Shown one piece after another: positions 1 through 64,000 of a stretch of DNA of 64,000 bases. The translations under genes and the position numbers were made by a program. Location of the stretch: NCBI GenBank assembly GCA_035710265.1, contig DASTDR010000331.1:2750-66749 (forward strand). The letters run 5' to 3'. The notes beneath the pieces were generated by a model. It searched no databases. It was not told the DNA's origin and saw only the letters and a program-made list of their open reading frames with translations. This DNA comes from Gemmatimonadales bacterium. Its GTDB lineage: Bacteria > Gemmatimonadota > Gemmatimonadetes > Gemmatimonadales > GWC2-71-9. Every line of letters begins with the position of its first letter. The stretch's first letter is position 1.

Positions 1-225
1 AGACAGTCTCACTTGTGAGCACGACATTGCAGGCGGGCCGGCCCGCGGGCGAGCTGTTAGCGCTGCCGGGACAAGTCCGGGCGGAGATGGCGAAGGGCGT
101 TGGTCCGGCACAGGCGGCGGCCGGTCTGGCGCGCGCCGCCGCAGCGCAATCACACCGTGGCCCACCGCCGGGACGAGGCCAGCCACCGACCCGTCCTGCG
201 CCGCCGCCGCACCCCTAGAACCCCG

Positions 226-873
226 CTACTGCGGCAGGCCGTACACAACCGACAGCGTCAGCTCTTCGACGGTCTCGCGCAATCCATCGGCGTGCAGGGA
301 TTCCATCCCGTACCCCAGCCGTCCCCAGAAGCTGCTCGTCGCGCCAAACCGCATCTCGAGTCCGCCGCGGGTGCCTCGGCCGCCTGCCTTGATCGACGGG
401 TTCCCGACGTTGCCGGAGAACACGCCCCACAGCTCGACATAGGTCTGCAGGCGTCCGGGGAGCAAGGTGCCGCGTGCCGTCGCCCGGCCCGTCCAGACCA
501 TCCAGCGCTGATCGCTTTCCCCCATCGTAGAGGCGCGCGCGCTCGGGCCTACCCACAGTGACAGCCACGGCAGCGTGCGCACACCGAACAGTGCTTCGCC
601 GCTCACGACATCGCGCGATTCATCCGTGGCGCCCGACTTCGGCTTGATGCTTCCCTCGCCGTAACGAACCCGCACCATGAGGCGATCGCTGACGAGCACG
701 CCCTCGACGCCAAGCAGCCCGCCGGTGAGCCGATCATTCACGTCCGCGACCTGACTCTGGACGAGCTGCTGGCCCGCAAATCCGGTGACGCTGAACCGCA
801 CGCGACGGTCTTCCTGCGCCCGCAGCGCGGCGGGGAGCATGGCCAGGATGAGCAGGACGCCGAAGCATTTCAT
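226..873 (-). CDS. putative outer-membrane beta-barrel-like secreted protein (family not recognised)
   Basis: 215-aa ORF with a signal peptide MKCFGVLLILAMLPAALRAQ. The rest has an alternating-polarity, beta-strand-like pattern. It overlaps the upstream gene by 4 nt (870-873). Confidence 0.6.
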   Translation of the reverse strand: MKCFGVLLILAMLPAALRAQEDRRVRFSVTGFAGQQLVQSQVADVNDRLTGGLLGVEGVLVSDRLMVRVRYGEGSIKPKSGATDESRDVVSGEALFGVRTLPWLSLWVGPSARASTMGESDQRWMVWTGRATARGTLLPGRLQTYVELWGVFSGNVGNPSIKAGGRGTRGGLEMRFGATSSFWGRLGYGMESLHADGLRETVEELTLSVVYGLPQ

Positions 874-1943
874 GGCGTCTCCGATGTCACCAGCGACGGA
901 GCGCCGGGTCGGATGATCATGCGCGACTGCCGCATCCGGTCGGCGTTGCGACGGGCGATCTCTTGCGAGTTGCGCTGCCAGGTCTCGCGCAGGTTGCGGT
1001 TGTACCGCTCATTCTCGGGCAGCCGCCGGCCGGGATGGTGCGAGAAGAACGCCGCGATTCCTGCGATCGTCACGGCGCCGCCCACCACCAACCGGGCCTT
1101 GCTGGCATCCTCGCCCGACGCGACGACGTTCGGCAGCGCCACAATCGCGACACCCGCGACCAGACCGGGAATCAGCGCGCGCACGGCTGCGGAGGAGTTG
1201 CCGCGCTCGGGTCGGAACAACGAATCGGGCGGCGCGGGCGGGAGCGGAGCAGTATCAACCGAGGGCCGAGCGAGCTCGATGGGCAGGCGCAGCGTCCAGG
1301 TTCCGGCGCTGGCCGGGCCAGCGCGCCCCCCCCGCTCGCGCGGGGTCACGACGATCATGTAGCGGCCTGCGGCCGGGACATTGCCCGAGCCGTCGAGCCC
1401 GTTCCAGCGCACATCCACACTATCCCGGATGGTTCCTGAGAAGATCGTCCGGAGCACGCGGCCATCGGCATTCAGCACGTTAGCCGTGACTTCCGGAGCG
1501 GTAGACGACCCAAGCCGCACGACGAACGTCTCCGCCCCGGGCCGGATTGCGGTGTCGCCCGAAGCCCGGATCGACACGCTTGGCGCGGTGCGGCGCGCTT
1601 CCTGGTACACCGCGGCGACGGACTGCGGGAAGCTCTCGTCGGGCCGGTAGCGCGGATCCAGCAGGATCAGGCGGCGCGCCGCGGCGAGCGCAGAGTCGCG
1701 CTGATTCCGCGCCACCTCGGTGGCCGTGAGGAACATCAGCGCGCGCGCCGTACCGGCGTTGGAGAGTGCATCGGCGCCCTCGGCAGCGAGGGCGCGGCGC
1801 AGCAGCCACGCGCCGCCGTCGTATTCACGGACTTGATACGCGCGGACACCTTGGTCGAGCAGGGCGTTGGCGGATTGGGCGCGGGCCTGGGCCGGCGCGA
1901 GCAGCGCGCACGCGACCAGACCGGCGGCTAGGACTCGATTCAC
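870..1943 (-). CDS. secreted, C-terminally membrane-anchored protein with a TPR-like domain and a FlgD-Ig-like segment
   Basis: The ORF track gives 870..2153. A GTG at 1943, preceded by GGAAGGAG, starts a clean signal peptide VNRVLAAGLVACALLAPAQARAQ. There is a helical N-domain, an Ig-like segment (GRYMIVVTPRE) and a C-terminal TM helix ALIPGLVAGVAIVALPNVV followed by a basic tail. Confidence 0.65.
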   Translation of the reverse strand: MNRVLAAGLVACALLAPAQARAQSANALLDQGVRAYQVREYDGGAWLLRRALAAEGADALSNAGTARALMFLTATEVARNQRDSALAAARRLILLDPRYRPDESFPQSVAAVYQEARRTAPSVSIRASGDTAIRPGAETFVVRLGSSTAPEVTANVLNADGRVLRTIFSGTIRDSVDVRWNGLDGSGNVPAAGRYMIVVTPRERGGRAGPASAGTWTLRLPIELARPSVDTAPLPPAPPDSLFRPERGNSSAAVRALIPGLVAGVAIVALPNVVASGEDASKARLVVGGAVTIAGIAAFFSHHPGRRLPENERYNRNLRETWQRNSQEIARRNADRMRQSRMIIRPGAPSLVTSETP

Positions 1944-1956
1944 GCGGATCTCCTTC

Positions 1957-4011
1957 CTACTGCTTTCTCGGCGGGCTACCGCCGGGCGTCGCGACGTTGA
2001 AGTCCGCGGCGCTCTCTGCGTTGTTGCCGAACTGCGTCCACGTACCACAGCGACCGGTGACGTCGCATGCGCGGGCCTGCCAATGAAATCCCGTGCCGGT
2101 GGCCAGATTGCTGGCCCGGACCGAGATGGTGGAGCCGCGGGGGGCGAAGTCACTGATCTGGGTCGGCGCGCCGCTGAACGGCTGGCTCAGCGGACGCAGC
2201 TCGACTTCGAACCGAACCGTTTGCGTGGCGTTCGGATCATCCACCTTGCCGCGAATCACGACCTCGGTTTCGGGAATCGTTTCGCCAACACCGATCTGCG
2301 TGCTGCCGTCGTTCCGGAGCTGCCGCAGCTCACGCGCTTCCGACGGAGCCCGCTCGCGGATCAGTGTCAGCGTGAGCTGTCCCGCCGCTCCCGGCGCTGT
2401 GCTGGTCGCCTCGATGAGGTAGTGGCCGCTCGAGTTGATCGGATAATCCATGATGCAGGCCGTGCCGAATTCGCCCGGACACTCGTCATTCTGCGCCAGC
2501 ACGTTGCCGGCCCCGTCGGTGAAGATCAGGTACGCGTTAAACTCGGCCGTCATCCGGATCGAAATCACATCGCCGGCGCTCGCGTTGAAGCCGTAGAGGT
2601 TGGCGAAGCTCCCAGGGCGGTGCGGCGCGTCGCAATCGCTTGCGCTCAGTGTTCCCGTCCGCACGACGTCGGGATCGAGCGAGTCCTCGTTGCAGCCCTT
2701 CTTCGTGATCGTGAGCTGGACCGGCACGACGACCGGACTGCCCACGGCGCCGGGCGCCGACACCGTCACTTGTCCGGTGTAGGTGCCAGCGGCGAGCCCG
2801 CGCGGGTCGACCCTGACGCGCAGCGTCGACGGAGCCAGGCCGGCCAGGGGGCTGAGCGAGATCCACGACGCATCCGCGCCGGCAAACCAGGCGAGCGTTC
2901 CGCCGCCCGAATTCGAGATCGCCAGATCGAAGTCCTGCTGGTCGTTGGCCCGCTCCTCCGCGGTCGCGCTGATCGACGGCGGCGACACATTGAGTCCAGG
3001 CTGCGTGATACCGAATGTCACGGGCACCTTGACGGACCCGTTCGTCGCTTCAGGCGACGTGAATACGATCGTGTCGCTGTAGATGCCCGGCGGCAGCCCG
3101 TTGGGGTCGAGCGTGACGACGACATCCTCGGGCGCGCCGCCCGCGGTCTTGGAGAGGCCGACCCACGGCTGCGTCTTGCTCGCTGTCCACGTAACCGAGC
3201 CATTCCCGGAGTTGGTCACGCGCAGCGTCCGCGTGCTCGGTGCCGTGGTCCCTGCCGGGACGGTGTCGCCGATCGAGCTGGGGCTGACGGCGAGACCGGG
3301 GGCAAGCACCGTCAGGGTGACGCTCACGTGTGCCGGGCTGCCGAGCGCGCCTGGCGCGCTGATCACGATGTCCTCGGTGTACGTGCCACGCTCGAGTCCC
3401 GCGCTGTTGATCGTCACGCCGAGCGAAGCGTCGCCGTTCCCGGACGTCGCATTGAGCGAGAGCCACGATCTGTCCTCGCTCGCAATCCAATCAAGCCGGC
3501 CGGTGCCGCTGTTGATGATCTGAATCGTCTCGTTGAACACTGCGCCGCTGCCGAGGCTGGTGGAGCGGGTGATGGTGGTCGGACTGACATTCAGGCCGGG
3601 GCGCTGAACCACGAACGTCACGGGAATGATCGTGACCTGGGTATCCGCGGCGCTCCTGGCGGTGACGGTCACATCGGCCTCGTAGGTGCCGGGGCCGAGG
3701 TCATCCGGATCGAGCGTGATTGTGAGCGTTCCGGGCACATCGCCTTCGCTCGGCTCGAGCCTGATCCAGGCGGACCGGTCGGATGCCGTCCAGGTGAAGG
3801 TCCCGCCGCCGTCGTTCGTGATCGCCACGTGTGCCTGCCGCGTCTCGTTCGAATGCGCGCGCGCGGTATCCTCGATTGCGGTCGGCGTCACGGTCAGCAC
3901 CGGGCGCGGCAGGTTCGTTGGCTTGAGCAGCATGTCCAGCCGGCAGGCGACCGACAGCGCGAGCAGTGCCAGGGAGCCGAGCAGGTACGGATGACGCAGA
4001 CGATGGCGCAT
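1957..4011 (-). CDS. surface lipoprotein with four BACON-like Ig repeats, a PPC-like domain and a C-terminal beta domain
   Basis: 684 aa with a lipobox-type signal (LLALSVAC). Four tandem repeats of about 100 aa share the pattern N.G.G.L.W.A..D..WI.L.P..G...L.V.VDP..L..GTY...V.V.A. They are followed by a Cys-containing jelly-roll-like segment (SASDCDAPHRPGSFANLYGFNASAGDVISIRM). It shares 1 nt with the upstream gene at 4011. Confidence 0.85.
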   Translation of the reverse strand: MRHRLRHPYLLGSLALLALSVACRLDMLLKPTNLPRPVLTVTPTAIEDTARAHSNETRQAHVAITNDGGGTFTWTASDRSAWIRLEPSEGDVPGTLTITLDPDDLGPGTYEADVTVTARSAADTQVTIIPVTFVVQRPGLNVSPTTITRSTSLGSGAVFNETIQIINSGTGRLDWIASEDRSWLSLNATSGNGDASLGVTINSAGLERGTYTEDIVISAPGALGSPAHVSVTLTVLAPGLAVSPSSIGDTVPAGTTAPSTRTLRVTNSGNGSVTWTASKTQPWVGLSKTAGGAPEDVVVTLDPNGLPPGIYSDTIVFTSPEATNGSVKVPVTFGITQPGLNVSPPSISATAEERANDQQDFDLAISNSGGGTLAWFAGADASWISLSPLAGLAPSTLRVRVDPRGLAAGTYTGQVTVSAPGAVGSPVVVPVQLTITKKGCNEDSLDPDVVRTGTLSASDCDAPHRPGSFANLYGFNASAGDVISIRMTAEFNAYLIFTDGAGNVLAQNDECPGEFGTACIMDYPINSSGHYLIEATSTAPGAAGQLTLTLIRERAPSEARELRQLRNDGSTQIGVGETIPETEVVIRGKVDDPNATQTVRFEVELRPLSQPFSGAPTQISDFAPRGSTISVRASNLATGTGFHWQARACDVTGRCGTWTQFGNNAESAADFNVATPGGSPPRKQ
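2700..3900 (-). repeat. four tandem ~300-nt coding repeats (BACON-like Ig domains); boundaries approximate
   Basis: The protein-level repeats start at VLTVTPTAI.., LNVSPTTIT.., LAVSPSSIG.. and LNVSPPSIS.. Each ends with ..V.V.L.V..PG. Confidence 0.7.
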
Positions 4012-4838
4012 CAGGGTGTACCGGAATCATCGTCACCGCCACCGCGGCGGCGACGCATGGTCACTTCGATCTTCTGCGGGCTGTTCTTCGCGCCGGGAGA
4101 CGTGATGATGATCGTCTCCTTGTGGGTCCCGAAATAGGACAATCCCTCGTTGCTGGCTCTGATCGCCAGCGCGCTCGGCGCCGTACCGGTGGTATCGCTT
4201 TCGAACGTCAGCCAGCCGGCGTGATCCTCAGTGGACGCGAACCAGACGAGCGGTCCCGTACCTTCGTTCGTCACGTAGATCGTGTCGTGGTACACGGTGT
4301 TGCTGGTGCTGGGCCGAAAATCGAAATGGCCGGGGTCGACCTCGAGGACCGGCTGTTGAATCAGGAAGTTGACGAACACCATGGCCTGATTGTCTGCGTC
4401 GTCGTCCTCTCGCAGCGTTACGGCGCCGCGGTGCAGTCCGGGCGTCAGCTCCTTGGGGTTGAGCGAGACCTTGAGGGTCGCGCGCGACCCGCCGCTGGCG
4501 GGAGACACGTGAATCCAGTCGTCGTCGGTGCTGGCCGCCCACCGGCCACCGTTCGTGACGGAGACATCCGTCTCGCGCGGCGTGCTGGTCCCGGCGATGG
4601 CGGAGTCACGCACCAGCGATGGAACGACAATGATCACGCCGCCGCCGTCGCCGCCCGCCCCGGTGCTGGCGCTGCTCAGTAACTTGCTGATGTGGCAACC
4701 ATTTACAGCGAGACCACTGAGCAGCACCACAAAGGCTGCCGCCAATGACACGACGACGGGCCCGAACCAATGCTGGGTCCTGCGAGGGGTAGCTCTCATC
4801 CGCTTGTCCAAAGGGGTGGAGAGCAATAAGCGGGCCAA
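4011..4838 (-). CDS. membrane-anchored protein with two BACON-like Ig repeats
   Basis: 275 aa with an N-terminal TM/signal anchor (GPVVVSLAAAFVVLLSGLAV). It carries two repeats of the same type as the downstream gene (..VSVTNGGRWAASTDDDWIHVSP.. and ..IYVTNEGTGPLVWFASTEDHAGWLTF..). The start could be the internal Met 13 codons downstream. Confidence 0.8.
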   Translation of the reverse strand: MARLLLSTPLDKRMRATPRRTQHWFGPVVVSLAAAFVVLLSGLAVNGCHISKLLSSASTGAGGDGGGVIIVVPSLVRDSAIAGTSTPRETDVSVTNGGRWAASTDDDWIHVSPASGGSRATLKVSLNPKELTPGLHRGAVTLREDDDADNQAMVFVNFLIQQPVLEVDPGHFDFRPSTSNTVYHDTIYVTNEGTGPLVWFASTEDHAGWLTFESDTTGTAPSALAIRASNEGLSYFGTHKETIIITSPGAKNSPQKIEVTMRRRRGGGDDDSGTP

Positions 4839-4959
4839 GTACCGGAAGGCTGTAAAACCCCCGATCGCCTCGAATTTGGGCTTCCGGCGGCTCGACGCTG
4901 CGCGCGAATTGAAGCGCGCTACCGAAGGGGTTAAGTTTCCCGAACAACAGTCGCAGTCC

Positions 4960-5010
4960 GTGGTGAGTTGCGGCCTATTGCAGCCACGTTAAACAAGTCG
5001 CTAAAAAGCC
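4960..5010 (+). promoter_or_regulatory. candidate SAM-II-like (H-type pseudoknot) riboswitch aptamer in the metH leader
   Basis: P1 is GUGGU (4960-4964) paired with GCCAC (4983-4987). The loop is U-rich and contains GCGGCCUAUU. The 3' tail UUAAACAAGUCGCUAAAAAGCC can pair back to the loop GGC. From memory this resembles the conserved ..GCAGCCAC..AAAG..CGCUAAAAAGC core of SAM-II. It has not been verified with a covariance model. Confidence 0.4.
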
Positions 5011-5018
5011 GGGGGTAT

Positions 5019-5055
5019 CCCCCTCGTCCGTATTGGCGACGGGGGCTTTTTTTTT
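5019..5055 (+). terminator. intrinsic terminator / expression platform immediately upstream of the metH start codon
   Basis: CCCCCUCG (5019-5026) pairs with CGACGGGGG (5037-5045) with one bulge, followed by C and a U9 run (5047-5055). The competing hairpin is GGGGG (5011-5015) paired with CCCCC (5019-5023). The metH ATG lies 4 nt after the U tract. Confidence 0.6.
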
Positions 5056-5058
5056 AGA

Positions 5059-8000
5059 ATGACGGACCGAACGCAACGTCTCACCGCCCTTCGCGCTGGC
5101 GTAGCACAGCGCATCCTCGTCCTCGACGGCGCCATGGGGACGATGATCCAGTCGTACGCCCTGGACGAAAAGGACTTTCGCGGTGACCGGCTGCGCGCGC
5201 ATCCCAAGGACCTGCGCGGCAACAACGACCTGCTCACCCTCACCCGCCCCGACGTCATCGCGGAAATCCATCGTGGCTACCTCGAGGCGGGGGCCGATCT
5301 GCTCGAGACCAACACCTTCAACGCGCAGGTGATCTCACAGAGCGACTACGGGACTGAAGCGCTGGTATACGAGCTGAATGTGGCCGCGGCGCGGCTCGCC
5401 CGCCGCGAGGCCGACGCCATGACGGCGCGAACGCCTGAGCGGCCGCGCTTCGTGGTCGGCGTCCTCGGGCCGACGAACCGCACGGCATCGCTCTCGCCTG
5501 ACGTGAACGACCCCGGTTTCCGTAGCGTCACCTTCGCGCAGCTGGTCGCCGCCTATCGCACCCAGGCCGAAGGCCTGCTCGAGGGGGGGGCGGACCTCCT
5601 CATGGTCGAGACGGTCTTCGACACGCTGAATTGCAAGGCCGCGCTATTCTCGGTGCGCAGCTTCCTGGACGAACGCGGGCTCGACGTCCCACTGATGGTG
5701 TCGGGCACGATCACCGACGCGAGCGGCCGGACGCTGTCGGGGCAGACGGTCGAGGCGTTCTGGAACTCGGTACGCCACGCCGATCTGTTCACGGTCGGCC
5801 TGAACTGCGCGCTGGGGGCCGCGCAGCTGCGGCCCTACGTCGAGGAGCTGTCGCGTCTCGCAAACATCCGCGTCAGCTGCCATCCCAACGCCGGTCTACC
5901 GAACGCGTTTGGCGGCTACGACCAAACGGCGGCCGAGATGGCCGCGCTGCTCGGTGACTTCGCTCGATCGGGGTTCGTCAACATCGTCGGCGGCTGTTGC
6001 GGTACGACGCCGGCGCACATTCGGGCGCTCGCCGACGCGGTGGCGGGCGTACCACCCCGCGTCCTGCCGGAGGTCGCGCCGATCTGCCGACTGTCGGGAC
6101 TCGAGCCCCTGAACATCCGGCCCGACACACTGTTCGTGAACATCGGCGAGCGCACGAATGTGACCGGCTCGTCGCGGTTCGCCGGTCTGATCAAAGCGGG
6201 GAACTACGAGGCCGGGCTCGAGGTCGCGCGTCACCAGGTCGAGAACGGCGCGCAGATCATTGATGTGAACATGGACGAGGGGATGCTCGACGCCTCGGCT
6301 GCGATGGAGCGGTTCCTGCGGCTCGTTGCTGCGGAGCCGGACATCGCCAAAGTACCGGTGATGGTGGATTCCTCGCGCTGGGACGCGCTCGAGGTCGGGC
6401 TCCAGAATCTCCAGGGGAAGGGGATCGTCAACTCGATCAGTCTCAAGGAAGGCGAGGCGGAGTTCCTCGCCAAGGCGCGGCTGGTGCGTCGCTACGGCGC
6501 CGCGGTCGTGGTGATGGCGTTCGACGAGCAGGGCCAGGCCGACACCGCGGACCGCAAGGTGGCGATCTGTACGCGGGCGTACCGTCTCCTGACCGAGCAG
6601 GTCGGATTCCCGCCTGAGGACATCATTTTTGATCCCAACATCTTCGCGGTGGCGACCGGGATCGAAGAACACAACACGTACGCCATCGCGTACCTCGATG
6701 CCGTCCGCCGGATCAAGGAGACCTTGCCGCGCGCCCTGGTGAGCGGCGGCGTGAGCAATCTGTCGTTCGCGTTCCGCGGCAGCGCTCACGTCCGAGAGGC
6801 GATGCACTCGGCGTTTCTGTACCACGCGATCAAGGCGGGTATGGACATGGGCATCGTCAACGCTGCGCAGCTCACCGTCTATGAAGACATCCCGCCCGAC
6901 GTGCTCGTGCTGGTCGAGGATGTCCTGTTCAACCGCCGTCCCGACGCCACCGAGCGCCTGACCGCGCTTGCCGAGCAGCACCGCGAGAGCACGGTCGTCA
7001 CACGAGCCGATGCCGCGTGGCGTTCGCTGCCGGTGATCGAGCGTCTGCGCCACGCGCTGGTCGAAGGCATCATGGACCACGTTGAGGCCGACGTTGAAGA
7101 GGCACGGCGCAAAGCCGCTCAGCCGATCGACGTCATCGAAGGTCCGCTGATGGACGGCATGAACGTCGTGGGCGATCTGTTCGGCGCGGGCAAGATGTTC
7201 TTGCCGCAGGTCGTAAAGAGCGCTCGCGTGATGAAGAAAGCGGTCGCCTACCTCGTGCCGTTTCTCGAGGCGGAGCAACGCGCCGCCGGTGGAGTGCGGC
7301 GCGCCGGCAAGGTCGTGCTGGCCACGGTCAAGGGAGACGTGCACGACATCGGCAAGAACATCGTGGGCGTGGTGCTGCGCTGTAACAACTATGAAGTGAT
7401 CGACCTCGGCGTGATGGTGCCGGCGCAGACGATTCTCGACACGGCGCGCACGGAAGGCGCCGACGTGATCGGCCTGTCGGGTCTGATCACGCCCTCGCTC
7501 GACGAGATGGTACGGGTCGGCAAGGAGATGAGCCGTCAGGGGTTTACGCTGCCGCTGCTCATCGGCGGCGCGACGACGTCGCGGGCGCACACAGCGGTCA
7601 AGATCGCACCGGGCTACACCGGCCCGACGATTCACGTGCTCGATGCATCCCGCGGCGTGGGCGTCGTCAGCCAGCTGCTCTCGGCCGAGCGCCGCGACGC
7701 CTACTTGGGCGAGGTCGGCGCCGAGTACGAGCGTCTGCGCGCCGAACACGGGTCGCGCGATGCCGACCGCGTGATCCTGCCGCTCGCCGAGGCGCGGCGG
7801 CGGCGTCTGCAGCTCGACTGGTCCGCGTACGAGCCGGCCCGGCCCTGCAGCCCGGGGATCACCGCGTTCGACGACTACCCGCTCGCTGAGCTCGTCCCGT
7901 ACATCGACTGGACGCCGTTCTTCCAGGCGTGGGAGTTGAAGGGGAGCTACCCGGCGATTCTGGAAGATTCGACGGTCGGCGATGCCGCCAAGAAGCTCTT

Positions 8001-8757
8001 CGCCGATGCGCAGGTGCTCCTCAAGCGTTTCGTGGCCGAGCGGCTCGTGCGGGCGCGAGCGGTGTTCGGCCTCTTTCCCGCGAACACGGTCGGGAACGAC
8101 GACATCGAGGTTTACGCCGGCGAGGATCGCTCGCGCGTGCGTGCGGTGTTGCGCGGCCTGCGCCAGCAGATGGAGAAGGGCCCTGGTCGCCCAAATCTCT
8201 GCCTCGCGGACTACATCGCCCCTAAGGACAGCGGCAAGCGCGACTGGGTGGGCGCGTTCGCCGTCACGGCGGGGATCGGCCTCGACGCGGTGTGCGCCGC
8301 GTTCGAGAAGGACAACGACGATTACTCGAGCATCCTGGCGAAAGCGTTGGCCGACCGCTTGACCGAAGCGCTCGCCGAGCGGCTGCACGAGCGTGTGCGG
8401 ACGGAGTTGTGGGGGTACGCACCCGATGAGCGGAACGACGTCGCGACGCTCGTGGCGGAGCGGTACCGCGGGATTCGCCCGGCACCGGGGTACCCCGCGT
8501 GTCCCGACCACACCGAGAAGCGGACGCTCTTCGACTTGCTCGACGTGACAGGCGCCACGGGCATCACGCTGACGGAGTCGTGCGCGATGCTGCCTGCGGC
8601 GTCGGTGTCGGGCTGGTACTTCGCGCATCCGGACGCCAAGTACTTCGGCCTGGGGCGCATCGGACAGGATCAGGCGACGGACTACGCTGCTCGCAAAGGC
8701 ATGACCACGGAGGAAGTGGAGCGGTGGCTGGCGGCGAACTTGGCGTACACGCCGTGA
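5059..8757 (+). CDS. metH: cobalamin-dependent methionine synthase
   Basis: 1232 aa with the full MetH architecture. It has an N-terminal homocysteine S-methyltransferase domain, a pterin-binding domain, a B12-binding motif ([11 protein letters not shown]) and a C-terminal AdoMet-activation domain (..[12 protein letters not shown]..). Confidence 0.97.
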
Positions 8758-8774
8758 GGCTTTAGGTTGGGCTC

Positions 8775-9392
8775 ATGAGTCATGCTGAGATCCGCATCAC
8801 CGCAGAGCCGGTGGACAATCACCGCTGCAAGTTCGTCGTGAGCCAGCCGCTGCACGCGGCGGGCGTACGGCGCTTCGGGTCCGCCGACGAGGCGAAGGGA
8901 TCGCCGCTGGCGGAAGCGATCTTCGCGATTCCCGCAGGCGGCGTCACCGAGGTGATCGTTTCGAGCAACATCGTCACGGTCGTCAAGGACAATCCCGCGC
9001 CGTGGCAGACAGTGGGGAAGGCGGTCGGCGCGGCGATTCGCGCGGCGGCCGCGTCTGGCATCCCTCCGGTGGCCGCGAAGGCCGCCCCCACCACCGCGGC
9101 CGGCACCGTCGACGATGACGCGCTGTACGAGCAGGTCGCCAAGGTGTTCGAAGAGCAGGTGAACCCGATGGTCGCACGCCACGGCGGTCGCGTCGAGCTG
9201 ATCGACGTGCAGGACGCCGTCGTGATGCTGCGCATGGGCGGCGGATGCCAGGGGTGCGGCATGGCGGACGTCACGTTGCGCCAGGGGATCGAAGGGATGC
9301 TCGCGCAGCTGGTCCCCGACGTGCGCGGCATCGTCGACATCACCGATCACACCACGGGCTCCAACCCCTACTTCCAGGCCTCCAAGAAATAG
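8775..9392 (+). CDS. nfu: Nfu/NifU-type Fe-S cluster scaffold or carrier (Nfu_N plus NifU C-terminal domain)
   Basis: 205 aa. The C-terminal segment LIDVQDAVVMLRMGGGCQGCGMADVTLRQGIE carries the CxxC NifU motif. Confidence 0.85.
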   Translation: MSHAEIRITAEPVDNHRCKFVVSQPLHAAGVRRFGSADEAKGSPLAEAIFAIPAGGVTEVIVSSNIVTVVKDNPAPWQTVGKAVGAAIRAAAASGIPPVAAKAAPTTAAGTVDDDALYEQVAKVFEEQVNPMVARHGGRVELIDVQDAVVMLRMGGGCQGCGMADVTLRQGIEGMLAQLVPDVRGIVDITDHTTGSNPYFQASKK

Positions 9393-10624
9393 TCACGACG
9401 CCTCGGCTGCTGCTGTTGCTGCCGACCACGACGTACCGCACCGCGGCATTCGTGGCAGCCGCACGGCGCATCGGCGTGGAACTGACCGTGGCGTCGGAAC
9501 GCCCGAGCACCCTCGAGGCTGCCAATCCCGCCGCTCTGCTGACGCTCGACTTTCAGAATCCGGCCCGGGCGGCGGAGGCCGTGGGCGCGTTCAGCGCGCA
9601 GCATCCGATTCAGGGCGCCGTCGGCGTGGATGACGAGACCGCGATCGTCGCCGCGGCGATCGCGGAGAGGCTCCAGCTCAAGGGGAACCCGGTGCACGCG
9701 GCCGAAGCGGCGCGCGACAAGTACGCGCAGCGCCGGCGGCTGGCTGAGGCAGGCGTGCCGATTCCGAAGTTCGCGTTGCACCAGCTGGCGGAGGACCCAC
9801 AGCGGGTCGCCCGCGCGGTGACCTACCCCTGCGTGCTGAAGCCGCTGCGGCTCTCGGCCTCGCGCGGGGTGATTCGGGCGGACGGGCCCGATGGCTTCGT
9901 CAAGGCGCACGCGCGCCTCACCGCCATCCTCTCGGCCCCGGACGCGGCCGCCTGCGGTGAGCCCGCGCGCCAGTATCTCGTAGAGGAGTTCGTACCGGGT
10001 TACGAAGTCGCGCTCGAGGGTCTGCTGGTGAATCGGCGCCTGCACGTGCTCGCGCTCTTCGACAAGCCTGACCCGCTCGATGGACCGTTCTTCGAGGAAA
10101 CGATTTACACCACGCCGTCACAGGTTCCCGCCGGCCTTCAGACCGCGATCACTCAGTGCGCCGAGCGCGCGGTGCGGGCGCTGGGCCTCACGGAGGGCCC
10201 GGTGCATGCGGAGCTGCGCTACAACGAACGAGGCCCGTGGTTGATCGAAATGGCGGCTCGGCCGATTGGCGGCCGGTGTTCTGCAGTGCTGAGATTTGGG
10301 AGTGTATCCCTTGAAGAGATTATCCTGCGGCATGCGCTGGGAATGTCCCTGCCATCGCTCGAGCGCGAGCGGCACGCTGCAGGCGTCATGATGATTCCGA
10401 TCCCCGCTGCGGGCGCGCTGCAGGAAGTTCGCGGTGTCGCGGCGGCGAAAGCAGTGCCGCTGATCGAGGACGTGCAGATCACCGCGCATCCGGGCGAACG
10501 GCTGGTGCCGTTCCCCGAAGGCTCGCGGTATCCCGGATTCATATTTGCGCGGGGAGATTCACCGGCGGCAGTCGAGTCGGCGCTGCGCGCCGCGCATCGC
10601 TGCCTCGAATTCGTCCTGGGCTAA
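9389..10624 (+). CDS. ATP-grasp domain protein (start codon uncertain)
   Basis: The protein is ATP-grasp-like (..PCVLKPLRLSASRGV.., ..YLVEEFVPGYEVALEGL.., ..GPVHAELRY..). The track start at 9245 would overlap nfu by 148 nt. The conserved N-terminal strand PRLLLLLPTTTY begins right at the nfu stop. Only ATA (9389), CTG (9407-9415) or TTG (9416) are available as starts. Confidence 0.75.
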   Translation: MVTTPRLLLLLPTTTYRTAAFVAAARRIGVELTVASERPSTLEAANPAALLTLDFQNPARAAEAVGAFSAQHPIQGAVGVDDETAIVAAAIAERLQLKGNPVHAAEAARDKYAQRRRLAEAGVPIPKFALHQLAEDPQRVARAVTYPCVLKPLRLSASRGVIRADGPDGFVKAHARLTAILSAPDAAACGEPARQYLVEEFVPGYEVALEGLLVNRRLHVLALFDKPDPLDGPFFEETIYTTPSQVPAGLQTAITQCAERAVRALGLTEGPVHAELRYNERGPWLIEMAARPIGGRCSAVLRFGSVSLEEIILRHALGMSLPSLERERHAAGVMMIPIPAAGALQEVRGVAAAKAVPLIEDVQITAHPGERLVPFPEGSRYPGFIFARGDSPAAVESALRAAHRCLEFVLG

Positions 10625-11448
10625 ACCGCTTCGGCCACGACCTCGAGCCAGTGGCGCGGCACGCGGTCCATCTTGAGCTCTTCCATCGTGCGCTTCAATC
10701 CGATCTGCAGCGCCTCCGAGCCCTCCTCCAGCGGCACCCCAGGCAACGCGCCCTCGATGAACAACGAGAACCGTCCGATGTCGGCGAGACTTTCGGCGGT
10801 CATCTCGATGCGGAGCAGCTCGACGGTGGTCGGGCGAAAGCCCGCCTCCTCGAGCGCAGCCTTGTACTCATCGGCTGACAGCCACTCCATCGCGGCGCTG
10901 TGCCCGTTGTGCTTGACTTCGATTCCCTTTTCTCGCAGGACCTGAACCGAACGCACGATCCAGCGCCGCCAGAAGCCGCTCGTGCCTTCGACGTAGGCGC
11001 CGTTGAAGAACGTGCTGTTGAACGCGAGCAGGCCCCCCGGCTTCAAGACGCGCCGGATCTCCTTCAGCACCTGCTTCTTGTCGGGCATCAGGTGAATGGC
11101 GTTGAGGAAGACGACCGTGTCCGCCGACTTCACGAGCTTGGACAGCCACTCGGCGCTGCCCTGCTTGAACTCCGCCCATTTCGAAGAAATCGCCGCCTGT
11201 GCCTTCGCAAGCGCGGACGGCGAGGGATCCACTCCGATGACACGCGGTGGCGGCTGCTGATCACGCACGCGCTCGATAATCAGCTCCGTCACGGCGCCGG
11301 GGCCGCAGCCCAGGTCGACGATGACCTGGCGGCCCGGGCTGATCACCCGCTCGAGGATCCAGCGGTTGACGTGCTGGAAGAACGGGTGACGCGTGAACGG
11401 CGTGAACGAAAACCGGTCGTCGTCTGCTGACGGAGTGATTGCGGTCAC
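10621..11448 (-). CDS. class I SAM-dependent methyltransferase
   Basis: 275 aa with motif I VIVDLGCGPG and a post-I acidic residue. It overlaps the downstream gene by 4 nt. Confidence 0.85.
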   Translation of the reverse strand: MTAITPSADDDRFSFTPFTRHPFFQHVNRWILERVISPGRQVIVDLGCGPGAVTELIIERVRDQQPPPRVIGVDPSPSALAKAQAAISSKWAEFKQGSAEWLSKLVKSADTVVFLNAIHLMPDKKQVLKEIRRVLKPGGLLAFNSTFFNGAYVEGTSGFWRRWIVRSVQVLREKGIEVKHNGHSAAMEWLSADEYKAALEEAGFRPTTVELLRIEMTAESLADIGRFSLFIEGALPGVPLEEGSEALQIGLKRTMEELKMDRVPRHWLEVVAEAV

Positions 11449-12122
11449 ATCTTATGGATTCCTAGCGGACCCAGATGGACGTCGAGGTTGTGGTTGACCC
11501 GGTACCCGACGACGCCATTCACGTCCAGATCAGCGGCGTTGCCGGAGTAGACCTCTTTCCCGTTCACCATGAAGCGGACCTTGCCGCCGCGGGACTCGAT
11601 GCTCAGCTCGTTCGACGCCTCACCGCTCGCACCCTTCACGACGGCATCGCTCGCCGTCCACTCGACCACGGCGGTCGGGCGCGTCGTATAACTCGCGCGA
11701 CGCCGGATGCTGTACATGCCGTCGGTCGGGCGGACGAGGAAGTACGTGTAGGTCTGCGCCGAGTCAGCGAGATTCTTGCCGCCGATGAAAATGCCGAAGG
11801 CTTCAGGATGGGCAGGGGCCTTCATCTGGATCATCTTGGCGACGACGTGGTAATTGCCCGACACCGTGTCCTGATCACGCCAGTAGATCGCGGCTGGCCC
11901 GACGGTCGTGTGAAGTCCACCCGCGCCCATGGTCGTGAATTTGATGTTGGCGAGCGGCGCGGGCTGGCCGGTCTGCCGGTTGGGCTCGGTACGCACGTTC
12001 CAACCGGGGGGGAAGGTCCCGCCACCGGCAACGGTGCGGTCAGGGTCGTTTCCCTGTGCGGCGAGAGCTGTTGCGGACAACGCGATCGCGCAGACGGCAG
12101 ACACGAGACGCATAGATGTCAT
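11445..12122 (-). CDS. secreted beta-rich protein of unknown function
   Basis: 225 aa with the signal peptide MTSMRLVSAVCAIALSATALAAQ. The sequence looks like a jelly-roll or lectin fold. No family was securely recognised. Confidence 0.7.
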   Translation of the reverse strand: MTSMRLVSAVCAIALSATALAAQGNDPDRTVAGGGTFPPGWNVRTEPNRQTGQPAPLANIKFTTMGAGGLHTTVGPAAIYWRDQDTVSGNYHVVAKMIQMKAPAHPEAFGIFIGGKNLADSAQTYTYFLVRPTDGMYSIRRRASYTTRPTAVVEWTASDAVVKGASGEASNELSIESRGGKVRFMVNGKEVYSGNAADLDVNGVVGYRVNHNLDVHLGPLGIHKM

Positions 12123-12178
12123 TAATACCCCCTAGTTCCGATTTTGGCGGCGTAAGTGACGGCGCAGAACCGTTATAG

Positions 12179-12673
12179 TCAAGAGCGACGGTCGGCGAGG
12201 TCGTGGACGGTGTCCAAGTCCACAATTTTGAGCTTGCGTTTGCCCATCGGCAGGCTGATGTCCACCTTCTGCCCGACCTTCCCTCCCAGCAACGCCTTCC
12301 CGAGGGGGGAGGCCATGGAGACCGGCATTTCTGCGCCGTCGTCGCCTCCCTCGATGAACTCGCCGAGCGTCAGCGCGTACACCTCTTTTTTCCTGGTGTC
12401 GAGGTCCTCCACCGTCACCCGGGAGCCGAATCCGACGCGGTCGCGCGGGATGTCCTGCTCCCGCACGTCCGACAGCTTCGACAACCGCAGGCGTAGATGA
12501 TGTACCCGCGCCTGAGCGAATTGCTGCCGCTCCAGCGCCGCCTTGTACTCGGAGTTCTCGCGCAGGTCGCCGTGCGCGCGCGCCTTCTCGATCTCCTTGG
12601 GCAATACAAAGGAGATCTCGTGGTTCAGTCGTTCGACCTCGGCTTGGAGCTTTTGCTTGAGTGCGTCGATCAC
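12179..12673 (-). CDS. greA: transcription elongation factor GreA
   Basis: 164 aa. It has the N-terminal coiled coil ..ARAHGDLRENSEYKAALERQ.. and a C-terminal FKBP-like domain ..SPLGKALLGGKVG... Confidence 0.93.
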   Translation of the reverse strand: MIDALKQKLQAEVERLNHEISFVLPKEIEKARAHGDLRENSEYKAALERQQFAQARVHHLRLRLSKLSDVREQDIPRDRVGFGSRVTVEDLDTRKKEVYALTLGEFIEGGDDGAEMPVSMASPLGKALLGGKVGQKVDISLPMGKRKLKIVDLDTVHDLADRRS

Positions 12674-12773
12674 GCAGGAAACTTACGGTGGGGGACGAGG
12701 GTGGCGCTACGCATTATGACCTGTTGGGCGCGCACGCTTGCCCCCTCGAAGCGGTGCGCCATCTTCCCCTGAC

Positions 12774-13553
12774 ATGCGGACCTACCATGACCTGAAAGAC
12801 CCTGACCGCTCTGGTCTTCCCCAGCAGATCGCGGCGCAGCGGCAGCGGGTAAGCGATCGGTTGGCCGGCGTCCGGGAGATCGTGGCCGTCATGAGCGGGA
12901 AGGGCGGGGTGGGCAAGAGCTACGTGACGGCCCATCTGGCCCGGGCGCTGGCGCGGGGTGGGCAGGCGACGGGGGTGCTCGATGCCGACCTGAACGGGCC
13001 CACCATTCCCCGGATGCTCGACGTGCCCACCGCGGTGCGGGTCTCCGCCGGTCAGTGGGTCGAGCCCGTGCTCGGGGCCGATGGCGTTCGCTGCATCTCG
13101 ATGGCGCTGGTTCTGGAGAACGGCGCCCCGCTGTCGTTTCGGGGTCCGGTGGCCGAGTCCTTCGTGTGGCGCGGAGCGATGGAAGCCGCGGCGCTGCGGG
13201 AGTTTCTCGGGGACGTCGCCTGGGGGCCGCTCGACATCCTGCTGCTCGATCTCCCGCCCGGCGTGCAGCGCTACGTGGAGCTGTGCGACATCCTCGGCGC
13301 CGCGCCGCCGGTGCTTACGGTGACGATTCCGACGCCCGAGTCGCGCGACGCCGTGCGGCGCGCGATGCGTGCCGCGGTGGAACGGGGATCTCAGCTGCTC
13401 GGCATCGTCGACAACATGGTGGATGGCCACTACCAGGGAACCGCCGCGAACGATCTGGCGGCAGAGTTCGCGACGCAGGTGCTCGCGCGCGTGCCGTGGA
13501 ACCCCTCGCCCGAGGTCTGGGACGCGTTGGGAAAGCGCATGGCGCACTCATGA
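12774..13553 (+). CDS. mrp: Mrp/NBP35/ApbC-family Fe-S cluster carrier ATPase
   Basis: Deviant Walker A motif VMSGKGGVGKS. The ATG at 12774 is preferred over the track start at 12738. Its stop overlaps the next start (ATGA at 13550-13553). Confidence 0.88.
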   Translation: MRTYHDLKDPDRSGLPQQIAAQRQRVSDRLAGVREIVAVMSGKGGVGKSYVTAHLARALARGGQATGVLDADLNGPTIPRMLDVPTAVRVSAGQWVEPVLGADGVRCISMALVLENGAPLSFRGPVAESFVWRGAMEAAALREFLGDVAWGPLDILLLDLPPGVQRYVELCDILGAAPPVLTVTIPTPESRDAVRRAMRAAVERGSQLLGIVDNMVDGHYQGTAANDLAAEFATQVLARVPWNPSPEVWDALGKRMAHS

Positions 13554-13975
13554 AGTTCCTGTGCGTTGAATGCGACCAACAGATGGCATTCGGGGAGCGC
13601 CAGCTTCCCGGCGACGGCACGCTCGCCGCGACGTTCAAGTGTCCCAAGTGCGGGCGCGTGGTCGCGATGCTGACGAATCCGATGGAGACGCAGCTCGTGT
13701 CCTCACTCGGCGTGGAAATCGGCGGCCGCACCGTGCCGGCCGAGCCGTTTGAGATGATCAACTCGATGGTGACGACGGGCGGGCGGGCCGACGGGCTGAC
13801 GGGCGGCCCATCCTGGTCCGCGGAAGCGCAGGAGCGTCTGACGCGCGTCCCAAGCTTCGTGCGCGGCATGGTGAAGAAGATCTATGCGGACTACGCGAAG
13901 GAACGCGGCATCACCGAAATCACGCCCGCCGTCATGGACACGGCGCGTTCGGAGTTGGGGTTGGAGGGAATGTGA
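13550..13975 (+). CDS. zinc-ribbon protein with a C-terminal PCP_red-like (ChlB/BchB C-terminal-like) domain
   Basis: 141 aa. The zinc ribbon is CVEC...CPKC. The C-terminal segment SWSAEAQERLTRVPSFVRGMVKKIYADYAKERGITEITPAVMDTARSE matches the W..eAe..L..iPfFVRg.v....E.fA.e.G...It signature of the protochlorophyllide reductase B-subunit C-terminal domain. It is coupled on both sides by ATGA and GTGA overlaps. Confidence 0.8.
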   Translation: MKFLCVECDQQMAFGERQLPGDGTLAATFKCPKCGRVVAMLTNPMETQLVSSLGVEIGGRTVPAEPFEMINSMVTTGGRADGLTGGPSWSAEAQERLTRVPSFVRGMVKKIYADYAKERGITEITPAVMDTARSELGLEGM

Positions 13976-16900
13976 AGCTGTTGCTGATGCTGCTTCTGGT
14001 TGCGCAGGGCAAGCCGGCGCCACCACGACGTACCGCGCTGAACCTGTTCGCGCACCCGGGTGCGGTCCTCGAAGCGAATCGGGTCATTTGCGGTCTCGAC
14101 AACGTGGGCCAGTTATGCGCCTCGTTCGCGTCCTCGCCGATCGGCGGCGGCGCGTTCTGGCCCAAGGGCACGCCGGACCAATACATCTTCAACTCGGGCC
14201 TTCAGATGGCCGCCCTGATTCCGGCCGGTGCAGGCTTCGCGTGGGCGGGCGATACGATCGGCGCGTTCTTCTTCGATCCGCGCGGTGATCAGAGCCACGG
14301 CTCCCCCCGCTCGGACGTGTTCAATTCACGAGACAGCGCCGATGCAGTCAATTGGCCCAATGGCGCCGTGATCCGCGACGCGACGACATTCGACGCGCGA
14401 CTGATCGGGCGAAATTTCGCGTCCGAACAGGACCTGTGGATGCGCTACTGGGAAGGATCTCCGCACTTGATCGGCGGTCGCCCGCACCCGATGGGCGTGC
14501 TGGTCGATCAACGTCTGCTCGCGTGGAATTATCCGACCGGTAACCAGGACGTCTTCTACGTGGTCGCTACGTTGTACAACGTGACTGCTCGCACTGCCGG
14601 AGTGTATGCGAATCCTACCATCCCTCCAGAGCTCCAATCCGAGGTCGCTGCCGCGGGGCGCGAATTCCAGGACAGCGCCGAGCAGGCATTCGCGCTAAGC
14701 ATCCCCGATGGCGGCTACGCGCTCGACAGCATGTACGTGCAGCTCGGCATGGATCACGACATCGCCGTTTTTAACCACAACTACGGAACGGCGAGTGTGC
14801 CGTTTGGGATCGGAATCGGGTATACCGGCACGTTTCTCCCCGAGGTGGGCTGGGTCCTCCCGCCGGACCCCTTCGGCGCGCCCCCGTTTGCCGCGGCCCC
14901 CGGATTAGTCGGCACCACGTTCCTGAGGAGCCCGGCGCCGTTCGCGATGTTCACGAACACGACCGGCGGTGGGTCGTTTCCGGACCCGGTCGGCGTCGCG
15001 CTGTTGTGGCGACGGATGTCGGGGAATCTGCTTCCCACAGACACGCAGTGTACGTTTGCCGATCCCGCCGTCGCGCGCGCCCGCCACGTGTGCTTCCTCG
15101 TACAGGTGCAGATCGACAGCCGCTACCAGATGTCCACCGGGCCGTTCAGTCTCGCGCCAGGTGAGGCCAAGACGCTCGTGATGGCCTACATCTTCGCGCC
15201 GCCGCTCGACACCGCCACTGCCTATGTGGGCGGCGATCTGAAGCCGGAGATCCCGTTCACGGGAGACTCGATCGCGCTCGACACCACGAAGATTCGCGCG
15301 ATCGAGCGCGTGGCAGGGTGGCGCACCCAGAGCGACCTCTCCGGCAACGGGGCGATCGAAGCGAACGAGGTCATCGCCGCTCGGCGATCGCTGCTGCACA
15401 AGGCGCAGGTCGCTCAGGCGATCGTGGACGCGAAGTTCCTGATGCCGCAGCCGCCCGATACGCCGGAATTCTTCCTGATCCCCGGCGACAACCAGGTCAC
15501 GATCGTGTGGCAACCGAGCGCCTCAGAAGCAAGTGGCGATCCGTACTTCGCGCTCGCGTCCGACCGCAGCTCGGCGCTGTATGATCCCAACTACCGGCAG
15601 TTCGACGTGGAGGGGTACCGGATCTATCGCGGCACCGATCCGCGTTCGCTCACACTGCTCGCGCAGTTCGATCACGACAACACGTCGTTCGTCGACTACA
15701 CCGGCGCGGTGGCTTATCCCGGCCAGTGCGCGCCCGAGCTGGGGGTCGTCGCCGACTGTCCGGCTGCATTCCCGCCCACGCCCGACACCACGGTCTCGGT
15801 AAGCCAACCGGTGTTTCGCCGCATCGTTCAAGTCCCAGAGGGCGGCCGGATCGTCTCGAGTAACGGTCTCGTCACCACGGTCACCGCCGACACGTTTCCC
15901 GGACACGGATTCGAGCCGCCGTTCGAAACCGGCGTACCCTTCGCGTTCACCGATTCCACTGCGGTGAATTCGTTTCGCTACTACTACGCGGTGACGGTGT
16001 ACGACTTCAACTCGATCAGATCGGGACCGTCGTCGTTCGAGTCACCGCGGTTCACCAAGCTCATCACGCCACGTGCGTCGTCGGGGCAGGAAACCGCGGG
16101 AATGGTGCAAGCCATGCGCTTGTTGGGAGGCGACGGTTCGACGCTTGACTCGGCCATGTCGCTCCCGGCCATCGACCCGGCCACGGGGGTCTTTTCCGGT
16201 CCGATGCCGCCCACCGACGGCCTGGCCCTCGAGTTCACCACCTTCATCCCCGAGCTCCTGGCGAGCGGGAACATCACGGTCACGATCGATTCGATCGCCA
16301 CCGGAATGGCGGTGCTCGACGTGCTGCCCGGCGCCGAGCGTCCGGCCCTGTATTTTCTCACCTCGGTGAGCGCCGGCCTGACCTCGCATCTTACGCTGCC
16401 GCTGCAGATGCGCTCGCCATTCTCCGGCTTTGACGAAGCCACTGCACAGCTGCGGTTCGGGGCGGCGCTGGTTGACTCTGCACAGGCCGCACGTTTCGGT
16501 GCTGCACCCGTAACCCAGCTCGCCGCTCAGGTCACGCTGCGAACACCCAATGCGCTCCGGCTCACCAACTGGGGCCGGGGGGACGCAAACGCAATCCCGC
16601 CGAATTCGGCATTCAACGGGCCGAGGTGGTGGGTGGGCGCCGGCAACGAGAACACCGCGAATCCGAACGGCGGCGTGTGCGCCCCGTCTACCGGCTTCTG
16701 TGCGAACACGTCGCGCGTCCCGAACATCGCGCGCAGTGCGGGGGCGATCTCCGGCGTCACGATCTTCCACGTGCAGTCGTACAACACGATTCCCAATACG
16801 CCGGGGCGCATCGTCGAAGCGGCTCTGGCCACGGTGACGCGCGCGGCCGATTTCAAGGTGTTCTGGGGCACGGCCGGGGTCGTCGACTCGGTCATCGACC

Positions 16901-17742
16901 TGACGCACCGGGTCCGGGTGCCATTCAGTACCCAGGCAGATCCGTCATGGGGCATTCTCACCGAAGCATCGTTCGCGGGAGTCACCGAGGCGCTGACCGG
17001 TGACACGAAAAACACCTTGCTCACCTGGTCGGATCTCTTCTGCGTCGAGCCTCTGCCGGTCTACACGCAGCAATGCGGCGGAGCGGCACAGACGCCGGCC
17101 GCCCTACAGAACACGGCCACGCTCGGCGCGATCGCGATCCGGGACACGGCCTCGAGCTATGCCGGCACGGCCGCGGCCGGCTACACGGCAACCGGCAATG
17201 GCTTCATCTTCTACCTGAACGGCCACTTCTTCCTGATGCAGATGACATCGCTCCCCGCCGCGGGAACGGTCTGGAATGCCCGCTTCTATGCCGGCACCGT
17301 GACCGGCTCGGCGGCGCAGGGGAACTTCGCGTTCGTCCCGGCGGTACGGCCACCGAATGTGCCGGGCCTGCGCGCCCAGATCAGCTTCCAAGGGTCGGAG
17401 CTGAATGCGGTGGCCACGACCGATTCCATGCTCGACAAGATCCACACCGTGCCCGATCCCTTCTATTTGATGAGCGGATTCGAGGTGTCGCCCGACACGC
17501 TGCAGCTCAAGTTCGTGCATCTGCCCGCCATGGCGATCGTGCGCATCTATTCGCTGTACGGCATCCTCGTCAACGTGCTCACCAACAACGATCCCACCGG
17601 CGGCGGGGAGCTCACCTGGGACTTGAAGAGCCGCTCCGGCAAACAGGTCGCCTCGGGCGTGTACTTCTACCACGTCGAAACGATGGATCACAAACGCCGC
17701 GTTGGGCGGTTCACCATCGTGTCGGGCAAGCGCAATCAGTGA
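13972..17742 (+). CDS. very large secreted or cell-surface protein of unknown function with an FN3-like segment and a FlgD-Ig/T9SS-type C-terminal domain
   Basis: 1256 aa with a GTG start and a short signal peptide (KLLLMLLLVAQG). There is an FN3-like stretch (NQVTIVWQPS...EGYRIYRG...YYYAVTVYD). The C-terminal ~90 aa (..VRIYSLYGILVNVL...GELTWDLKSRSGKQVASGVYFYHVE..) are typical of FlgD-Ig or type-IX sorting tails. Confidence 0.85.
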   Translation: MKLLLMLLLVAQGKPAPPRRTALNLFAHPGAVLEANRVICGLDNVGQLCASFASSPIGGGAFWPKGTPDQYIFNSGLQMAALIPAGAGFAWAGDTIGAFFFDPRGDQSHGSPRSDVFNSRDSADAVNWPNGAVIRDATTFDARLIGRNFASEQDLWMRYWEGSPHLIGGRPHPMGVLVDQRLLAWNYPTGNQDVFYVVATLYNVTARTAGVYANPTIPPELQSEVAAAGREFQDSAEQAFALSIPDGGYALDSMYVQLGMDHDIAVFNHNYGTASVPFGIGIGYTGTFLPEVGWVLPPDPFGAPPFAAAPGLVGTTFLRSPAPFAMFTNTTGGGSFPDPVGVALLWRRMSGNLLPTDTQCTFADPAVARARHVCFLVQVQIDSRYQMSTGPFSLAPGEAKTLVMAYIFAPPLDTATAYVGGDLKPEIPFTGDSIALDTTKIRAIERVAGWRTQSDLSGNGAIEANEVIAARRSLLHKAQVAQAIVDAKFLMPQPPDTPEFFLIPGDNQVTIVWQPSASEASGDPYFALASDRSSALYDPNYRQFDVEGYRIYRGTDPRSLTLLAQFDHDNTSFVDYTGAVAYPGQCAPELGVVADCPAAFPPTPDTTVSVSQPVFRRIVQVPEGGRIVSSNGLVTTVTADTFPGHGFEPPFETGVPFAFTDSTAVNSFRYYYAVTVYDFNSIRSGPSSFESPRFTKLITPRASSGQETAGMVQAMRLLGGDGSTLDSAMSLPAIDPATGVFSGPMPPTDGLALEFTTFIPELLASGNITVTIDSIATGMAVLDVLPGAERPALYFLTSVSAGLTSHLTLPLQMRSPFSGFDEATAQLRFGAALVDSAQAARFGAAPVTQLAAQVTLRTPNALRLTNWGRGDANAIPPNSAFNGPRWWVGAGNENTANPNGGVCAPSTGFCANTSRVPNIARSAGAISGVTIFHVQSYNTIPNTPGRIVEAALATVTRAADFKVFWGTAGVVDSVIDLTHRVRVPFSTQADPSWGILTEASFAGVTEALTGDTKNTLLTWSDLFCVEPLPVYTQQCGGAAQTPAALQNTATLGAIAIRDTASSYAGTAAAGYTATGNGFIFYLNGHFFLMQMTSLPAAGTVWNARFYAGTVTGSAAQGNFAFVPAVRPPNVPGLRAQISFQGSELNAVATTDSMLDKIHTVPDPFYLMSGFEVSPDTLQLKFVHLPAMAIVRIYSLYGILVNVLTNNDPTGGGELTWDLKSRSGKQVASGVYFYHVETMDHKRRVGRFTIVSGKRNQ

Positions 17743-17990
17743 GCGACTTCGAAGAGCGCCACGTCGGCGATCTCCGGGTCCGGATCGATCGGACCCTGTG
17801 CGTCGGATTCGGCGACTGCATCACGGAAGCGGGCGAGGCGTTCGTCCTGGACGACGACGGCGTGGCGGTGTTCGTGCGGCCCGAGGCGGTCGAGCGCGAA
17901 CGATTGTTGCGCGCGTGCGACGCCTGCCCGGTGGATGCGATTACGGTTTGGAACGAAGCCGGGAGCCAAATCGTCCCGTCGACCTTGTGA
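17739..17990 (+). CDS. small single-cluster ferredoxin (CVGxGxC...CP type)
   Basis: 83 aa with a GTG start that overlaps the upstream stop (GTGA, 17739-17742). The motif is RTLCVGFGDCITEAGEAF...ACDACPVDAI. Confidence 0.8.
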   Translation: MSDFEERHVGDLRVRIDRTLCVGFGDCITEAGEAFVLDDDGVAVFVRPEAVERERLLRACDACPVDAITVWNEAGSQIVPSTL

Positions 17991-18104
17991 ACAAGTTCCT
18001 TGACAGCCCCTGACCTCGCCTGCATATCCCTTTACTCGTACGGCATCCACACCGACATCCAGCGTTTTTGACCCGCTCGAGCGGCGTCACTCGGGGAGGT
18101 AGCG

Positions 18105-20078
18105 GTGTACCGCGAGATTTTCGTTCCCGTCGACAACTCGCAGCACTCCGACTGGGCCGTGGATCGGGCGATCGAGATGTGCCGGAAGACAGGCGGCCGG
18201 ATCACCGGTAACCATGTCTACGCCGCCCGCCTCCACGATGTGCGCTTCCGCCAGCTCGAGACCGGCCTCCCCGCCCAGTTCCAGACGCCCGAAGAAATCA
18301 AAAAACAGCGCAAAATCCACGACAAGCTGATCGAGAAAGGGCTGCAGCTGATCGCCGACAGCTTTCTGGATCAGCTCGGCAAGCGGTGTGAAGCGGCGGG
18401 CGTCGCGCTGACGCGGCAGCTGCTCGAAGGCATCAACTACGAAGAAATCGTCAACGAAGTGAACCGCGGCGCCGGCAGGCTGCCGGGATTGATCGGCTTC
18501 GATCCCAACCGCGCGGCCGGCTACGACGGCGGCGACAAGGTCCGCAGCGACGTCAAGCTCGGTGAAAACGGTCGGCTCGTCGCCGAAGACGAAGACGCGG
18601 CAGCACGGCTGGTCGGCTCGTCGGGACGGCAATACGACCTGCTCGCGCTCGGCGCGCACGGGCTGGGACGGCAGCAGTTCTCCCAGCTCGGTGGTGTAGT
18701 GGCTCGCGTATTGCGCGGCGTCGAGAAAGATGTGTTGATCGTCCGCGATCAGCAGCCGCTCACCGGCGGGCGCTTCATGGTCTGCGTCGACGGCTCGTCC
18801 TACAGCTACAAGGCCATGAACGCAGCGCTCGAGCTGGCCCACGAATTCGGCGCGTCGCTGTACGTGTGCAGCGCGTTCGACGTCGAATACCATCACGTCG
18901 TCTTCCACAACATCAAGGACGTGCTGTCGTACCAAGCCTCGAAGGTCTTCAAGTTCGAGGAGCAGGAAGAGCTGCACAACAACATCATCGACAAAGGCCT
19001 GCTCAAGCTGTGCCAGGCCAACTTGAAGCGCGCGGAAGTCATGGCGCAGCAGTTCCCCGACGTGCCGATCAAGACGCAGATCCTGATCGGCAAGCCGTTC
19101 CAGGTGATTCTCCAGTGGGCGGAGGAAATCAAGCCGACGCTCATGGTCATCGGCCGCCATGGGGCCCACCGCATCGAAGGGACCGATCTCGGCTCGCAGG
19201 CCGAAAACCTCCTGCGCGCCGCTCCCTGCTCCCTGCTCCTCGTCGGCGTTGTCGGTGTTCGTCCGGAAGACATTCCCTGGATCGAAGAAGATGGCCAGGC
19301 CGGGCTGCCGTGGGCGCCCGAGGCCGAAGTCCGGATCCTGCGCGTGCCGCCGTTCGCGCAGGGTATCGCGCGGCGCGCGGTCGAAGAATACGTGCTCGAG
19401 AAAGTGGGCAACGCCGGCCCTCCACCGACCGTGACCAACAAGTGGCTCGATGAAGCGATCCAGAAGCTGCTCCCGACGCACATGCAGCTCATCATGGGCA
19501 TCGGCAGCGCCGAGGAAATCGCCCTGGCGGAGGTGAAAGCCACGGAGCAGATGAAGGCGACGAAGGTCCAGGGTCACGATGCCGACCCCGAGCCGGCAAT
19601 GGCGGAAGTCGAGACCAAATGTCCAGTTACGGGCGCGGTCTCGAAGCGCCCCCGCGTGGCGAGCGACCCGATCGTCTGGACCGAAGAGGGGTGGGAGCGT
19701 CTCCAGCTCGTCCCGTTGATCGCGCGGCCGCTCGCGCGCAACACCGTCGAGCGGTTTGCGCGCAATCACGGCATCTGGCGCGTCACCACGGCCGTCATGG
19801 ACGACAACAAGCAGGCCATGATCGAGGCCGACGAGTTCGACATCGACACGATGATGGTGATGTTCACGGAGCTCCGCGCCAAACAGATCCGGGCTGAAGC
19901 CGAGGGACAGGATGCGCTCTCACCCGAGATGCGCGCGTTCATCGAGGAAGCAAAGGCGCAGGGCATCACGCGCTGTCCCATCCGCGACATTGAAGCCAAG
20001 ATGGAGAAGTGCCCGGTCGACATGAAGGCCGTGACGCCCGAAGAAGCGAAACGCGCAGTCGAGAAGCTGCTGCAGTGA
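18105..20078 (+). CDS. tandem universal-stress-protein domains fused to two PCP_red-like domains and a Cys-containing C-terminal tail
   Basis: 657 aa with a GTG start after GGGGAGG. It has two UspA-like domains (IFVPVDNSQHS...; FMVCVDGSSYS...LMVIGRHGAHRIEG..LGSQAENLL). The PCP_red-like copies are at about 19308-19470 (PWAPEAEVRILRVPPFAQGIARRAVEEYV) and 19674-19820 (VWTEEGWERLQLVPLIARPLARNTVERFARNHGIWRVT). The tail reads ..ITRCPIRDIEAKMEKCPV... Confidence 0.85.
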   Translation: MYREIFVPVDNSQHSDWAVDRAIEMCRKTGGRITGNHVYAARLHDVRFRQLETGLPAQFQTPEEIKKQRKIHDKLIEKGLQLIADSFLDQLGKRCEAAGVALTRQLLEGINYEEIVNEVNRGAGRLPGLIGFDPNRAAGYDGGDKVRSDVKLGENGRLVAEDEDAAARLVGSSGRQYDLLALGAHGLGRQQFSQLGGVVARVLRGVEKDVLIVRDQQPLTGGRFMVCVDGSSYSYKAMNAALELAHEFGASLYVCSAFDVEYHHVVFHNIKDVLSYQASKVFKFEEQEELHNNIIDKGLLKLCQANLKRAEVMAQQFPDVPIKTQILIGKPFQVILQWAEEIKPTLMVIGRHGAHRIEGTDLGSQAENLLRAAPCSLLLVGVVGVRPEDIPWIEEDGQAGLPWAPEAEVRILRVPPFAQGIARRAVEEYVLEKVGNAGPPPTVTNKWLDEAIQKLLPTHMQLIMGIGSAEEIALAEVKATEQMKATKVQGHDADPEPAMAEVETKCPVTGAVSKRPRVASDPIVWTEEGWERLQLVPLIARPLARNTVERFARNHGIWRVTTAVMDDNKQAMIEADEFDIDTMMVMFTELRAKQIRAEAEGQDALSPEMRAFIEEAKAQGITRCPIRDIEAKMEKCPVDMKAVTPEEAKRAVEKLLQ

Positions 20079-21346
20079 GCTTCGTCCCACACGTCGTCGC
20101 ATGGAATCTCACGCGGCGCTGTAACCTGGAGTGCGCCCACTGCTATATCGCGGCGGGGCCGCATGAGAGTGCGACCTCCGAACTCGACACGTCCGAGTGC
20201 CTGCGCATCGTGGACGAGCTGCTCGCCGTGAACCCCGCGCCGATGTTGATCCTCTCCGGCGGCGAGCCGCTGCTGCGCCAGGATCTTACCGAGATCGCCG
20301 CGTACGCGTCGCAGCGCGGTGCGACGGTCGTGGTGGGCACGAACGGCACGCTGCTCTCGGACGAGCGCATCGCCGGGCTCAAGGCGGCGGGCGTGCGCGG
20401 CGTCGCGGTCTCAATCGATTCGCTGCGCCCGACGTACCACGACAACTTCCGGCACGGCAAAGGGTCGCTCGACGACACGGTCAGGGCACTGGGTCGCCTG
20501 CGCGCGCAGCAGCTCGATTTCGTCATCCAGACGACAGCGACCAAAGGCAATCGCGCCGAGCTCGAGCGCATCGCGCAATGGTCGGCGGAGCTGGGCGCCG
20601 TCGCGTTCAACTGCTATTTCCTGGTCGCGACGGGACGGGGCGCCGGCATGTCGGATCTGTCGCCCGCCGAGTACGAAGCGGTGCTCGCCGATCTCGCCAG
20701 ATGGCAACGGGATTACCGCGGCACCATGATGGTGCGCGCCAAGTGCGCGCCGCATTTCATGCGTCATGTCCATCTCCTGGATCCTGACTCCCAGATCCTG
20801 AATTACCAGACCCGCTGCCCGTGCGGCACTCAGTACTGCCGGATCACGCCCGACGGCAAGCTCACGCCGTGCCCGTATCTGCCCGAGGTGGCGGGCGATC
20901 TGCGCACGCACAGCTTCGGGGAGATCTGGCGCTCGTCCCCGCTGTTCCAGCGGATCCGCGAGGGGACACTGGGCGGCAAGTGCGGCCGATGCGAGTACCA
21001 GAAGCTGTGCGGTGGCTGCCGCGCGCGCGCGTTCGCGCTCGAGGGCGACGTGCTCGCCGCGGATCCATCATGCAGTTACGAGCCGCAAGGGCTGGAGGTG
21101 ATTCAGCCGAAGAGCGTGAGCTACGGCAGCGAGTTCACGCCTGCGCTGACCTGGTCGGCGGCGGCGCGCACGCGGCTCGAGCGGATCCCGTCGTTCGTGC
21201 GCGGGGTCGTCGCCAAACGCGTCGAAGACTGGGCACGCGAGCGCGGCGTGCAGGAAATCACGCCGGAGCTGCTCGGGGAAATCCGCAACGCAATGCCGAT
21301 CGATTTCTCGAAACGCAAACCATTCTTTGTGTCCGATGACCGATAA
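20075..21346 (+). CDS. radical SAM / SPASM-domain enzyme (NirJ/AhbC/AhbD-like) with a C-terminal PCP_red-like domain
   Basis: The GTG start overlaps the upstream stop (GTGA). The radical SAM cluster motif is NLTRRCNLECAHCY, with ILSGGEPLLRQD. The SPASM Cys-rich region is ..RCPCG..C..GKCGRCEYQKLCGGCRARAF... The C-terminal segment TWSAAARTRLERIPSFVRGVVAKRVEDWARERGVQEITPELL lies at 21149-21298. Confidence 0.88.
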   Translation: MSFVPHVVAWNLTRRCNLECAHCYIAAGPHESATSELDTSECLRIVDELLAVNPAPMLILSGGEPLLRQDLTEIAAYASQRGATVVVGTNGTLLSDERIAGLKAAGVRGVAVSIDSLRPTYHDNFRHGKGSLDDTVRALGRLRAQQLDFVIQTTATKGNRAELERIAQWSAELGAVAFNCYFLVATGRGAGMSDLSPAEYEAVLADLARWQRDYRGTMMVRAKCAPHFMRHVHLLDPDSQILNYQTRCPCGTQYCRITPDGKLTPCPYLPEVAGDLRTHSFGEIWRSSPLFQRIREGTLGGKCGRCEYQKLCGGCRARAFALEGDVLAADPSCSYEPQGLEVIQPKSVSYGSEFTPALTWSAAARTRLERIPSFVRGVVAKRVEDWARERGVQEITPELLGEIRNAMPIDFSKRKPFFVSDDR

Positions 21347-21349
21347 CCG

Positions 21350-23059
21350 ATGACCGAGCATCTGCTCCTTCAGGCGGCCGCCGACACCGTGGGCGCCTAC
21401 CGCGACTTCCCGGTGATCGGCAGCCGGGCCGCGATCTGGATCGCGGCGGAAATCCACCTGATGTTCGCGGCGTTCGTGCTGGGCGTGCCGATGTTCGCGG
21501 TGGTCGCGGAGGCGATCGGCATCTTCGGCAAGGACCAGCGCTACGATCGCCTGTCCAAGGAATTCACCCGGCTGCTGCTGATCGCCTACAGCGCGACGGC
21601 CATCTGGGGGGCGGTGCTCGTATTCCTGCTGTCCACCCTCTACCCCAAGTTCTGGGCCTATCTGACGGCCATCTTCGGAACATCGATGTGGGTGTACGTC
21701 TCGATCTTTTTCTTCGAGTCGTTCACGCTGTACCTGTATTACTACGGCTGGGACCGCTGGAAGTATGGGACATCCAAGATCGTGCATTGGTGCCTCGGCA
21801 TTCTGCTGAACGTGTGGGGCACCATCGTCATGTTCATCGCGGACGGCTGGCTCACGTACATGATGTCGCCGCCGCGCGACATCACGCCCACGACCGCGCC
21901 GGCAAGTGTCCGCTTCTGGGAAGCGTTCATGAACCACACGTGGATGCCGATCAACATCCACCGCCTCATCGGCAACGTGGTGTTCGGCGGCGCGATCGTG
22001 GGCGCGTACGCGAGTTACCGCTTCCTCGCGTCCCGCAGCGAGGAAGAGCGCGCGCACTACGACTGGATGGGCTACGTCGGCAACTTCATCGCGATTTCGG
22101 CGCTGATCGTGCTGCCGTTCGCCGGCTACTGGCTGGGGCGTGAGATCTACATGTACGACCAGTCGATGGGCATTACGATGATGGGCGGCTTCATGAGCTG
22201 GCTGTGGGTCATTCAAGCCTTCCTCATCGCGGTGCTGTTCCTGGCCGGCAACTACTATCTGTGGGTCGGGATGGGCCGTATTCCCGGCGCCGAGCGGTTC
22301 CGGCCGTACACGAAGTGGCTGCTCGCCGTGCTCGTAATCGGCGCGATCGTGTGGGGCACGCCGCACACCATGATCGCCGACTCGCGCGAGCTCGCGGCGA
22401 TGGGCGGCTCGCACCATCCCTTCCTCGGTGTCCTGGGCGTCATGAGCGCCAAGAACACCGCGGTGAACCTGATGATCCTCGCGACGTTCCTCTCCTTCCT
22501 CCTGTACCGGCGCGCCAACATCCGCCCCGTCGTGCCGTGGGCCCAGACCGGGACGCGGATTCAGGGCGCGATGTTCGCGATCGCGGCCGCGATCGTGCTG
22601 TTCTACGGCATCCGCGGCTACTTCGTCGAAGCGATCGTGCGCATCGGCTATTCGGTTTATCAAGTCGGCGCCGTGCTCGCGTGCATCGTGTTCGTCACCG
22701 TGATCGACGTGCTCATGGCGCGCGGCGCGCAGTCGCTGGGGGCGATCCAATGGGGCAAGATGCCGCCGCGCTCGCAGTACGCGCTCTTCATCCTGGCCGT
22801 CACCTTCACCTGGCTCATGGGCCTGATGGGGTTCGCGCGCAGCGGGATTCGCCAGCACTGGCACGTGTGGCAAGTCCTGCCGGACACGTCGCAGTACGCG
22901 GCCACGCCCGCGCTCGGGTATGCGTCGATCATGATCAGCGCCTGCGTGCTGATCTTCCTGGCGCTGGTCGGATTCATCTTCTGGCTCGGAGGGCTCGCCG
23001 AGAAGTCCACTTTCGTGCCCGCGGTCAGCACCGTGGAGGCCCCGCATGTGGGCCATTAA
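21350..23059 (+). CDS. cytochrome bd-like membrane protein (CydA superfamily, no CydB partner)
   Basis: 569 aa and polytopic. CydA hallmarks are a TM1 His (AAEIHLMFAAF), FFFESFTLYLYYYGW, NVWGTIVMFIADGWLTYMMSPP and a TM5 His (PINIHRLIGNVVFGG). It has extra C-terminal helices. No cydB or cydX follows. Confidence 0.85.
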   Translation: MTEHLLLQAAADTVGAYRDFPVIGSRAAIWIAAEIHLMFAAFVLGVPMFAVVAEAIGIFGKDQRYDRLSKEFTRLLLIAYSATAIWGAVLVFLLSTLYPKFWAYLTAIFGTSMWVYVSIFFFESFTLYLYYYGWDRWKYGTSKIVHWCLGILLNVWGTIVMFIADGWLTYMMSPPRDITPTTAPASVRFWEAFMNHTWMPINIHRLIGNVVFGGAIVGAYASYRFLASRSEEERAHYDWMGYVGNFIAISALIVLPFAGYWLGREIYMYDQSMGITMMGGFMSWLWVIQAFLIAVLFLAGNYYLWVGMGRIPGAERFRPYTKWLLAVLVIGAIVWGTPHTMIADSRELAAMGGSHHPFLGVLGVMSAKNTAVNLMILATFLSFLLYRRANIRPVVPWAQTGTRIQGAMFAIAAAIVLFYGIRGYFVEAIVRIGYSVYQVGAVLACIVFVTVIDVLMARGAQSLGAIQWGKMPPRSQYALFILAVTFTWLMGLMGFARSGIRQHWHVWQVLPDTSQYAATPALGYASIMISACVLIFLALVGFIFWLGGLAEKSTFVPAVSTVEAPHVGH

Positions 23060-23843
23060 CCTGCGGATCTTCGGCGTCGTGCTCGGCACGCTGGCGCTCT
23101 ATACACTGATCGCGAACAAGATCCCGCAGATGCAGTCGGAGGTGCCGCGCGCGCTCGCGCTCGGCGCCAACGTCACGCCGGAGCAGCTCGTGGCTGCCGG
23201 GGAGCAGCTCTATCAGGGCGCGGGCGGCTGCACCGCCTGTCACGGCCTCGGCACGCGCGCACCCAATCTCCTGACCGATGAAAAAGGACAGGGCCAGATC
23301 GGCGCGCGCTGTGCCAACCGAGAGCGCGGCAAGAATTGCAAGACGTACCTCTATGAGTCGCTGGCCAGCCCGGGGACGTTCGTGGTGACCGGTTATGAGC
23401 CGATCATGCCGGACATGAGCCGCACCTTGTCTCCGCAGCAGCTCTGGGCGCTGGTCGCGTTCCTCGAGTCGCAGGGCGGGACCGTGGATGTGCAGGCCTC
23501 CGATATCCCCGCGGCAGCCTCGAGCGATGGTGGAGGGTCGGGAGGTTCTGGAGGTTCTCGAGGAATTGCCGGAGGCAGTACGGACGCCATGGCGATCATT
23601 CGGGCCGCGGGCTGTCTCGGCTGCCACAAGGTGGGCACCGAGGGCGGCGCGATCGGGCCGGACCTGACACGGATCGGCGGCCGGCTCTCGCCGTCGCTCA
23701 TGCGGGAGGCGATCCTCGCGCCCGACGCGCGCATCGCGCGCGGGTATGAGCAGTTCAAAGGCGTGATGCCCAAAACCTTCGGCGATCAGCTGACGGCGGC
23801 GCAGCTCGAGTCGCTGGTGCAATTCCTCGTGAGTCGTCGATGA
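23046..23843 (+). CDS. membrane-anchored dihaem c-type cytochrome
   Basis: 265 aa with an N-terminal TM helix (IFGVVLGTLALYTLIA). It has two CxxCH motifs (CTACH and CLGCH) separated by a Gly/Ser linker. It overlaps the upstream gene by 14 nt. Confidence 0.88.
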   Translation: MWAINLRIFGVVLGTLALYTLIANKIPQMQSEVPRALALGANVTPEQLVAAGEQLYQGAGGCTACHGLGTRAPNLLTDEKGQGQIGARCANRERGKNCKTYLYESLASPGTFVVTGYEPIMPDMSRTLSPQQLWALVAFLESQGGTVDVQASDIPAAASSDGGGSGGSGGSRGIAGGSTDAMAIIRAAGCLGCHKVGTEGGAIGPDLTRIGGRLSPSLMREAILAPDARIARGYEQFKGVMPKTFGDQLTAAQLESLVQFLVSRR

Positions 23844-24619
23844 GGAACTACATCCGTCATCCGTTCTGGCAGGCGGTCGGGCTGCTCGCGATCGCGTACC
23901 TGGTCATCGCATTCCTCATCCCGCTGCTGCCCGGCAGCGCCGTCGTGCCCAAGAGCGTCGTGCTGCAGTACATGGCGACGGTGCTCGTCGGCGTGCTGAT
24001 CTGGGTGAGCGACGACGAAGCCCGCTGGACGACGTTCAAAGAGCCGCTCCAGGATGTGCTCGTGCAGCCGCGGCTCAAGGTCGTGCGGACCGCGCTGCTC
24101 GCGGCGGTCACGCTGATCGTCGGCTGCCTCACCTACGGCCAGGTGCGCGCCAGCGTGACCGCGCCGCCGTCGTTGCGCTCGATCCACCCCGCGCCGCCCT
24201 CGCAGATCACGTTCCGCGGTAAGGCCATCACGCTGGTGGGACTCGAGAACCCGCTGCGCCGCCAAGGGGGGGGAGATCTCGCGACGCACGTCGCCGAAGG
24301 ACAACGGATCTACTACAAGAACTGCGTGCCCTGCCACGGTGATCATCTCGATGGGCAGGGACCGTATGCTCCAGGATTGAATCCGCTCCCCGCCAACTTC
24401 CAGGACAATGGTACGATCGCGCAGCTCACCGAGAGCTTCGTGTTCTGGCGGGTCGCGAAGGGTGGGCCGGGGCTGCCGCGCGAAGGCGCGCCCTGGAATT
24501 CGGCGATGCCGGCGTGGGAGGATTTCCTCACCGAGAACGAAATCTGGGCGGTCGTGCTCTTCCTGTACGAACAAACGGGCTGGAAGCCGAGGACGTGGGA
24601 AGCGGCCAGTCATGATTAG
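23840..24619 (+). CDS. polytopic membrane monohaem c-type cytochrome
   Basis: 259 aa with about three N-terminal TM helices followed by YYKNCVPCHGDH. It is joined to the upstream gene by an ATGA overlap. Confidence 0.85.
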   Translation: MRNYIRHPFWQAVGLLAIAYLVIAFLIPLLPGSAVVPKSVVLQYMATVLVGVLIWVSDDEARWTTFKEPLQDVLVQPRLKVVRTALLAAVTLIVGCLTYGQVRASVTAPPSLRSIHPAPPSQITFRGKAITLVGLENPLRRQGGGDLATHVAEGQRIYYKNCVPCHGDHLDGQGPYAPGLNPLPANFQDNGTIAQLTESFVFWRVAKGGPGLPREGAPWNSAMPAWEDFLTENEIWAVVLFLYEQTGWKPRTWEAASHD

Positions 24620-26144
24620 CGCGCTGCTCTTGGTGCTGGTCCTGACGCAGGACACGACGGCAGGGAAGGTCGTGTACCAGAAGTGGTGCGCGGGCTGCCA
24701 CGGCGATCAGGGTGCCGGCGACGGCGTCGCGGCCAGGTACATGATCCCGCCGCCGCGCGACTTCACGGGCGCGATCTACCAGATCCGCTCGACCGCAAGC
24801 GGCAACCTGCCCACGGATGCCGATCTGATGCGCGCTATAGATGAAGGGCTGCATGGCACCGCCATGCCGGGATGGAGGAACGCGCTGTCCGATCGCGAAC
24901 GGCGTGACGTGGTGGCCTACATCAAGTCGTTCTCGACGTTCTTTGCCGACACGACGTTGCGGCCCCAGGCGCTCGAGCTCGGCGGAGAGCCGAGCGGCGG
25001 CACCGGTGACGAAGCGCTCAGGGTGGGACGGCAATTCTACGATTCCATCGGCTGTGCCAAATGTCATGGCGATCTGGGCCGCGGCGACGGCCCCTCGTCT
25101 CCGACGCTGAAGGACGACGCCGGGCATCCGATCTTTGCGGCCGATCTGCATCAGAACTGGCTGTTCAACGGCGGCGGCACCGCAAGCGACATTTATCATC
25201 GCCTGCGGACCGGCCTCGACGGCACGCCGATGCCGTCGTTCAGCGATCTGCTCGAGCAAAAGTTCCTCACGGAGACGGAGTTGTGGCGCGTCGCGCAGTA
25301 CGTGCGCAGCCTCTCCCCCGCTGAGCCGCCGGCGGTGCGGGATGTGATCCGCGCGCCGCTGGTCGACCGCGCGTTGCCCCATGCGCCTGACGATTCGGCC
25401 TGGGCATCGGTCGACGCATACTGGTTCCCGCTCGTGGGTCAGGTGATCCGCAAAAGCCGCTGGTTCGCACCGGCGGTCACCGGAGTCTGGGTGAAGGCGG
25501 TGCACACCGCGGATTCCCTCGCCCTGCACATCGCCTGGGACGACCGCTCGGAGAGTCCCGACACGGCGTGGCTCGACCATGTGGGCCGCGTAATGGCCGC
25601 CCTGGAAAGCGATGAAGCGGATCAGCCTGGTCTTTGGCCTGATCAGATCGCCGTCCAGTTCCCGGTGACGATTCCCACGGGCATGGAGCGTCCCTACTTC
25701 CTGATGGGCAGCTCCAGTGCTCCCGTCTACCAGTGGCGCTGGACCAGTACCGCTCGAACCGCGGCCGTTGCCGGCCTGGCACGCGGGCTGGAGCGTTTCG
25801 ATCCGATATCCAATGCCGGGGTCGGCGCGCAGGCCGTCTATGACCGCGGTCAGTGGCGCGTCGTCTTCACCCGCGCACTTGCTTCGTCCGATACCGCAAC
25901 ACAGCTTCCGTTCCGGACCGGCCGTGCCATTCCCGTGGCATTCTTCGCCTGGGATGGGTCCAACGGAGAGCACGGCACGCGGATGGCCGTCAGTACCTGG
26001 TATTTCCTTGCACTCGAAGAGCCCGTGCCGGCCCGTGTGTTCATCTCGCCGGTGCTCGCTATGATGCTCACGCTCGGCCTGGGCATGCTGGTCGTCTGGC
26101 GTGCGCAACAAAAGACTTCATTCCGTGGGAGGAGGCAGCAATGA
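24612..26144 (+). CDS. dihaem c-type cytochrome fused to an EB_dh/DOMON-like haem-binding domain, with a C-terminal TM anchor
   Basis: The internal ATG at 24612 gives the signal MISALLLVLVLTQ. The CxxCH motifs are CAGCH and CAKCH. The C-terminal half (..WFPLVGQ..VKAVHTADSLALHIAWDD..DQIAVQFPV..PYFLMG..VYQWRW..QWRVVFTRAL..VAFFAWDGSNGE..) resembles the ethylbenzene-dehydrogenase gamma-type haem domain. The terminal TM helix is VFISPVLAMMLTLGLGMLVVW. Confidence 0.8.
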   Translation: MISALLLVLVLTQDTTAGKVVYQKWCAGCHGDQGAGDGVAARYMIPPPRDFTGAIYQIRSTASGNLPTDADLMRAIDEGLHGTAMPGWRNALSDRERRDVVAYIKSFSTFFADTTLRPQALELGGEPSGGTGDEALRVGRQFYDSIGCAKCHGDLGRGDGPSSPTLKDDAGHPIFAADLHQNWLFNGGGTASDIYHRLRTGLDGTPMPSFSDLLEQKFLTETELWRVAQYVRSLSPAEPPAVRDVIRAPLVDRALPHAPDDSAWASVDAYWFPLVGQVIRKSRWFAPAVTGVWVKAVHTADSLALHIAWDDRSESPDTAWLDHVGRVMAALESDEADQPGLWPDQIAVQFPVTIPTGMERPYFLMGSSSAPVYQWRWTSTARTAAVAGLARGLERFDPISNAGVGAQAVYDRGQWRVVFTRALASSDTATQLPFRTGRAIPVAFFAWDGSNGEHGTRMAVSTWYFLALEEPVPARVFISPVLAMMLTLGLGMLVVWRAQQKTSFRGRRQQ

Positions 26145-26920
26145 AAGGCAGAATCTTCACCGTGGTGAGCGCGATGTTCGTGCTCACGGTGTGCAGCAAA
26201 GGTGATCAAGGCAACGCGGCACCGGCTCGTTCGGAGGACACCCCTCCCGCGGCGCCGGCGCCCGCGAACGGCGCAGCCGGTGGCACGATTGCCGGCAAGA
26301 TCAAGTTTACGGGCACCGCGCCGCGGAACCCGACGATCGACATGAGCGAGGAAGCCGCCTGCAAGGGCAAGCACAAGACCACGCCGACCGAGGAGAATGT
26401 GGTCGCGGGTCCGGCCAACGCGCTCGCCAACGTGTTCGTGTACGTGAAGTCGGGCGTCGCCGCCGGCCAGACATTCCCGGCCCCATCGGCGCCGGTGGTG
26501 CTGGATCAGGATGGGTGCCGCTACCATCCGCACGTGCTCGGCATCCGGGTCGGCCAGACGCTCGAGATCAGGAATTCCGACCCCGTCCTGCACAATATCA
26601 AAGCCGTCGCCAAGAAGAACCGCCCGTTCAACGTCAGCCAGCCGAGCGCCGGAATGAAGACGACCCGGACGTTCAGTGCGCCCGAGGTGATGGTGAATCT
26701 CGAGTGCAACGTGCACGGCTGGATGAAAGCGTACGTCGGGGTGCGGCCTGATCCGTTCTTCGCGGTGTCGGGCCAGGACGGCAGCTTCAAGATCGAAGGA
26801 CTGCCGCCCGGAACCTACGAGATCGAGGCGTGGCACGAGAAGTTCGGCACGCAGACCGCGACCGTGACGATCGCGGGCACCGAGAGCAAGACGGCCAACA
26901 TCACCTTCGCCGCGCGCTAG
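26141..26920 (+). CDS. lipoprotein with a type-1 copper (cupredoxin) site and a carboxypeptidase-regulatory-like beta-sandwich
   Basis: The lipobox is FVLTVCSKG. Candidate Cu ligands are the His in DPVLHNIK and C-x2-H-x2-M in LECNVHGWM, which is amicyanin-like spacing. The C-terminal segment is GSFKIEGLPPGTYEIEAWHEKFG. It is joined to the upstream gene by an ATGA overlap. Confidence 0.8.
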   Translation: MKGRIFTVVSAMFVLTVCSKGDQGNAAPARSEDTPPAAPAPANGAAGGTIAGKIKFTGTAPRNPTIDMSEEAACKGKHKTTPTEENVVAGPANALANVFVYVKSGVAAGQTFPAPSAPVVLDQDGCRYHPHVLGIRVGQTLEIRNSDPVLHNIKAVAKKNRPFNVSQPSAGMKTTRTFSAPEVMVNLECNVHGWMKAYVGVRPDPFFAVSGQDGSFKIEGLPPGTYEIEAWHEKFGTQTATVTIAGTESKTANITFAAR

Positions 26921-26937
26921 AGCGCGAGGAGATCTCG

Positions 26938-27609
26938 ATGCGTTGGTGGCTCCCCGACGCAGGATCGACGTTCGCCGGGCCGATCGACACGATGTTCACG
27001 GTGATTCTGATTCTCACCGGCATTGCGCTGGTCATCGTGGAGGTCGGCGTGGTGGCCTTCGTGATTCGCTACCGCGCGCGCCCGGGCCGGAGGGCGTTCT
27101 ACACGCACGGCTCGACGCGCGCGGAAGTGATTTGGACGGCGATCCCCGCCGTGACCATGATCGTGCTCGGTCTCGTGAGCAATCACTACTGGGTCATGAT
27201 GAAGGACAAGAAGAGCGTGCCGCCCAACGCGATTCCGCTGGGCGTGCACGGCAAGCAGTTCGAATGGATCATGTCCTACCCCGGGGCGGACGGGAAGCTC
27301 GGCTCGGACGACGACTTCACCGTGCGCAACCAGCTTCACATCCCCGTCAACCAGCCGGTCGCGATCCAGCTCACCGCGGAAGATGTGATTCACTCGTTCT
27401 TCGTGCCCGAGTTCCGCGTGAAGCAGGATGCGGTTCCCGGCATGAACATCACCGCCTGGTTCCAGGCGACCAAGACGGGTGAATTCGAGATCGGCTGCGC
27501 CGAGCTGTGCGGGATGGGACACTACAAGATGCGGGCGCGAGTGTTCGTGCATACGCCCGAGGAGTTCACGGCCTGGATGACCCAACAAGCCGCCGGAGGA
27601 GCCGAATGA
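26938..27609 (+). CDS. coxB: cytochrome c oxidase subunit II (CuA; no fused cytochrome c)
   Basis: The ATG at 26938 follows GAGGAG. It has two TM helices and the CuA motif HSFFVPEFRVKQDAVPGM...GCAELCGMGHYKM. Confidence 0.93.
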   Translation: MRWWLPDAGSTFAGPIDTMFTVILILTGIALVIVEVGVVAFVIRYRARPGRRAFYTHGSTRAEVIWTAIPAVTMIVLGLVSNHYWVMMKDKKSVPPNAIPLGVHGKQFEWIMSYPGADGKLGSDDDFTVRNQLHIPVNQPVAIQLTAEDVIHSFFVPEFRVKQDAVPGMNITAWFQATKTGEFEIGCAELCGMGHYKMRARVFVHTPEEFTAWMTQQAAGGAE

Positions 27610-29396
27610 CGAGCGTCGCGCACGCGAAGCACGATGCCCACGGAGGCTCGGGGGGGGGCCACCACGCGCCCATGAGCTTCTGGCAGAAATACGTTTTCTC
27701 CACCGATCACAAGATCATCGGCATCCAGTTCCTGTTCGTCAGCTTGTTCTTCCTGCTGGTCGGAGGAATCCTGGCGATGCAGATCCGCTGGCAGCTCGGC
27801 TTTCCGGGCAAGCCGATGCCGGGCGGCGGGATCCTGCCGGAAACGATGGCGCCGGGCGGCGTGATCCTGCCCGAGTACTACATCCAGCTCGTCACGATGC
27901 ACGGCACGTTCATGGTGTTCTTCGCCATCATGCCGCTGCTCGTCGGGGTCTACGCCAACTTCCTGATTCCGCTGAAGCTGGGTGCGCACGATATGGCGTT
28001 CCCGCGCATCAACATGTGGTCGTTCTGGCTCGCGCTGCTCGCGGGCCTGATCATGCTCGCGGGGTTTTTCGTGCCCGACGGCGCGCCGCGCGCCGGCTGG
28101 ACGATGTACACGCCGCTCTCGGCCCGTCCCGACCTCTCGGGCGCGACGCTGAGCCAGCAGCTCTGGTGCGTGTCGATCGTCGTGTTGGGCCTCTCGTCGG
28201 TCATGGGCTCGGTCAATTACATCACGACCGTCATCAATCACCGCGCGCCCGGCATGACCTGGTTCCGCATGCCGCTCTCGGTGTGGGCGCTGTTCATTAC
28301 CGCGATCCTGGGCGTGCTCGCGCTCCCGGTGCTCCAGGGCGCCGCGATCATGCTGCTGTTCGACCAGTCGATCGGCACCCACTTCTTCGATCCGACCGCC
28401 GGCGGCCAGGCGCTGCTGTGGCAGCACCTGTTCTGGTTCTTCGGCCATCCCGAGGTCTACATCCTGATCCTGCCCGCGATGGGCATGGTGTCGGACATCA
28501 TCGCCAACGGCAGTCGCAAACCGATCTTCGGCTATCACTCGATGGTTTTTGCGATCATCGGGATCGCGTTCCTGGGCTGGATCGTGTGGGGTCACCACAT
28601 GTTCATGAGCGGCATGAACCCGACGCTCGGGTCGACGTTCATGGTCTCGACCCTGCTCATCGCGGTACCGTCCGCCGTCAAGGTGTTCAACTGGATGGGC
28701 ACGATGTGGCGTGGAAACCTGCATTTCCACGTGCCGATGCTGAACGCGATCGGGTTCGTGTCGATGTTCACGATCGGCGGGCTGTCCGGCATCTTCATGG
28801 CCGCGACACCGGTGGACATTCCGATCCACGACACGCAGTTCATCGTCGCGCACATCCATTACGTGCTGTTCGGCGGCTCGCTGTTCGCGTTGTTCGCGGC
28901 GATCACGTTCTGGTATCCCAAGATGTTCGGCCGGGTGATGAACGAGCCGCTGGGCAAGGTGCACTTCTGGCTGACGATGATCGCCTACAATCTGACGTTT
29001 TTCCCGATGCACATCATTGGCATGGGCGGCCAGATGCGGCGGATCTACGATCCCACGATCTACGACTTCCTGAAGCCGCAGCAGCCGATGAACGAGTTCA
29101 TCTCCTACAGCGCGTTCGCCCTCTTCGCCGTGCAGTTCATCTTCGCGTTCAACTTCCTCTGGAGCTTGAAGGCGGGGAAAAAGGCCGAGCCGAATCCGTG
29201 GAACGACAACGGCCTGGAGTGGTCGCTGCCCAATCCCGCGCCCCACGGCAACTGGGCGCCGGCGACCCCGAACGTGTACCGCGGGCCGTACGAATTCAGC
29301 GCGCCCGAAGCGCCGGACACCGACTTCCTGCCGCAGACCAGGAAGCTGCCGACCGATCGCGATCCCGTACCCGCGACTCTCTCGGGAGGACACTGA
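27606..29396 (+). CDS. coxA: cytochrome c oxidase subunit I (haem-copper oxidase, A-type)
   Basis: 596 aa. Motifs include STDHKIIGIQFLF, WFFGHPEVYILILP and HHMF. It is joined to coxB by an ATGA overlap. Confidence 0.96.
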   Translation: MTSVAHAKHDAHGGSGGGHHAPMSFWQKYVFSTDHKIIGIQFLFVSLFFLLVGGILAMQIRWQLGFPGKPMPGGGILPETMAPGGVILPEYYIQLVTMHGTFMVFFAIMPLLVGVYANFLIPLKLGAHDMAFPRINMWSFWLALLAGLIMLAGFFVPDGAPRAGWTMYTPLSARPDLSGATLSQQLWCVSIVVLGLSSVMGSVNYITTVINHRAPGMTWFRMPLSVWALFITAILGVLALPVLQGAAIMLLFDQSIGTHFFDPTAGGQALLWQHLFWFFGHPEVYILILPAMGMVSDIIANGSRKPIFGYHSMVFAIIGIAFLGWIVWGHHMFMSGMNPTLGSTFMVSTLLIAVPSAVKVFNWMGTMWRGNLHFHVPMLNAIGFVSMFTIGGLSGIFMAATPVDIPIHDTQFIVAHIHYVLFGGSLFALFAAITFWYPKMFGRVMNEPLGKVHFWLTMIAYNLTFFPMHIIGMGGQMRRIYDPTIYDFLKPQQPMNEFISYSAFALFAVQFIFAFNFLWSLKAGKKAEPNPWNDNGLEWSLPNPAPHGNWAPATPNVYRGPYEFSAPEAPDTDFLPQTRKLPTDRDPVPATLSGGH

Positions 29397-29397
29397 C

Positions 29398-30117
29398 GTG
29401 GCCAGTACCGCGATGACCGACGCGATGCGGCCGCCGTACCCGGCCGAGACGGGAGCGGGGGTATACAGCAACAAGCTGGGCATGTGGGTCTTCCTGGCCA
29501 GCGACGTGATGTTCTTCACGGCGCTGATCGGCTCCTACATCGTGCTGCGGTTCGGGATGACGGACGTGTGGGCCCAGCCCGGCGCGGTCTTGAACGTGCC
29601 GCTCACGGCGTTCAACACGTTCCTGCTGATTTGCTCGTCGGTATCGATGGTGAAGGCGTACGCCGCCATTCAGGACGGCAAGACGTACTTCCTGCGGAAG
29701 ATTCCCGGACAGGCGCTGCAGGACGGCGGTCTCAAGTTCTGGATGCTCGTGACCATTGTGTGCGGCGCGGCGTTCGTCGGCGTGCAGGTCTACGAGTACA
29801 TCAAACTGGTCGAGCACGGCTTCACGCCCGCCGGATTCCGCGAAGGCTCGCAGCTCGCCGAGCACGCCGCGACCGACGCGGTCAAATACGGCGCCGCGAC
29901 GGCCGGGATGTATGGATCCACCTTCTTCACGATGACGGGCTTCCACGGCTTCCACGTCACGTGCGGTGTGGTCAGCATGCTGTATCTGTACTTCACGAAG
30001 GTCTTGCCGGAGAAGTACTCGTCGCAGGATTATCGCGGCATCGAGGTGATCGGGTTGTACTGGCATTTCGTCGATCTGGTCTGGATCATCCTGTTCACCA
30101 TCGTCTACCTGGTTTGA
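29398..30117 (+). CDS. coxC: cytochrome c oxidase subunit III
   Basis: 239 aa with a GTG start 1 nt after the coxA stop. Motifs include GMWVFLASDVMFF.. and ..FHGFHV..GLYWHFVDLVWI... Confidence 0.92.
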   Translation: MASTAMTDAMRPPYPAETGAGVYSNKLGMWVFLASDVMFFTALIGSYIVLRFGMTDVWAQPGAVLNVPLTAFNTFLLICSSVSMVKAYAAIQDGKTYFLRKIPGQALQDGGLKFWMLVTIVCGAAFVGVQVYEYIKLVEHGFTPAGFREGSQLAEHAATDAVKYGAATAGMYGSTFFTMTGFHGFHVTCGVVSMLYLYFTKVLPEKYSSQDYRGIEVIGLYWHFVDLVWIILFTIVYLV

Positions 30118-30126
30118 GGGCGAACC

Positions 30127-30420
30127 ATGACAACGACGACCCCGGCAACGTCCACGCACCGCCGGCCGAACTACATGCTGATCTGGCTGTACCTCTTCGT
30201 CATGACGGTGATCGAGGTCGGCGTGGCATTCATCTCGGGCCTGCCCAAACACTGGCTGCTCATCATCCTGCTGTTCCTCGCGATCTGGAAGGCGCTGCTC
30301 GTCGCGTTGTTCTTCATGCATCTCAAGTTCGAGCGCTGGCGGCTGCGCCTGATCTTCATCATCCCGCTGCCGTTGGCGCTGATCCTCATCACCGCCGGGA
30401 TCCTGGAGAAGATCTGGTAG
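30127..30420 (+). CDS. cytochrome c oxidase subunit IV (prokaryotic small subunit)
   Basis: 97 aa with three TM helices. The ..LVALFFMHLKFE.. motif is typical of the bacterial CoxIV/CyoD family. Confidence 0.85.
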   Translation: MTTTTPATSTHRRPNYMLIWLYLFVMTVIEVGVAFISGLPKHWLLIILLFLAIWKALLVALFFMHLKFERWRLRLIFIIPLPLALILITAGILEKIW

Positions 30421-31268
30421 CGTCGTCGCTGCTCGAGCTGACGAAGCCGCGCATCACGCAGCTGGTGTTGCTCACCGCCGCGACCGGGTTCTACCTCGGC
30501 GCGAACGGGCGAGTGGACATGCTGCTGCTCGCCAACACGTTGCTCGGCACCGCCCTCGTCGCGGCGGGGACGAACGCGTGGAACCAGATCCGCGAGCGCG
30601 ACGTGGACGCGCGGATGGCGCGCACGCGCCGCCGCCCGTTGCCGTCCGGCCGGCTCACGCTCCAGGCCGCGACGTGGTTCGCGTCCGGGATTACGGCGGC
30701 GGGCGTCGGATACCTGGCGGCCACCGTGAATGTGGTGACGGCGCTGCTCGCCGCACTCACGTTCGCGACCTATGTCCTGTTGTATACGCCGCTCAAGCGC
30801 AGGTCGACGTTGAACACGCTGGTGGGGGCGGTACCCGGTGCGCTGCCGATCGTCGGCGGCTGGACCGCCGCCGGTGGCCACCTGGGCGCGGGCGTCGCGG
30901 CATTGTTCTGGATCCTGTTCCTGTGGCAGCTGCCCCACTTCCTCGCACTCGCCTGGTTGTACCGCGAAGACTATCGGGCCGGCGGCCTGCGGATGCTCAG
31001 CGTAGACGATGAAACCGGCGCCGATACGGGGCGCATGGCGATGCTGTACGCCGTCGCGCTCCTGCCGATCAGCCTGATGCCGACGCTGCTCGGTGTCACG
31101 GGGCCGTTGTACTTCTTCGGCGCGTTGGCGCTCGGCGTATTGTACGTCGCGGCGGGAACGGGACTGCTCGTCGGCGCAACGCCCCCGCGCGCCTGGCGCC
31201 TTTTTTTCGTTTCGATTCTGTATCTGCCTGCGCTGCTCACCTTGATGGTGCTCGACAAAGCGGCGTAA
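30414..31268 (+). CDS. ctaB: protohaem IX farnesyltransferase (haem O synthase); start probably non-canonical
   Basis: The protein is UbiA-family (..LELTKPRITQLVLLTAATG.., ..NQIRERDVDARMARTRRRPLPSG.., ..LWQLPHFLALAW..). No ATG, GTG or TTG lies between the coxIV stop region and the conserved LTKPRI motif. In-frame CTG codons are at 30414 and 30429. The track start at 29484 runs through coxC and coxD. Confidence 0.85.
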   Translation: MVASSLLELTKPRITQLVLLTAATGFYLGANGRVDMLLLANTLLGTALVAAGTNAWNQIRERDVDARMARTRRRPLPSGRLTLQAATWFASGITAAGVGYLAATVNVVTALLAALTFATYVLLYTPLKRRSTLNTLVGAVPGALPIVGGWTAAGGHLGAGVAALFWILFLWQLPHFLALAWLYREDYRAGGLRMLSVDDETGADTGRMAMLYAVALLPISLMPTLLGVTGPLYFFGALALGVLYVAAGTGLLVGATPPRAWRLFFVSILYLPALLTLMVLDKAA

Positions 31269-31299
31269 GCCCAACCCCGTCGACCCACTCCCTCCCGGC

Positions 31300-31467
31300 A
31301 TGATTCCGTTTCACCGCATCCTCATCACCACGGGCATCATCTTCTGCGCCGGCTTTGCCGCGTGGTCGCTGTGGCGCGAACAGCTCGTTCTGGGGATCGG
31401 GTTCGGGGTCCTGGGGCTGGCCCTTACCTACTACCTATGGCACTTGCGTAGATTCATCGGACGATGA
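31300..31467 (+). CDS. small two-TM membrane protein (55 aa), unknown function
   Basis: ATG at 31300 and TGA at 31465-31467. The sequence is MIPFHRILITTGIIFCAGFAAWSLWREQLVLGIGFGVLGLALTYYLWHLRRFIGR. It is below the ORF-track length cutoff. Its third-position GC is typical of the window. Confidence 0.5.
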   Translation: MIPFHRILITTGIIFCAGFAAWSLWREQLVLGIGFGVLGLALTYYLWHLRRFIGR

Positions 31468-31586
31468 CGCATGATCATGACTTCATCTATTTCCTGAGCT
31501 CGTTGCTCATTGTCGCGTTGCCACTGACCGTCTTTGGAGTGCTGACATATCTCGTCCTGAAGGGGTACCGGAAAAGGGAGCAGTAG
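31464..31586 (+). CDS. small single-TM membrane protein (40 aa), unknown function
   Basis: It is joined to the preceding small ORF by an ATGA overlap. The sequence is MTHDHDFIYFLSSLLIVALPLTVFGVLTYLVLKGYRKREQ. Confidence 0.45.
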   Translation: MTHDHDFIYFLSSLLIVALPLTVFGVLTYLVLKGYRKREQ

Positions 31587-31622
31587 CAAATCCCGCTCCC
31601 TGCTCCCGATTAGATTGATCCA

Positions 31623-32699
31623 ATGCCCGAGTCGAAATCCGAAAAACGTCAGGTCGTTCGCTACGCCTTCTACAAGCTCGACCCCGCGTGGCGTCGCCTC
31701 ACCTCGGATCGGCAGGCGTCCGCCAAGCTCGAGTTCGGCGAAACGCTCGAGCGCTATCACGGCCGGCTGCTGCTGCGTCCGTACGGGCTCGTTGGCATTC
31801 GGGGCGATACCGACTTTCTGCTGTGGCAGGTGGCCGAGGATCTGGACGCGCTGGTCGAGCTCCAGACAGCCCTGAATCGCACCGACCTCGGCGCGTATGT
31901 GTCGATCCCGTACAGCTACCTCGCCATGACGCGCCGCTCCATTTACGAATTCCCGGCAGATCCGAATCACGAGCAGCGGCTGGTCATCCAGCCGAGCGCT
32001 GCCAAGTACCTGTTCGTATATCCGTTCATCAAGACGCGCCCCTGGTACTCGCTGCCGAAGCCCGAACGCCAGCGGATGATGGACGAGCACGTTCGCATCG
32101 GGCGGAAGTACCCCACGATCCGGCTGAACACGACGTACTCGTACGGACTCGACGATCAGGAGTTCATCGTCGCGTTCGAGGGCGACAATCCGGGCCTATT
32201 CCTGGATCTGGTGATGGAGCTGCGCGAGAGCGAGGCCTCGGCCTACACGTTGCGCGACACCCCGACGTTCACGTGCGTGCAGATGTCGCTCTGGGACATG
32301 CTGGACACGCTGGGGGGAGCCGGAGCCGCGGAGCACGTCAGCCGCCGGCCGCCGCGCGAGGACGGGTTTACGCCCGTCGGATCGCTTTCGGATCTCCCCC
32401 CGGGCTCGGCAAAACGGGTGTATGCCGCGAACGACGCGGTGGCGCTGTTCAACGTCAACGGCACGGTGTACGCGGTCGCCAACCGCTGCACGCACGCGCG
32501 CGCCAGCCTGTCCGAAGGCACCGTGGATTCAAGCCGCTGTGCGGTGACATGCCCGTGGCACGAAGGGGTGTTCTCGCTGGAGACAGGCCAGGTGTTGGGT
32601 GGGCCGCCGGTGCACGCGGTCGCCACGTACCAGGTGAAGATCGACGGCGACACGATTCTCATCGCTCACGCAGAGGCGCAAGGTCTCACGGTTTCTTAA
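31623..32699 (+). CDS. hemQ: coprohaem decarboxylase (HemQ/ChdC, chlorite-dismutase family) fused to a C-terminal Rieske [2Fe-2S] domain
   Basis: 358 aa. The N-terminal ~250 aa are Cld/HemQ-like (..YAFYKLDPAWRRL.., ..YLFVYPFIKTRPWYSLP..ERQRMMDEH..IRLNTTYSYGLDDQEFIVAFE..). The C-terminal ~100 aa carry C-T-H-x18-C-P-W-H (CTHARASLSEGTVDSSRCAVTCPWH). Confidence 0.85.
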   Translation: MPESKSEKRQVVRYAFYKLDPAWRRLTSDRQASAKLEFGETLERYHGRLLLRPYGLVGIRGDTDFLLWQVAEDLDALVELQTALNRTDLGAYVSIPYSYLAMTRRSIYEFPADPNHEQRLVIQPSAAKYLFVYPFIKTRPWYSLPKPERQRMMDEHVRIGRKYPTIRLNTTYSYGLDDQEFIVAFEGDNPGLFLDLVMELRESEASAYTLRDTPTFTCVQMSLWDMLDTLGGAGAAEHVSRRPPREDGFTPVGSLSDLPPGSAKRVYAANDAVALFNVNGTVYAVANRCTHARASLSEGTVDSSRCAVTCPWHEGVFSLETGQVLGGPPVHAVATYQVKIDGDTILIAHAEAQGLTVS

Positions 32700-32742
32700 G
32701 GCGTGCCGCCGGGAGCGCACCGACGTCACACCCGTCTGGTTC

Positions 32743-33696
32743 ATGCGGCAGGCCGGCCGCTACATGCCGCAGTACCGCAAACTTCGCAAACGCCATTCCA
32801 TCCTCGATCTCTGTCATCGTCCGGAGCTGGCGGCCGCGGTAACGCTTCAGCCCGTCGAGCGCCTGGGCGTCGATGCCGCGATCATCTTTGCCGACATCCT
32901 GCTCCCGTTCGAGCCGCTGCGGCTCGGACTGCGGTTCGAAGCCGGTGCAGGGCCGAAGATCGACCGCCCGATTCGTGATGCGGCGGATGTCGAGCGGCTC
33001 CCGGCATTCAGCATCGACGCCGAGTTGGGCTATGTGTGTGACGCGATCCGGCTCGCGCGCGGCGCCTTGCCCGACGATGTGCCGCTCATCGGGTTTGCCG
33101 GCGCGCCGTTTACCCTTGCGAGCTACGCGATCGAAGGCGGCGCGAGCCGCACGTTCACGAAGACCAAGCAGTTCATGTACCAGGCACCTGACGCCTGGCA
33201 CTCGCTGCTGAGCAAGCTCGCCGACGTTGTCGGCAACTACCTCGCCGCGCAGGCACGTGCTGGAGCGCAGGCGCTGCAGTTGTTCGACAGCTGGGCCGGC
33301 TGTCTCTCACCCGACGACTACCGCGCGTATGCGGCGCCGCACAGCAAACGCGCCCTGACGCTCGCCGCCGGTGCAGGGGTTCCGCTCATCCATTTCGGGA
33401 CGGGCACGGCCACATTCCTCGAGGATTTCGCCGGCGCGGGCGGGGATGTGATCAGCGTCGACTGGCGGATTCCGCTCGATGCCGCATGGGCCCGGATCGG
33501 CCGGCGGGCGATTCAGGGCAATCTCGAGCCTGCGGTGCTGCTCGCGCCCGCCGCGGAACGCGATCGCCGGGTGCGCGACATTCTCAAACGTGCCGGCGGG
33601 AAGCCGGGCCACATTTTCAACCTGGGTCATGGCGTGCTGCCGGAGACGGATGTCGACGCGGTCCGCGCTGTAGTCGATCTCGTGCATGACGGCTGA
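32743..33696 (+). CDS. hemE: uroporphyrinogen decarboxylase (minimal ORF; the conserved N-terminus continues upstream to about 32689 without a start codon)
   Basis: The protein begins MRQAGRYMPQYRKLR... and is HemE-like throughout. In-frame upstream codons read RFLKACRRERTDVTPVWF, which is the canonical HemE N-terminus. Confidence 0.9.
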   Translation: MRQAGRYMPQYRKLRKRHSILDLCHRPELAAAVTLQPVERLGVDAAIIFADILLPFEPLRLGLRFEAGAGPKIDRPIRDAADVERLPAFSIDAELGYVCDAIRLARGALPDDVPLIGFAGAPFTLASYAIEGGASRTFTKTKQFMYQAPDAWHSLLSKLADVVGNYLAAQARAGAQALQLFDSWAGCLSPDDYRAYAAPHSKRALTLAAGAGVPLIHFGTGTATFLEDFAGAGGDVISVDWRIPLDAAWARIGRRAIQGNLEPAVLLAPAAERDRRVRDILKRAGGKPGHIFNLGHGVLPETDVDAVRAVVDLVHDG

Positions 33697-34600
33697 GCGA
33701 ATTGCCGTTCTGGTGATGGCGTATGGCGGGCCGGGCAACATCGCCGAGGTTGACGCCTATCTGATGGATGTGCGCGGCGGCCGGCCTACCAAACCGGAGC
33801 TCGTCGAAGAAATCCGCGCCCGCTACGCGCGGATCGGTGGGCGGTCGCCGATCCTCGAGCTCACGCGCGCGCAAGCCGCGGGGATCGGCCGAGTGCTCGG
33901 CCCCGGGTTCGAAACATTTGTCGGCATGCGCCACTGGCGGCCGTATATCCAGGAGACCGTGCGCGCCATCGAGGCGCAGGGCTTTACGCGCGTCGTCGGC
34001 GTCGCGATGGCACCGCACTACTCGAACATGTCCGTCGGGGCTTACGAGAAGAAGTTGCTGCAGGCCGCCGATGGACGGTTGGACGTGACACTCGTGCGCA
34101 GGTGGTGGCAACAGCCGCAGTTTCGGGATGCCACAGCGAACCGCATCCGCCAGGCCCTGTCCCGCTTTCCCGAAGGCACCACGCCTCAAGTCATCTTCAC
34201 CGCCCACAGCTTGCCCGAAAAGATCGTCGCGTCCGCCGACCCGTACCCGGACGAGCTCAAGGCGAGCGCGGCGGAGGTGGCGGCACGGGCAGGCCTGGAG
34301 GAATGGCGCTTCGCCTATCAAAGCGCGGGTGCGACGGGCGAGCCGTGGCTCGGCCCCGATGCGGAGGAAGTGATTACAGCGCTCGCTCGGGCAGGGGAAA
34401 CTGCCGTGCTGCTCGTCCCGATCGGCTTCGTGTGCGATCACGTCGAGATCCTGTACGACATCGACGTCGAGTATCAGGACCTCGCCAAGCGCCTCGGCAT
34501 CCAGCTCGAGCGGACTACATCGCTCAACGACGACCCTGGACTCGTCGCGGCGGTGGCGGCGGCAGTCCGCGGCGCAGCCCGGCAACGAGGCTGGCTCTGA
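33686..34600 (+). CDS. hemH: ferrochelatase (probably coproporphyrin ferrochelatase, given the hemQ/hemY context)
   Basis: 304 aa with motifs ..VLVMAYGGP.., ..FTAHSLP.. and ..VPIGFVCDHVEILYDID... It overlaps the end of hemE by 11 nt. Confidence 0.92.
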   Translation: MTAERIAVLVMAYGGPGNIAEVDAYLMDVRGGRPTKPELVEEIRARYARIGGRSPILELTRAQAAGIGRVLGPGFETFVGMRHWRPYIQETVRAIEAQGFTRVVGVAMAPHYSNMSVGAYEKKLLQAADGRLDVTLVRRWWQQPQFRDATANRIRQALSRFPEGTTPQVIFTAHSLPEKIVASADPYPDELKASAAEVAARAGLEEWRFAYQSAGATGEPWLGPDAEEVITALARAGETAVLLVPIGFVCDHVEILYDIDVEYQDLAKRLGIQLERTTSLNDDPGLVAAVAAAVRGAARQRGWL

Positions 34601-35649
34601 CGGTCATCGTCGCCGGAGCCGGGATCGCCGGACTCGCGGCAGCCTGGGAGCTCACGCGTCAGGGCGTAGCCGACGTGCTGGTGCTCGAGAGTGAGCGCCG
34701 GGCCGGCGGGATCATCGTTACGGAGCAGGTCGACGGGTTCATCGTGGAAGGCGGCCCCGATGGATTTCTCGCGGGAGAGCCTGAGCTTCCGGCGCTCGCC
34801 GCGGAGCTCGGCATTGCCGATCGCCTCGTCGACCAGCAAGCGCGCGGCACCGCGCTCTGGAACGGGACCGCGCTGGCGCCGCTCGACGAGGGCCGCGCCG
34901 CCGCCCTGCTCGGTATCGACGCCACCAAGGCCGAGGTTGCCGCCGGCTTTCGCAGCTTCGCGAGGGGCTTAGCCGAGCCGGTCGCCGCGCTCGTGGATCG
35001 ACTCGCGGGAACAGTGAAATTCGCGCAGGGCATCTCGGGTCTGGTACCCACTAAGAGCCGGTGGCATGTCGCGGTCACGGGCGGCTCGGCGCACGACGCC
35101 GACGGGATCGTGCTCGCATTGCCCGCGTACATGGCGGGGCGGCTACTCGAGGCGGCCGGAGCGAGTCACGCGCGCGAGCTCGCCGAGACGCCGTACCTCC
35201 CCACCATCACGGTGTCGCTCGCGTATCGCGAGGCTCAGCTCACCCGGCCGCTGACGGGCGCGGGGTTCGTTGTGGAATCACCGCAGCAGCTCCGTGCCTG
35301 CACGTTCTCGTGGCTGAAGTTTCCGGACCGAGCTCCGAGTGGTCATGCGCTGCTGCGCGCATATCTGCCGCCGCAAGACGGCGACCCGGCACGGATGGCG
35401 CACGCGCAGTTGGCAGCCATCCTGGGAATCCGCGGTGAGCCGTTATGGATGAAGACCTACTACTGGAATCGCGGGCTCCCGCGCTATCGCGCACACCATT
35501 CCGAGCAAGTCGCCGGCGTGCGCCGCCGCCTGGAGCGGCTGCCGCCGGTTGCGATCGCGGGGGCGGGCTACGACGGCGCCGGCGTGTCGGCGTGCGTTCG
35601 CTCGGGTCGCGCAGCCGCGCGGCTCATCGTCCAGCGAATGGCTCGATGA
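34597..35649 (+). CDS. hemY: protoporphyrinogen/coproporphyrinogen III oxidase (HemY/CgoX, FAD-dependent); probable CTG start
   Basis: The dinucleotide-binding motif VIVAGAGIAGLAAAWEL is at the N-terminus. The only start-like codons just upstream are CTG at 34597 (CTGA overlap with the hemH stop) and CTG at 34591. The track start at 34102 lies inside hemH. Confidence 0.85.
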   Translation: MTVIVAGAGIAGLAAAWELTRQGVADVLVLESERRAGGIIVTEQVDGFIVEGGPDGFLAGEPELPALAAELGIADRLVDQQARGTALWNGTALAPLDEGRAAALLGIDATKAEVAAGFRSFARGLAEPVAALVDRLAGTVKFAQGISGLVPTKSRWHVAVTGGSAHDADGIVLALPAYMAGRLLEAAGASHARELAETPYLPTITVSLAYREAQLTRPLTGAGFVVESPQQLRACTFSWLKFPDRAPSGHALLRAYLPPQDGDPARMAHAQLAAILGIRGEPLWMKTYYWNRGLPRYRAHHSEQVAGVRRRLERLPPVAIAGAGYDGAGVSACVRSGRAAARLIVQRMAR

Positions 35650-35658
35650 TCGGGAGAG

Positions 35659-37683
35659 CTACAGCAGGCTTCGGGCGGTATCGACCACGTGTTCTACGGT
35701 GAGACCGAACTCCTGATAGATCCGCTGATAGGGCGCCGACGCGCCGAAGCGCTCGATTCCGAGTACCACGCCGCTGCGGTCCAGCCAGCGCTGCCAGGGC
35801 TGGGGCGACCCAGCCTCGACGGCCACGAGCGGAAGGTCGGGCGGCAACACACTCGCGCGGTAACTCTCCGGTTGCTTGGCGAAATACTCCATGCACGGCA
35901 TGGAGACGGCGCGGGGGCGCCGGCCTTCCGCTTTGAGCTTCTCGTAGGCGCCGAGCACGAGCTCCACCTCCGAGCCGGTACCGACCAGCACGAGCTCCGG
36001 ATTCGAGGAATCGGCCAGCACATACGCGCCCTTAAGCAAGCCGGCGGCCGGGGCGTACTTCGTCCGGTCAATGGCGGCCACCTTTTGCCGCGTGAGCACC
36101 AGTGCCACGGGTCCGATGCGATGGGTGACGGCGGCACGCCAAGCCTCCACGACCTCTGTGGCATCGGAAGGGCGGATCACCACCAGGTTGGGAATGGCGC
36201 GCAGTGCCGCGAGCTGCTCGATCGGCTGATGCGTGGGGCCATCCTCCCCCAATCCGATTGAGTCGTGCGTGAAAACGTAAATCGTCCGCAGGTGGGTCAG
36301 CGCGGCCAACCGAATCGACGGACGCATGTAATCGGAGAAGATCAGGAATGTCCCGCCGAACGGAATGAACCCGCCGTGCAGCGCGAGTCCGTTCATGGCG
36401 GCGCCCATGCCATGCTCTCGGATTCCAAAATGAAAATTGCGACCCGTGTGGTTTGTCGCGCTGAATACGCCGGCGCCTTTGAGCTCGGTGTTGTTGGAGC
36501 CGGTGAGGTCGGCGGAGCCGCCAATCAGCTCCGGTATCTTCGCAGCGATCGCATTGAGCACCTTGCCGGAGGCGGCACGGGTGGCCAGCGCATCCTTGGG
36601 GCCGAATGCTGGTAGCGCGGCATCCCAGCCTTCGGGGAGCCGGCCGGCGAAGCGGCGGTCGAGCTCCGCGGCGAGATCGGGATGCTCGGCGCGGTAGGCG
36701 TCCCACCGTTTGCGCCAGTCGGATTCCATCCGGGCGCCGCGCGGCTTGGCACTGCGCCAGCGCTCGAGCGCCTCTTCCGGCACGAAAAACGGCTCGGTCG
36801 AGGGCCAGCCAAGATTCTGCTTTGTGAGCCTGATCTCCTCCACCCCCAGCGGCGCGCCGTGCGCGTCGGCGGTGTCCTGCTTGTTGGGGCTGCCCCAGCC
36901 GATGTGCGTGCGCACGATGATCAGCGATGGCCGCGCGCGCTCACGTTGTGCCGCCACGATCGCGGCGTCGATCGCCTCGAGATCATTGCCGTCTTCCAGG
37001 CGCTGGACGTGCCAGCCGTACGACTCGAAGCGCCGCGCCGTATCATCGGAGAACGCGAGATCGGTAGACCCGTCGATTGTGATGCGATTGTCGTCGTAGA
37101 AACCGATCAGCTTGCCCAGTTTGAGATGGCCGGCGAGCGAGCATGCCTCGTGCGAGATCCCCTCCATCAGGTCGCCGTCGGACGCGAGGAAGTAGGTGTA
37201 ATGATTGAAGATCTCGTGCCCGGGCCCCCCCCGGTTGTAGAGCGCCGCGAGCTGCGCCTCGGCGATCGCCATCCCGACCGCGTTTCCCGTGCCCTGGCCG
37301 AGGGGACCGGTTGTGGCCTCGACCCCCGGGGTCATGCCGCGCTCGGGATGACCCGGCGTTTTGCTCCCCCATTGCCGGAAGTTCTTGATGTCGTCGAGCG
37401 TGATCTCGTAGCCGGTGAGATACAGCACGCTGTACAGCAGCATGCATGCATGTCCCGCTGAGAGCACGAAGCGATCGCGGTCGCGCCACTCGGGGTTCGC
37501 GGGATTGTACTTGAGATGCCGCAGCCAGAGCACGTAGGCGAGCGGCGCGAGTGCCATCGCGGTGCCCGGGTGGCCGGAGTCCGCTTGCTGCACCGCGTCC
37601 ATCGCGAGCGTGCGGACGGTATTGATCGATAATTGATCGAGATCGACGTGTGTGGCTGAGACAGGCGTGGCAGTTTTGGTCAT
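35659..37683 (-). CDS. tkt: transketolase
   Basis: Motifs include ..[17 protein letters not shown].., a ThDP-binding ..GDG.LMEG.. segment and ..[17 protein letters not shown]... The ATG at 37683 is preferred and overlaps the upstream stop (ATGA). Confidence 0.96.
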
Positions 37684-37982
37684 AGCAATCCGGATTTGGC
37701 GGCCTGCCACAGTTTGGTCAGGCGATCGAAGCCGTCGACCAGAAGCTCGACCTGCTGCGGCGACGGGCTGGCCTGCGCCGCGATCTTCAATTCATCGACG
37801 AGCTTCGGCATCTCGTGGCGCCCCTGCTTCCTGCTTTCCACGCCGATTTGCGTCAACAGATCCATGATCTTCTGCCGAGCACCGGCGTCCTTGGGGACCT
37901 GCCACAAATACTCGGCGGTCTGTTTCCCTTCGGCACACAGCCGGCCGAGGGAATCCATGAGGGGGCCCTTGGGATCGTTCAT
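37680..37982 (-). CDS. small helical hypothetical protein
   Basis: 100 aa, translationally coupled to tkt. No family was recognised. Confidence 0.55.
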
Positions 37983-38013
37983 CGAACTAATCTAACATTG
38001 CCTGAGCGTTTGA

Positions 38014-39048
38014 ATGCCTCTAGCTTGCCAGCCCATGGTGACGCTCTCACTCCTGCTCGCTGCGCTGCAAGCCCTCCCCGCGGATTCCGGGGAAACGCAT
38101 TTGCGCAATATCCGGCAGCTCACGTTCGGCGGCCAGAACGCCGAAGCCTATTTCTCGCGCTCGGGACGGCAGATCATCCTGCAGCGCCAGGTCTCCGACT
38201 CCGGCTGTGACCAGCAGTTCGTCATGAATGCGGACGGGACGAATCTGCACCGCGTCTCCAGCGGGAAAGGCCGCACGACCTGCGGATACTTCTTCGACAA
38301 CGATCGCCGGATTCTCTATGCGACGACCGAGCATCGTGGCGCTGCCTGCCCGCCGCGCCCGGACTATTCCCGCGGGTACGTGTGGGCGCTCTACGACTAC
38401 GACATCGTCGTCGCCAACGCCGACGGGAGCAAGACCCGGCGGATCACCCACAATCCGCGTTACGATGCCGAGGGCACGCTCTCGCCCGATGGGAAGACCA
38501 TCGTCTTCACCTCGCTGCGCGACGGCGATCTCGACATCTACACGATGAACGTCGACGGCACGAATTTGCGGCGGCTCACGACGACACTTGGCTATGACGG
38601 TGGCCCGTTCTTCTCGGCCGATGGCACGCAGATCGTGTATCGCGCCTGGCATCCTCAGACCGCTGCGGATTCGGGCGAATACACCAGCTTGCTGGCGCAC
38701 AACCTGGTGCGTCCCTCGCGCATGGAAGTCTGGGTCATGAACGCGGACGGCTCAGGGCAGCGCCAGGTGACGACGTTGGGTGGCGCGAATTTCGCCCCGT
38801 ACTTTCATCCGGATGGCCGCCGGATCCTGTTCGCATCGAACCATAAGAACCCGCGGTCACGCAACTTCGATCTCTACTTGATCAATACCGACGGCACGGG
38901 TCTCGAGCAGGTCACGACGCACGCCGAGTTCGACTCGTTTGCGATGTTCTCGCCTGACGGCCGGCGGCTCCTGTGGGCCTCGAATCGTCACGGAAAAGTG
39001 CCGGGCGAGACCAACATCTTCATCGCTGACTGGGTGGACGAGCCGTGA
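38014..39048 (+). CDS. periplasmic TolB-like PD40 beta-propeller protein
   Basis: It has a signal peptide and repeated PD40 units (SPDGKTIVFTSLRDGDLDIYTMNVDGTNLRRLT; HPDGRRILFASN..FDLYLINTDGTGLEQVT; SPDGRRLLWASNR). Confidence 0.85.
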   Translation: MPLACQPMVTLSLLLAALQALPADSGETHLRNIRQLTFGGQNAEAYFSRSGRQIILQRQVSDSGCDQQFVMNADGTNLHRVSSGKGRTTCGYFFDNDRRILYATTEHRGAACPPRPDYSRGYVWALYDYDIVVANADGSKTRRITHNPRYDAEGTLSPDGKTIVFTSLRDGDLDIYTMNVDGTNLRRLTTTLGYDGGPFFSADGTQIVYRAWHPQTAADSGEYTSLLAHNLVRPSRMEVWVMNADGSGQRQVTTLGGANFAPYFHPDGRRILFASNHKNPRSRNFDLYLINTDGTGLEQVTTHAEFDSFAMFSPDGRRLLWASNRHGKVPGETNIFIADWVDEP

Positions 39049-39806
39049 CCGCATCCCGCCCTCCACAAGCTCCATCATCCTCACCCAAACCTGCACAACC
39101 GCTCAAAAAGACGGTCAAGGACGAGGCGGTCGCCTGGGCCCGCGCGATCGGCGCCGCTTTCCTTATCTGGATCGTGCTGCGCTCGTTCCTGGTCGAAGCG
39201 TTTCGGATTCCGTCGCCGAGCATGGAAAACACCCTGCTGATCGGCGACTTCCTGTTCGTAAACAAGGCGGTGTTCGGGGGAGAGCTGGAAATCCCGCTGA
39301 CCGGCTTTCATTGCTGCCGCTTGCCGTCGTTCACGACGCCCAAGCGCCAGGATGTGGTGATCTTCCGGTCGGTCGAAGACTCGACGCCCAACCTGAACAT
39401 CGTGAAGCGGGTGATCGGCACTCCGGGCGATACGCTGCAGATGGTCCACGATACCGTTATCCGTAACGGGCAGCGGCTGGACGAGCCGTACGCGCTGCAT
39501 ACGGCGCTGACGCCGGTCCCCGATGACGAGTTCCGCCTCCAGCTGATTCGCGCGTGGCAACTCCCGCACTACGTCGGCCGCGACGCCGGCCGCTATCGGC
39601 CCACCACCCATGACTGGGGCCCGATCGTCGTGCCGCCACAGCATTACTTCGTGATGGGTGACAATCGGGATCAGTCCTACGACAGCCGCTATTGGGGATT
39701 CCTGCCGCGCGCACACATCCGGGGCAGGCCGCTCTTCATCTATATGAGTGTTGCCACCCGGCCGTTCCGGATTCGCTGGAACCGGCTGTTGCGTCATCCG
39801 TCCTAG
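39045..39806 (+). CDS. lepB: signal peptidase I
   Basis: It has the catalytic Ser box IPSPSMENTLLIGD, a Lys box KRVIGTPGD and GDNRDQSYDSRYWGF. The GTG start overlaps the upstream stop (GTGA). Confidence 0.93.
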   Translation: MTASRPPQAPSSSPKPAQPLKKTVKDEAVAWARAIGAAFLIWIVLRSFLVEAFRIPSPSMENTLLIGDFLFVNKAVFGGELEIPLTGFHCCRLPSFTTPKRQDVVIFRSVEDSTPNLNIVKRVIGTPGDTLQMVHDTVIRNGQRLDEPYALHTALTPVPDDEFRLQLIRAWQLPHYVGRDAGRYRPTTHDWGPIVVPPQHYFVMGDNRDQSYDSRYWGFLPRAHIRGRPLFIYMSVATRPFRIRWNRLLRHPS

Positions 39807-39808
39807 TC

Positions 39809-39862
39809 GTCGGTTCTCGGTTGTCGGTTGTCAGTACTGACGACCGATGACTGATGACCGAC
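39809..39862 (+). terminator. long imperfect hairpin downstream of lepB
   Basis: A stem of about 27 bp is centred on AGTACT (39833-39838). It has one mismatch, and several G:U pairs that exist only in the + strand RNA. It is followed by UACUUAUAU. Confidence 0.5.
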
Positions 39863-40077
39863 TACTTATATCGGTAGGTAATTCGTCCCCGGGTGAGATC
39901 GTACGGAGACAGATCAACGGCGACGCGATCTCCCTGCAAGATCCGGATGTAGTTCTTGCGCATCTTGCCGCTGACGTAGGCAAGCACTTCATGTCCATTT
40001 TCGAGTTTTACGCGGAACGTCGTGTTCGGTAGCACTTCGGTGACGGTCCCCATCATCTGAATCGCGTCACCAGCCAC
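39862..40077 (-). CDS. infA: translation initiation factor IF-1
   Basis: 71 aa with a GTG start. The segment ..[62 protein letters not shown] is near-canonical IF-1. Confidence 0.96.
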
Positions 40078-40089
40078 GCAGATCTCCGG

Positions 40090-40356
40090 TCATAAGCTCC
40101 TTGGGTCCATGGTTGCGTCCCGCGGGGGCTCCATCCCCCGGGTGATATAGTACGCGTGTCGGCTGCAGCCGCCACAGGTCAGGCTGATCCGCTCCGGTAT
40201 GACGATCTCACCCAGGCGCGAGGGACGGCGGCGCGGCGAGCGCTGAATCGTCCGGGTTCCACACGATGGGCACACGAGCGGCTCATGTGCCCGATCTGCT
40301 GCAATGAGCGCGAGTGCTTCCGGCGCCCGGTACTCCTTGATCCCTCGTCTTCCCAC
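40090..40356 (-). CDS. small zinc-ribbon hypothetical protein
   Basis: 88 aa with CPSC...CGGC. It lies immediately upstream of infA on the same strand. Confidence 0.45.
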   Translation of the reverse strand: MGRRGIKEYRAPEALALIAADRAHEPLVCPSCGTRTIQRSPRRRPSRLGEIVIPERISLTCGGCSRHAYYITRGMEPPRDATMDPRSL

Positions 40357-40446
40357 GGCGGCTCCCCTCTGGGTCGAAATCTATACTACCCCCTTCTTGA
40401 CGCGCTTCCCCGGCGGGCTATCTCTCCCACAACCAGGAGAGGTTGC

Positions 40447-40731
40447 ATGGACAACGCCCGGACGCGCCACCGCACCGACCCGATTCCCCAGTCCCGAACC
40501 CCGACGGCTCCCTACCAGCCGGTGGCCGCCATCGAGGTGGATGCCGTGATGCCGGCGGAGCGTGGTTTCACGCTCACGGGCCAGGGCGCGCCGCCTGATC
40601 GCGCGCTGTACCGGCTCGAGCTGCGCTTCGAGCTGCCGCTCGACGCCCGCACCCGCACGGTGCTGGGTGAGCTGCTGTCGCAGTCAGGCATCACCTTGTC
40701 GCGAAGAGACACGGCCGTTCGTAATTCTTGA
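40447..40731 (+). CDS. hypothetical protein (94 aa)
   Basis: The ATG at 40447 is preceded by AGGAGAGG. The track ORF (40156..) extends upstream over the opposite-strand gene. Confidence 0.45.
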   Translation: MDNARTRHRTDPIPQSRTPTAPYQPVAAIEVDAVMPAERGFTLTGQGAPPDRALYRLELRFELPLDARTRTVLGELLSQSGITLSRRDTAVRNS

Positions 40732-40797
40732 CGCGCCCGAGGGGGGTATGTAGCTTGGGCGACCTTTTGAACCCGCAACCCTAACCCCAACCCCGGC

Positions 40798-41106
40798 ATG
40801 GCTGCTGAGCTAGGCGGTTCGCAGATCTCGTCGTTACTCGAAGCCCTTCCCGGCATCGCCAGCGTGCTGCGCAGTCCGGTGGCGGACGCGCTCATCAAGG
40901 CGATGCGTGCCGCGGCGGGCATCGCGGATTTCACCCCGGAAGACGCGGAAGAGCTGGTGCGCTACGCCGTGCGCCGTGGCTTGATAGGTCCGGACGAAGG
41001 CGATCGCGTGCTCGCGGAGGTGCAGGAAGGCCTCCGGAAGAAAAAGCCGGTGCCGGTGAAGAAAACCGCGCCGAAGAAAGGGAAGAAGCCGCCGGCGCGG
41101 CGCTAG
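40798..41106 (+). CDS. hypothetical protein with a Lys/Pro-rich basic tail
   Basis: 102 aa with the C-terminal tail [22 protein letters not shown]. No family was recognised. Confidence 0.5.
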
Positions 41107-42797
41107 ACGCGAAAGCCGCGCACCAAGCCGCGCAACTTTTCGGCCGCCTGGAGCAAGTCTCCGGCGGCCGCTGCCATTTCCTGGGTCGACGCGCCCTGCT
41201 GCTCGGTGGCGGCCGTGACCTGCTCCGCGCTCGTCGCATGCGCCACCGCGCGATTGACCACCTGCTGCGCCTGCGCGCCGAGCTGCTCGGTCACGCCGCG
41301 GTTCTCGTTCGCCGCTTTGGTCACCTGCGCGGCCGCCTGCTCGACCTGCTCGACCGCCGCGACGATCTCGGTGAGGCCGCGCGCCGCGCCCGCCGCGACC
41401 GACTCGATCCCCCGCACCTTGGCTTGTCCCACGGACATCGTCGCCGTGACTTCTTCGACTTGCTCGCGAATCACGCGCGTCGTCCTGGCGACGTCTTCGG
41501 CCGCGCGCGCCGACTCGTCGGCGAGCTGGCGCACTTCCTCCGCCACGACCGCGAAGCCGCGGCCATGCTCGCCGGCGCGCGCGGCCTCGATGGCGGCGTT
41601 CAACGCGAGCAGGTTGGTCTGCGAGGAAATCCGCTTGATCAGCTCGACGAAGTCGTCGATCGCCGCGCTCTGCTGGGCGAGCTGCGTCACTTCGGTCGCG
41701 GTCGTCCGGACCACCTCGCGCACATCGAGCAGCGTCGACCCTGCCGCGGCGACGTCGTTGCGGTGCCGGTCCGCCACCGTGCGGATTTCCTCCCCGAGCC
41801 GCGCCACACGTGCGGCCGCTTCAGCCATCTCGGCGGTGACGCGCCGCTGCTGCTCCAGCGCCGACTGCGTGGCGCGCAGCTCGCTGCGCTGCTGCTCGGC
41901 GCCGCCCGAGATCTCGAGCATGGCGCTCGATACCTGGCTCGACGATGCAGCCAGCTCTTCACTCACCGAGGAAAGATCACTGGCGGAGGCGGCGATCCTG
42001 TCGGCAGAGCCCACGACCTCCGACACGATGCCGCGGAGCCGCTCGCCCATCTGGCGCATCGCGTCGGCGAGTACCTGAAACTCGCGGGGCATGCGCCCGG
42101 TCGTAACGGGGCGAAGGTCTCCGCTCCCGAACCGCTCCGCGGCGGTCACGAGACGCACCAGCGGCCCCTCCACCCAGCGCAGCGTCAACGCGCCGACCAC
42201 CACGCCGACGGCCAGCGTCGTCACGAGCACCAGCCATAACAGGACTTCGCGTTCACGGGCCAGGCGCGTCAGGCGCTGGCCCGCCGAAGTAGCGCGGTCT
42301 GCTTGCCGGGTCGACAACTCCCGCACCAGGCGCGTCAGCTCGGTAACCGGCTCGCGCACCGCGGCGGCTGCCGTGGCCGCCGCGCCGCGCCGCCCCAAAT
42401 CGATGTTGGCATGCGCGATCGAGTAATCGACGTGAATCGCGGATTGGAGCTGCTTGATGCGGTTCACGGTTATCCGGTCCGCTTCCGTCAGCGCCGGCAG
42501 CTCGTCCAGCTGCTTCTGATAGCGGAACGCGGCGTCGGCCGCGGCTTGGAACTGATCCGCGGCCTGTTGGGTGCCGTCGTCGAGGTACTCGTGGGCAGCG
42601 CGAATTTCGTCGAACACGGCCGTCACGAGACCGTTGCCGACTTCGCTCGATGCGCGGAGGTGCTCGATCTCCGTGCTCAATGAGCGGCGCAGCGTGGCGA
42701 GGGAGGTCACCCCGACGAGCGCGGCGATCACCAGACCGGCGAGCAGGCCCGAGAGCCCGAGGATGATGCGCCAGCGAATCGTATCGAGCCTGTTCAT
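41103..42797 (-). CDS. methyl-accepting chemotaxis protein
   Basis: 564 aa with two TM helices flanking a helical sensor, then a HAMP domain. The highly conserved signalling hairpin is ..[39 protein letters not shown]... Confidence 0.93.
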
Positions 42798-43912
42798 TGC
42801 GCCGATTGCGTGACCAAACGCCCGCTCCTCACCTCACCGATCACGACTGATTTCGCCGGGACGTCCCCACGCGCGTCGAAGCCGATGGTGCCGGTGACGC
42901 CCTCAAACGCCGGCACCTCGGAGCCGACGCGGGCAAGCCGGTCGCGTATCGCGCGGCGGTTCGTGCCTGCGTCGGTCAACACCGTCGCCAGTAGCTGCAC
43001 GATGTCGTATGCGCCCGCGCCCCGATGGTCCGGCCGTTCGCCCGGGTACGCGCGCGCGTACGCCTCGACGAACCGCTCGTTGCGAGTGCCGGGCCGGTCG
43101 ATCAAATACGCGGTGGAAATACGCACGCCGTCGGCGAGCGGTCCCGCGGTCTCGAGGCCGGTCAGCGCGTCACCGCCGAGCGCAGCCCAAGCGACGCCGA
43201 TCCGCGCCATATCCCGCAGCGCCAGCTCGGCGCCGGTGCGCTCGGTGGCCAGCATCAGGGCATCCACGCCGCCGCGTTGCTTGAGGCGGGAGAGGTAGGG
43301 CTCCAGGCTCGCAGTGGACGAGAGTGCTGGATCTTCCTCGAGGACCTCGCCGCCCAGACGCCGAAACTCGGCGGCGAAGCTGAGTCGGAGCCCTCGTCCG
43401 TAGTCGTCCTCGACGTAAATCACGCCGACCCGGCGCGCGCCCAGCGTCTGCCGCGCAAACCGGGCGAGCTGCGCGCCGTGGCTGAGATCCGTGGGGCAGA
43501 CTCTGAACACGTAGGGATTCACGCCGGACAGATCTGGACTCGAAGCGGACGGCGAAATCATGACGACGGGCCGGCGGGCCGTGCCATACACCCGGCCGGC
43601 CACGAGTGAGGTGCCTGAGGTCAGATGTCCCACGACGGCGACGACGGCGGGATCCTCCACCAACACGCGCGCGACGCGAATCGCAACGTCGGGCCGCGCG
43701 CTGTCGTCCATGATGCGGAGCGCTAGCTGGCGCCCGCGTATACCGCCACGTGCGTTGATTTCCTTTACGGCGAGCTCGGCGGCGTGCTGCATGGACGTTC
43801 CACGGGGTTGTGAGAACGGTCCCACCAGCCCCAACACGATCGGTCCCTTTTCGCCGCCGGCGCTTCCAGAACAGCCTGCGATGATCAAAATGCCGGCGAG
43901 GAGCCTTCGCAG
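42794..43912 (-). CDS. periplasmic substrate-binding lipoprotein (LivJ / type-1 PBP family); probable CTG start
   Basis: The fold is Peripla_BP_6-like (..[14 protein letters not shown].., ..[11 protein letters not shown]..). The TTG track start (43888) leaves no signal peptide. The in-frame CTG at 43912, after GAGGAGG, gives the lipoprotein signal (M)[15 protein letters not shown]. It overlaps the MCP gene by 4 nt. Confidence 0.85.
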
Positions 43913-44003
43913 AATTCCTCCTCGATGTGGAGAGGGAGAGTGCGGGCAAGGTTAAGCCTCTCCATGGGATAGCGCAATATCCACGCGCTTTCCACATTAG
44001 GGC

Positions 44004-44846
44004 ATGGATGCGATTCGACAGCTGTGCGGATTCGCCGCGGGACTCGAACGACTGCTCGCCGCGCGTGACGCCGCAGAGCTGGATGAAAAATGGGAAGAGC
44101 TGAACATCGGGCAGCTCGGATGGGAGGCGCTTGCCCTCGCGCGGCGCGCGAACACGGAGAAGCTCGAGCCCGCGCTGACGCAAGTGGATCGCCGCCTGCT
44201 CGCCGCGTTGGAGCGCTGCCGTGCGTTTCTCGATCCGCACATCGTCACGTTCCGCATCCCCGAGCTCGAGCGCTTCCAGCACGCGGCCGCGGCCGCGCTG
44301 GTGGGCGCGCGCTGGGGTGTCGCCGGACTGCGCACGGTCATCGCCGACACCCAGGCGCCGTTGGGACGCCGTTACTACGCGTTTCTCGCGCTCGCCGAGC
44401 GCCATCCCAAAGACGCTTGGCCGTTATTCGCCAAGTACCTGGAGACGCCGGGGGCGCATCACGCGTTCGTGGCGGCGGCCGTCGAAGCGGCGCGCTACTA
44501 CCCGGGCCAGGCGTATGCCCTTGTGGGGCTGTTCCAACGGATTCGCGGCGACGAGATGCTGCGCCGCTTCCTCGCCCCCAAGATTCTCGAGTCCCTCTAC
44601 GTCCTGGGAGATCCCGCCGCCCTTCCTCTTTATGAGGAGCTGCTGGTGGCCGGTCATACCGATCGGGACGTGGAGCGGTGCGAGGTCACGCGGGCATTGG
44701 TCGCGGTCCGCAAGCTGACCGGCCGCGTCGCGGCGAACAGCAAGTTTCCCGATCCCGACGAGCCGCACGTGCGACAGGCGCTGGATGAGGCGGAGCGTCT
44801 GTTTGAGGAGGAGCGTGACCGGCTCGCACCGGTGGTGGTGATCTAG
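44004..44846 (+). CDS. helical-repeat (HEAT-like) hypothetical protein
   Basis: 280 aa and all-helical in character. No family was recognised. Confidence 0.6.
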   Translation: MDAIRQLCGFAAGLERLLAARDAAELDEKWEELNIGQLGWEALALARRANTEKLEPALTQVDRRLLAALERCRAFLDPHIVTFRIPELERFQHAAAAALVGARWGVAGLRTVIADTQAPLGRRYYAFLALAERHPKDAWPLFAKYLETPGAHHAFVAAAVEAARYYPGQAYALVGLFQRIRGDEMLRRFLAPKILESLYVLGDPAALPLYEELLVAGHTDRDVERCEVTRALVAVRKLTGRVAANSKFPDPDEPHVRQALDEAERLFEEERDRLAPVVVI

Positions 44847-44945
44847 CTGTGATTGATAAGGAGGTTGTTCACAGAGGCATGACGAGCGAAGTTCTCGTCA
44901 ACAACATCTCGGTGCCGACGCGATTCCGCCCCGGTACCCGCTGGG

Positions 44946-47210
44946 TCATGGCGGGAACTTCATGCGGGCGAGCAACGCCTGGAAGCGCGGGTGGCCGCGC
45001 AGCGGAGCCACGTAGGGGTACACGTTGAGCCACGCCATCTCCCGCCAACGCCCACGATAGGCTGCCTCGAGATCGTCCAGCGCCCGCTCCTGATCACCTA
45101 GGCTCAGGTGGGCGAGCGCAAGCTGCCACGGCGACACCGCGCCGCGGCGCCCGCGCTCCTCGAGGTGCCGCAGCATCGCCACGGCGCTGTCATGCTGCCC
45201 GGCGCGCCCGTACACCCAGGCTCTCAGCCCCAACGGCGATCGCGCACTATCGAGCTCGGCGATGGCTTCGGCATGGCGGCCCTCCAACTCGTGCGTGATG
45301 CCGAGCGCCTGCTGGATCTCCTGGTCATCAGGAAAGACCTGGCGGGCGGATCGCAGCATCGCTTCAGCCGCCGAGTATCTCCCGGCGAAGCGAGCAGGAT
45401 ACGATGCCACCGCGGCCACCGCTGGCGAGAGAGGATCGAGCTGGCTGGCCAACCGCATCTCGCGCTCGGCCTCCTCGAAGCGGGCCATCGCGATGAGGAA
45501 GCCGCCGCCGTAGATGAAGTGGGCCCTGGCGTTGGACGGGCTCAGCTCGATGGCCCGGCGCAGGAGCCGTTCCGCCTCCGGCCAGTCCCAGTCGTACTCG
45601 AAGGCGATATGGCCCAGCACCAGGTAGGCGTCGGCCAGTTCCTCGTCGAGCGCGAGGGCCTTGCGGGCAATCGTCCGGGCTTGGGGAAACGCATCGGGTG
45701 GCGCGCCGAACTCGTGACCCCGAATCACCCAGGCGTCGGCGAGGCCGGCATAGGCTGCGGCGTACGTGGAGTCGAGTGCGATCGCCTGTCGATAGAACGC
45801 GATGCTGCGCTGCAGACCCTCGCCAGTGTTGGTGTTGAAGTGCCAGCGCGCGCGCAGGTATGCGGCGTTGGCCTCCGAGTTTTGCGGGCGCTTGTCCGCC
45901 ATCCGCGCCACTTCCTGCGGGGTGAAGGTGACCCGCGCGCCGCGCGCGAGGGCGTCAGCTGCCTCGCGGGAGAGGGACAGCATGTGGCGCTGGTCGCCCT
46001 CGAACGTGCGGGCCCAGAGATGACGGTCGCGGCGGGCGTCGATGAGCTGCAGCGTGACGCGAATGCTGTCCTCTGCGCGGAACACGGCCCCTTCCACGAG
46101 CGCGTCTACGTTCAGCTCCCGGGCGATCTCCGGCACTGACTTCGCGGTGCCCCGATAGCGCATCACCGACGACCGTGAGACGACGCTCAGCCCGCGGATT
46201 TGTGCGAGTTCGGTGATGACCGCCTCGTGCACTCCGTCCACCAGGTACTGGTGCGCCGAATCCCCGGTGTTGTCGGCCAATGGTAGCACGGCGAGCCGGC
46301 GCAGCGGGGCGCCCGCGCCGGTCGCGTTGATCGCCCACCAGCCGGCGAGGCCGAGGAGCAGAAGTCCTGCGGCGAGCGCCGGGAGACGCACGACGAACCG
46401 CGTCCTCGCGGCGTGGGCGACCTCCGCGACTGGAGTCGGGAACTGCGTCGGTGCGGTGCGGACGATCTGTTGTGGTGCCACACGCAAGGTCGGCTGCGAG
46501 CGGAGCTGTGCAGCCAGCGTCTCGATCTCGGGGTCGGGCTCGGCGTCGAGTTCTGCGCGCAGGCGGGCGCCGTGCTGGTCGGCGTGCCGGATCGCTCCGG
46601 CGCGATCCCCGGCCATGTCGAGGGCCCGCATCAACCGGACGGCGACTCGTGACGTGTAAGGGGAATGTTCCGCCAGCCGGCTCCACCACTGCACCGCGCC
46701 CGCATGGTCGCCCCGCGTCTCGGCGCCGTGGGCGAGCTGCTCGAGGACCGTGGCGTACCGGCGGCTGAGCCGCTCGCGTTCCGCTTCGACCCACCGCTCG
46801 AACTCCGGGGCCCCACCGAGGAAGAACCCTCCCAGAAACGGGCCTCCGTACCGGCCCACCGCGCGCTCCAGATCCCCCGCGTCGAGCGCCTGCTCGAACG
46901 CCCATACGTCGCACCGGCACTGCGTTCGTTCGAGGCCGACCTCTTCGTCACCCCGCGCCGTCACCACGTCGTCACCGAGGGCGTGACGCAGGCCGTGCAG
47001 CGCTTGACGCAAGGCGCTGCGCGCGTGTGGGGTGTCCTGTTCCGGCCAGAAGAGCGCGAGCAGAGAATCGCGGCGATGGAGGCCGCGCGGCGCGGCAACG
47101 GCGAGGTAGATGAGGAGGGCGGTGCGCTTGGGTTGGACCAGAACGGAGCGGAGCTCGGCACCGTCTCCGTTCCGGAGGTCCACCGCGCCCAGCGTGCACA
47201 ACTCGATCAC
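44946..47210 (-). CDS. SARP/BTAD-type transcriptional activator with TM segment, TolB_N-like domain and TPR repeats
   Basis: It has a winged-helix plus BTAD N-terminus (..LLIYLAV..RRDSLLALFWPE...; ..RLMRALDMAGDRAGAI..). The TM helix is LAAGLLLLGLAGWWAI, followed by ..LAVLPLADNTGD..VDALVEGAV.. and C-terminal TPRs. The GTG at 47210 after GAGGA is a plausible start; the track start is 47279. Confidence 0.85.
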   Translation of the reverse strand: MIELCTLGAVDLRNGDGAELRSVLVQPKRTALLIYLAVAAPRGLHRRDSLLALFWPEQDTPHARSALRQALHGLRHALGDDVVTARGDEEVGLERTQCRCDVWAFEQALDAGDLERAVGRYGGPFLGGFFLGGAPEFERWVEAERERLSRRYATVLEQLAHGAETRGDHAGAVQWWSRLAEHSPYTSRVAVRLMRALDMAGDRAGAIRHADQHGARLRAELDAEPDPEIETLAAQLRSQPTLRVAPQQIVRTAPTQFPTPVAEVAHAARTRFVVRLPALAAGLLLLGLAGWWAINATGAGAPLRRLAVLPLADNTGDSAHQYLVDGVHEAVITELAQIRGLSVVSRSSVMRYRGTAKSVPEIARELNVDALVEGAVFRAEDSIRVTLQLIDARRDRHLWARTFEGDQRHMLSLSREAADALARGARVTFTPQEVARMADKRPQNSEANAAYLRARWHFNTNTGEGLQRSIAFYRQAIALDSTYAAAYAGLADAWVIRGHEFGAPPDAFPQARTIARKALALDEELADAYLVLGHIAFEYDWDWPEAERLLRRAIELSPSNARAHFIYGGGFLIAMARFEEAEREMRLASQLDPLSPAVAAVASYPARFAGRYSAAEAMLRSARQVFPDDQEIQQALGITHELEGRHAEAIAELDSARSPLGLRAWVYGRAGQHDSAVAMLRHLEERGRRGAVSPWQLALAHLSLGDQERALDDLEAAYRGRWREMAWLNVYPYVAPLRGHPRFQALLARMKFPP

Positions 47211-47415
47211 CGCTGTCCTCGCGCCCGGAGGGACTGCAGGGTCAACGATCCCGTAACACTCCCCTAACCTCCACGTCACGCTGCTGACCGATCGTGGAGA
47301 CCGGGACCTTGGGCAAACCTACGGGTCGCGCCGAACGCCCGCAACACATTCCTCGGTGCAGTCCCCAGGACGTGGCTCCGGTCGCCCTTTCACCGTCACG
47401 CATTGGGGGTCGTTT

Positions 47416-48369
47416 ATGCGAAAGCTCGCGTGCTGCCTCGTGTCGCTGCTCCTCGTTGCCTGTGATCGGCAGCCGGTCGCGCCATCGTCGCGCGTCGCCC
47501 TGCGGGTGTCACGGTTCGAGAACGCTCCCTGGTCCGCGCCCGCGAATCTCGGCGCGCCCGTGAACTCTTCCGCTGCAGAGATGAACGCCGCGCTTTCGCC
47601 TGACGAGCTGAGCCTGTACTTCGTATCGACCCGCGCGGGTGGCCTCGGCGGCGCCGACATCTGGGTCTCGCGGCGGGCCTCGCTTGACAGCCCGTGGGAA
47701 ACTCCCGTGAACCTCGGTCCAGGCGTGAACAGTCCGGGCCTCGAGGCGGCGCCATCCCTTTCCATCGACGGGCACCTGCTGTTCTTCTCGAGCGACCGCC
47801 CGGGTGGACAGGGGTCGAATGATATCTACGTCGCGCGTCGAGCCGACAAGCACGACGACTTGAGCTGGGGACCCGCTACGGACCTGGGCCCTGACGTGAA
47901 CACGGGCGGGTTCGAGGCAGGCGCGGTCTACTTGCAGAGCGCCGAAGAAGGGTCGGCGAACCTGTACTTCGTTCGAGGACCAAGCTCGGGCAACCTCGGC
48001 ATCTTCGTGGCGCCGATCACGAGGGGCGGTGAGACCCGCGGCCCCGCCGCACCCGTTGTCGAGCTCAACGATGCGAGTCCGGGCGTAAGCAGCGTCCACC
48101 CCTCAGTCCGTGCGGATGGACGCGAGGTCTTCTTCCACTCCAACCGTACCGGCGGCCTCGGGGCAACCGACCTTTGGGTATCAACCCGTCCGTCCGTCCA
48201 CGATCCCTGGTCCACACCGGTGAACCTGGGCGCACCACTGAATTCAGCGGCCGGTGAGTTTCAGCCGACGCTGTCCGTCGACGCGCGGACGCTGATCTTC
48301 ACCTCCACTCGGCCCGGAGGTCTCGGGAACTCGGACATCTGGGTTGCCACGCGCCAGCCAAACCCGTAG
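47416..48369 (+). CDS. PD40 (TolB-like) beta-propeller lipoprotein
   Basis: The lipobox is SLLLVACD. It has five repeats of the form ..S.DEL.LYF.S.R.GG.G..DIWVS.R....W..P.NLG..VNS... Confidence 0.85.
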   Translation: MRKLACCLVSLLLVACDRQPVAPSSRVALRVSRFENAPWSAPANLGAPVNSSAAEMNAALSPDELSLYFVSTRAGGLGGADIWVSRRASLDSPWETPVNLGPGVNSPGLEAAPSLSIDGHLLFFSSDRPGGQGSNDIYVARRADKHDDLSWGPATDLGPDVNTGGFEAGAVYLQSAEEGSANLYFVRGPSSGNLGIFVAPITRGGETRGPAAPVVELNDASPGVSSVHPSVRADGREVFFHSNRTGGLGATDLWVSTRPSVHDPWSTPVNLGAPLNSAAGEFQPTLSVDARTLIFTSTRPGGLGNSDIWVATRQPNP

Positions 48370-48497
48370 CGCGCGGGAGCCCGCCCGGCCAGCGCCGGGC
48401 GTTCGGCGTTTGGAGCGACCCGAACAGTTCGGAGCACGCGGTCCGCGTGCACTGGACCTACAGGCAAGCAGTTCGGCAATGCAGCCAGGAGGTTGTC

Positions 48498-49679
48498 ATG
48501 AATGCCAAGTTCTGGAAAACGGTGGTCGCGGCCGCAGCCCTGTCGTGGGCGGCGTGCAGCGACCGCCAGCCGGTCGCGCCGGATGGGGCGGGGGCCGTTT
48601 CGGCGGACCAGCGGAACCTGGACGGCCCGCGGGAGGTCCAGGGGCAAATCGGGCCAGGGGCCCTGTATTCCGCGTCGATCCCGGCGAACTGGAACGGCGA
48701 TCTCGTGGTCTTCGCGCATGGCTGGATGTCCCCGACCGATCCCGTCGCCCTGCCGGACATCGGGCCGTTCCGTGATGGCATCCACGCGCGCGGCTACGGT
48801 CTCGCGCTCTCGAGCTATTCAGAGAATGGCTTCGCCGTCCGGGACGGCGTGCTGCGGACCCGCCAGGTGCGGGACCTCTTCATCTCGAACTTCGGCCAGC
48901 CGCGGCGCACGTATCTGTCGTCAGGGTCGATGGGCGCCCAAGTAATCATGCGACTGGCCCAGCAGAACCCACAGCACTACGACGGCGTCCTGCCGATGTG
49001 CGGGCCCGTGGGCGGCAGCCAGATGGAGATCGACTACATCATGAACGTCCGGGTGTTGTTCGACTACTTCTATCCCGGCGTGATCCCGGGGGACGCGGTG
49101 CACGTGCCTGCGGGGCTCGACTTCGGAACGGACGTCGTTCCCGCGGTGCTCGATGCGATTCTCACCAACCCGGGGCCGGCCTTCGAGCTCGCGGGCGTGG
49201 ATCAGGTCGACATCCACTACGCCGACTTCGGCGAACTGCTTGAAACCATTCTTACCGGCTTGTTCTTCAATACCTGGTCCGATTTCATGGGCGACTTGCG
49301 CGAGCGGACCCACGGGCACGACTACTTCGACAACACGCGCGTGGCCTACACCGGATCGGCCGACGACGCCGCGCTCAACGCCCGCGTGGGCCGGTTCGCC
49401 GCGGCGCCCGACGCCCTCGAGTTTCTCCGGCAGTGGTACCAGCCGGACGGCACGCTCACGATGCCGGTGCTGACCGTGCACACCACGCGAGATCCCGTGG
49501 TGCCGAGGCTGCACGACGCGGCGTTTCAGGCAGCCGTGGCGGCGGCGGGCAAGTCTGATCTGCTGGTGCAGCGGTTCATCGATGTGTTCGGGCACTGCAG
49601 CGAGGATTGGGCGGACGACCTGACGGCGTTTGACGATCTCAGGACCTGGGTGGAAACCGGCATCAAGCCCGCGCCCTGA
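48498..49679 (+). CDS. lipoprotein, putative alpha/beta-fold serine hydrolase
   Basis: The lipobox is LSWAACS. It has ..LVVFAHGW.. and a nucleophile-elbow-like segment SSGSMGAQ. Confidence 0.7.
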   Translation: MNAKFWKTVVAAAALSWAACSDRQPVAPDGAGAVSADQRNLDGPREVQGQIGPGALYSASIPANWNGDLVVFAHGWMSPTDPVALPDIGPFRDGIHARGYGLALSSYSENGFAVRDGVLRTRQVRDLFISNFGQPRRTYLSSGSMGAQVIMRLAQQNPQHYDGVLPMCGPVGGSQMEIDYIMNVRVLFDYFYPGVIPGDAVHVPAGLDFGTDVVPAVLDAILTNPGPAFELAGVDQVDIHYADFGELLETILTGLFFNTWSDFMGDLRERTHGHDYFDNTRVAYTGSADDAALNARVGRFAAAPDALEFLRQWYQPDGTLTMPVLTVHTTRDPVVPRLHDAAFQAAVAAAGKSDLLVQRFIDVFGHCSEDWADDLTAFDDLRTWVETGIKPAP

Positions 49680-49702
49680 CGCAAGTCGTGCCGGGCCTGT
49701 TC

Positions 49703-49734
49703 GGGAGCGCAGCTCGAGGTGGAGCTGCGCTCCC
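49703..49734. terminator. perfect 13-bp GC-rich hairpin between convergent genes (no U tract)
   Basis: GGGAGCGCAGCTC (49703-49715), a 6-nt loop, then GAGCTGCGCTCCC (49722-49734). Confidence 0.5.
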
Positions 49735-49797
49735 GCTACGTAGTGACCCGGTTCCGCCTGGGCGGGCGTCAGTGAGCAACTTCCTTGTGAATCGCAT

Positions 49798-50607
49798 CTA
49801 CCGGACGAACGTGGCCAGTTTGTCGCGGTAGGTTTTTCCGCCCAGCTCGTAGGTGTCGTTGTGGCCAGAGCCCTCGATCATGACGAACTCAACGGGTCCG
49901 CCCGCCGCCGCTGCGACCTCCTGCCCCATCCGCATCGGCACGAGCATGTCCGCGGTGCCATGGAAGATGAGGGCAGGGCAGCGGATGCTTGGCATGCGGC
50001 CGATGTTGTCGAGGCTGAGGCGCACCAAGCCCCCAGGCACGAAGCGATAGTGCCGCGCGGCCATTCCTTTCGCGCTGGTGAAGGGTGATTCGAGGATCAG
50101 GCCGGCGACGTCGCGGGTCGAGGCCACGTGCGTCGCGGCTGCGGAGCCGAGGGAGCGGCCGTAGACATAGATGCGCTTTGGGTCGACATCAGAGCGGGCC
50201 CGCAGGGCGTCATACGCGAGATCTGCGGCTTCGTACATTCCCGCTTCTGAAGCCTTCCCTTCACTGGCCCCATAGCCGGGATAATCCACGACGAGCAAGG
50301 CGGCGTGTGACGGCCGAAAATCTCGAATTATCGGCCAGATAGCCGCGATGTTCTCTCCGTTGCCGTAGAACCAGAGCATCCCAGGCGTCTTTGCCGCCGC
50401 AGTATCTCGCCGCCCTTCGCCGCCCTTCGCCGCCAGATACCAGCCGACAAGCCGCGTCCCGTTGGCCATCGTGAGCTCAACGTGCTCACCCACATCCAGG
50501 ACAGGCAGGGCCGCCCGCGGCGCCGGGAAGGTCAGCTTCTCTTGAAAAGCCCAGAGGAGCGCGACGATGACCACATAGATGCCCAGAAGCCCAACAACGA
50601 TGGACAT
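49798..50607 (-). CDS. membrane-anchored alpha/beta hydrolase
   Basis: The ATG at 50607 gives the TM anchor MSIVVGLLGIYVVIVALLWAF. It has the HGNGE-type oxyanion motif WFYGNGEN and the nucleophile elbow GRSLGS. The Arg-rich N-terminal extension in the track ORF was rejected. Confidence 0.85.
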   Translation of the reverse strand: MSIVVGLLGIYVVIVALLWAFQEKLTFPAPRAALPVLDVGEHVELTMANGTRLVGWYLAAKGGEGRRDTAAAKTPGMLWFYGNGENIAAIWPIIRDFRPSHAALLVVDYPGYGASEGKASEAGMYEAADLAYDALRARSDVDPKRIYVYGRSLGSAAATHVASTRDVAGLILESPFTSAKGMAARHYRFVPGGLVRLSLDNIGRMPSIRCPALIFHGTADMLVPMRMGQEVAAAAGGPVEFVMIEGSGHNDTYELGGKTYRDKLATFVR

Positions 50608-50630
50608 GGCGAGTGTTAATTTGTGCCGCA

Positions 50631-51557
50631 ATGAACGGCGATCCTCAGCTCGTCTCGCGCGCGCGTGGAGCGTTGCTCGGCCTGGTCGCCGGGAATCAGC
50701 TGGGCGTTCCGACGGAGCATCTGGGTACGGCAGACGCCATTCGACGGTCGTTCCCGAACGGTATTCGGAACCTCGCGCCGCCTCCCAAGAACTCCCCCTA
50801 CGACGACGACGCGGCGATGGCACTGCTGCTCGGCGAATCGCTGCTCGCGAGCAACGGCTTCGACGCGGGCGACGTGGCGCGCCGTTGGGTCAAATGGATG
50901 AAGATGGATGGGCGCGGCATCGGTATCACCACCAAGCGAGCCCTCACGCTGATCGATCGGGGCAAGGAGCCGTTCGAGGCGGGCCGCCTGGCCTATCAGG
51001 AGAATCCGGGCCGGTCGGCCGGAAACGGCAGCGTCATGCGCTGTATCCCCGTGGCGCTGCGCTATCACGACCAGATCGACAAGCTGATTCGCATTTCGAC
51101 GCAGCAGGCGGCGATCACGCATGCGGACGAACGCTGCACCTGGGCCGCTGCCGCGGTGAACCTCGCGGCGCGCGAGCTGCTGCACGGCAACATCTACTTC
51201 ATCGACGAAGTATTGCACCTGATCGGTGACCGGGCGCCGCGCGCCCTGCTCGACGCGATCCATCGCGTGCCGCGGGAGCAGGAAAGTGACCTGCCGATCG
51301 CGGTCCCAGGAGAAGCCGGCTACGTCGTTCATTGCGTGGAGATCGCGTTGTGGTTCGTGACGCACGATCGCACGCTCGAAGACGCGCTGGTCTTCCTGGC
51401 GCAGGCCGGCGGCGATACCGACACGAACGCCGCTGTGGCGGGGGCGTTGCTGGGCGCTCGCTACGGAGAGGCGGAATTGCCGCCGCGATGGGTCGATCAG
51501 GTCACCGGCGCGCAGGGGATCGCGGAGCTCGCCGAGCGGCTCGTAACGGCTACTTAG
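50631..51557 (+). CDS. ADP-ribosylglycohydrolase family protein
   Basis: Motifs are ..GALLGLVAGNQLG.., ..NGSVMRCIP.. and ..GGDTDTNAAVAGALLGARYG... GTG at 50613 is an alternative start. Confidence 0.85.
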   Translation: MNGDPQLVSRARGALLGLVAGNQLGVPTEHLGTADAIRRSFPNGIRNLAPPPKNSPYDDDAAMALLLGESLLASNGFDAGDVARRWVKWMKMDGRGIGITTKRALTLIDRGKEPFEAGRLAYQENPGRSAGNGSVMRCIPVALRYHDQIDKLIRISTQQAAITHADERCTWAAAAVNLAARELLHGNIYFIDEVLHLIGDRAPRALLDAIHRVPREQESDLPIAVPGEAGYVVHCVEIALWFVTHDRTLEDALVFLAQAGGDTDTNAAVAGALLGARYGEAELPPRWVDQVTGAQGIAELAERLVTAT

Positions 51558-52095
51558 ACTTCGACTTCGACGCTTGAGGGGGCCGGTACTTCGCGATCCG
51601 GTCCATCACGTCGCGGTCGTTGAACGTGATCGACACCACGCGCCAGGTTTTCCCACCACGCCAGTTGAGCCGGACGAACTTCCGCTCGTGCGACCACTCC
51701 CACATGCTCCGCTCGCGCCGCTGCGGCGCCCCCAGCTTCAGCCGCATATCGTCCTGCGTGCGCTTGAGCAGCGAAACGCTGCCGGAATCGAACAGCGAGA
51801 TCACGGACGTGCGGCCTTCGATGACATTTGCGCTCAAGTAGAAGCGCGCGCTGTCGGCGGGATCCCGGACCGGGACCGCGCAATCCATGACTTGCGCCGT
51901 GTGGTGCATGGTCTGGCAGGCCAGGACGTCCTTACTGGTCTGCGCCATGCCGCGAGCCTTGCTCGCGAAGTCGCGATACGCCATGCCGGGCGAGAATCCT
52001 CGATAGGCCAAGGACTGCGGCGGAGTCGCGGGAGAGGCTTTGGGTGCGGCCGCCGGCGCCTGGAGCAGCAGGCCGAGCAGAAGCGCGTGGGTCAT
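51550..52095 (-). CDS. secreted hypothetical protein
   Basis: The ATG at 52095 gives the signal MTHALLLGLLLQAPAAAP. It overlaps the convergent upstream gene by 8 nt. Confidence 0.6.
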   Translation of the reverse strand: MTHALLLGLLLQAPAAAPKASPATPPQSLAYRGFSPGMAYRDFASKARGMAQTSKDVLACQTMHHTAQVMDCAVPVRDPADSARFYLSANVIEGRTSVISLFDSGSVSLLKRTQDDMRLKLGAPQRRERSMWEWSHERKFVRLNWRGGKTWRVVSITFNDRDVMDRIAKYRPPQASKSKSK

Positions 52096-52165
52096 GGCGC
52101 CAATATACGAAAAGCAAACGGGCCCGGTGTGTTCCGGGCCCGTCACTACAGCTGTTGCCGCTCGC

Positions 52166-52366
52166 TCAGACCTTGCGAACGTTCTGCGCTTGCAGCCCCT
52201 TCGGACCCTGGGCGACGTCGAATTCGACGTTGTCACCCTCGGCGAGGCTCCGGAAGCCCTCGGCCTGGATTGCCGTGAAGTGGACGAACACGTCCGGACC
52301 CGACTCCTGCGCGATAAAGCCGAAGCCCTTCGCGTCGTTGAACCACTTCACCTTACCCTTTGCCAT
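52166..52366 (-). CDS. cspA: CspA-family cold-shock protein
   Basis: 66 aa: [33 protein letters not shown].., containing the RNP1 and RNP2 motifs. The upstream extension in the track ORF was rejected. Confidence 0.95.
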
Positions 52367-52696
52367 ATCTGTTCTAACCTCTGCACAATGGGGCTGGGCC
52401 CCGAACGGGATCGACCCAGGCCACCGCGGTCCTGGGACGGGCTCAAACAAAAATCCGCGAGACAGATGGTCCTCGCGGAAGCGCAGACAGCCGATGACGG
52501 TAGCCACGTATGCTTGAACCGCGGGCAAAGGTATGGACCGTCCTGAAACCTGTCAATTAGGACTGCCGTTTCGTCCTAATTGCACTATGCTGACAGCTTC
52601 ATGACAGCTCGTCCTTGCGCTACCGCTCTTCCGCTTGAGGCGGGCCCCCTGTAACCTCAGGCTCCACTATAACCGCCGTCGGATGGAGGAGTCCCC

Positions 52697-54673
52697 ATGT
52701 TGTTGTACGCGCTACTGTCGCTAGTCATGGTGCAGCAGCCCACCAGCACCACCGCTCCACAACGAATCGCCAAAGTCGAAGTCCAGCCATCGGGCGGCGA
52801 AGTCCCGATCGGAGGCAAGCTCAAGTTCAGCGCGCGGGCCCTCGACGCGGCCGGCAACCCGGTGCCCGGTGCGCAGATCGGCTGGTTCGTCGGCGGCGAC
52901 ATCGGGAGTGTCGACTCGCTCGGCGAGTTCACGGGCGGCTATCAGGGATACGCGCGCGTGACGGCGGTCGGATACATCCCCGGTGACCAGCACAGCCAGG
53001 TGTTTGGCTCGTCGCTGGTGCACGTGCTGCCCGAGCCGGCTGCGCGGATCGTGCTCGATTCCCGTCCGACGCGCGTGGTCGCAGGATCGCGCCTGACGCT
53101 ATCGGGGACTGCGTTCTCACGCCACGGCGACAGGCGCTACGATCCGATCACATTCACGTCGAGTAATCCGCGCATTGCCAGTGTGACCGCTGACGGACGG
53201 CTGCGCGCGGTCGCGGCGGGCCGTGCGACGATTACGGCGACTTCCGGTCGCGCGACTGAAACGCTGCCGATCCAGGTTGTGGCCAACACGGTCGCGCGCG
53301 TGACGGTCGAGCCGGGCACGTCCAATGTGCGCACCGGCGATGTCGTGAAGTTCACCGCCGCCGCGCGCAACACGGCGGGCCGGCCGGTGGCCGATGTGGC
53401 CGTCGATTGGGCGGTGACGGCGGGGCCCGGCGTGTCGCTGATCGACGAGTCCGGCACGTTTGTCGCCGAGCTGCCCGGGACCTATACGGTCACGGCGTCG
53501 ATCGGCGGCAAGGCAGGCGATGCGGTGGTGCGAGTCGCGCCGCGCGAAGTAGGGCGCGGGATCGAAGTGCGCGGCCGTGTGCCGATCACGATGAGCACAG
53601 CGGAAGTGTGGCTGCATCCGACCGCCCCGTGCGCCTATCTCTCGACGATCGCCGACCGAGTGTATGCGATCGACATCAGCGACGTGACGAAACCAAAGAT
53701 CGTCGACTCGATGATGACCAACGCGCGCATCGTGAACGATGTGATGACGACCGAGGACGGGAAGTACGGCGTGTTCTCGCGCGAGGGCGCGTCCGATCGC
53801 AAGAACGGAATCGTCGTATTCGATGCGAGCAACCCGTGCCACCCGAAGCCCGTCTCCGAGTACACGCAGACGGTCTCCGGCGGCGTGCACAGCTCCTACG
53901 TCTATAAGGGCCACGCGTACATCACGGACGATGCGACCGGCTCGATGCGGATCATCGACATTCAGGATCCGCAGCATCCCAAGGAGGTCGCGCGCTGGCA
54001 GACCGAGCAGTCCGAAGCGGGTCGCTACCTGCACGACGTGATGGTGGTCGATGGACTCGCCTATCTCGCGTACTGGAACGACGGGCTGATCATCCTCGAC
54101 GTTGGAAATGGGATGAAGGGGGGCAGTCCCACCAATCCGCAGCTCGTATCACAGCTCAAGTACGACTTGAATGCGGTCTACGCGCGGGTCTCACAGCTGT
54201 GGGGACCGGGCTTCGTGCGCGGCACCCATACCGCCTGGCGGCAGGGCAAGTATGTGTTCGTCGGCGACGAGGTATACGCCGGGCGTCCGTACAAGGGACT
54301 GCAGGACGGGAATAACCTGACGTTCGGGCGGCTGCACGTCATCGACGTGTCCGACATCAGGAATCCCAAGGAGGTCGCCTGGTATGAGCCGACGGACGGC
54401 GGCGTGCATAACGTCTGGGTCGTGGGCGATACGCTGTATCTGGGCAACTACCAGGGGGGCGCGCGCGCGCTCGACGTGTCCGGCGAGCTGAAGGGCGATC
54501 TGCTGCGTCAGGGACGGGAAATGAGCTGGATTCTGACGGTCGACTCACTCGGACATCGGCGTGCGCCGTTTGCCTGGGGCGCTGTCGTGAAGGACGGGAA
54601 CATCTTTGTCCCGGATATCAATACAGGCCTTTGGATTCTGAGGCTGGAGCCGAAGCAACAGGCAACACCCTAA
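52697..54673 (+). CDS. secreted protein with Big_2 Ig-like domains and an LVIVD-repeat beta-propeller
   Basis: 658 aa. It has three Ig-like Big_2-type units (..RVTAVG.., ..ATITATSG.., ..YTVTASIG..). LVIVD-type blades follow (..RVYAIDISD.., ..SMRIIDIQD.., ..GLIILDVGN.., ..RLHVIDVSD.., ..GARALDVSG..). Confidence 0.85.
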   Translation: MLLYALLSLVMVQQPTSTTAPQRIAKVEVQPSGGEVPIGGKLKFSARALDAAGNPVPGAQIGWFVGGDIGSVDSLGEFTGGYQGYARVTAVGYIPGDQHSQVFGSSLVHVLPEPAARIVLDSRPTRVVAGSRLTLSGTAFSRHGDRRYDPITFTSSNPRIASVTADGRLRAVAAGRATITATSGRATETLPIQVVANTVARVTVEPGTSNVRTGDVVKFTAAARNTAGRPVADVAVDWAVTAGPGVSLIDESGTFVAELPGTYTVTASIGGKAGDAVVRVAPREVGRGIEVRGRVPITMSTAEVWLHPTAPCAYLSTIADRVYAIDISDVTKPKIVDSMMTNARIVNDVMTTEDGKYGVFSREGASDRKNGIVVFDASNPCHPKPVSEYTQTVSGGVHSSYVYKGHAYITDDATGSMRIIDIQDPQHPKEVARWQTEQSEAGRYLHDVMVVDGLAYLAYWNDGLIILDVGNGMKGGSPTNPQLVSQLKYDLNAVYARVSQLWGPGFVRGTHTAWRQGKYVFVGDEVYAGRPYKGLQDGNNLTFGRLHVIDVSDIRNPKEVAWYEPTDGGVHNVWVVGDTLYLGNYQGGARALDVSGELKGDLLRQGREMSWILTVDSLGHRRAPFAWGAVVKDGNIFVPDINTGLWILRLEPKQQATP

Positions 54674-54677
54674 GAGG

Positions 54678-54760
54678 CCAGTTCCAAGACGGCGAAGTGG
54701 CCACAAGCTAACAGCTTGAAGCTATTAGACTTGTGACCACTTCGCCGTCTGTGCAACTGG
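54678..54760. repeat. 83-nt near-perfect palindrome between convergent genes
   Basis: The arm at 54687-54707 pairs with the arm at 54730-54750: 21 bp with one C:A mismatch, which is G:U on the - strand RNA. The outer CCAGTT (54678-54683) pairs with AACTGG (54755-54760). The apical part contains the palindrome AGCTTGAAGCT. There is no U tract on either side. Confidence 0.7.
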
Positions 54761-54770
54761 CGTCTTGGTC

Positions 54771-55349
54771 CTACTGCTGACTTACTGTCTTGGTACTGTC
54801 GGGCTTATTAAGAGCTGCCTGAGCGTTCCGGAACGCCAACAGCGCGTCATCGTAGCTCTTCAGCTTTGCCGTGAGGTTGGTGGTCACCGTCGCCGGATCT
54901 CGCCCCGCCGTCTTCTCACAAGCCGACGCCGCGTTCGAAAGGGAATCGAGTCGCGTGGTGACCTGCTTGGCCAGGATGCGCAGCGAGTCGCTATAAGCCG
55001 CAGACTGCATCTTCGGTCGGCCGCTCGCGATGAAGGACCGTCCGCTGCCGCACAACCCGCCGAGTCGCTTGGCGGCGCGCGTACGGGTAACGGAATCAGC
55101 CGACGCCGTTCGAACGACGCGGTTCAGCCCGTCACGAATCTGCGCGATGCCGCGCGTGGCAGTCTTCAGCCCCTCCATGTACCGGATCTGCTCGATCGTG
55201 GGCTCCGGTGGTGGCGGAGGCGGGGTAGGCGTGGGTGCGACCGGAGCCGCTGGAACAGGGACTGGCACCGGCGGCACGGTGTCCCGGTTCGTCACCGTAT
55301 CCTGCCGCATGGTCACTGCGGTGATCACCATCACGAATCCGACAAGCAT
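54771..55349 (-). CDS. membrane-anchored Pro-rich hypothetical protein
   Basis: The ATG at 55349 gives the TM helix MLVGFVMVITAVTM. This is followed by PPVPVPVPAAPVAPTPTPPPPPPEP and a helical C-domain. Confidence 0.6.
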   Translation of the reverse strand: MLVGFVMVITAVTMRQDTVTNRDTVPPVPVPVPAAPVAPTPTPPPPPPEPTIEQIRYMEGLKTATRGIAQIRDGLNRVVRTASADSVTRTRAAKRLGGLCGSGRSFIASGRPKMQSAAYSDSLRILAKQVTTRLDSLSNAASACEKTAGRDPATVTTNLTAKLKSYDDALLAFRNAQAALNKPDSTKTVSQQ

Positions 55350-55399
55350 CACAAACAGCTCCTCTAACAGTTGAAATCCTGCTCGGTTATTATCCCCGG

Positions 55400-56020
55400 A
55401 TGGCCGTTCCCGCAACATCCCGCATCACGCGGACATTCGAGGATCGTGCCGACGCGCTTGCCCATTTCTTTCAGCGCGCCGGTGAAGCGCCGCGTCTGAT
55501 CGCGTACGACGACGCGGTCGGTCTGCCGCTCGACCAGGCGCTCGCGGCGCTCGAGTGGACCGCGCAGATCGGCATTCTTGCCGCGGAAGACCTCGTGCAT
55601 GCGGCACGCCTCGGTCCGGATTCTGCCGCGATTGTCGTCGAGCGTCGCGAAGGCGACAACCGCGTGTTCGTTTATTTCGGTCCGCGCATGGATGCGCCAC
55701 CCGCAGACCCATACGAAGGTACCCTGCTCTATGATGAGCCGGGAGTCCGTTCGTACATTTTCGCCGAACGGGGCCATTCGATCGCGCATTTCCTGCGCGC
55801 CACGCACGGACTCGGCGCGGCATTGAGTCTGTTGTCACGCCGCGCGCCTGAGCTGCGTCACATTCGCCGCTGGACCCAGGTGCTGTTCAGCGAACCAGCC
55901 GTCGGACGTTCGACACAACTGCTCGCCGGGTGGTTTGCGACGAGCGGAGCCGGGTTCTTGTTCGTTCCCGCGTCGGCAGACGAGCCGTATACCTACTTCG
56001 AGGTGGCTAACGAAGGGTAA
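55400..56020 (+). CDS. hypothetical protein (206 aa)
   Basis: Codon third-position GC and amino-acid composition look coding on the + strand. The opposite-strand ORFs are Arg/Cys-rich. No family was recognised. Confidence 0.6.
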   Translation: MAVPATSRITRTFEDRADALAHFFQRAGEAPRLIAYDDAVGLPLDQALAALEWTAQIGILAAEDLVHAARLGPDSAAIVVERREGDNRVFVYFGPRMDAPPADPYEGTLLYDEPGVRSYIFAERGHSIAHFLRATHGLGAALSLLSRRAPELRHIRRWTQVLFSEPAVGRSTQLLAGWFATSGAGFLFVPASADEPYTYFEVANEG

Positions 56021-56581
56021 ATACCCCAATGTGGGAACGTGCGCGCTGTGGATTCACAACTCCACATCGTGTGGATGAAGTCGGGAACAGCTTGAAGCTT
56101 TGCGTTTTACTCTCCACAATCGATGCACATCGAAGTGAGCTAACCCGAAGAAACATCGGCACTTGCGCGGTTTTTTACTGGCCCTATATTGTTCCCACGC
56201 GGCTTGGAGGGAAGGGTTGGGACCTGGCGTCTCAACAACGCCTTCAAGACGGGTCCGAACGGAAATTCCGGGGAGGGCGCCGATGCAACCAAGGGCTCAG
56301 GCGCTCGTTGATCCGGGAGTAAACTCACCGGGTCGGACAGCTGGGGCCAGTCGCGTTGCCCTAGCCACGTCGAAATGGTGCCTCGACGTGCAGTGCGGAG
56401 GATCGGTCCGCGACCCGATCTGACCCGTAGCACCCACATTGGTGAACTGGGCGACCCGACGGGGTTGCCTAGGGATGGAAGCCGGAGCCCCTGATTGCCC
56501 TACCGAGGACGAAACAGTCCATAGGTGGCGACGGGGAGAAGAACGAAGGGCGCAAGCCCTCGACTCCGGGTAGCCAATGTG

Positions 56582-56634
56582 TCGGAGCCCCCGGGCGCGC
56601 CTATTGAGCCGACCCGGGGGCTTCGTCTTTTCTG
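56582..56634 (+). terminator. + strand intrinsic-terminator-like hairpin overlapping the 3' end of the convergent amidohydrolase gene
   Basis: 56582-56594 pairs with 56612-56624 (13 bp including one G:U), followed by UCUUUUCUGU. There is no U tract in the - strand orientation. Confidence 0.5.
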
Positions 56635-58268
56635 TACACCGGTCTGCCGCTCAACATCGTCATCAGGACCTGCGCCCGCAGCATCTCTTCCGGAGCCGCC
56701 GTCATGATGTCCCGATCCAGCACGACGAAATCGGCGTACTTCCCCGCGGTGAGCGAACCGCTCTCGTTCTCCATGAACGCCGCATACGCCGGCCACAACG
56801 TGATGGACAACAGGGCTTCCTGACGCGTCGTCCGCTGCTCCGGCATCCAACCGCCCGCCGGGAAGTTCTCCGCATCCTGCCTGGTCACGAACGAGTGAAA
56901 CGAGATCAGCGGGTTCACCGCCTCGACAGGAAAGTCAGATCCATTGGGAATCACGACACCGGTGTTCAGCAGCGACCGCCAGGCGTACGCCCCTTTCGAG
57001 CGAGACTGGCCGAGCCGGGCAGGGACCCAGTACATGTCGCTGGTTTGATGGCTGCCCTGCATCGAGGGGATCACATCGAGCGCTGCAAACCGCGGGATAT
57101 CCTGATCGTGGAGAATCTGCGCATGCTCGATCCGGAACCTGTGATCCGCCGTCGGGACCTCGCGGAGCGCCGCCTCGAATTGATCGAGCACAATGCGGTT
57201 CGCCCGGTCCCCGATGGCGTGCACGTTCAGCTGAAAACCCGAGTGCAGCGCTCGGGCGGCGACGGCCCTGATCCGCTCCGGCGGCTGCGTGATCAGCCCG
57301 GTATTTCCGGCATCGTCGCTATACGGCTCGAGCAGTGCCGCCCCGCGGCTGCCGAGCGCCCCGTCCGCCGTGATCTTGATGGACCGAATCCAGAGTCGGC
57401 CGTCGTACAAGGCCTTCTGCGGGCCGCGCCGCATGAACGCATCGAGCACGGAGTCACTCGCGCGAATCATGACGTAGTTCCGCAGGTTGTATCGCCCCTC
57501 CTTTGCCAGCGCTTCGTATACCGCAATCCCCTCGGCGCCGACGCCGGCGTCGTGAATGCCCGTCAAACCCCAGCGGTTGGCCTCGGCAATCGCCGCGAGC
57601 GTCTGGTCGCGCAGCTCGGCGCGCGAGGGGGCGGGAATCACTCGACCGACGACGCCCTGCGCATTGTCCACCAGCACACCGGTCGGATTGCCGGCGGAGT
57701 CCCGGATCAAGCGGCCCCCGCTCGGATCTGGCGTCGACGCGGAGACCTGGGCCAGCTCGAGGGCTTTGGCGTTGACGAGCGCGGCGTGACCGTCGACCCT
57801 CGTCAGATAGACGGGATTGTTCGGCACGGCGCGCGACAACGCCGCATGGGTGGGGAAGCGCGTATCAGCCCAGTCGTTTTGATCCCAACCTCTCCCTCGA
57901 ATCCACTCTCCGGGCCTCGCGCTCTTCGCGCCCTCCGCCACCCGCGCGATCACCTCGTCGAACGATCGCGTCCCCACCAGGTCGACCGTGCGTAACGCCT
58001 GTCCCAGTCCCAGCAGGTGTGCGTGGGCATCGACCATTCCGGCGATCACCGTCTTGCCGGTGAGGTCGAGCCGCTCCGTGCGGGGTCCCGCGAGCGCGAG
58101 CGCGCCGCGATTGCTGCCGACGTACGCGATGCGGCCGGACCGGACCGCGAGCGCTTGGGCCACCGGACGGTTCACATCCGACGTGTAGATGCGGGCGTTC
58201 GTGACGATGAGATCGGCGGGGGCGGGGGCGGGGGCCTGCTGCAGGGTCAGTGCGAGCAACAGCATCAT
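56601..58268 (-). CDS. metal-dependent amidohydrolase (Amidohydro_3-like), secreted
   Basis: 555 aa with a signal peptide MMLLLALTLQQAPAPAPA. Motifs are ..VIAGMVDAHAHL.., ..LNVHAIGD.. and ..GSDFPVE... Confidence 0.88.
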   Translation of the reverse strand: MMLLLALTLQQAPAPAPADLIVTNARIYTSDVNRPVAQALAVRSGRIAYVGSNRGALALAGPRTERLDLTGKTVIAGMVDAHAHLLGLGQALRTVDLVGTRSFDEVIARVAEGAKSARPGEWIRGRGWDQNDWADTRFPTHAALSRAVPNNPVYLTRVDGHAALVNAKALELAQVSASTPDPSGGRLIRDSAGNPTGVLVDNAQGVVGRVIPAPSRAELRDQTLAAIAEANRWGLTGIHDAGVGAEGIAVYEALAKEGRYNLRNYVMIRASDSVLDAFMRRGPQKALYDGRLWIRSIKITADGALGSRGAALLEPYSDDAGNTGLITQPPERIRAVAARALHSGFQLNVHAIGDRANRIVLDQFEAALREVPTADHRFRIEHAQILHDQDIPRFAALDVIPSMQGSHQTSDMYWVPARLGQSRSKGAYAWRSLLNTGVVIPNGSDFPVEAVNPLISFHSFVTRQDAENFPAGGWMPEQRTTRQEALLSITLWPAYAAFMENESGSLTAGKYADFVVLDRDIMTAAPEEMLRAQVLMTMLSGRPVYRKDEAPGSAQ

Positions 58269-59554
58269 GAGTGGAGTCTCGGGAGGTTGGTGTCGATTTC
58301 GTGTGTTTTGTGAAACGGCACCCGCGGGCCGCGAATCGGCACGAGGTGCGCGATCGAGTTGGCATAAAACTCGAGCAGCGGGCGCCCCTTCGGCAAGACG
58401 ACCAGCGTCTGACCGTCCGCGACGACGAGGCGCCGCATGCGCAGCATGCGCCAGGCCCGGTCCCAGATCTCGGCGATACGGGCGCCGCCGCGCACGACCT
58501 TGCCGTTGACCTCCTGCAGCCGGTCGCGCAGCTGGTCCATGCGCTCGAGCAGCGCCTCCTGCGTGATGACGGTTTGCCCGAAAGACAGGAGCGCCGCGGC
58601 CGCGAGCGGCACGGGCGTCACCGGGACGATCGCGCCGATGCGCGCGAGCATGTTGCGCGCGAGGTGCTCGAGCTCACGGAGCCTGCGCTCTTTGGGAAGG
58701 CTCAACGGGTTGTCTGGCGTACTGCGAACCCACTCGCGGAGCGAGAGCGGAGTGCCGAAGTTGACCGCGACCCGTCCGTACCGTTTCAATCTGCCCGTCA
58801 GCAGCCGTACGGTGTTGCTGGCGAGATAGGACAGGACCGTGCCGAGCTGCGACAGTCGGGCAGGGCGGTCCTGCTGATCGATGAGCTCGCGAATCAGCGA
58901 GCGGTCTTCGAGCACGCGGTCGTAGTTGAGCGCGACGGGCACGAGCCAGATGTCGCGGTCGAATTCCGGATCGAGCAGCGTGCGGCAGATGTAATCGAGC
59001 AGCCCGAGCTTGGGAGGGCGCAGCTTGCCGTCGCGGGACAGCCCCCCTTCGGGAAAGATCCCCTGGGTCACGCCGTTGCGCGTAATGAGCTGGACGTACC
59101 GCTCCAGCACGGTGTGGTAGAGCGGCTCGCGGAATTTTCGCCGAATGAAATAGGCACCGAAGTTCTTGAACACGTACTCGAGCGGCCAGGCGCGCGCCCA
59201 TTCACCAACGGCGTAGCTCACGTGCACGCCGCGCGCGAGCACGTACGCGACGACGATGTAGTCGGCGTTGGACCGGTGATTCATCAGGTACACGACGACG
59301 TCGCGCTTGGGGATGCGCTCGAGCGCGGGCTCGTCCTGATAGTCGACGCTCACCTTGTAGAGCAGGTTGACCAGCACCTTGGCGACGTTGTAGCCCAGCT
59401 TGTAGTACGAGAGCACGTTGAAATGCGGGATGATCTCGTCGAGGTATTTGCGCACCAGCCGCCGCACGGCGTTCTCGTCGAGGCCGTGCTCGGCCATGTG
59501 CGCGTGAACGGCGGCGGTAATGGCCGGGTCGTCCGCCAGTGCCCGGCGCGCCAA
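58265..59554 (-). CDS. PlsB-like glycerol-3-phosphate / lysophospholipid acyltransferase
   Basis: It has the H(x)4D acyltransferase motif (MNHRSNADY) and ..FPEGGLSRDG... I assign the start to TTG at 59554, the first start downstream of the htpX stop. ATG at 59497 is an alternative. Confidence 0.8.
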   Translation of the reverse strand: MARRALADDPAITAAVHAHMAEHGLDENAVRRLVRKYLDEIIPHFNVLSYYKLGYNVAKVLVNLLYKVSVDYQDEPALERIPKRDVVVYLMNHRSNADYIVVAYVLARGVHVSYAVGEWARAWPLEYVFKNFGAYFIRRKFREPLYHTVLERYVQLITRNGVTQGIFPEGGLSRDGKLRPPKLGLLDYICRTLLDPEFDRDIWLVPVALNYDRVLEDRSLIRELIDQQDRPARLSQLGTVLSYLASNTVRLLTGRLKRYGRVAVNFGTPLSLREWVRSTPDNPLSLPKERRLRELEHLARNMLARIGAIVPVTPVPLAAAALLSFGQTVITQEALLERMDQLRDRLQEVNGKVVRGGARIAEIWDRAWRMLRMRRLVVADGQTLVVLPKGRPLLEFYANSIAHLVPIRGPRVPFHKTHEIDTNLPRLHS

Positions 59555-59580
59555 CCGGGGTTCCTGCTTCTTGTAGCGGC

Positions 59581-60597
59581 TTAAGCGAGCGCGGAGCTCG
59601 TGAATGAGCCTCCCTCCTTCTTGAGCTGCGCATACCCCATCCCTTTGAGTCTGGAGATGCGCATGCTCATCGGAGGATGCGTTGCCAGGCGGTCCGCCAG
59701 CCAGCCCTCGCTGTTGGTCAGCCGGTGCCCGAGCGGGTCTACGATACAGAGGTGCGCGGCACCCCGCTTGATCACAGCCGTCGGCGCGGCTGCGGCTTCG
59801 ATTTTTTCCAGGGCGCTCGCGAGCGCGAGCGGATTGCGCGTGAACTGCGCACTCATCGCATCCGCCAGGTACTCGCGCCCCCGGCTCACCGCCAGCGTGA
59901 GCAGCCGGCTCACGAGCGGCGCCACGATCCACGATACGAGCCACAGCACGAGCAGAATCGCGATCAGCGGGCCCGCGTTTTTCGACTTGCTCCGGCCACC
60001 CCCCCGCGCCGGGAAGGAGCCCATCCGCATCATTCGGCCGACGCCGTCGCGCACCAGCAGAATCGCTCCCACCAGCGCGGCCAGAGTCGTCATCAGGCGT
60101 ACGTCGAGGTTTTTCACGTGTCCGAGCTCGTGACCGATCACCGCCTGGAGCTCGTCGCGCGTGCAGATCCGCAATAACCCTCGCGTCACCGCCACGTGCG
60201 CGTCGCTGGGATCATGCCCCGTCGCGAACGCATTCGGATCGTCGTCCGGAATGACCCAGACGCGCGGCCGTGGGACCCCCGCCGCGATGGCCATCTCGTC
60301 GACCACGTTCGCGAGCTGACGTTCGCCGTCCGTTTGCGGAGTCTGCAATTCCTCGGCCCCGGTCGCCCACAGCACTTTGTCCGGGCCGGTCTTGTAGATC
60401 CAGCGGGCGAGGATGATCGCGGCCACGGTGACCGACACGCCGAGCCACGGGAATGGATGCTGGCCTTCCAGCGCCCAGATGATGTCGGCGCCAAAGCCCA
60501 GCCAGGCGAAAAACGCCACGAAGCCAATCACCAGCCAGGTCGTGCGCCGGCGATTGGCTTCCTGTTTTTGAAAGAGATTACCGTCTGGAGAGGTCAA
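59581..60597 (-). CDS. htpX: M48-family zinc metalloprotease (HtpX-like)
   Basis: It has the HEXXH motif (IGHELGHVKN), several TM helices and a TTG start at 60597 that overlaps the end of lemA by 20 nt. Confidence 0.88.
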   Translation of the reverse strand: MTSPDGNLFQKQEANRRRTTWLVIGFVAFFAWLGFGADIIWALEGQHPFPWLGVSVTVAAIILARWIYKTGPDKVLWATGAEELQTPQTDGERQLANVVDEMAIAAGVPRPRVWVIPDDDPNAFATGHDPSDAHVAVTRGLLRICTRDELQAVIGHELGHVKNLDVRLMTTLAALVGAILLVRDGVGRMMRMGSFPARGGGRSKSKNAGPLIAILLVLWLVSWIVAPLVSRLLTLAVSRGREYLADAMSAQFTRNPLALASALEKIEAAAAPTAVIKRGAAHLCIVDPLGHRLTNSEGWLADRLATHPPMSMRISRLKGMGYAQLKKEGGSFTSSALA

Positions 60598-61147
60598 CCT
60601 GCGGCACCACGCGTTCGGCTTGATCCTCGATTTCCCACAGGTCCGTTGGGGACGCATGGGCGACACCGGCCACGAGCGACGTGGGGAACTGCTGCTGCTT
60701 GGTGTTGTACTGCGTCGCGGTGTCGTTGTAGTGCTGCCGGGCGAACGCAATCCGGTTTTCCGTCGACGTCAGCTCTTCCTGCAGCTGGCCGATGTTGCCC
60801 GTCGCCTTGAGCTGCGGATAGCGCTCCACCGTCACGAGCAGGCGGGACAACGCGCCCGACAGGGCGTTCTCGGCCTGGCTGATCTGCTTCATGCCCTCGG
60901 GACCTGTCGCGTTCACTTTCACCGCCTGGTTGCGCGCCTGAATCACGGCCTCGAGCGTGGAGCGCTCGAAGTCCATCGCGCCTTTGACGGCATTGACGAG
61001 ATTCGGGATCAGATCGTGGCGGCGCTTCAGCTGCACGTCGATCTGCTTGAACGCATTGACCGTCTGATTCTTGAGCGAAATCAGGCCGTTGTACGCGCCG
61101 ATCATCCAAAGCGCGGCGACCACGACGACTACCAGCAGCACCCACAT
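60578..61147 (-). CDS. lemA: LemA family membrane protein
   Basis: The ATG at 61147 gives MWVLLVVVVVAALWMIGAYNGLISLKNQTVNAFKQIDVQLKRRHDLIPNLV.., a canonical LemA sequence. Confidence 0.9.
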   Translation of the reverse strand: MWVLLVVVVVAALWMIGAYNGLISLKNQTVNAFKQIDVQLKRRHDLIPNLVNAVKGAMDFERSTLEAVIQARNQAVKVNATGPEGMKQISQAENALSGALSRLLVTVERYPQLKATGNIGQLQEELTSTENRIAFARQHYNDTATQYNTKQQQFPTSLVAGVAHASPTDLWEIEDQAERVVPQVDLSRR

Positions 61148-61182
61148 CTTCAGGACTCCGTGTTGGAGATGGTACTGATGTA

Positions 61183-61827
61183 TTACGTACCGTGCGGCAG
61201 GAGTTTCGTGATGGCCTGGCGAATCGTCTCGGCGAGGCCGCCGCCGGCGGCGTCGGAACCGAGGCGCGCCAGGGGATGGTCGGCGTCGACGTGCAGCTCG
61301 ACGCCGCGCGACACGGGAATGCGGCGCCAGGTCGTGGGCCCGCTCGTTTCCTTGACCGCATCCCGCGTCAGCCACGCCGTGAGCGCGCGCCCCGACCGGC
61401 CGCGCGGCATGCCCTCGACGCCTTTGAGCGGCAGCCGGTCGGGGGCCGGCAGGGACGCGCCCAGCACCTGCGCGCAGCGCCGCTCGAGTACGTCGCCGGT
61501 CTGCTCGTGCATGTCTTTCGTGATGGCGGCGAGCGTGGCGCCCTCCATCTGGCGCAGCTTGATCGCGAGCAGCTGGAGGAAGTGCCGGTAGGAGTACGTC
61601 GCCGCGGTGCCGCGCCCTTCCGGCGGGCTCACCAGTCCGCGCGTGACGTAAAATCGGATCGTGCGCTCGCTCGGCGCAGCGCGCGCGGCGGCATTGATCG
61701 GCGTCACGGCAGAGGCGTCGAGTACCGCGCCGACCAGCACCGAAAGGTCGCGAAGATTCCAGGGCGCGAGGTTCCGGTACTCGCGCAGCACGTGCAGCGG
61801 ATCGGCGTGGGCGACCGTGGTCGTCAT
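61183..61827 (-). CDS. MerR-like HTH protein with an uncharacterised C-terminal domain
   Basis: 214 aa. The HTH is ..SERTIRFYVTRGLVSPPEGRG..YSYRHFLQLLAIKLRQ... It is joined to the upstream receiver gene by an ATGA overlap. Confidence 0.7.
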   Translation of the reverse strand: MTTTVAHADPLHVLREYRNLAPWNLRDLSVLVGAVLDASAVTPINAAARAAPSERTIRFYVTRGLVSPPEGRGTAATYSYRHFLQLLAIKLRQMEGATLAAITKDMHEQTGDVLERRCAQVLGASLPAPDRLPLKGVEGMPRGRSGRALTAWLTRDAVKETSGPTTWRRIPVSRGVELHVDADHPLARLGSDAAGGGLAETIRQAITKLLPHGT

Positions 61828-62240
61828 GCGTCCATCGCCCCCGACGAGCGATTGCTTTGAATCACGAGCGCCACCCAGTCCGCCACCTGTTGGAGATTGA
61901 ACGGCTTGCGGAGCACGACACAGCGGTGATGCTCGAGCCAGGTACGCACCTCTTCGGCTTCGGCGTCACCGGTCATAATGGCGACTCGTCCTTCCAGCCG
62001 CGGCCAGCGGTGCACGATCGCGAGGTACAAGGCGAGTCCGGACATCGTGGGCAGCTGAATGTCGAGCAGCAGCGCGTCCGCTTGCTCGGTGCTCAGGAGC
62101 TCGTAGGCCGCTTCGGCCGTCCCGGCGGTGAGCACGCGGAAGCCGCTGCGCTCGAGGTACCGCTCGAGCACACGGCGCAGGCCTGCCTCATCATCGACGA
62201 TCAGAATCGTCGACGGCTGGCGCGGCGGTGCGGTCATCAT
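61824..62240 (-). CDS. stand-alone response-regulator receiver domain protein
   Basis: The ATG at 62240 gives ..ILIVDDEAGLRRVL...ALLLDIQLPTMSG...VLRKPF... Confidence 0.85.
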   Translation of the reverse strand: MMTAPPRQPSTILIVDDEAGLRRVLERYLERSGFRVLTAGTAEAAYELLSTEQADALLLDIQLPTMSGLALYLAIVHRWPRLEGRVAIMTGDAEAEEVRTWLEHHRCVVLRKPFNLQQVADWVALVIQSNRSSGAMDA

Positions 62241-63037
62241 GAAGCGGTCGCGGCGCGGGCAGGCGCCGGCGTCAGAAACTCGTGCACGATGCGGGCGGCG
62301 GCTTCGTCGGGAGTCAGCGACAGCCGCATCTCGCCCGCCGTCAGGCCGAGGTACTTCTTGGCATGCTGTTGCAGCGTCTTGGTCTGGGCGTAGCCCAGGC
62401 GCTTGGCGACGTCCTCGATCGTAAAGCCGGGATCGCGCAGCAGGCGGTGGGCGTACAGCACCCGTGCGGCCGCGAGGATTTCGCGCGGGCTCCGCAGGCC
62501 CGCGCGCGCAAACCAGCGCGCGCACGTGCCACGGTCAACGCGCGCCCGAGCGGCAAACTGTTGAATCGTCTGGACTTCACCCGGGGTGCGCAGCGCATCC
62601 TCGAGAACCCAGCGCAGCTCACTGGGCAACGGCGTGAGGGCCGCGCTCAGCTGATTGAACAGGCGCTGGGATGCGGAATGGGCCGCTTCCGCCGAGAGCA
62701 GCTCGCGCAACCGCGCCGGATGATCCTCCGTCCGGCTCAGGACGAGCTGCGTAATGCCGCATTTCCCCATGGCGAGCAGCACAGGCGCCAGCTCATTCGT
62801 CAGCATCGGCGTGTACAGGATCAACGGCAGCGACGGGAACAGGACGCGCAGGCGCTCGACCTCCTGGCCGCGCGAGCCGCCGAGCATCGGATCCACCACC
62901 GCGATCTCCACCGGCCGCCCGCGAATGGTTTCGAGCGCGGTGTCCCAAGTCGGCGCGCGCGCCAGCACGAAATCGGGCGCGACCGCGCTGCACAGGCGCT
63001 GGTACTGGATGTCCGAAACCGCCGCGAGGACCAGCAT
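62237..63037 (-). CDS. AraC-family regulator with an N-terminal receiver-like domain
   Basis: 266 aa with a C-terminal HTH_18 domain (..AARVLYAHRLLRDPGFTIEDVAKRLGYAQTKTLQQHAKKYLGLTAGEMR). The N-terminal half has a CheY-like fold pattern. Confidence 0.8.
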   Translation of the reverse strand: MLVLAAVSDIQYQRLCSAVAPDFVLARAPTWDTALETIRGRPVEIAVVDPMLGGSRGQEVERLRVLFPSLPLILYTPMLTNELAPVLLAMGKCGITQLVLSRTEDHPARLRELLSAEAAHSASQRLFNQLSAALTPLPSELRWVLEDALRTPGEVQTIQQFAARARVDRGTCARWFARAGLRSPREILAAARVLYAHRLLRDPGFTIEDVAKRLGYAQTKTLQQHAKKYLGLTAGEMRLSLTPDEAAARIVHEFLTPAPARAATAS

Positions 63038-63173
63038 TCCCCTACACGTCCTCCGATGAATTCACGTGTGCCGCAAAATCGCCCTACGATGCCGCAAAAA
63101 CGCCCTAAACCAATAGGCGAGCGCGGTTCAAGTTGGAGGACATCAGTCCCCTTCAACCCTCCGTGGAGGCCAT

Positions 63174-63302
63174 ATGGCTCGCCGTATCCGAATCGCCGTG
63201 ATGCTCGTGCTCCTCTCGTTCGCCGCTCTCTCCGCGACGGCATGTGCCGACGCGTCGGGGCCGAGCGAGACTACCTGCGATCAGAACAACCCGCTCTGCT
63301 AG
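63174..63302 (+). CDS. candidate small secreted or lipidated Cys-containing peptide (42 aa)
   Basis: The ATG follows GTGGAGG. The sequence is MARRIRIAVMLVLLSFAALSATACADASGPSETTCDQNNPLC, with a lipobox-like LSATAC. The mature ~19-aa part has three Cys. It is below the ORF-track cutoff. Confidence 0.4.
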   Translation: MARRIRIAVMLVLLSFAALSATACADASGPSETTCDQNNPLC

Positions 63303-63305
63303 TAG

Positions 63306-63995
63306 TCAGGCCTCGAGGGCTGCAAGGGAGGCCGACACCTCCCTGAGCGATTCTGTTTGAATAGCCGCACGGACTGCGGTGCTTCCGACATCCTCGGGAG
63401 CGCCGCAGGTCGTGAGGCCACCCATCATCCGCTCGACCCGGAACACCATTTCGTTGAGGTCGTGCGCCTGCGCGATCTCGTGCGCCTGCGTCAGCTCCGC
63501 CTCGGCACGACGGAAGTTCTCGAACCGGGCGAACCCGATGCCCGCCTTCAGGTGATAGTCGGCCCGGATGTTGGGGGCGCAGTGGTGATCGTTCGCGAAT
63601 ATCCGCTCGCGCCAGCGCTCGAAGCTCACGCGATCACGCCGGAAGGACGCGCAGTTCATTAGCTCGATCATCGCGTTCACAACGAGCTCCGGCGTTGTGC
63701 GGCAGCGCAGCACCCGCTGCAACGCCCGCTCGGCGGCCTCGACTTCGCCGAGCGATACCAAGGCGAATCCCAGGTCGCCTATCGCGCGCGCCTGCATCGC
63801 TTCGTCGTCGTACAGCTCGTAGGAACGCCACAGGTGCGGAACACCTTCATGCGCCTGGCCGCGCCGCACCAGGACGTTGCCCAGGCCGTGCTCGGCCTGC
63901 GCCTCGATCGGTTGGGATCCTTCGGCGATCGCATCCGCGAGGACGGATCGCCAGGCGGTCTCGGCGCCCGCCAGATTGCCGCGAAAATGGAGCAC
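63306..63995 (-). CDS. TPR-repeat protein (5' end may lie beyond the window)
   Basis: It has repeated TPR-like helices (..AEAELTQAHEIAQAH.., ..GEVEAAERALQRVL..). The ORF reaches within 5 nt of the window edge. Confidence 0.65.
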   Translation of the reverse strand: MLHFRGNLAGAETAWRSVLADAIAEGSQPIEAQAEHGLGNVLVRRGQAHEGVPHLWRSYELYDDEAMQARAIGDLGFALVSLGEVEAAERALQRVLRCRTTPELVVNAMIELMNCASFRRDRVSFERWRERIFANDHHCAPNIRADYHLKAGIGFARFENFRRAEAELTQAHEIAQAHDLNEMVFRVERMMGGLTTCGAPEDVGSTAVRAAIQTESLREVSASLAALEA

Positions 63996-64000
63996 GTTGC

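Follow-up and report, generated by a model that had tools for sequence, protein, structure and literature searches.

PCP_red modules tag a conserved radical SAM and Usp gene cluster that may serve a bd-like oxidase in Gemmatimonadales

Four copies of the PCP_red domain (PF08369) lie in three neighbouring genes within a 64,000-nucleotide stretch of DNA from a Gemmatimonadales bacterium (hereafter the window), encoding a Zn-ribbon protein, a tandem Usp fusion and a radical SAM/SPASM enzyme, in a gene string that continues into a bd-like oxidase. The Usp-PCP_red and radical SAM-PCP_red pair is kept across at least seven lineages, often beside orthologous CydA-like, cytochrome c and EB_dh genes. 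The reading we tentatively favour, at rather less than even confidence, is that these genes tailor haem by an oxygen-independent route, or hand it off, for the bd-like oxidase, with PCP_red as their shared docking module.

PCP_red modules and the operon that carries them

Pfam hmmscan placed PF08369 above its gathering cut-off of 32.5 bits in all three neighbouring proteins, namely the Zn-ribbon protein at 13550-13975 (57.1 bits, E 1.8e-15, aa 89-133, full profile 1-45), the Usp fusion at 18105-20078 (61.4 bits, E 8.4e-17, in two stretches) and the radical SAM protein at 20009/20075-21346 (46.2 bits, E 4.8e-12). A custom PCP_red HMM representing 1037 domain instances from family proteins was run on the six frames of the window and found exactly four modules, with the fifth-ranked candidate at an i-Evalue of 42, so that the four-module result is far above chance. 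The first-pass annotation had described four such modules on three genes; all four were recovered at matching coordinates, PF08369 scores on every segment and the peptides quoted there are correct. The operon start holds the following features.

12738..13553, + strand: Mrp/NUBPL-like P-loop ATPase, first operon gene (Pfam ParA/NUBPL, 153 bits)
13550..13975, + strand: Zn-ribbon or rubredoxin-like (CxxC...CPKC) protein with C-terminal PCP_red (PF08369, 57.1 bits)
13814-13939, + strand: PCP_red module of the Zn-ribbon protein (six-frame HMM scan)
13972..17742, + strand: inserted gene, 1256-aa secreted protein with T9SS-type C-terminal domain, strain-specific
17739..17990, + strand: small single-cluster 4Fe-4S ferredoxin (Fer4_13 and Fer4_15, 39 bits)
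18105..20078, + strand: tandem Usp protein, predicted ATP-binding type, with two PCP_red modules (Usp 125 bits, PCP_red 61.4 bits)
19311-19403, + strand: first PCP_red module of the Usp fusion, running on to about 19470 beyond a 4-residue insertion (HMM scan)
19677-19802, + strand: second PCP_red module of the Usp fusion (six-frame HMM scan)
19620 (C506), 19974 (C624) and 20010 (C636), + strand: invariant Cys-Pro motifs of the Usp fusion
20075..21346, + strand: AhbD/NirJ2-like radical SAM/SPASM protein with C-terminal PCP_red (Radical_SAM 90.7, SPASM 39.4, PCP_red 46.2 bits)
21152-21274, + strand: PCP_red module of the radical SAM C-terminus (six-frame HMM scan)

In this Gemmatimonadales genome the operon opens with the Mrp-like ATPase, Zn-ribbon-PCP_red, a 3.8 kb insert, the ferredoxin, the tandem Usp with two PCP_red copies and the radical SAM/SPASM-PCP_red gene, and goes on with the OR-N2 type CydA-like oxidase, two cytochromes c, a cytochrome c/EB_dh protein, cox genes and then coproporphyrin-pathway haem genes. 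The three PCP_red genes sit in one tightly coupled operon, which bears out their earlier treatment as one unit: start and stop codons overlap (ATGA between the ATPase and Zn-ribbon genes, GTGA at both ends of the insert, the second of which holds the GTG start of the ferredoxin, and a GTG start over the Usp stop at the radical SAM gene), and synteny holds in 61-62 of 63 Gemmatimonadota loci. Radical SAM and CydA-like genes were each found in 62/63 of these loci, and the ferredoxin, the Zn-ribbon-PCP_red gene upstream of the Usp gene and the upstream Mrp-like ATPase in 61/63, the last not being seen in the other phyla examined. The inserted gene interrupts the module and is not a member of it; window 13976-17738 is missing from L053, a relative of 96% identity, as well as from L041, tblastn for homologues gave 0 matches in 80 Gemmatimonadota loci, and the last 60 aa of the protein weakly match the PorZ model.

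The Mrp-like ATPase was rejected as a Mrp/ApbC/NBP35 Fe-S carrier as it has two isolated Cys only and no CxxC; its best NCBIfam match was MrpORP (137 bits vs a cut-off of 450) and the ApbC cut-off was also missed. The 'Zn ribbon' of the next protein, which matches Zn_ribbon_4 weakly, is more likely a rubredoxin-type redox or metal domain. Outside this phylum, 9/31 representatives of Usp-PCP_red have a rubredoxin-like domain built into the Usp protein itself.

Six PCP_red sequences were aligned, two of them photosynthetic (ChlB from 2XDQ and the 63-residue protein in PDB 2KRU); W, P, G and T are the sole invariant residues, and identity to the Zn-ribbon copy ranges over 30-44% (39-43% for the two photosynthetic examples). 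In sequence the window modules correspond to the C-terminal ends of the BchB/ChlB structures 2XDQ, 3AEK and 2YNM and to the stand-alone NMR structures 2KRU and 2L09/Asr4154, and relatives carry up to five or more repeats. An AF2 model of the radical SAM protein (pLDDT 84.5 overall) predicts three PCP_red helices at 357-364, 368-385 and 392-401 (pLDDT about 80-89) after a disordered linker; for the Zn-ribbon protein, modelled from its sequence alone, the prediction is poor (pLDDT 58.9).

The window proteins were rejected as BchB/ChlB, with TIGR01278 at 32-45 bits vs a cut-off of 490 and aligned over the last 50-90 profile positions only, the nitrogenase-like catalytic domains being absent. Among the window proteins scanned no chlorophyll genes were seen, as had been noted before. 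The idea that PCP_red helps enclose the tetrapyrrole in BchB is not supported, since the only trans element named as touching protochlorophyllide in the DPOR cryo-EM study is helix 391-418 (bioRxiv 10.1101/2024.04.26.590571), which lies outside the PCP_red segment at BchB 471-520. This also counts against our favoured reading.

The oxidase, the haem genes and gene neighbourhoods across phyla

Downstream of the radical SAM gene the same strand carries the oxidase and haem genes.

21350..23059, + strand: CydA-like membrane protein of OR-N2 / 'bd-like clade I' type (Cyt_bd_oxida_I, 80 bits)
23046-23843, + strand: cytochrome c (Pfam)
23840-24619, + strand: cytochrome c (Pfam)
24612-26144, + strand: dihaem cytochrome c fused to an EB_dh haem b domain (Pfam)
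26141-26920, + strand: CarboxypepD_reg-like protein (Pfam)
26938..31268, + strand: CoxB, CoxA, CoxC, CoxD and haem O synthase (CyoE), same gene string continued
31623-32699, + strand: ChdC(HemQ)-Rieske fusion (Chlor_dismutase 190 bits, plus Rieske)
32743-33696, + strand: HemE (URO-D, 391 bits)
33686-34600, + strand: ferrochelatase (Ferrochelatase, 263 bits)
about 34597-35649, + strand: HemY-type oxidase (TIGR00562, 114-116 bits vs a cut-off of 97.85)

The OR-N2 group is defined by a CydA homologue that lacks the quinol-site half and has more than nine helices, several cytochromes c and an EbdC homologue (10.1101/2021.01.16.426971). By gene content and profile coverage the window operon fits OR-N2 / TO_1, its CydA-like protein matching Cyt_bd_oxida_I at profile positions 2-241 of 418 only and showing about 12-14 hydrophobic segments in a crude hydropathy scan. 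The CydA-like protein is 58% identical to a SAR324 protein and 47% to an Endoriftia-like one. Its partner genes (23046..26920) are syntenic in Gemmatimonadota and orthologous sets adjoin the PCP_red module in L083, L085, L091 and L092; orthologous CydA-like and CarboxypepD_reg genes travel with the module across phyla. The genes at 31623..35649 are predicted to make up a coproporphyrin-dependent haem pathway, in which the ChdC(HemQ)-Rieske fusion scores 128 bits with HemQ_actino vs a cut-off of 235.

Outside Gemmatimonadota, Usp-PCP_red adjoins radical SAM-PCP_red in 22/23 well-flanked metagenome loci and a CydA-like gene is present in 12/23, all 23 having one or the other. The bd-like/cytochrome complex had been put forward as the system that the module serves, and this link recurs in SAR324, Gamma- and Betaproteobacteria, Ktedonobacterales and those 12/23 loci; it is common without being universal, since the Nitrospirota loci examined have no CydA-like gene within 10 kb of the module and one Mariprofundaceae locus has the module in a molybdenum-cofactor setting. 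Both exceptions count against our favoured reading, as do Ktedonobacterales, which keep Usp-PCP_red beside CydA-like genes without any radical SAM gene. A HemY-type oxidase above the TIGR00562 cut-off directly follows radical SAM-PCP_red in three proteobacterial loci and tblastn placed a HemY homologue in the flanks of 10/23 well-flanked metagenome loci.

The Mariprofundaceae (zetaproteobacterial) locus counts against a haem role through its molybdenum-cofactor and molybdate-transport setting, the module being interleaved with MoaA/C/D/E, MobAB, ModABC, TOBE and an arsenite-oxidase-like (AioA-like) Mo enzyme. It raises the question as to whether the module helps to mature a Mo/W or Fe-S enzyme linked to EB_dh-type cytochromes, and the SBP_bac_11 binding protein that follows the CydA-like genes in Ktedonobacterales, the MrpORP match of the Mrp-like ATPase and the EB_dh domain itself, whose fold is that of the gamma subunit in Mo enzymes (10.1101/2021.01.16.426971, supplement), would fit with this. 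However the molybdenum setting occurs in one lineage only, with tblastn for MoaC and ModA finding none in 80 metagenome loci, the Mrp-like protein without CxxC occurs only in Gemmatimonadota, the scanned window proteins included no Mo enzyme and the radical SAM protein scores 75 bits with the tungsten-cofactor maturase model and 83 with MoaA vs 303 with AhbD. We regard a metal-cofactor role as very improbable.

The radical SAM enzyme, the Usp fusion and a possible haem route

Scored against NCBIfam, the radical SAM protein reached 303.5 bits with TIGR04545 AhbD over profile positions 1-339 and 299.9 bits with NirJ2, both with cut-offs of 500, and these two models are the top full-length matches in five lineages (300-331 bits), orthologues reaching 300-321 bits with AhbD. 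As the cut-off is missed in all lineages it was not accepted as a certified AhbD/NirJ2 equivalog, and for the same reason its substrate may differ from that of AhbD. Six of its seven best models represent tetrapyrrole radical SAM families or names (NirJ2, AhbD, NirJ, AhbC, NirJ1 and a pseudo-SAM/SPASM family), the remaining one, TIGR04053, having no assigned function. The AhbD auxiliary-cluster motif is CX2CX5CX2CX17C (PMC10114771); the window enzyme carries CX3CX2C as RRCNLECAHCY together with CGRCEYQKLCGGC-x17-C, an exact AhbD fit that is also found in the Endoriftia-like orthologue (counted by eye), and the motif Cys are invariant in 79 relatives. The tetrapyrrole link proposed in the first-pass annotation is thus credible, given the AhbD/NirJ2-like radical SAM protein in every lineage tested, the HemY-type porphyrinogen oxidase directly after it in Proteobacteria and the ChdC, HemE, ferrochelatase and HemY genes downstream in the window.

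One alternative is that the radical SAM enzyme acts on a protein or peptide, such as a complex subunit or the PCP_red repeats, rather than on a tetrapyrrole, with PCP_red serving for interaction only and Usp sensing ATP or redox state and controlling oxidase assembly or activity. Peptide maturases are numerous among SPASM enzymes, the solved folds closest to this protein are PqqE, SkfB, SuiB and anSME, the tandem PCP_red repeats look like a multivalent docking array, the BchB segment is not the reported pigment-touching element and Ktedonobacterales retain Usp-PCP_red with CydA-like genes in the absence of the enzyme. Peptide maturase models however reach at most 150 bits, half the AhbD/NirJ2 score or less, none of the contexts examined showed a conserved small precursor-like ORF, and the exact auxiliary motif and the proteobacterial HemY neighbour also speak against a protein substrate, which we consider unlikely.

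Proteobacteria normally lack coproheme, and for that reason the plain AhbD reaction might not take place in them, a point against our favoured reading; their expected haem pathway is the protoporphyrin one. A second alternative makes the radical SAM protein a housekeeping anaerobic haem synthase, an AhbD isoenzyme of ChdC, and Usp-PCP_red a low-oxygen regulator, with the oxidase as a neighbour through shared micro-oxic expression and PCP_red neither carrier nor docking unit. AhbD stands in for ChdC in some coproporphyrin-pathway organisms, including ones without other Ahb genes (PMC13564367); since the window has that pathway, the replacement is also a precedent for our favoured reading. The haem genes of the window, the Nitrospirota module away from any CydA-like gene and the rise at low O2 of Usp proteins encoded next to electron-transport clusters in Nitrospira marina (PMC8115632) are all in keeping with such a synthase. 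Against it stand the presence of the module in Proteobacteria, the sub-cut-off AhbD scores in all lineages, the co-travel of orthologous oxidase genes across phyla and the adjacency of Usp-PCP_red and radical SAM-PCP_red in 22/23 diverse loci, which together with the same rare domain in both argues for physical cooperation. On balance we find a housekeeping synthase unlikely.

The Usp fusion, whose family numbers 255 representatives at E<1e-30, combines the Usp fold (PF00582) with a G-x2-G-x9-G-(S/T) motif and is on these grounds predicted to be of the ATP-binding type. Its domain 2 has G-x2-G-x9-G-S at aa 352-366 (GRHGAHRIEGTDLGS) and in domain 1 (GAHGLGRQQFSQLGG) Gly replaces the Ser/Thr of the nucleotide motif, the glycines of which are invariant in 31 representatives. 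The three Cys-Pro cysteines are 100% conserved in 69 orthologues, the other Cys 58-94%. When the isolated Cys of 151 diverse relatives are counted, 77/268 belong to Cys-Pro dipeptides in the PCP_red-bearing half vs 12/531 in the Usp core, a 12-fold enrichment in the C-terminal halves of the family; a His follows within 2-5 residues in 44/77, with C-P-(V/I/F)-x-H variants among relatives. As the three Cys-Pro cysteines of the window protein seem placed roughly where relatives have rubredoxin knuckles, a correspondence judged from sequence positions and not from an alignment, they could equally be a metal site instead of a haem site.

On our favoured reading of a haem-tailoring or hand-off module, the four PCP_red modules would be a common mark on the proteins of a conserved accessory system in the cytoplasm, co-transcribed with the OR-N2 'bd-like' oxidase complex. 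It would consist of the rubredoxin/Zn-ribbon-PCP_red protein, a tandem Usp scaffold with PCP_red repeats and Cys-Pro or rubredoxin inserts, and radical SAM/SPASM-PCP_red, with the small ferredoxin and Mrp-like ATPase added in Gemmatimonadota only. The radical SAM enzyme would alter side chains of an iron tetrapyrrole by AhbD-type chemistry that needs no oxygen, in the simplest case turning coproheme into haem b, with electrons supplied and removed by the ferredoxin and the rubredoxin-like domain. Such partners make sense because AhbD chemistry requires an external electron acceptor (PMC10114771). The PCP_red three-helix modules would be common docking units joining enzyme, redox partner and scaffold, and the invariant Cys-Pro motifs of the scaffold might hold haem briefly before it fills the haem b sites of the putative clients, the CydA-like and EB_dh proteins.

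A bolder version, which we think quite unlikely, makes PCP_red a portable tetrapyrrole carrier or docking unit and Usp-(PCP_red)n a chaperone platform on which the AhbD-like enzyme makes or tailors haem for OR-N2 oxidases, with phylum-dependent help from a HemY-type oxidase or a CopD/HemJ-superfamily membrane protein. If true this would represent a dedicated oxygen-independent haem maturation line for an uncharacterised terminal oxidase family, the product of which might be a haem other than plain haem b.

Comparison with known systems

The window modules share with BchB/ChlB, 2KRU and 2L09 the Pfam family and the signature W..EA...L..(I/V)P.F(V/A)R...........A.E.G...(I/V)T. Unlike BchB/ChlB, the window genes come without nitrogenase-like domains, BchN/BchL partners or chlorophyll genes and carry PCP_red as a fusion to radical SAM, tandem Usp and Zn-ribbon proteins; in BchB the pigment-contacting helix lies upstream of PCP_red.

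Haem regulatory motifs are the Cys-Pro dipeptides of Hap1, ALAS, HO-2 and Irr. The Usp fusion resembles them in having a basic residue-Cys-Pro-Val/Ile outside the Pfam-matched domains, invariant in orthologues, and differs in that its sites fall roughly at the rubredoxin-knuckle positions of relatives, haem ligation being putative.

With the Nitrospirota OR-N2/'TO_1' clusters (bioRxiv 10.1101/2021.01.16.426971, 10.1101/2021.11.15.468770) the window has in common a many-helix CydA-like protein without the quinol-site half, two cytochromes c and an EbdC-like periplasmic cytochrome b. Murali et al. and Yu et al. describe the oxidase subunits alone, with no mention of radical SAM, Usp or protochlorophyllide-type domains in the main text or searchable supplements of these two reports, whereas in the window the oxidase, the PCP_red genes and a cox operon make up one gene string.

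The closest likeness of the radical SAM protein is to AhbD/NirJ2, with which it shares a full-length match to the 339-position model, CX3CX2C, SPASM, the auxiliary motif and haem-pathway genes close by. It departs from them in carrying one to four C-terminal PCP_red copies outside the AhbD model, in always being paired with a Usp-PCP_red gene and in its occurrence in Proteobacteria; the window proteins scanned also included no AhbA, AhbB or AhbC. HemW, a haem chaperone of the radical SAM family that supplies haem b to the respiratory nitrate reductase NarI (PMC10114771), is CgdH/HemN-like and not SPASM/AhbD-like and has neither PCP_red nor a Usp partner; it offers, by analogy only, the example of a cytoplasmic Fe-S/radical-SAM-type protein that handles finished or near-finished haem for a membrane respiratory enzyme.

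PCP_red modules and the operon that carries them

The first-pass annotation had placed four copies of PCP_red (PF08369), a small domain known from the C-terminus of BchB/ChlB, the B subunit of dark protochlorophyllide reductase (DPOR), on three neighbouring proteins. All three score above the Pfam cut-off of 32.5 bits, and a custom PCP_red HMM, built from 1037 instances in fetched relatives and searched against the six frames of the window (high-GC at 63-70%, from a Gemmatimonadales bacterium), recovered the modules at 13814-13939, 19311-19403 (extending to 19470), 19677-19802 and 21152-21274. Both the coordinates and the peptides first reported are correct. No fifth module was found in this six-frame scan, the next match having an i-Evalue of 42.

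Genes around the PCP_red modules
12738-13553, forward strand: Mrp/NUBPL-like P-loop ATPase, translationally coupled to the next gene
13550-13975, forward strand: zinc-ribbon (ZnR) PCP_red protein, 141 aa, PF08369 57.1 bits
13972-17742, forward strand: inserted single gene of 3.76 kb, 1256-aa secreted protein with a T9SS-type C-terminal domain
17739-17990, forward strand: 4Fe-4S ferredoxin, GTG start
18105-20078, forward strand: Usp fusion (Usp-Usp-PCP_red-PCP_red), 657 aa, PF08369 61.4 bits over two stretches
20075-21346, forward strand: radical SAM/SPASM-PCP_red protein, PF08369 46.2 bits

In sequence comparisons the modules resemble the extreme C-termini of solved BchB/ChlB as well as the stand-alone PCP_red NMR structures 2KRU and 2L09. 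The remainder of BchB was not found in these proteins (TIGR01278 32-45 bits against a cut-off of 490), and a BchB pseudogene or remnant of photosynthesis was rejected, as only the terminal domain is present and it sits on three intact, strongly conserved genes. A single-sequence AlphaFold model of the ZnR protein was poor (pLDDT 58.9) and was not used.

The string continues with a CydA-like gene, two cytochromes c, a dihaem cytochrome c/EB_dh protein and a CarboxypepD_reg-like protein, then CoxBACD and CyoE, followed by ChdC-Rieske, HemE, ferrochelatase and HemY. Translational coupling links its genes: the stop of the Mrp-like ATPase and the ZnR start overlap as ATGA, the Usp stop and the radical SAM GTG start (20075) overlap as GTGA, the CydA-like start lies 3 nt past the radical SAM stop and the cytochrome genes that follow overlap by 4-14 nt. 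A strain-specific insertion, the gene at 13972-17742, lies precisely between the ZnR stop and the ferredoxin start; segment 13976-17738 is missing both in the closest locus among the matches listed (L053, from an uncultured Gemmatimonadales MAG, Usp 96% identical) and in the related locus L041, and 0/80 related loci carry such a gene; GTGA start/stop overlaps at both junctions indicate that coupling was kept on either side. The Mrp-like ATPase lacks a CxxC cluster-binding motif.

Three further genes of the string have features of their own. A ChdC/HemQ-like coproheme decarboxylase (31623-32699, forward strand; Chlor_dismutase 190 bits) has a C-terminal Rieske [2Fe-2S] ferredoxin domain, an unusual architecture which might provide ChdC with a built-in redox partner. 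The HemY-type oxidase gene (34597-35649, forward strand) seems short at about 350 aa, with TIGR00562 profile positions of approximately 82-222 missing, yet it scores 114-116 bits against a cut-off of 97.85. At 24612-26144 (forward strand) a Sec-type c-cytochrome and an EB_dh haem b domain form one protein, an arrangement implying that a domain in the periplasm has to be loaded with non-covalent haem b.

The radical SAM enzyme and the Usp protein

For the radical SAM protein NCBIfam ranks highest the model of AhbD haem b synthase, matched over its full length at 303.5 bits, and then NirJ2 at 299.9 bits, with scores for both under the 500-bit equivalog cut-offs. Orthologues of 41-44% identity from a Ca. 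Manganitrophus locus, an Endoriftia-like gammaproteobacterium, SAR324 and Mariprofundaceae give the same ranking (300-331 bits). The protein contains the CX3CX2C motif and matches exactly CX2CX5CX2CX17C, the auxiliary-cluster motif of AhbD (PMC10114771). Since AhbD and NirJ2 rank first and the motif is exact, yet the scores are below cut-off, we treat the enzyme as one that probably works in the manner of AhbD and do not class it as AhbD. A confident AlphaFold model from a 79-sequence input (pLDDT 84.5, pTM 0.78) comprises a SPASM radical SAM fold, a disordered linker at 344-350 and a three-helix PCP_red domain; Foldseek searches of the PDB returned generic SPASM enzymes only (e.g. PqqE, SkfB, SuiB and anSME), there being no AhbD structure for comparison. 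A protein-directed or regulatory system would be another reading of the module, and one that we consider unlikely; scores against the NCBIfam peptide-maturase models were 150 bits or less.

The Usp protein is a tandem Usp. Its G-x2-G-x9-G-S nucleotide motif is perfect in domain 2 and nearly so in domain 1, with the motif glycines and many further positions invariant in 31 representatives of 28-72% identity. The family numbers 255 representatives (50% clusters) at E<1e-30. Usp and PCP_red occur together in all 31 full-length representatives tested, and 9/31 also contain a rubredoxin-like domain, which provides a Rosetta-stone link to the separate ZnR-PCP_red gene of the window. The number of PCP_red repeats in relatives reaches five or more.

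Outside the Usp domains lie three cysteines (KC506PV, RC624PI and KC636PV) that are conserved in 100% of 69 Gemmatimonadota orthologues, against 58-94% for the other cysteines, and the stretches flanking them are more variable. Among 151 diverse relatives, isolated cysteines are Cys-Pro in 77/268 cases in the PCP_red-bearing half versus 12/531 in the Usp core, and a histidine follows 2-5 residues on in 44 of the 77 (e.g. CPVPH, CPFAH). The sites resemble haem-regulatory motifs, an assignment that is putative. Judged from sequence positions, the Cys-Pro sites of the window protein seem to lie about where relatives carry rubredoxin knuckles, which makes a metal site an equal alternative.

Conservation of the neighbourhood

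The best 80 loci from the contig search were from Gemmatimonadota only, and other phyla were reached through representatives, profile search, encoding contigs and a metagenome scan. Among the 63 Gemmatimonadota loci with enough flank (Usp identity 57-96% across the loci compared) the radical SAM gene follows Usp in 62, a CydA-like gene is present in 62 and 61 have ZnR-PCP_red, ferredoxin and Mrp upstream; in the other phyla the Mrp-like ATPase was not found alongside the module.

Usp-PCP_red proteins are also found in Nitrospirota/Ca. Manganitrophaceae, Nitrospinota, Mariprofundaceae, Ktedonobacterales, SAR324 and sulfur-oxidising Gamma- and Betaproteobacteria. Linkage to bd-like genes elsewhere, proposed as a test in the first-pass annotation, was seen in SAR324, Gammaproteobacteria, Sulfuricellaceae and Ktedonobacterales. 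The SAR324 order is CydA-like, two cytochromes c, cytochrome c/EB_dh, radical SAM-PCP_red, a PCP_red protein, Usp-PCP_red-Rbx-PCP_red (Rbx, rubredoxin-like) and a HEAT protein. In the Endoriftia-like and another gammaproteobacterium and in Sulfuricellaceae the CydA-like/cytochrome c/EB_dh genes adjoin Usp-PCP_red and radical SAM-PCP_red, the latter followed directly by a HemY-type oxidase (TIGR00562 226-239 bits against 97.85). Ktedonobacterales have Usp-PCP_red directly upstream of CydA-like/Rieske/cytochrome b/CydA-like genes, with no radical SAM gene beside it. The metagenome scan gave 80 further loci (38-57% identity to a zetaproteobacterial query), and in the 23 whose flanks exceed 5 kb on both sides the radical SAM gene is adjacent in 22, with CydA-like in 12, HemY in 10 and a CopD-like gene in 9; one or other of radical SAM and CydA-like is present in all 23. 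MoaA matches in these loci were discounted as a cross-hit on the radical SAM gene itself.

In Nitrospirota the module consists of Usp-PCP_red-Rbx, radical SAM-PCP_red, a protein with three PCP_red copies and a CopD/HemJ-superfamily membrane protein, with no CydA-like gene found within 10 kb. For the module in general, a housekeeping AhbD isoenzyme together with a low-oxygen Usp regulator is a rival account, which we regard as unlikely.

Accessory genes in related loci
L081 15213-15674, L088 15283-15744, L130 13517-14032 (Nitrospirota-like): CopD/UPF0093(HemJ)-superfamily membrane protein, 153-171 aa, after radical SAM-PCP_red
L083 6547-9003, L085 12442-14640, L086 4283-6547, L092 4287-6779 (Proteobacteria, SAR324): large HEAT-repeat proteins, 730-830 aa, recurring beside the module

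The family of the membrane protein is ambiguous, as under Pfam CopD scores 36 bits in one locus, another has UPF0093/HemJ at 27 bits (cut-off 34) with CopD at 25.5, and NCBIfam yields only a weak CopD match; it was left out of the evidence for this reason. A soluble HemY-type oxidase takes its place in Proteobacteria, so that it may be a non-orthologous replacement of a porphyrinogen oxidase. The L083 HEAT protein has weak similarity to phycobilin-lyase/NblB-type HEAT repeats, and the window contains no HEAT-repeat homologue.

In L086, a Mariprofundaceae locus, Usp-PCP_red, radical SAM-PCP_red and genes with PCP_red alone are interspersed among MoaA, MoaCDE, MobAB, ModABC and TOBE, and an arsenite-oxidase-like AioAB pair adjoins the module and the molybdenum genes. 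This context is at odds with a role in haem alone and suggests one in Mo/Fe-S cofactors, a reading we hold to be very improbable.

A proposed role in haem delivery, and comparison with known systems

A tetrapyrrole-related role, proposed for the module at first pass, gains real support from the AhbD-like enzyme, from HemY-type oxidases encoded next door and from the haem-pathway genes of the window. It is supported further as AhbD is a known oxygen-independent substitute for ChdC (PMC13564367) and its chemistry requires an electron acceptor (PMC10114771), a need that fits the ferredoxin and rubredoxin-like partners. The premise that PCP_red helps to enclose the pigment in BchB did not stand: in the available text of a DPOR study (bioRxiv 10.1101/2024.04.26.590571) helix 391-418 is the part of BchB that contacts the pigment in trans, whereas PCP_red is 471-520. 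Because this helix lies outside PCP_red, we favour a shared docking or hand-off module ahead of a porphyrin binder. Haem tailoring and delivery is our preferred model for the module, plausible but tentative.

The CydA-like protein has 12-14 hydrophobic segments approximately, matches the Cyt_bd_oxida_I profile over the first 241/418 positions only and is 58% identical to a SAR324 and 47% to an Endoriftia-like protein, a set with which the window also shares the CarboxypepD_reg-like protein. With the two cytochromes c and the EbdC-like haem b domain added, the arrangement is that of the OR-N2 operon type (Murali et al., bioRxiv 10.1101/2021.01.16.426971) and of the 'TO_1' complex of the Manganitrophus papers (Yu et al., bioRxiv 10.1101/2021.11.15.468770). 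OR-N 'bd-like' oxidases are proposed as chief oxygen reductases in Nitrospira nitrite oxidisers and manganese-oxidising Ca. Manganitrophus, and numerous lineages from soils and the sea have them too (PMC12342949). Our literature search found nothing relevant on PF08369/PCP_red or Asr4154/2KRU and no paper combining 'bd-like' with 'radical SAM'. The module would offer a first functional context for PF08369, a family with two solved stand-alone structures whose only assigned function lies in chlorophyll synthesis. The OR-N2 and TO_1 descriptions are without mention of radical SAM, Usp or PCP_red genes; the component families are already known, and neither the module with its PCP_red tags nor the way it is coupled to OR-N oxidases is described in the literature searched. 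The module opens the question of OR-N oxidase cofactor and biogenesis to experiment, with the conserved AhbD-like enzyme and the PCP_red-rich scaffold as a testable handle on the identity of the haem in these oxidases and on its synthesis and delivery when oxygen is low.

Follow-up and report, generated by a model that had tools for sequence, protein, structure and literature searches.

The window, the whole stretch of 64,000 nucleotides analysed from a Gemmatimonadales bacterium (contig DASTDR010000331.1 of assembly GCA_035710265.1), contains a gene encoding a radical SAM/SPASM enzyme with a C-terminal PCP_red domain, located immediately upstream of genes for a cytochrome bd-like module. The relevant features, with the evidence for each in brackets, are the following:

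12738-13553, + strand: P-loop Fe-S carrier ATPase of the Mrp/NUBPL type, opening the cassette (Pfam ParA (NUBPL), E = 1.3e-44)
13550-13975, + strand: zinc-ribbon (CxxC...CxxC) protein with PCP_red (Pfam PCP_red, E = 1.8e-15; Cys positions)
17739-17990, + strand: small [4Fe-4S]-type ferredoxin, candidate electron partner (Pfam Fer4_13 and Fer4_15; syntenic in the Gemmatimonadales loci)
18105-20078, + strand: partner protein with two Usp and two PCP_red domains, Usp-Usp-PCP_red x2 (Pfam; translationally coupled to the enzyme gene by a GTGA overlap)
20075-21346, + strand: radical SAM/SPASM/PCP_red enzyme, 423 aa (translation, Pfam and NCBIfam scans, tree, AlphaFold2 model)
20120-20146, + strand: CNLECAHCY, the CX3CX2C radical SAM [4Fe-4S] site with C16, C20 and C23 (residues 16-24)
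20744-21073, + strand: full SPASM motif, eight Cys from C224 to C333, predicted to bind two auxiliary [4Fe-4S] clusters (spacing, conservation)
21152-21280, + strand: C-terminal PCP_red (PF08369), a tethered three-helix unit (Pfam, E = 4.5e-12; PDB 2xdq_B and 2l09; AlphaFold2)
21350-23059, + strand: CydA-like "cytochrome bd-like" membrane protein (Pfam Cyt_bd_oxida_I, E = 1.3e-22, N-terminal half only)
23046-23843, + strand: dihaem c cytochrome of the bd-like module (Pfam, NCBIfam)
23840-24619, + strand: cytochrome c of the bd-like module (Pfam, NCBIfam)
24612-26144, + strand: dihaem c fused to an EB_dh haem b domain, bd-like module (Pfam, NCBIfam)
31623-35649, + strand: coproporphyrin-pathway haem genes hemQ-Rieske, hemE, hemH and hemY (Pfam, NCBIfam)

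The GTG at 20075, which overlaps the stop codon of the upstream gene (caGTGAgc), is supported as the enzyme start over the upstream GTG at 20009, since the homologues are 423-426 aa long and cover 99-100% of the query. The TAA stop codon occupies positions 21344-21346 and, as given in a preliminary description made from the sequence alone, 3 nt separate it from the CydA-like gene, which starts with ATG at 21350. Because of the 4-nt overlap on the 5' side and the 3-nt gap on the 3' side a small precursor ORF cannot fit beside the enzyme gene and, in agreement with that description, the ORF list contains none adjacent to it. The HemQ that it placed about 10 kb downstream was also found, the product of 31623-32699 matching Chlor_dismutase plus Rieske.

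The radical SAM and SPASM cysteine motifs noticed in the preliminary description were both confirmed. The CNLECAHCY site falls within a Pfam Radical_SAM match (residues 11-168, E = 1.3e-25) and its three cysteines are invariant among all 85 representatives of the tree described below. The region ending in CGGCRARAF belongs to a complete eight-Cys motif (C224-X23-C248-X17-C266-X36-C303-X2-C306-X5-C312-X2-C315-X17-C333), overlapped by a Pfam SPASM match (residues 248-307, E = 6.8e-10). This spacing satisfies the full SPASM motif published for Methanosarcina barkeri AhbD, of the methanogen and sulfate-reducer type (CX20-33CX17CX36-37CX2CX5CX2CX17-35C; PMC10452713). The Pfam scan of the enzyme returned only Radical_SAM, SPASM, Fer4_12 and PCP_red, with no recognition domain.

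Against the NCBIfam models the enzyme scored 303.8 bits for AhbD (haem b synthase, TIGR04545; E = 1.8e-90) and 300.2 bits for its Firmicutes counterpart NirJ2 (TIGR04055; E = 2.3e-89), in both cases below the curated cut-off of 500 bits (equivalog level for AhbD); a true NirJ2 member (P0191) reached 533 bits on TIGR04055. Far weaker matches were obtained for NirJ (haem d1 synthesis, TIGR04051; 184 bits, cut-off 515) and AhbC (TIGR04546; 167 bits, cut-off 650), which belong to the same radical SAM/SPASM superfamily and modify the side chains of iron tetrapyrroles. The best peptide-maturase scores were 148 bits (MftC) and 119 bits (PqqE). The earlier statement that the nearest relatives are tetrapyrrole enzymes therefore stands for AhbD and NirJ2, but NirJ and AhbC, also named there, are clearly more distant. 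Orthology with AhbD, NirJ2 or NirJ was ruled out, the enzyme lying below every curated cut-off.

In a tree of 85 representatives at 50% identity, the PCP_red-tailed proteins formed one clade (25 rows, SH-aLRT 99) adjoining AhbD-like (42 rows) and NirJ2-like clades, labelled by NCBIfam. Within the clade 22 of the 25 rows carry the tail; the remaining 60 rows of the tree all lack it. The enzyme falls outside the AhbD-like clade and, as judged from sequence, is in a separate well-supported sister clade of AhbD and NirJ2 marked by one to four PCP_red tails. Residues that the AhbD-like and NirJ2-like clades conserve in common are all kept in the PCP_red-tailed clade, within which the cluster ligands and the family-wide conserved polar residues are all invariant. 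The sole clade-specific position detected was G109, mostly Arg in AhbD-like proteins. A metagenome scan with a basal-subclade member (from locus L112) gave only five hits, all of them distant relatives, and no context that could be used.

The PCP_red-like module reported earlier at the C-terminus corresponds to a PF08369 match exceeding the cut-off (residues 360-402, E = 4.5e-12). The enzyme tail also matches residues 456-507 of ChlB (2xdq_B, E = 4.5e-7) and the stand-alone PCP_red domain 2l09, its last 45-50 residues being the same domain as the C-terminal domain of ChlB/BchB. In the AlphaFold2 model (mean pLDDT 86.8) a disordered linker (349-355) is followed by helices at 362-369, 373-390 and 397-406; the model and a fold search bear out a SPASM-type radical SAM fold whose tethered tail has three helices, with no pointer to the substrate. 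The Pchlide-contacting helix of Rhodobacter BchB comprises residues 398-420 (PMC12022308), and the PCP_red of the enzyme corresponds to the extreme ChlB C-terminus, distinct from that helix. Nothing showing tetrapyrrole binding by the domain was found in the literature on PCP_red function. Since PCP_red appears in the model as three helices held by a disordered tether, a docking role for the tail appears at least as likely as tetrapyrrole binding. Unlike in the DPOR subunits ChlB/BchB, PCP_red is here attached to three other kinds of protein (radical SAM enzyme, Usp protein and zinc-ribbon protein), all from the operon of a non-phototroph.

The Usp-PCP_red partner shows 91-96% identity among the 34 nearest Gemmatimonadales loci holding the gene, and 75-96% over all loci. 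Next to the enzyme gene, a Usp or Usp-PCP_red gene recurs across phyla (L084, L086, L090, L091, L092, L093, L106, L108, L111, L112 and L113). In three of these loci (L091, L092 and L111) an Mrp gene followed by a small PCP_red protein lies beside the cassette. Cys-Pro motifs of the haem-regulatory-like type at residues 506, 624 and 636 in the tail of the Usp partner were dropped as a family feature, being unconserved in distant partners.

Nitrite oxidisers, manganese oxidisers and Gemmatimonadota are among the bacteria with "cytochrome bd-like" oxidases of the OR-N type. These proteins are proposed to be the terminal oxidases of nitrite-oxidising Nitrospira/Nitrospina relatives, of manganese oxidisers and of abundant soil Gemmatimonadota; to our knowledge, no such protein has been purified so far. 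The CydA-like and cytochrome c genes downstream of the enzyme match the OR-N description of Murali, Gennis and Hemp (2021; bioRxiv 10.1101/2021.01.16.426971), where these enzymes are described as devoid of a quinol site and paired with alternative electron donors; for the OR-N operons, the word "radical" is absent from the main text of that work. No searchable paper linking bd-like proteins to radical SAM enzymes or AhbD was found. The four-gene module (CydA-like protein plus three cytochromes) is kept in genomes G151-G154, G201, G211 and G215.

Of 151 Gemmatimonadota genomes, 41 contain the enzyme, and these are precisely the 41 that have the bd-like gene. In 151 genomes of a second phylum, that of G151 (Deltaproteobacteria/Thermodesulfobacteriota by source names), the enzyme was present in 10 and the bd-like gene in 11: all 10 enzyme genomes have the bd-like gene, the exception (G250) has it with the enzyme absent, and the other 140 have neither. 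The co-occurrence statistics are Fisher P values, in which phylogeny is ignored, and the Gemmatimonadota co-occurrence is partly due to linkage and shared descent, since the enzyme and bd-like genes are adjacent there. In the second phylum the two genes are on different contigs in at least six of the 10 carriers. The four enzyme genomes reached via the loci of distant members (Deltaproteobacteria, Nitrosomonadales, Nitrospinota and Binatia) all hold the bd-like/cytochrome c/EB_dh module elsewhere. Shared-operon or adjoining arrangements with varied gene order were found in L107, L108, L112 and L113, and in L106 the enzyme gene is about 4 kb from the bd-like gene. This phyletic profile, coupling an AhbD-like enzyme to the bd-like module, is new here.

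The preliminary description had offered two roles, service to the bd-like complex and an anaerobic route of general use, parallel to that of HemQ. The first is strongly supported, on comparative grounds, by the co-occurrence in two phyla; the second fits the distribution poorly and is weakened because the enzyme tracks the bd-like module, in genomes that also have HemQ or canonical AhbD. The hemQ, hemH and hemY genes are present in single copy in the genome, which at 89.5% completeness contains no PF17805 (AhbA/B- or NirDLGH-type) gene and no second AhbC/D-like gene; with these absent, a role in haem d1 synthesis (NirJ) or in the sirohaem pathway (AhbC/AhbD) was ruled out. Most of the 10 carriers in the second phylum also encode a tail-less AhbD-like paralogue, which in G215 is the next gene in the enzyme's own string. 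Given this coexistence with HemQ or canonical AhbD, the enzyme would not simply be the haem b synthase of the cell. In addition, a dedicated extra HemY-like paralogue adjoins the enzyme in L087, L090, G201, G158 and G270.

Altogether we consider, with a probability of roughly 0.55, that the protein is a three-cluster radical SAM/SPASM enzyme performing AhbD-type chemistry on a coprohaem-like substrate and supplying or maturing the haem of the bd-like complex. Since among the genomes surveyed it occurs only in those with the bd-like module, it is probably a dedicated haem-processing helper of that module and not a general haem-synthesis enzyme. The enzyme, the Usp-PCP_red partner, the Mrp-type carrier, the zinc-ribbon-PCP_red protein and the ferredoxin would constitute an accessory system of the respiratory module. 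We infer the substrate and product from homology, and the electron partner and hand-over are likewise putative. The reduced radical SAM cluster would cleave SAM, and the resulting 5'-deoxyadenosyl radical would attack one propionate side chain on a coprohaem-type iron tetrapyrrole, removing a hydrogen. Oxidative decarboxylation of the side chain would follow, with the electron leaving via the two auxiliary clusters, possibly to the operon ferredoxin, and the haem b or close derivative formed would be delivered to the sites that bind b-type haem in the bd-like and EB_dh proteins.

Alternatively, though this is unlikely, the enzyme could be an ordinary coprohaem decarboxylase independent of oxygen, an AhbD isozyme making bulk haem b in the coproporphyrin-dependent pathway when the H2O2- or O2-dependent HemQ fails and merely travelling with respiratory genes. 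AhbD is known in coproporphyrin-pathway organisms without other Ahb enzymes (PMC13564367), and the retention of the conserved AhbD/NirJ2-wide residues and of the full SPASM motif, as well as the hemY genes adjoining the enzyme in several lineages, would be expected of such an isozyme. HemQ-domain genes, indicating coprohaem-making genomes, are commoner among the Gemmatimonadota carriers (31/41) than among the non-carriers (9/110), and ten carriers have no detectable HemQ, HemF or true HemN, although their HemQ may be too divergent for a protein query. However, three of the four non-carrier controls (G021, G023 and G058) equally lack detectable HemQ, HemN and HemF, so that this absence does not discriminate for or against the enzyme as the sole candidate decarboxylase of genomes without HemQ. 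Moreover, the distribution follows the bd-like module and not haem synthesis, haem being still needed by the 110 of 151 Gemmatimonadota without the enzyme. In the anaerobe-rich second phylum, with its tail-less AhbD-like genes, the enzyme is confined to bd-like genomes, sometimes in the operon of the AhbD-like gene itself. The enzyme differs further from AhbD and NirJ2 in its PCP_red tail, its recurring Usp partner and a genome without AhbA, AhbB or AhbC partners.

HemW, a HemN-like radical SAM protein, delivers haem to the respiratory nitrate reductase. By analogy with it, the enzyme could be a haem chaperone or insertase for the haem b sites of the bd-like and EB_dh proteins, with little or no turnover, a reading that we regard as distinctly improbable. 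The strict coupling to a haem protein complex, the docking-like tethered PCP_red common to the enzyme and two partner proteins, and the nucleotide-binding type of the Usp partner are consistent with delivery. Nevertheless, the invariant cluster ligands and conserved polar residues argue for retained catalysis, and the extra HemY-like and AhbD-like genes alongside suggest a pathway rather than delivery alone. HemW would be a comparable case of a radical SAM fold of haem synthesis recruited to one respiratory complex, but the analogy is functional only: it belongs to another radical SAM subfamily and has no SPASM domain.

A SPASM maturase introducing a crosslink or other modification in a subunit of the bd-like complex is very improbable, and a RiPP-maturase role, already judged less likely in the preliminary description, is unlikely as well. 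In favour of a maturase, what the enzyme co-occurs with is a protein complex and not a pathway, and the closest solved folds (SkfB, PqqE, SuiB and anSME) all modify peptides or proteins, the latter because the PDB holds no AhbD or NirJ structure. In sequence, however, the enzyme is far closer to tetrapyrrole enzymes (E about 1e-90, as against 1e-43 or worse), a precursor ORF and the space for one are lacking, Pfam detected no recognition domain, and the recurring neighbours are tetrapyrrole enzymes.

If the enzyme is the dedicated haem-processing helper of the bd-like module, as we favour, heterologous expression of the complex is predicted to need this cassette, and the coupling suggests that an unusual haem may sit in the complex. 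More tentatively, the cassette and the optional HemY-like and AhbD paralogues might form a dedicated oxygen-independent coprohaem branch yielding a non-b haem, or maturing the haem in place, as the specific active-site cofactor of OR-N oxidases. The PCP_red-tailed proteins make up a widespread subfamily, so far without a name of its own, within the AhbD/NirJ2 group; public sources name the clade members only "radical SAM protein", and automated annotation gives either this name or, probably wrongly, "AdoMet-dependent heme synthase".

The gene at 20075–21346 is translated into a radical SAM/SPASM protein of 423 amino acids, in which Pfam placed Radical_SAM at residues 11–168 (E = 1.3e-25), SPASM at 248–307 (E = 6.8e-10) and PCP_red at 360–402 (E = 4.5e-12), the last of these bearing out the C-terminal PCP_red-like module of the preliminary description. 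The CNLECAHCY radical SAM string and the CGGCRARAF string at the SPASM cluster, both reported there, were recovered in the translation, and the TAA stop was separated, as described, by 3 nt from the ATG of the CydA-like (cytochrome bd-like) gene. The gene begins with a GTG that overlaps the preceding gene's stop codon (GTGA), and a start at 20075 is supported by the homologues, which are of 423–426 amino acids and cover 99–100% of the query. The three radical SAM and eight SPASM cysteines are kept throughout the relatives, and the spacing of the eight matches the full motif of Methanosarcina barkeri AhbD, in which two auxiliary [4Fe-4S] clusters are bound (PMC10452713). The AlphaFold2 model (mean pLDDT 86.8) showed a confident core, a disordered linker at 349–355 and then a three-helix PCP_red unit. 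The genes surrounding this tailed enzyme are as follows:

12738–13553, + strand, Mrp/NUBPL-type ATPase
13550–13975, + strand, zinc-ribbon-PCP_red protein
13972–17742, + strand, secreted protein of 1256 amino acids
17739–17990, + strand, ferredoxin
18105–20078, + strand, Usp-Usp protein with two PCP_red domains
20075–21346, + strand, radical SAM/SPASM/PCP_red enzyme
21350–23059, + strand, CydA-like (bd-like) protein
23046–26144, + strand, three cytochrome genes, the last a fusion with an EB_dh haem b domain
between the cytochrome genes and hemQ-Rieske, + strand, copper protein, then coxBACD
31623–35649, + strand, hemQ-Rieske, hemE, hemH and hemY

The order Mrp, zinc-ribbon-PCP_red, ferredoxin, Usp-PCP_red, enzyme, bd-like, cytochromes and cox was kept in all 80 of 80 related Gemmatimonadales loci, as far as the contigs reach. 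The secreted-protein gene, lying between the zinc-ribbon-PCP_red and ferredoxin genes, gave no qualifying match in these 80 loci (tblastn, E ≤ 1e-8, at least 40% of length) and looks like an insertion specific to the genome of the window.

The best NCBIfam match of the enzyme was AhbD (303.8 bits), followed by NirJ2 (300.2), each with a cut-off of 500; next came TIGR04053 (265), NirJ (184) and AhbC (167), and none of the curated cut-offs was reached. Among 1.84 billion cluster representatives searched, 150 relatives were found, many of them carrying one to four PCP_red copies at the C-terminus as judged with a local PCP_red-domain HMM. In a maximum-likelihood tree of 85 full-length cores (quick method) the tailed proteins formed a single clade of 25 rows (SH-aLRT 99), with the tail present in 22 of the 25 and in none of the 60 rows outside. 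The neighbouring 42-row clade is AhbD-like by NCBIfam (343–498 bits) and contains a TIGR04053 subclade, and a 16-row clade is NirJ2-like, one member (P0191) exceeding the cut-off with 533 bits. The separate clade and the scores below cut-off therefore place the enzyme in a lineage that is distinct from, and sister to, the haem b synthases; judged from its sequence, it is an orthologue of neither AhbD nor NirJ2. All residues common to the AhbD-like and NirJ2-like clades are retained in the tailed clade, and the sole clade-specific position found in it was G109, mostly Arg in AhbD-like proteins.

Genomes were searched with protein queries at fixed E-value thresholds. Among 151 Gemmatimonadota genomes, full-length orthologues of the enzyme (at least 58% identity) were found in 41 and the bd-like gene in exactly the same 41. 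The pair is patchy across genera inside one family, suggesting repeated joint gain or loss. In a second phylum, to which the genome with locus L084 belongs (Deltaproteobacteria or Thermodesulfobacteriota, depending on the source), the tailed enzyme was found in 10 of 151 genomes and the bd-like gene in 11, including all 10 carriers of the enzyme, with neither gene in the other 140. Fisher P values for the co-occurrence in both phyla ignore shared ancestry. At least six of the 10 carriers in the second phylum have the two genes on separate contigs, so that the coupling is not due to linkage alone; in the remaining ones the distance between them is 3–9 kb. The module of bd-like gene, two cytochromes c and c-EB_dh cytochrome was present in four of four carriers from other lineages (labelled Deltaproteobacteria, Nitrosomonadales, Nitrospinota and Candidatus Binatia). 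Enzyme and bd-like gene share an operon or are divergently adjacent, in other gene orders, at L107, L108, L112 and L113, and are about 4 kb apart at L106. A literature search found no paper that connects a radical SAM enzyme to bd-like proteins.

Genes of tetrapyrrole metabolism recur beside the enzyme. A HemY-like gene (TIGR00562, 239 bits) lies directly after it at L087 and L090, and before it in genome G201; such paralogues directly beside it were located at:

L107, 6416–7864
G158, contig C12, 31648–33006
G270, contig C82, 14089–15447
L087, 2583–3986
L090, 7845–9284

G201, G158 and G270 each hold an adjoining copy (60–61% mutual identity) together with a second, more ordinary HemY (38–40% identity). 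HemQ-domain genes were found in 31 of the 41 Gemmatimonadota carriers versus 9 of the 110 non-carriers, and of the 22 genomes out of 151 with full-length orthologues of the HemQ-Rieske fusion (31623–32699), 21 are carriers. The HemY-like neighbours and the HemQ enrichment fit a coprohaem-type substrate. The function that we consider most likely, with a probability of about 0.55, would be an AhbD-type oxidative decarboxylation of a coprohaem-like iron tetrapyrrole, dedicated to the bd-like complex; the product would be either ordinary haem b or a new haem.

A general anaerobic AhbD isozyme is an unlikely alternative, the strongest of those weighed; the occurrence of AhbD within coproporphyrin-pathway organisms is already a known idea (PMC13564367). 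Against it, the enzyme is distributed in step with the bd-like module rather than with the haem pathway. The genome of the window, which belongs to the Gemmatimonadales (assembly 89.5% complete, 6% contamination), has single copies of hemQ, hemH and hemY, and no AhbA/B or further AhbC/D-like gene was found in it; haem is therefore normally made there by the coproporphyrin pathway, with HemQ as the last enzyme. At E ≤ 1e-40 the query found matches in 134 of the 151 genomes of the second phylum; those in non-carriers were all tail-less, and most of the 10 carriers also had a tail-less paralogue. In G215 the tailed enzyme and its Usp partner are directly followed by an AhbD-like gene (L106, 12075–13286), 49% identical to an AhbD representative near the cut-off, which implies that the two enzymes are non-redundant in role. 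The tailed enzyme is thus probably not the housekeeping haem synthase. In Gemmatimonadota, protein queries detected no HemQ, HemF, true HemN or AhbD-like gene in ten carriers (G057, G081 and G099 among them) or in the non-carriers G021, G023 and G058, leaving the last step of haem synthesis in these genomes without an assigned enzyme, unless their HemQ is too divergent for such queries. A HemW-like chaperone is less probable still. A protein-modifying maturase is the least probable reading: MftC (148) and PqqE (119) scored below the tetrapyrrole families. The fold search returned only peptide- or protein-modifying SPASM enzymes because AhbD and NirJ structures are unsolved.

The most constant neighbour of the tailed enzyme across phyla is a Usp or Usp-PCP_red gene, and Mrp with a small PCP_red protein recurs at L091, L092 and L111. 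The PCP_red domain aligns to the extreme C-terminus of ChlB and not to the Pchlide-contacting helix, so the tetrapyrrole-binding label is only putative. A shared docking module fits both tethering and the presence of the domain on three proteins of one operon. The Usp-PCP_red protein carries Cys-Pro motifs at residues 506, 624 and 636, of which two lie in the C-terminal tail; these motifs are absent from distant homologues.

The hemY of the window (34597–35649) encodes only 350 amino acids, and its match to the protoporphyrinogen oxidase models is split in two by a gap of about 135 model positions (approximately 82–219). A second hemE in the same genome (C275, 754–1659), 56% identical to that of the window, could be a paralogue or, as the assembly is 6% contaminated, contamination. 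At L112 (2303–15118), a c-EB_dh cytochrome opens a string of genes that continues with a Nar/NXR-like molybdopterin enzyme, its Fe-S subunit, a NarJ-like chaperone, Usp, the tailed enzyme, the bd-like gene, two cytochromes c and, last, an EB_dh protein.

Follow-up and report, generated by a model that had tools for sequence, protein, structure and literature searches.

A probable OR-N2-type cytochrome bd-like module encoded beside a haem-copper oxidase in a Gemmatimonadales bacterium

A gene for a CydA-like membrane protein that is accompanied by c-type cytochromes, and not by cydB, raises the question of which respiratory complex its product belongs to and of where the electrons of that complex come from and go. 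Such a gene lies in a 64-kb stretch of DNA from a soil bacterium of the Gemmatimonadales, referred to here as the window. An earlier note on this DNA described an orphan bd-like subunit, possibly part of an uncharacterised quinol-linked complex, and all the features that it listed were found in place, with the starts of the third cytochrome and of the lipoprotein corrected to 24612 and 26141, respectively.

The gene string and the cassette upstream

The locus forms one string of overlapping genes on the forward strand, running from the CydA-like gene through three anchored c-type cytochromes, the last an EB_dh fusion, and a probable cupredoxin lipoprotein to an A-family haem-copper oxidase. 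The CydA-like haem protein (21350..23059; 569 aa, 13 predicted TM helices) overlaps by 14 nt a dihaem cytochrome c that is anchored to the membrane at its N-terminus (23046..23843; CTACH and CLGCH), which overlaps by 4 nt a monohaem cytochrome c that begins with about three TM helices (23840..24619; CVPCH). An overlap of 8 nt leads to an 'alt-NxrC'-like protein, in which a dihaem cytochrome c (CAGCH and CAKCH) is joined to an EB_dh/DOMON-type domain, with a TM helix at the C-terminus (24612..26144), and a further 4 nt are shared with the gene of the probable lipoprotein (26141..26920), which has a type-1-copper-like site and a C-terminal CarboxypepD_reg beta-sandwich. Downstream of it lie CoxB, CoxA, CoxC and CoxD, that is, oxidase subunits II (26938..27609; CuA motif CAELCGMGHYKM), I (27606..29396), III (29398-30117) and IV (30127-30420), together with a UbiA-family haem O synthase (30465..31268) whose start codon is uncertain and possibly lies about 40 nt upstream. 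Subunits I, III and IV were assigned by synteny and through orthologues in the related locus L082 with Pfam COX1, COX3 and COX4_pro, and the haem O synthase through an L082 orthologue with PF01040. Among the scanned ORFs of the window there is no CydB, CydX, Rieske/cytochrome b, ACIII, NXR or other molybdoenzyme, in agreement with the earlier note as regards cydB, cydX, bc1 and ACIII.

Each of the three cytochromes matched Pfam cytochrome c (E 1e-9 to 1e-21) and carries hydrophobic anchors, which bears out the claim of three membrane-anchored cytochromes with five CxxCH motifs in total. The monohaem protein shares 44% identity with its Nitrospirota orthologue in locus L085. In the third cytochrome, the dihaem part matched 6H5L_B (E 2.8e-48), and the claimed EB_dh fusion was found by Pfam (E 1.6e-16), by TIGR03477 (E 3.8e-26) and by a match to EbdC 2IVF_C (E 1.5e-7). 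For this domain, haem b binding is plausible, not assured, because only one of the two EbdC ligands is kept, Met108 aligning with M365 (43/63 homologues) and Lys201 being replaced by M458 (21/63 homologues). Even the Met ligand is missing in a subset of Gemmatimonadota. The lipoprotein is a probable 'blue copper' protein, as had been claimed, with H151, C189, H192 and M195 kept in 56/56 homologues and weak matches to the type-1 copper proteins 5FC9 (E 0.18) and 3PLY (E 1), but no Pfam cupredoxin match was obtained. CoxB has the CuA motif and scored 169 bits against TIGR02866 (cut-off 147.7). As the window holds no haem A synthase, the oxidase is better labelled A-family haem-copper oxidase than 'aa3', the name given previously.

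Upstream, also on the forward strand, lies an accessory cassette that begins with a Mrp/NUBPL-type P-loop ATPase of the Fe-S carrier type (12738..13553; Pfam ParA/NUBPL E 1.3e-44), a family that also adjoins the module in an NC10 locus (L053) and a Rhodothermaceae locus (L079). It is followed by a small protein made of a PCP_red domain, which is found at the C-terminus of protochlorophyllide reductase subunit B (13550..13975; PF08369 E 1.8e-15; orthologue in L082), and, beyond a 1256-aa ORF that relatives lack, by a small ferredoxin (17739..17990; L082 orthologue with Fer4_15/Fer4_13). The product of the next gene combines tandem universal-stress-protein domains with PCP_red domains (18105..20078; Usp E 3.9e-36, PCP_red E 8.4e-17), and this gene precedes the module in 40/40 informative Gemmatimonadota loci as well as in L053 and L079. 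The last cassette gene, separated from the CydA-like gene by 3 nt, encodes an AhbD/NirJ2-type (tetrapyrrole side-chain) radical SAM/SPASM enzyme that carries a PCP_red domain at its C-terminus (20075..21346; Pfam). This enzyme scored 303 bits against NCBIfam AhbD and 300 bits against NirJ2, both below the 500-bit cut-offs, and its C-terminus matched ChlB 2XDQ_B. The cassette would probably serve in O2-independent haem making or delivery for the module. Its association with the module in Gemmatimonadota, NC10 and Rhodothermaceae is added by the present analysis.

Family identity and conservation

The locus very probably encodes an OR-N2-type 'cytochrome bd-like' respiratory module. Pfam, PDB and Foldseek alike point to CydA, all the signature positions listed by Murali et al. 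are matched (H36, Y116, E123, Y130, Y132, H146, H204, M365/N369, S498 and W504), and the accompanying genes agree with those of OR-N2, whose operons typically combine an ebdC homologue with several cytochromes c (Murali, Gennis and Hemp, 2021, supplement). OR-N2 corresponds to the 'cytochrome bd-like oxidase' clusters of Nitrospira (Lucker, 2010/2013; Mundinger, 2019) and to TO_1 of Ca. Manganitrophus (Yu et al., 2022), and a cluster of bd-like oxidase, alt-NxrC and two cytochromes c is known in Nitrospira, Nitrospina, Kuenenia and Ca. Manganitrophus. The architecture is thus already known, and the protein is neither an orphan nor part of a newly seen complex. Over its full length it is 36-51% identical to bd-like proteins of Nitrospirota, Manganitrophaceae and Nitrospinaceae. 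To our knowledge the module is known from genomics, with no family member purified, and the earlier note was correct that CydB-less bd-like proteins lack biochemical characterisation.

In an AlphaFold2 model of the CydA-like protein (pLDDT 78, pTM 0.80) the chain forms 13 TM helices, and the top ten PDB structures that Foldseek matched to it were all CydA; the PDB copy searched held no OR-N structure. The motifs singled out previously, H36 (EIHLMF), E123 (FFFESF) and H204 (INIHRL), show little or no variation among relatives. H36, H146 and H204 are kept in 22-23 of 24 diverse representatives, and E123, M365 and K368 are invariant within the closer subfamily. Periplasmic loops by the haem b site are also strongly conserved (E265, M278-G280, H339, E347, H356 and K368).

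Public annotation names the protein 'cytochrome ubiquinol oxidase subunit I', and the PF01654 match (Cyt_bd_oxida_I, E 1.3e-22) could be taken to favour an ordinary CydAB-type quinol oxidase. That match is confined to residues 25-270, solved CydA chains were matched in the N-terminal half only, and similarity to quinol-oxidising CydA, limited to about the first five helices, ends near residue 270, ahead of the Q-loop. The score against the NCBIfam CydA equivalog was 31 bits (cut-off 968), and Ser and Tyr stand in place of Glu445 and Glu99, which leaves the canonical three-haem O2 site incomplete. With no cydB in the window, nor directly downstream of the CydA-like gene in 80 related loci, this identification is refuted.

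Gene-set synteny, named beforehand as a test, holds well. The order CydA-like, dihaem, monohaem, dihaem-EB_dh, cupredoxin, CoxB and CoxA is kept in 37/38 informative Gemmatimonadota loci and in 12/16 loci of other phyla, which is the other addition made here, and the three-cytochrome set lies 3' of the CydA-like gene in 56/57 informative loci.

Possible functions of the module

The reading favoured here, at somewhat less than an even chance, is that of a non-pumping bd-type oxidase fed by cytochrome c or cupredoxin. The core of the module is a CydA homologue of 13-14 helices in which the low-spin haem b ligands H204 and M365, the His19-type active-site haem ligand H36 and a partial cytoplasmic proton path (E123, H146) are kept, whereas CydB, the Q-loop residues that bind quinol and the Glu445 ligand have been lost. 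This core is predicted to assemble with the three anchored cytochromes, holding five c haems and including the EB_dh/DOMON fusion, and its gene belongs to one transcription unit with those of the cupredoxin and the A-family cytochrome c oxidase. The c haems and cupredoxin would take up electrons at the periplasmic face and pass them to the His/Met haem b, and O2 would be reduced at the H36 haem with protons from the cytoplasm, in parallel to the co-encoded oxidase and with donors in common. The conservation of the haem ligands and proton-path residues argues for this mechanism, as do the end of CydA homology before the Q-loop and the absence of quinol-site residues reported for bd-like proteins (Lucker, 2013; Murali, 2021). 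Elsewhere the module adjoins cytochrome c-reducing systems: a Rieske/cytochrome b pair directly upstream of the 51%-identical Nitrospirota orthologue (L085), a PQQ dehydrogenase (L053) and, in published genomes, NXR. A terminal oxidase is also the mainstream published reading of the membrane subunit; Nitrospira mostly lack haem-copper oxidases and strongly transcribe their bd-like clusters, and TO_1 of Ca. Manganitrophus is expressed at the 98th percentile. Against it stand the presence of the module in obligately anaerobic anammox bacteria, the Ser and Tyr at the Glu positions, and the two terminal oxidases in one operon, which would be unusual. In addition, published counts for 326 Gemmatimonadota genomes (petB 23%, ACIII <10%, coxA 82%) leave no obvious cytochrome c reducer.

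The same counts, with cydA (53%) well above cydB (29%), would suit a quinol:cytochrome c/cupredoxin oxidoreductase that supplies the neighbouring oxidase and would amount to a third kind of 'complex III', as in one hypothesis of the earlier note; this alternative is viable though rather doubtful. Menaquinol would be oxidised at a new periplasm-side site close to the His/Met haem b, near which the conserved loops lie, and electrons would run over the five c haems and cupredoxin to CuA, probably in a supercomplex. The conserved order from module to CoxBA is consistent with this, as are genes that overlap or lie at most 18 nt apart with no terminator-like site found between them, a CoxB without a cytochrome c domain of its own, and Rokubacteria (L060) and Chloroflexi (L062) operons that start at the CydA-like gene, the upstream genes being unrelated and divergent, with no Rieske, cytochrome b or ACIII gene among them. 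The layout also resembles that of ACIII-caa3 operons and of the Sulfolobus SoxM complex, in which a blue copper protein connects a bc-like part to the oxidase. However, the protein lacks a recognisable quinol site, H36 and the N-side proton-path residues would be left without a role, the orthologue in L085 already adjoins a Rieske/cytochrome b pair, and ACIII detection in the counts was KEGG-based and weak, so that the apparent lack of a complex III may stem from the annotation. A membrane anchor and electron hub for periplasmic dehydrogenases, with the EB_dh domain docking a molybdoenzyme or other donor and possibly with reverse transfer from cytochrome c to quinone, is quite improbable here. 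Such a role has been proposed for the NXR-linked cluster of Nitrospira, Nitrospina and Kuenenia, the EB_dh domain shares its ancestry with the gamma subunits of type II DMSO-reductase enzymes, and the PQQ dehydrogenase of L053 would fit; yet the window holds no molybdoenzyme or other obvious periplasmic dehydrogenase, the EB_dh Met ligand is not universal in Gemmatimonadota, no device for coupling uphill transfer to menaquinone is evident, and reverse flow would be of little use to a heterotroph with an adjacent oxidase. The other hypothesis of the earlier note, catalysis at the EB_dh haem, is unsupported, as the ligands of that haem are not conserved across the family. Both of its hypotheses had already appeared as proposals in the OR-N2 and nitrite-oxidiser literature.

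Comparison with known systems

The EB_dh domain belongs to the fold family of EbdC and NxrC, the gamma subunits of the type II DMSO-reductase family, and has an equivalent of their Met ligand, but it is part of a larger polypeptide with a dihaem cytochrome c and a TM anchor, its Lys ligand is replaced and no alpha or beta subunits lie nearby. With canonical CydAB(X) the membrane protein shares the fold of the first helices and the equivalents of His19, His186/Met393, Glu107 and His126; it differs by having no CydB, CydX or Q-loop quinol site, by Tyr for Glu99 and Ser for Glu445, by extra helices and by its c-type cytochrome partners. ACIII-caa3 and SoxM operons likewise group the genes of a haem-copper oxidase with those of a quinol-side membrane module and of multihaem or copper carriers, as a functional analogy only: the present proteins are not homologous to ActB, ActC, ActF or Rieske/cytochrome b, and quinol oxidation by the present module is hypothetical. 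In Kuenenia stuttgartiensis (kustd1706-1712) cydA-like, dihaem, monohaem and dihaem genes are also adjacent and a Usp gene is present, but there the host is an anaerobe, the genes lie within the cluster for nitrite oxidoreductase, and no haem-copper oxidase is present. Closest are the OR-N2 clusters, which share about 14 TM helices, the signature residues, the lack of CydB and of a second CydA-like partner, the downstream dihaem and monohaem cytochromes c and TM-anchored ebdC/alt-NxrC-like dihaem protein, and nearby cupredoxin-like proteins. Unlike those of nitrite oxidisers, the present module has a Gemmatimonadales host and neither NXR nor Rieske/cytochrome b within the window; unlike known OR-N2 clusters, it is preceded by a radical-SAM/PCP_red/Usp cassette and lies in one operon with an A-family haem-copper oxidase.

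Fold and residues of the CydA-like protein

The gene at 21350-23059 (+ strand) encodes a 569-aa membrane protein which, from its residues and its modelled fold, can be assigned to the cytochrome bd superfamily. Pfam family PF01654 covers residues 25-270 (E 1.3e-22), and in a PDB search the solved CydA chains could be aligned only as far as residues 140-268; the homology with cytochrome bd subunit I is real, but limited to the N-terminal half. An AlphaFold2 model built with 39 sequences (pLDDT 78, pTM 0.80) contains 13 long helices. When this model was compared with the PDB by Foldseek, the top 10 matches were all CydA (E 1e-8 to 1e-5; TM-score 0.40-0.45), CydB chains came next, and no structure of the OR-N type was found among the matches. 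OR-N2 proteins are ascribed 14 TM helices; a hydropathy scan of the CydA-like protein gave 14 windows above threshold, but several of them overlap, and they therefore correspond to about 11 separate hydrophobic stretches.

At least 22 of 24 diverse full-length representatives keep H36, E54, Y98, Y130, W134, H146, W198 and H204, as well as R205, Y303, W305, T337, P338, K368 and R497. In the closer subfamily, formed by Gemmatimonadales and Nitrospirota, E123, H339, H356, M365, N369, S498 and H505 are additionally invariant, with H339, H356 and H505 located in low-confidence periplasmic loops of the model. H36 and H204 occupy the His19-type and His186-type positions, so that the conservation of haem-ligand histidines, on which the earlier note had made its reading depend, was upheld.

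Murali, Gennis and Hemp (2021) divided the bd superfamily into qOR, OR-C and OR-N, and noted that the electron donor of the OR-N2 subfamily may be cytochrome c. The OR-N2 signature was taken from Supplementary Table 6 of that work (H19, E99 replaced by Tyr, E107, H126, H186, Met or Asn at M393, E445 replaced by Ser or Ala, W441 and a Y-x-Y motif), and every residue has one counterpart in the CydA-like protein. E. coli H19 corresponds to H36, E99 (Tyr in OR-N2) to Y116, E107 (retained in OR-N2) to E123, Y-x-Y to Y130 and Y132, H126 to H146, H186 to H204, M393 (M/N in OR-N2) to M365 and N369, E445 (Ser in OR-N2) to S498, and W441 to W504. OR-N1 was ruled out because its E107 position is occupied by Gly, where the window protein has E123. 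The operon also has the OR-N2 composition, in which an ebdC homologue and several cytochromes c, but no further CydA-like gene, accompany the bd-like gene; this composition is kept in 56/57 informative loci. Residues and operon partners together point to a module of the OR-N2 type. In the phylum table of the same paper, Gemmatimonadota seem to be among the phyla that have OR-N.

A canonical CydAB quinol oxidase was also considered and rejected: no CydB is encoded among the window ORFs scanned, the homology to CydA stops before the Q-loop, Glu99 and Glu445 are replaced by Y116 and S498, and with the NCBIfam CydA equivalog the protein reaches 31 bits, where the cut-off is 968 bits. Public annotation routinely mislabels the bd-like family as "cytochrome ubiquinol oxidase subunit I".

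Operon, partner proteins and distribution

The CydA-like gene belongs to a + strand string in which, from the Usp-PCP_red gene on (18105-20078), neighbours overlap or sit at most 18 nt apart. This gene is followed by those for a radical SAM/SPASM-PCP_red protein (20075-21346), the CydA-like protein, a dihaem cytochrome c (23046-23843), a monohaem cytochrome c with about three TM helices (23840-24619), a dihaem cytochrome c fused to an EB_dh domain and carrying a C-terminal TM helix (24612-26144), a probable cupredoxin lipoprotein (26141-26920), CoxB (26938-27609), CoxA (27606-29396), CoxC (29398-30117), CoxD (30127-30420) and haem O synthase (ending at 31268). Terminator-like sites in the string number 13 and are thus not commoner than in shuffled sequence (9.8 +/- 3.0), and every one is intragenic. 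The window, from a Gemmatimonadales metagenome-assembled genome, has a GC content of about 65%. Five sequence observations had been made earlier at 21350-26144 (the bd-type motifs, the extra helices with no cydB following, the five CxxCH motifs, the EB_dh fusion, and the lipoprotein and oxidase next door); they were borne out, with the start codons of two genes corrected. As to cydB, the place after the CydA-like gene is taken by cytochromes c in 56/57 informative loci.

When GTDB species were scanned, each by one genome, at least 596 of these species-representative genomes proved to have a relative of the CydA-like protein; the family was also found in 1211 protein clusters at 50% identity (E-value ≤0.001). 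Among the assemblies with the module are the closed ones OZ241869.1, OY282356.1 and NZ_CBDBZT010000003.1. The best 80 loci, at which the relatives were compared, include all orders of Gemmatimonadota, NC10 and Methylomirabilota, Rokubacteria, Chloroflexi, Myxococcota, Rhodothermales and Acidobacteriota. Counts were obtained by tblastn with the window proteins, with informative loci only as denominators. The three cytochromes lie downstream in 39/40 loci of Gemmatimonadota and 17/17 of other phyla, in line with the synteny that the earlier note had expected; the lipoprotein, CoxB and CoxA come next in 37/38 and 12/16, and the Usp and radical SAM genes stand immediately upstream in 40/40 and 1/20, respectively. 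In one locus each of Rokubacteria (L060) and Chloroflexi (L062), unrelated genes in divergent orientation lie upstream, which indicates that the operon starts at the CydA-like gene; no Rieske, cytochrome b or alternative complex III (ACIII) genes were found in these two operons. The identity of the CydA-like protein, its conserved ligand set, its partners and the operon structure are shown by these data.

Several loci depart from the common arrangement. A Nitrospirota locus (L085, 8851-18320) holds one string of genes for a CarboxypepD_reg protein, a cytochrome c, a first bd-like protein, a cytochrome c, a Rieske protein, cytochrome b, a small ORF and a second bd-like protein; the latter is 51% identical to the window protein and is followed by c2a-like (dihaem, 26%) and c1-like (monohaem, 44%) cytochrome genes. 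Where the Nitrospirota module goes with a bc-type complex, its orthologue in the window goes with a haem-copper oxidase. In an NC10 locus (L053, CSP1-5, 494-16342) the monohaem and dihaem-EB_dh cytochromes are apparently fused in a 727-aa ORF, which is followed by an extra 122-aa cytochrome c, and some 7.6 kb upstream stand genes for a PQQ-dependent dehydrogenase and a solute-binding protein. A Myxococcota locus (L063, 3376-15483) carries two complete modules, each with a lipoprotein, back to back on opposite strands, and no haem-copper oxidase within 10 kb. Four Gemmatimonadota loci (L018, 1-1639; L022, 77-3691; L041, 29-2628; L019, 15290-16126) have, beside the syntenic set, a second CoxA/CoxC/CoxD set that is more divergent (about 35-45% identity) and lies no more than 10 kb from the module.

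The same cluster has been described in nitrite oxidisers, manganese oxidisers and anammox bacteria. In N. moscoviensis, bd-like_3, alt_NxrC_2 and two cytochromes c are within the 40 most transcribed genes (Mundinger, 2019), and TO_1 of Ca. Manganitrophus, made up of a bd-like protein, a periplasmic cytochrome b and two cytochromes c, reaches the 98th expression percentile. The Kuenenia gene table lists kustd1712 as cydA-like, 1711 as dihaem, 1710 as monohaem and 1709 as dihaem, with uspA at kustd1706. Representatives with 36-39% full-length identity to the window protein fall in Nitrospira/Manganitrophaceae, Nitrospirota and Nitrospinaceae clusters, the Nitrospinaceae contig beginning inside the bd-like gene. 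A Nitrospirota clade (P0142, P0404, P0325) was set aside as not the orthologous cluster, as these are orphan bd-like copies without cytochrome partners.

Homologues of the dihaem-EB_dh cytochrome keep, in 63/63 cases, the Cys and His of the CxxCH motifs as well as the Met that serves the second haem as distal ligand. The dihaem part of this cytochrome (24612-25330) is close to a Kuenenia stuttgartiensis cytochrome, chain B of PDB 6H5L, with an E value of 2.8e-48. This match is another tie between the module and anammox cytochromes; in another source 6H5L is given as a Kuenenia HAO structure. Chain B is the dihaem partner Kustc0457. When the EB_dh part was aligned to EbdC (2IVF_C), Met108 and Lys201, the haem b ligands of EbdC, fell on M365 and M458 of the cytochrome, so that both ligand positions are Met in the window protein. 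Among the 63 homologues, position 365 carries Met in 43 and Gly in 15; for position 458 the corresponding counts are 21 and 26. Given this variability, haem b binding by the domain is uncertain, and the EB_dh haem is certainly not a conserved catalytic site as judged from these alignments. The suggestion that a reductase or oxidase would work at this haem was rejected on the same ground. In a subset of Gemmatimonadota (L018, L020-L022, L027, L029, L039, L041, L043-L046, L048, L058, L067), the first position is Gly within FLGG and the second is also Gly, and the domain may be haem-free there.

The lipoprotein keeps H151, C189, H192 and M195 in 56/56 homologues, with an amicyanin-like C-x2-H-x2-M spacing, and C74 and C126 are likewise invariant. 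It has no cupredoxin match in Pfam, and in a sequence search it is matched weakly by 5FC9 and 3PLY, both blue copper proteins (E 0.18 and 1, respectively). CoxB has the CuA motif and lacks a cytochrome c domain.

The accessory cassette and neighbouring genes

Upstream of the CydA-like gene, at 12738-21346, a cassette encodes an Mrp/NUBPL ATPase, a PCP_red-only protein, a ferredoxin, Usp-PCP_red and an AhbD/NirJ2-like radical SAM/SPASM protein with a C-terminal PCP_red domain. The cassette goes with the bd-like module in Gemmatimonadota (40/40 loci), NC10 and Rhodothermaceae. The NC10 locus L053 has Usp-rubredoxin-like-PCP_red, radical SAM-SPASM-PCP_red and Mrp/NUBPL genes (4628-9194), and another NC10 locus (L059) has upstream tblastn matches to the Usp and radical-SAM proteins. 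In a Rhodothermaceae locus (L079) the cassette lies downstream of the module (14869-21175), and in the Myxococcota locus L063 a PCP_red protein (15516-16427) stands 3' of the lipoprotein; in L082 the cassette is at 5164-10001. Subunit B of protochlorophyllide reductase has PCP_red as its C-terminal domain, and this kinship suggests that the cassette could provide a dedicated, O2-independent step in making or delivering haem. No mention of the association between cassette and module, or of PCP_red with radical SAM, was found in the literature searched.

Downstream of haem O synthase lie a HemQ-Rieske gene (31623-32699, + strand) and, 3' of it, genes for HemE, HemH and a HemY-like oxidase (32743-35649). 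The explanation that the radical-SAM gene is a mere neighbour of hem genes was rejected since it accompanies the module in L053 and L079 too, where hemQ, hemE and hemH queries gave no match within the loci. The HemQ-Rieske gene encodes a coproheme decarboxylase (HemQ/chlorite-dismutase-like) fused to a C-terminal Rieske [2Fe-2S] domain; this fusion is matched over its full length in several Gemmatimonadales loci (e.g., L001, L005, L012-L016), and in L082 both Pfam domains are found in one gene. Between the PCP_red and ferredoxin genes lies a 1256-aa ORF (13972-17742) with normal codon bias, a 4-nt overlap at each end and no match in Pfam and PDB searches. It is missing at the same position in the 94%-identical L082, where the PCP_red and ferredoxin genes abut, and in L001 (also 94%) the gap between neighbouring matches is too small for it.

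Candidate functions and comparison with known systems

We infer the direction of electron flow through the module, and its substrate, by weighing several readings. The leading proposal is that the module would be a bd-type oxidase fed by cytochrome c or cupredoxin, which is tentative and falls somewhat short of probable. It would account for a protein that keeps the His19-type ligand and some of the N-side proton path but has lost the quinol site; the residues of this site are lacking in bd-like proteins, the Q-loop being replaced in the published bd-like cluster protein (Lucker, 2013; Murali, 2021). Systems that reduce cytochrome c also adjoin the module elsewhere (Rieske/cytochrome b in L085, the PQQ dehydrogenase in L053, NXR in published genomes), and Nitrospira requires a cytochrome c oxidase. 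However, Glu99 and Glu445 are replaced, anammox bacteria carry the module, and such an oxidase would duplicate the haem-copper oxidase of the same operon.

Another reading is that the module would be a quinol:cytochrome c/cupredoxin oxidoreductase, as the earlier note had suggested in calling it a complex III substitute; this is rather unlikely. The order module, cupredoxin, CuA oxidase, kept from the CydA-like gene on in at least three phyla, argues for it, as do published counts for 326 Gemmatimonadota genomes, in which coxA (82%) is common, petB (23%) and ACIII (<10%) are scarce, and cydA (53%) exceeds cydB (29%). In the part of the genome lists of Zheng et al. that was compared, genomes with cydA only showed no enrichment (13/16 without petB, compared with 77% overall). 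Such an oxidoreductase would have to work without a recognisable quinol site, would leave the conserved H36/E123/H146 set without explanation, and sits poorly with the Nitrospirota orthologue that adjoins a bc-type complex. The papers on Palauibacterales and Gaopeijiales make no statement on complex III, and nothing on bd-like proteins in gemmatimonads was found in the literature searched. In its fullest form, the complex III reading would supply the quinol:cytochrome c (cupredoxin) oxidoreductase that is missing from most Gemmatimonadota, as well as from Rokubacteria/Methylomirabilota and some Chloroflexi. The module would be a third, unrelated "complex III" that works through five c haems and the cupredoxin in a supercomplex with the co-encoded haem-copper oxidase, and its haem would be a product of the conserved AhbD/NirJ-like radical-SAM enzyme, or be tailored by it, with the tetrapyrrole-binding PCP_red proteins as partners. 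This whole is doubtful, and a reverse-flow or docking hub is quite improbable. The interpretation of the earlier note was retained in part: a CydB-less bd-like module with c haems does stand beside an oxidase, while the orphan status and the catalysis at the EB_dh haem were given up.

The bd-like family is very common and has never been purified. On its function depend the identity of the Nitrospira terminal oxidase, the way in which nitrite and manganese oxidisers drive electrons uphill, and the means by which cytochrome c is reduced in the many Gemmatimonadota where cytochrome c oxidases are present and neither bc1 nor ACIII can be recognised. The strict operon with a cupredoxin and an A-family oxidase offers a heterotrophic setting for the question of oxidase versus complex III, in a phylum that includes cultivated members. 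Useful handles on function are the tetrapyrrole-type radical-SAM cassette, possibly a dedicated cofactor pathway for the module, and the fact that in non-nitrifiers the module is consistently coupled to a haem-copper oxidase.

Canonical qOR CydAB enzymes carry Q-loop quinol residues (E. coli K252 and E257), whereas alignments of the CydA-like protein to CydA stop near residues 262-270. In the NXR-associated cluster of nitrite oxidisers and anammox bacteria nxrABC is linked, whereas the window locus lacks nxrABC; none of the window ORFs scanned was found to encode a molybdopterin oxidoreductase, and a role as NXR membrane anchor was rejected for this locus. The likeness to ACIII and cytochrome bc1 would be functional only, as no ActB/ActC-type or Rieske/cytochrome b Pfam families occur in the operon. 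The earlier note had called the subunit an orphan and the complex a candidate uncharacterised one; since this architecture was already described bioinformatically in OR-N2 and in the genomes of nitrite oxidisers and anammox bacteria, the window module is a further member of a known, biochemically uncharacterised family, and would be recognisable as such to a specialist.
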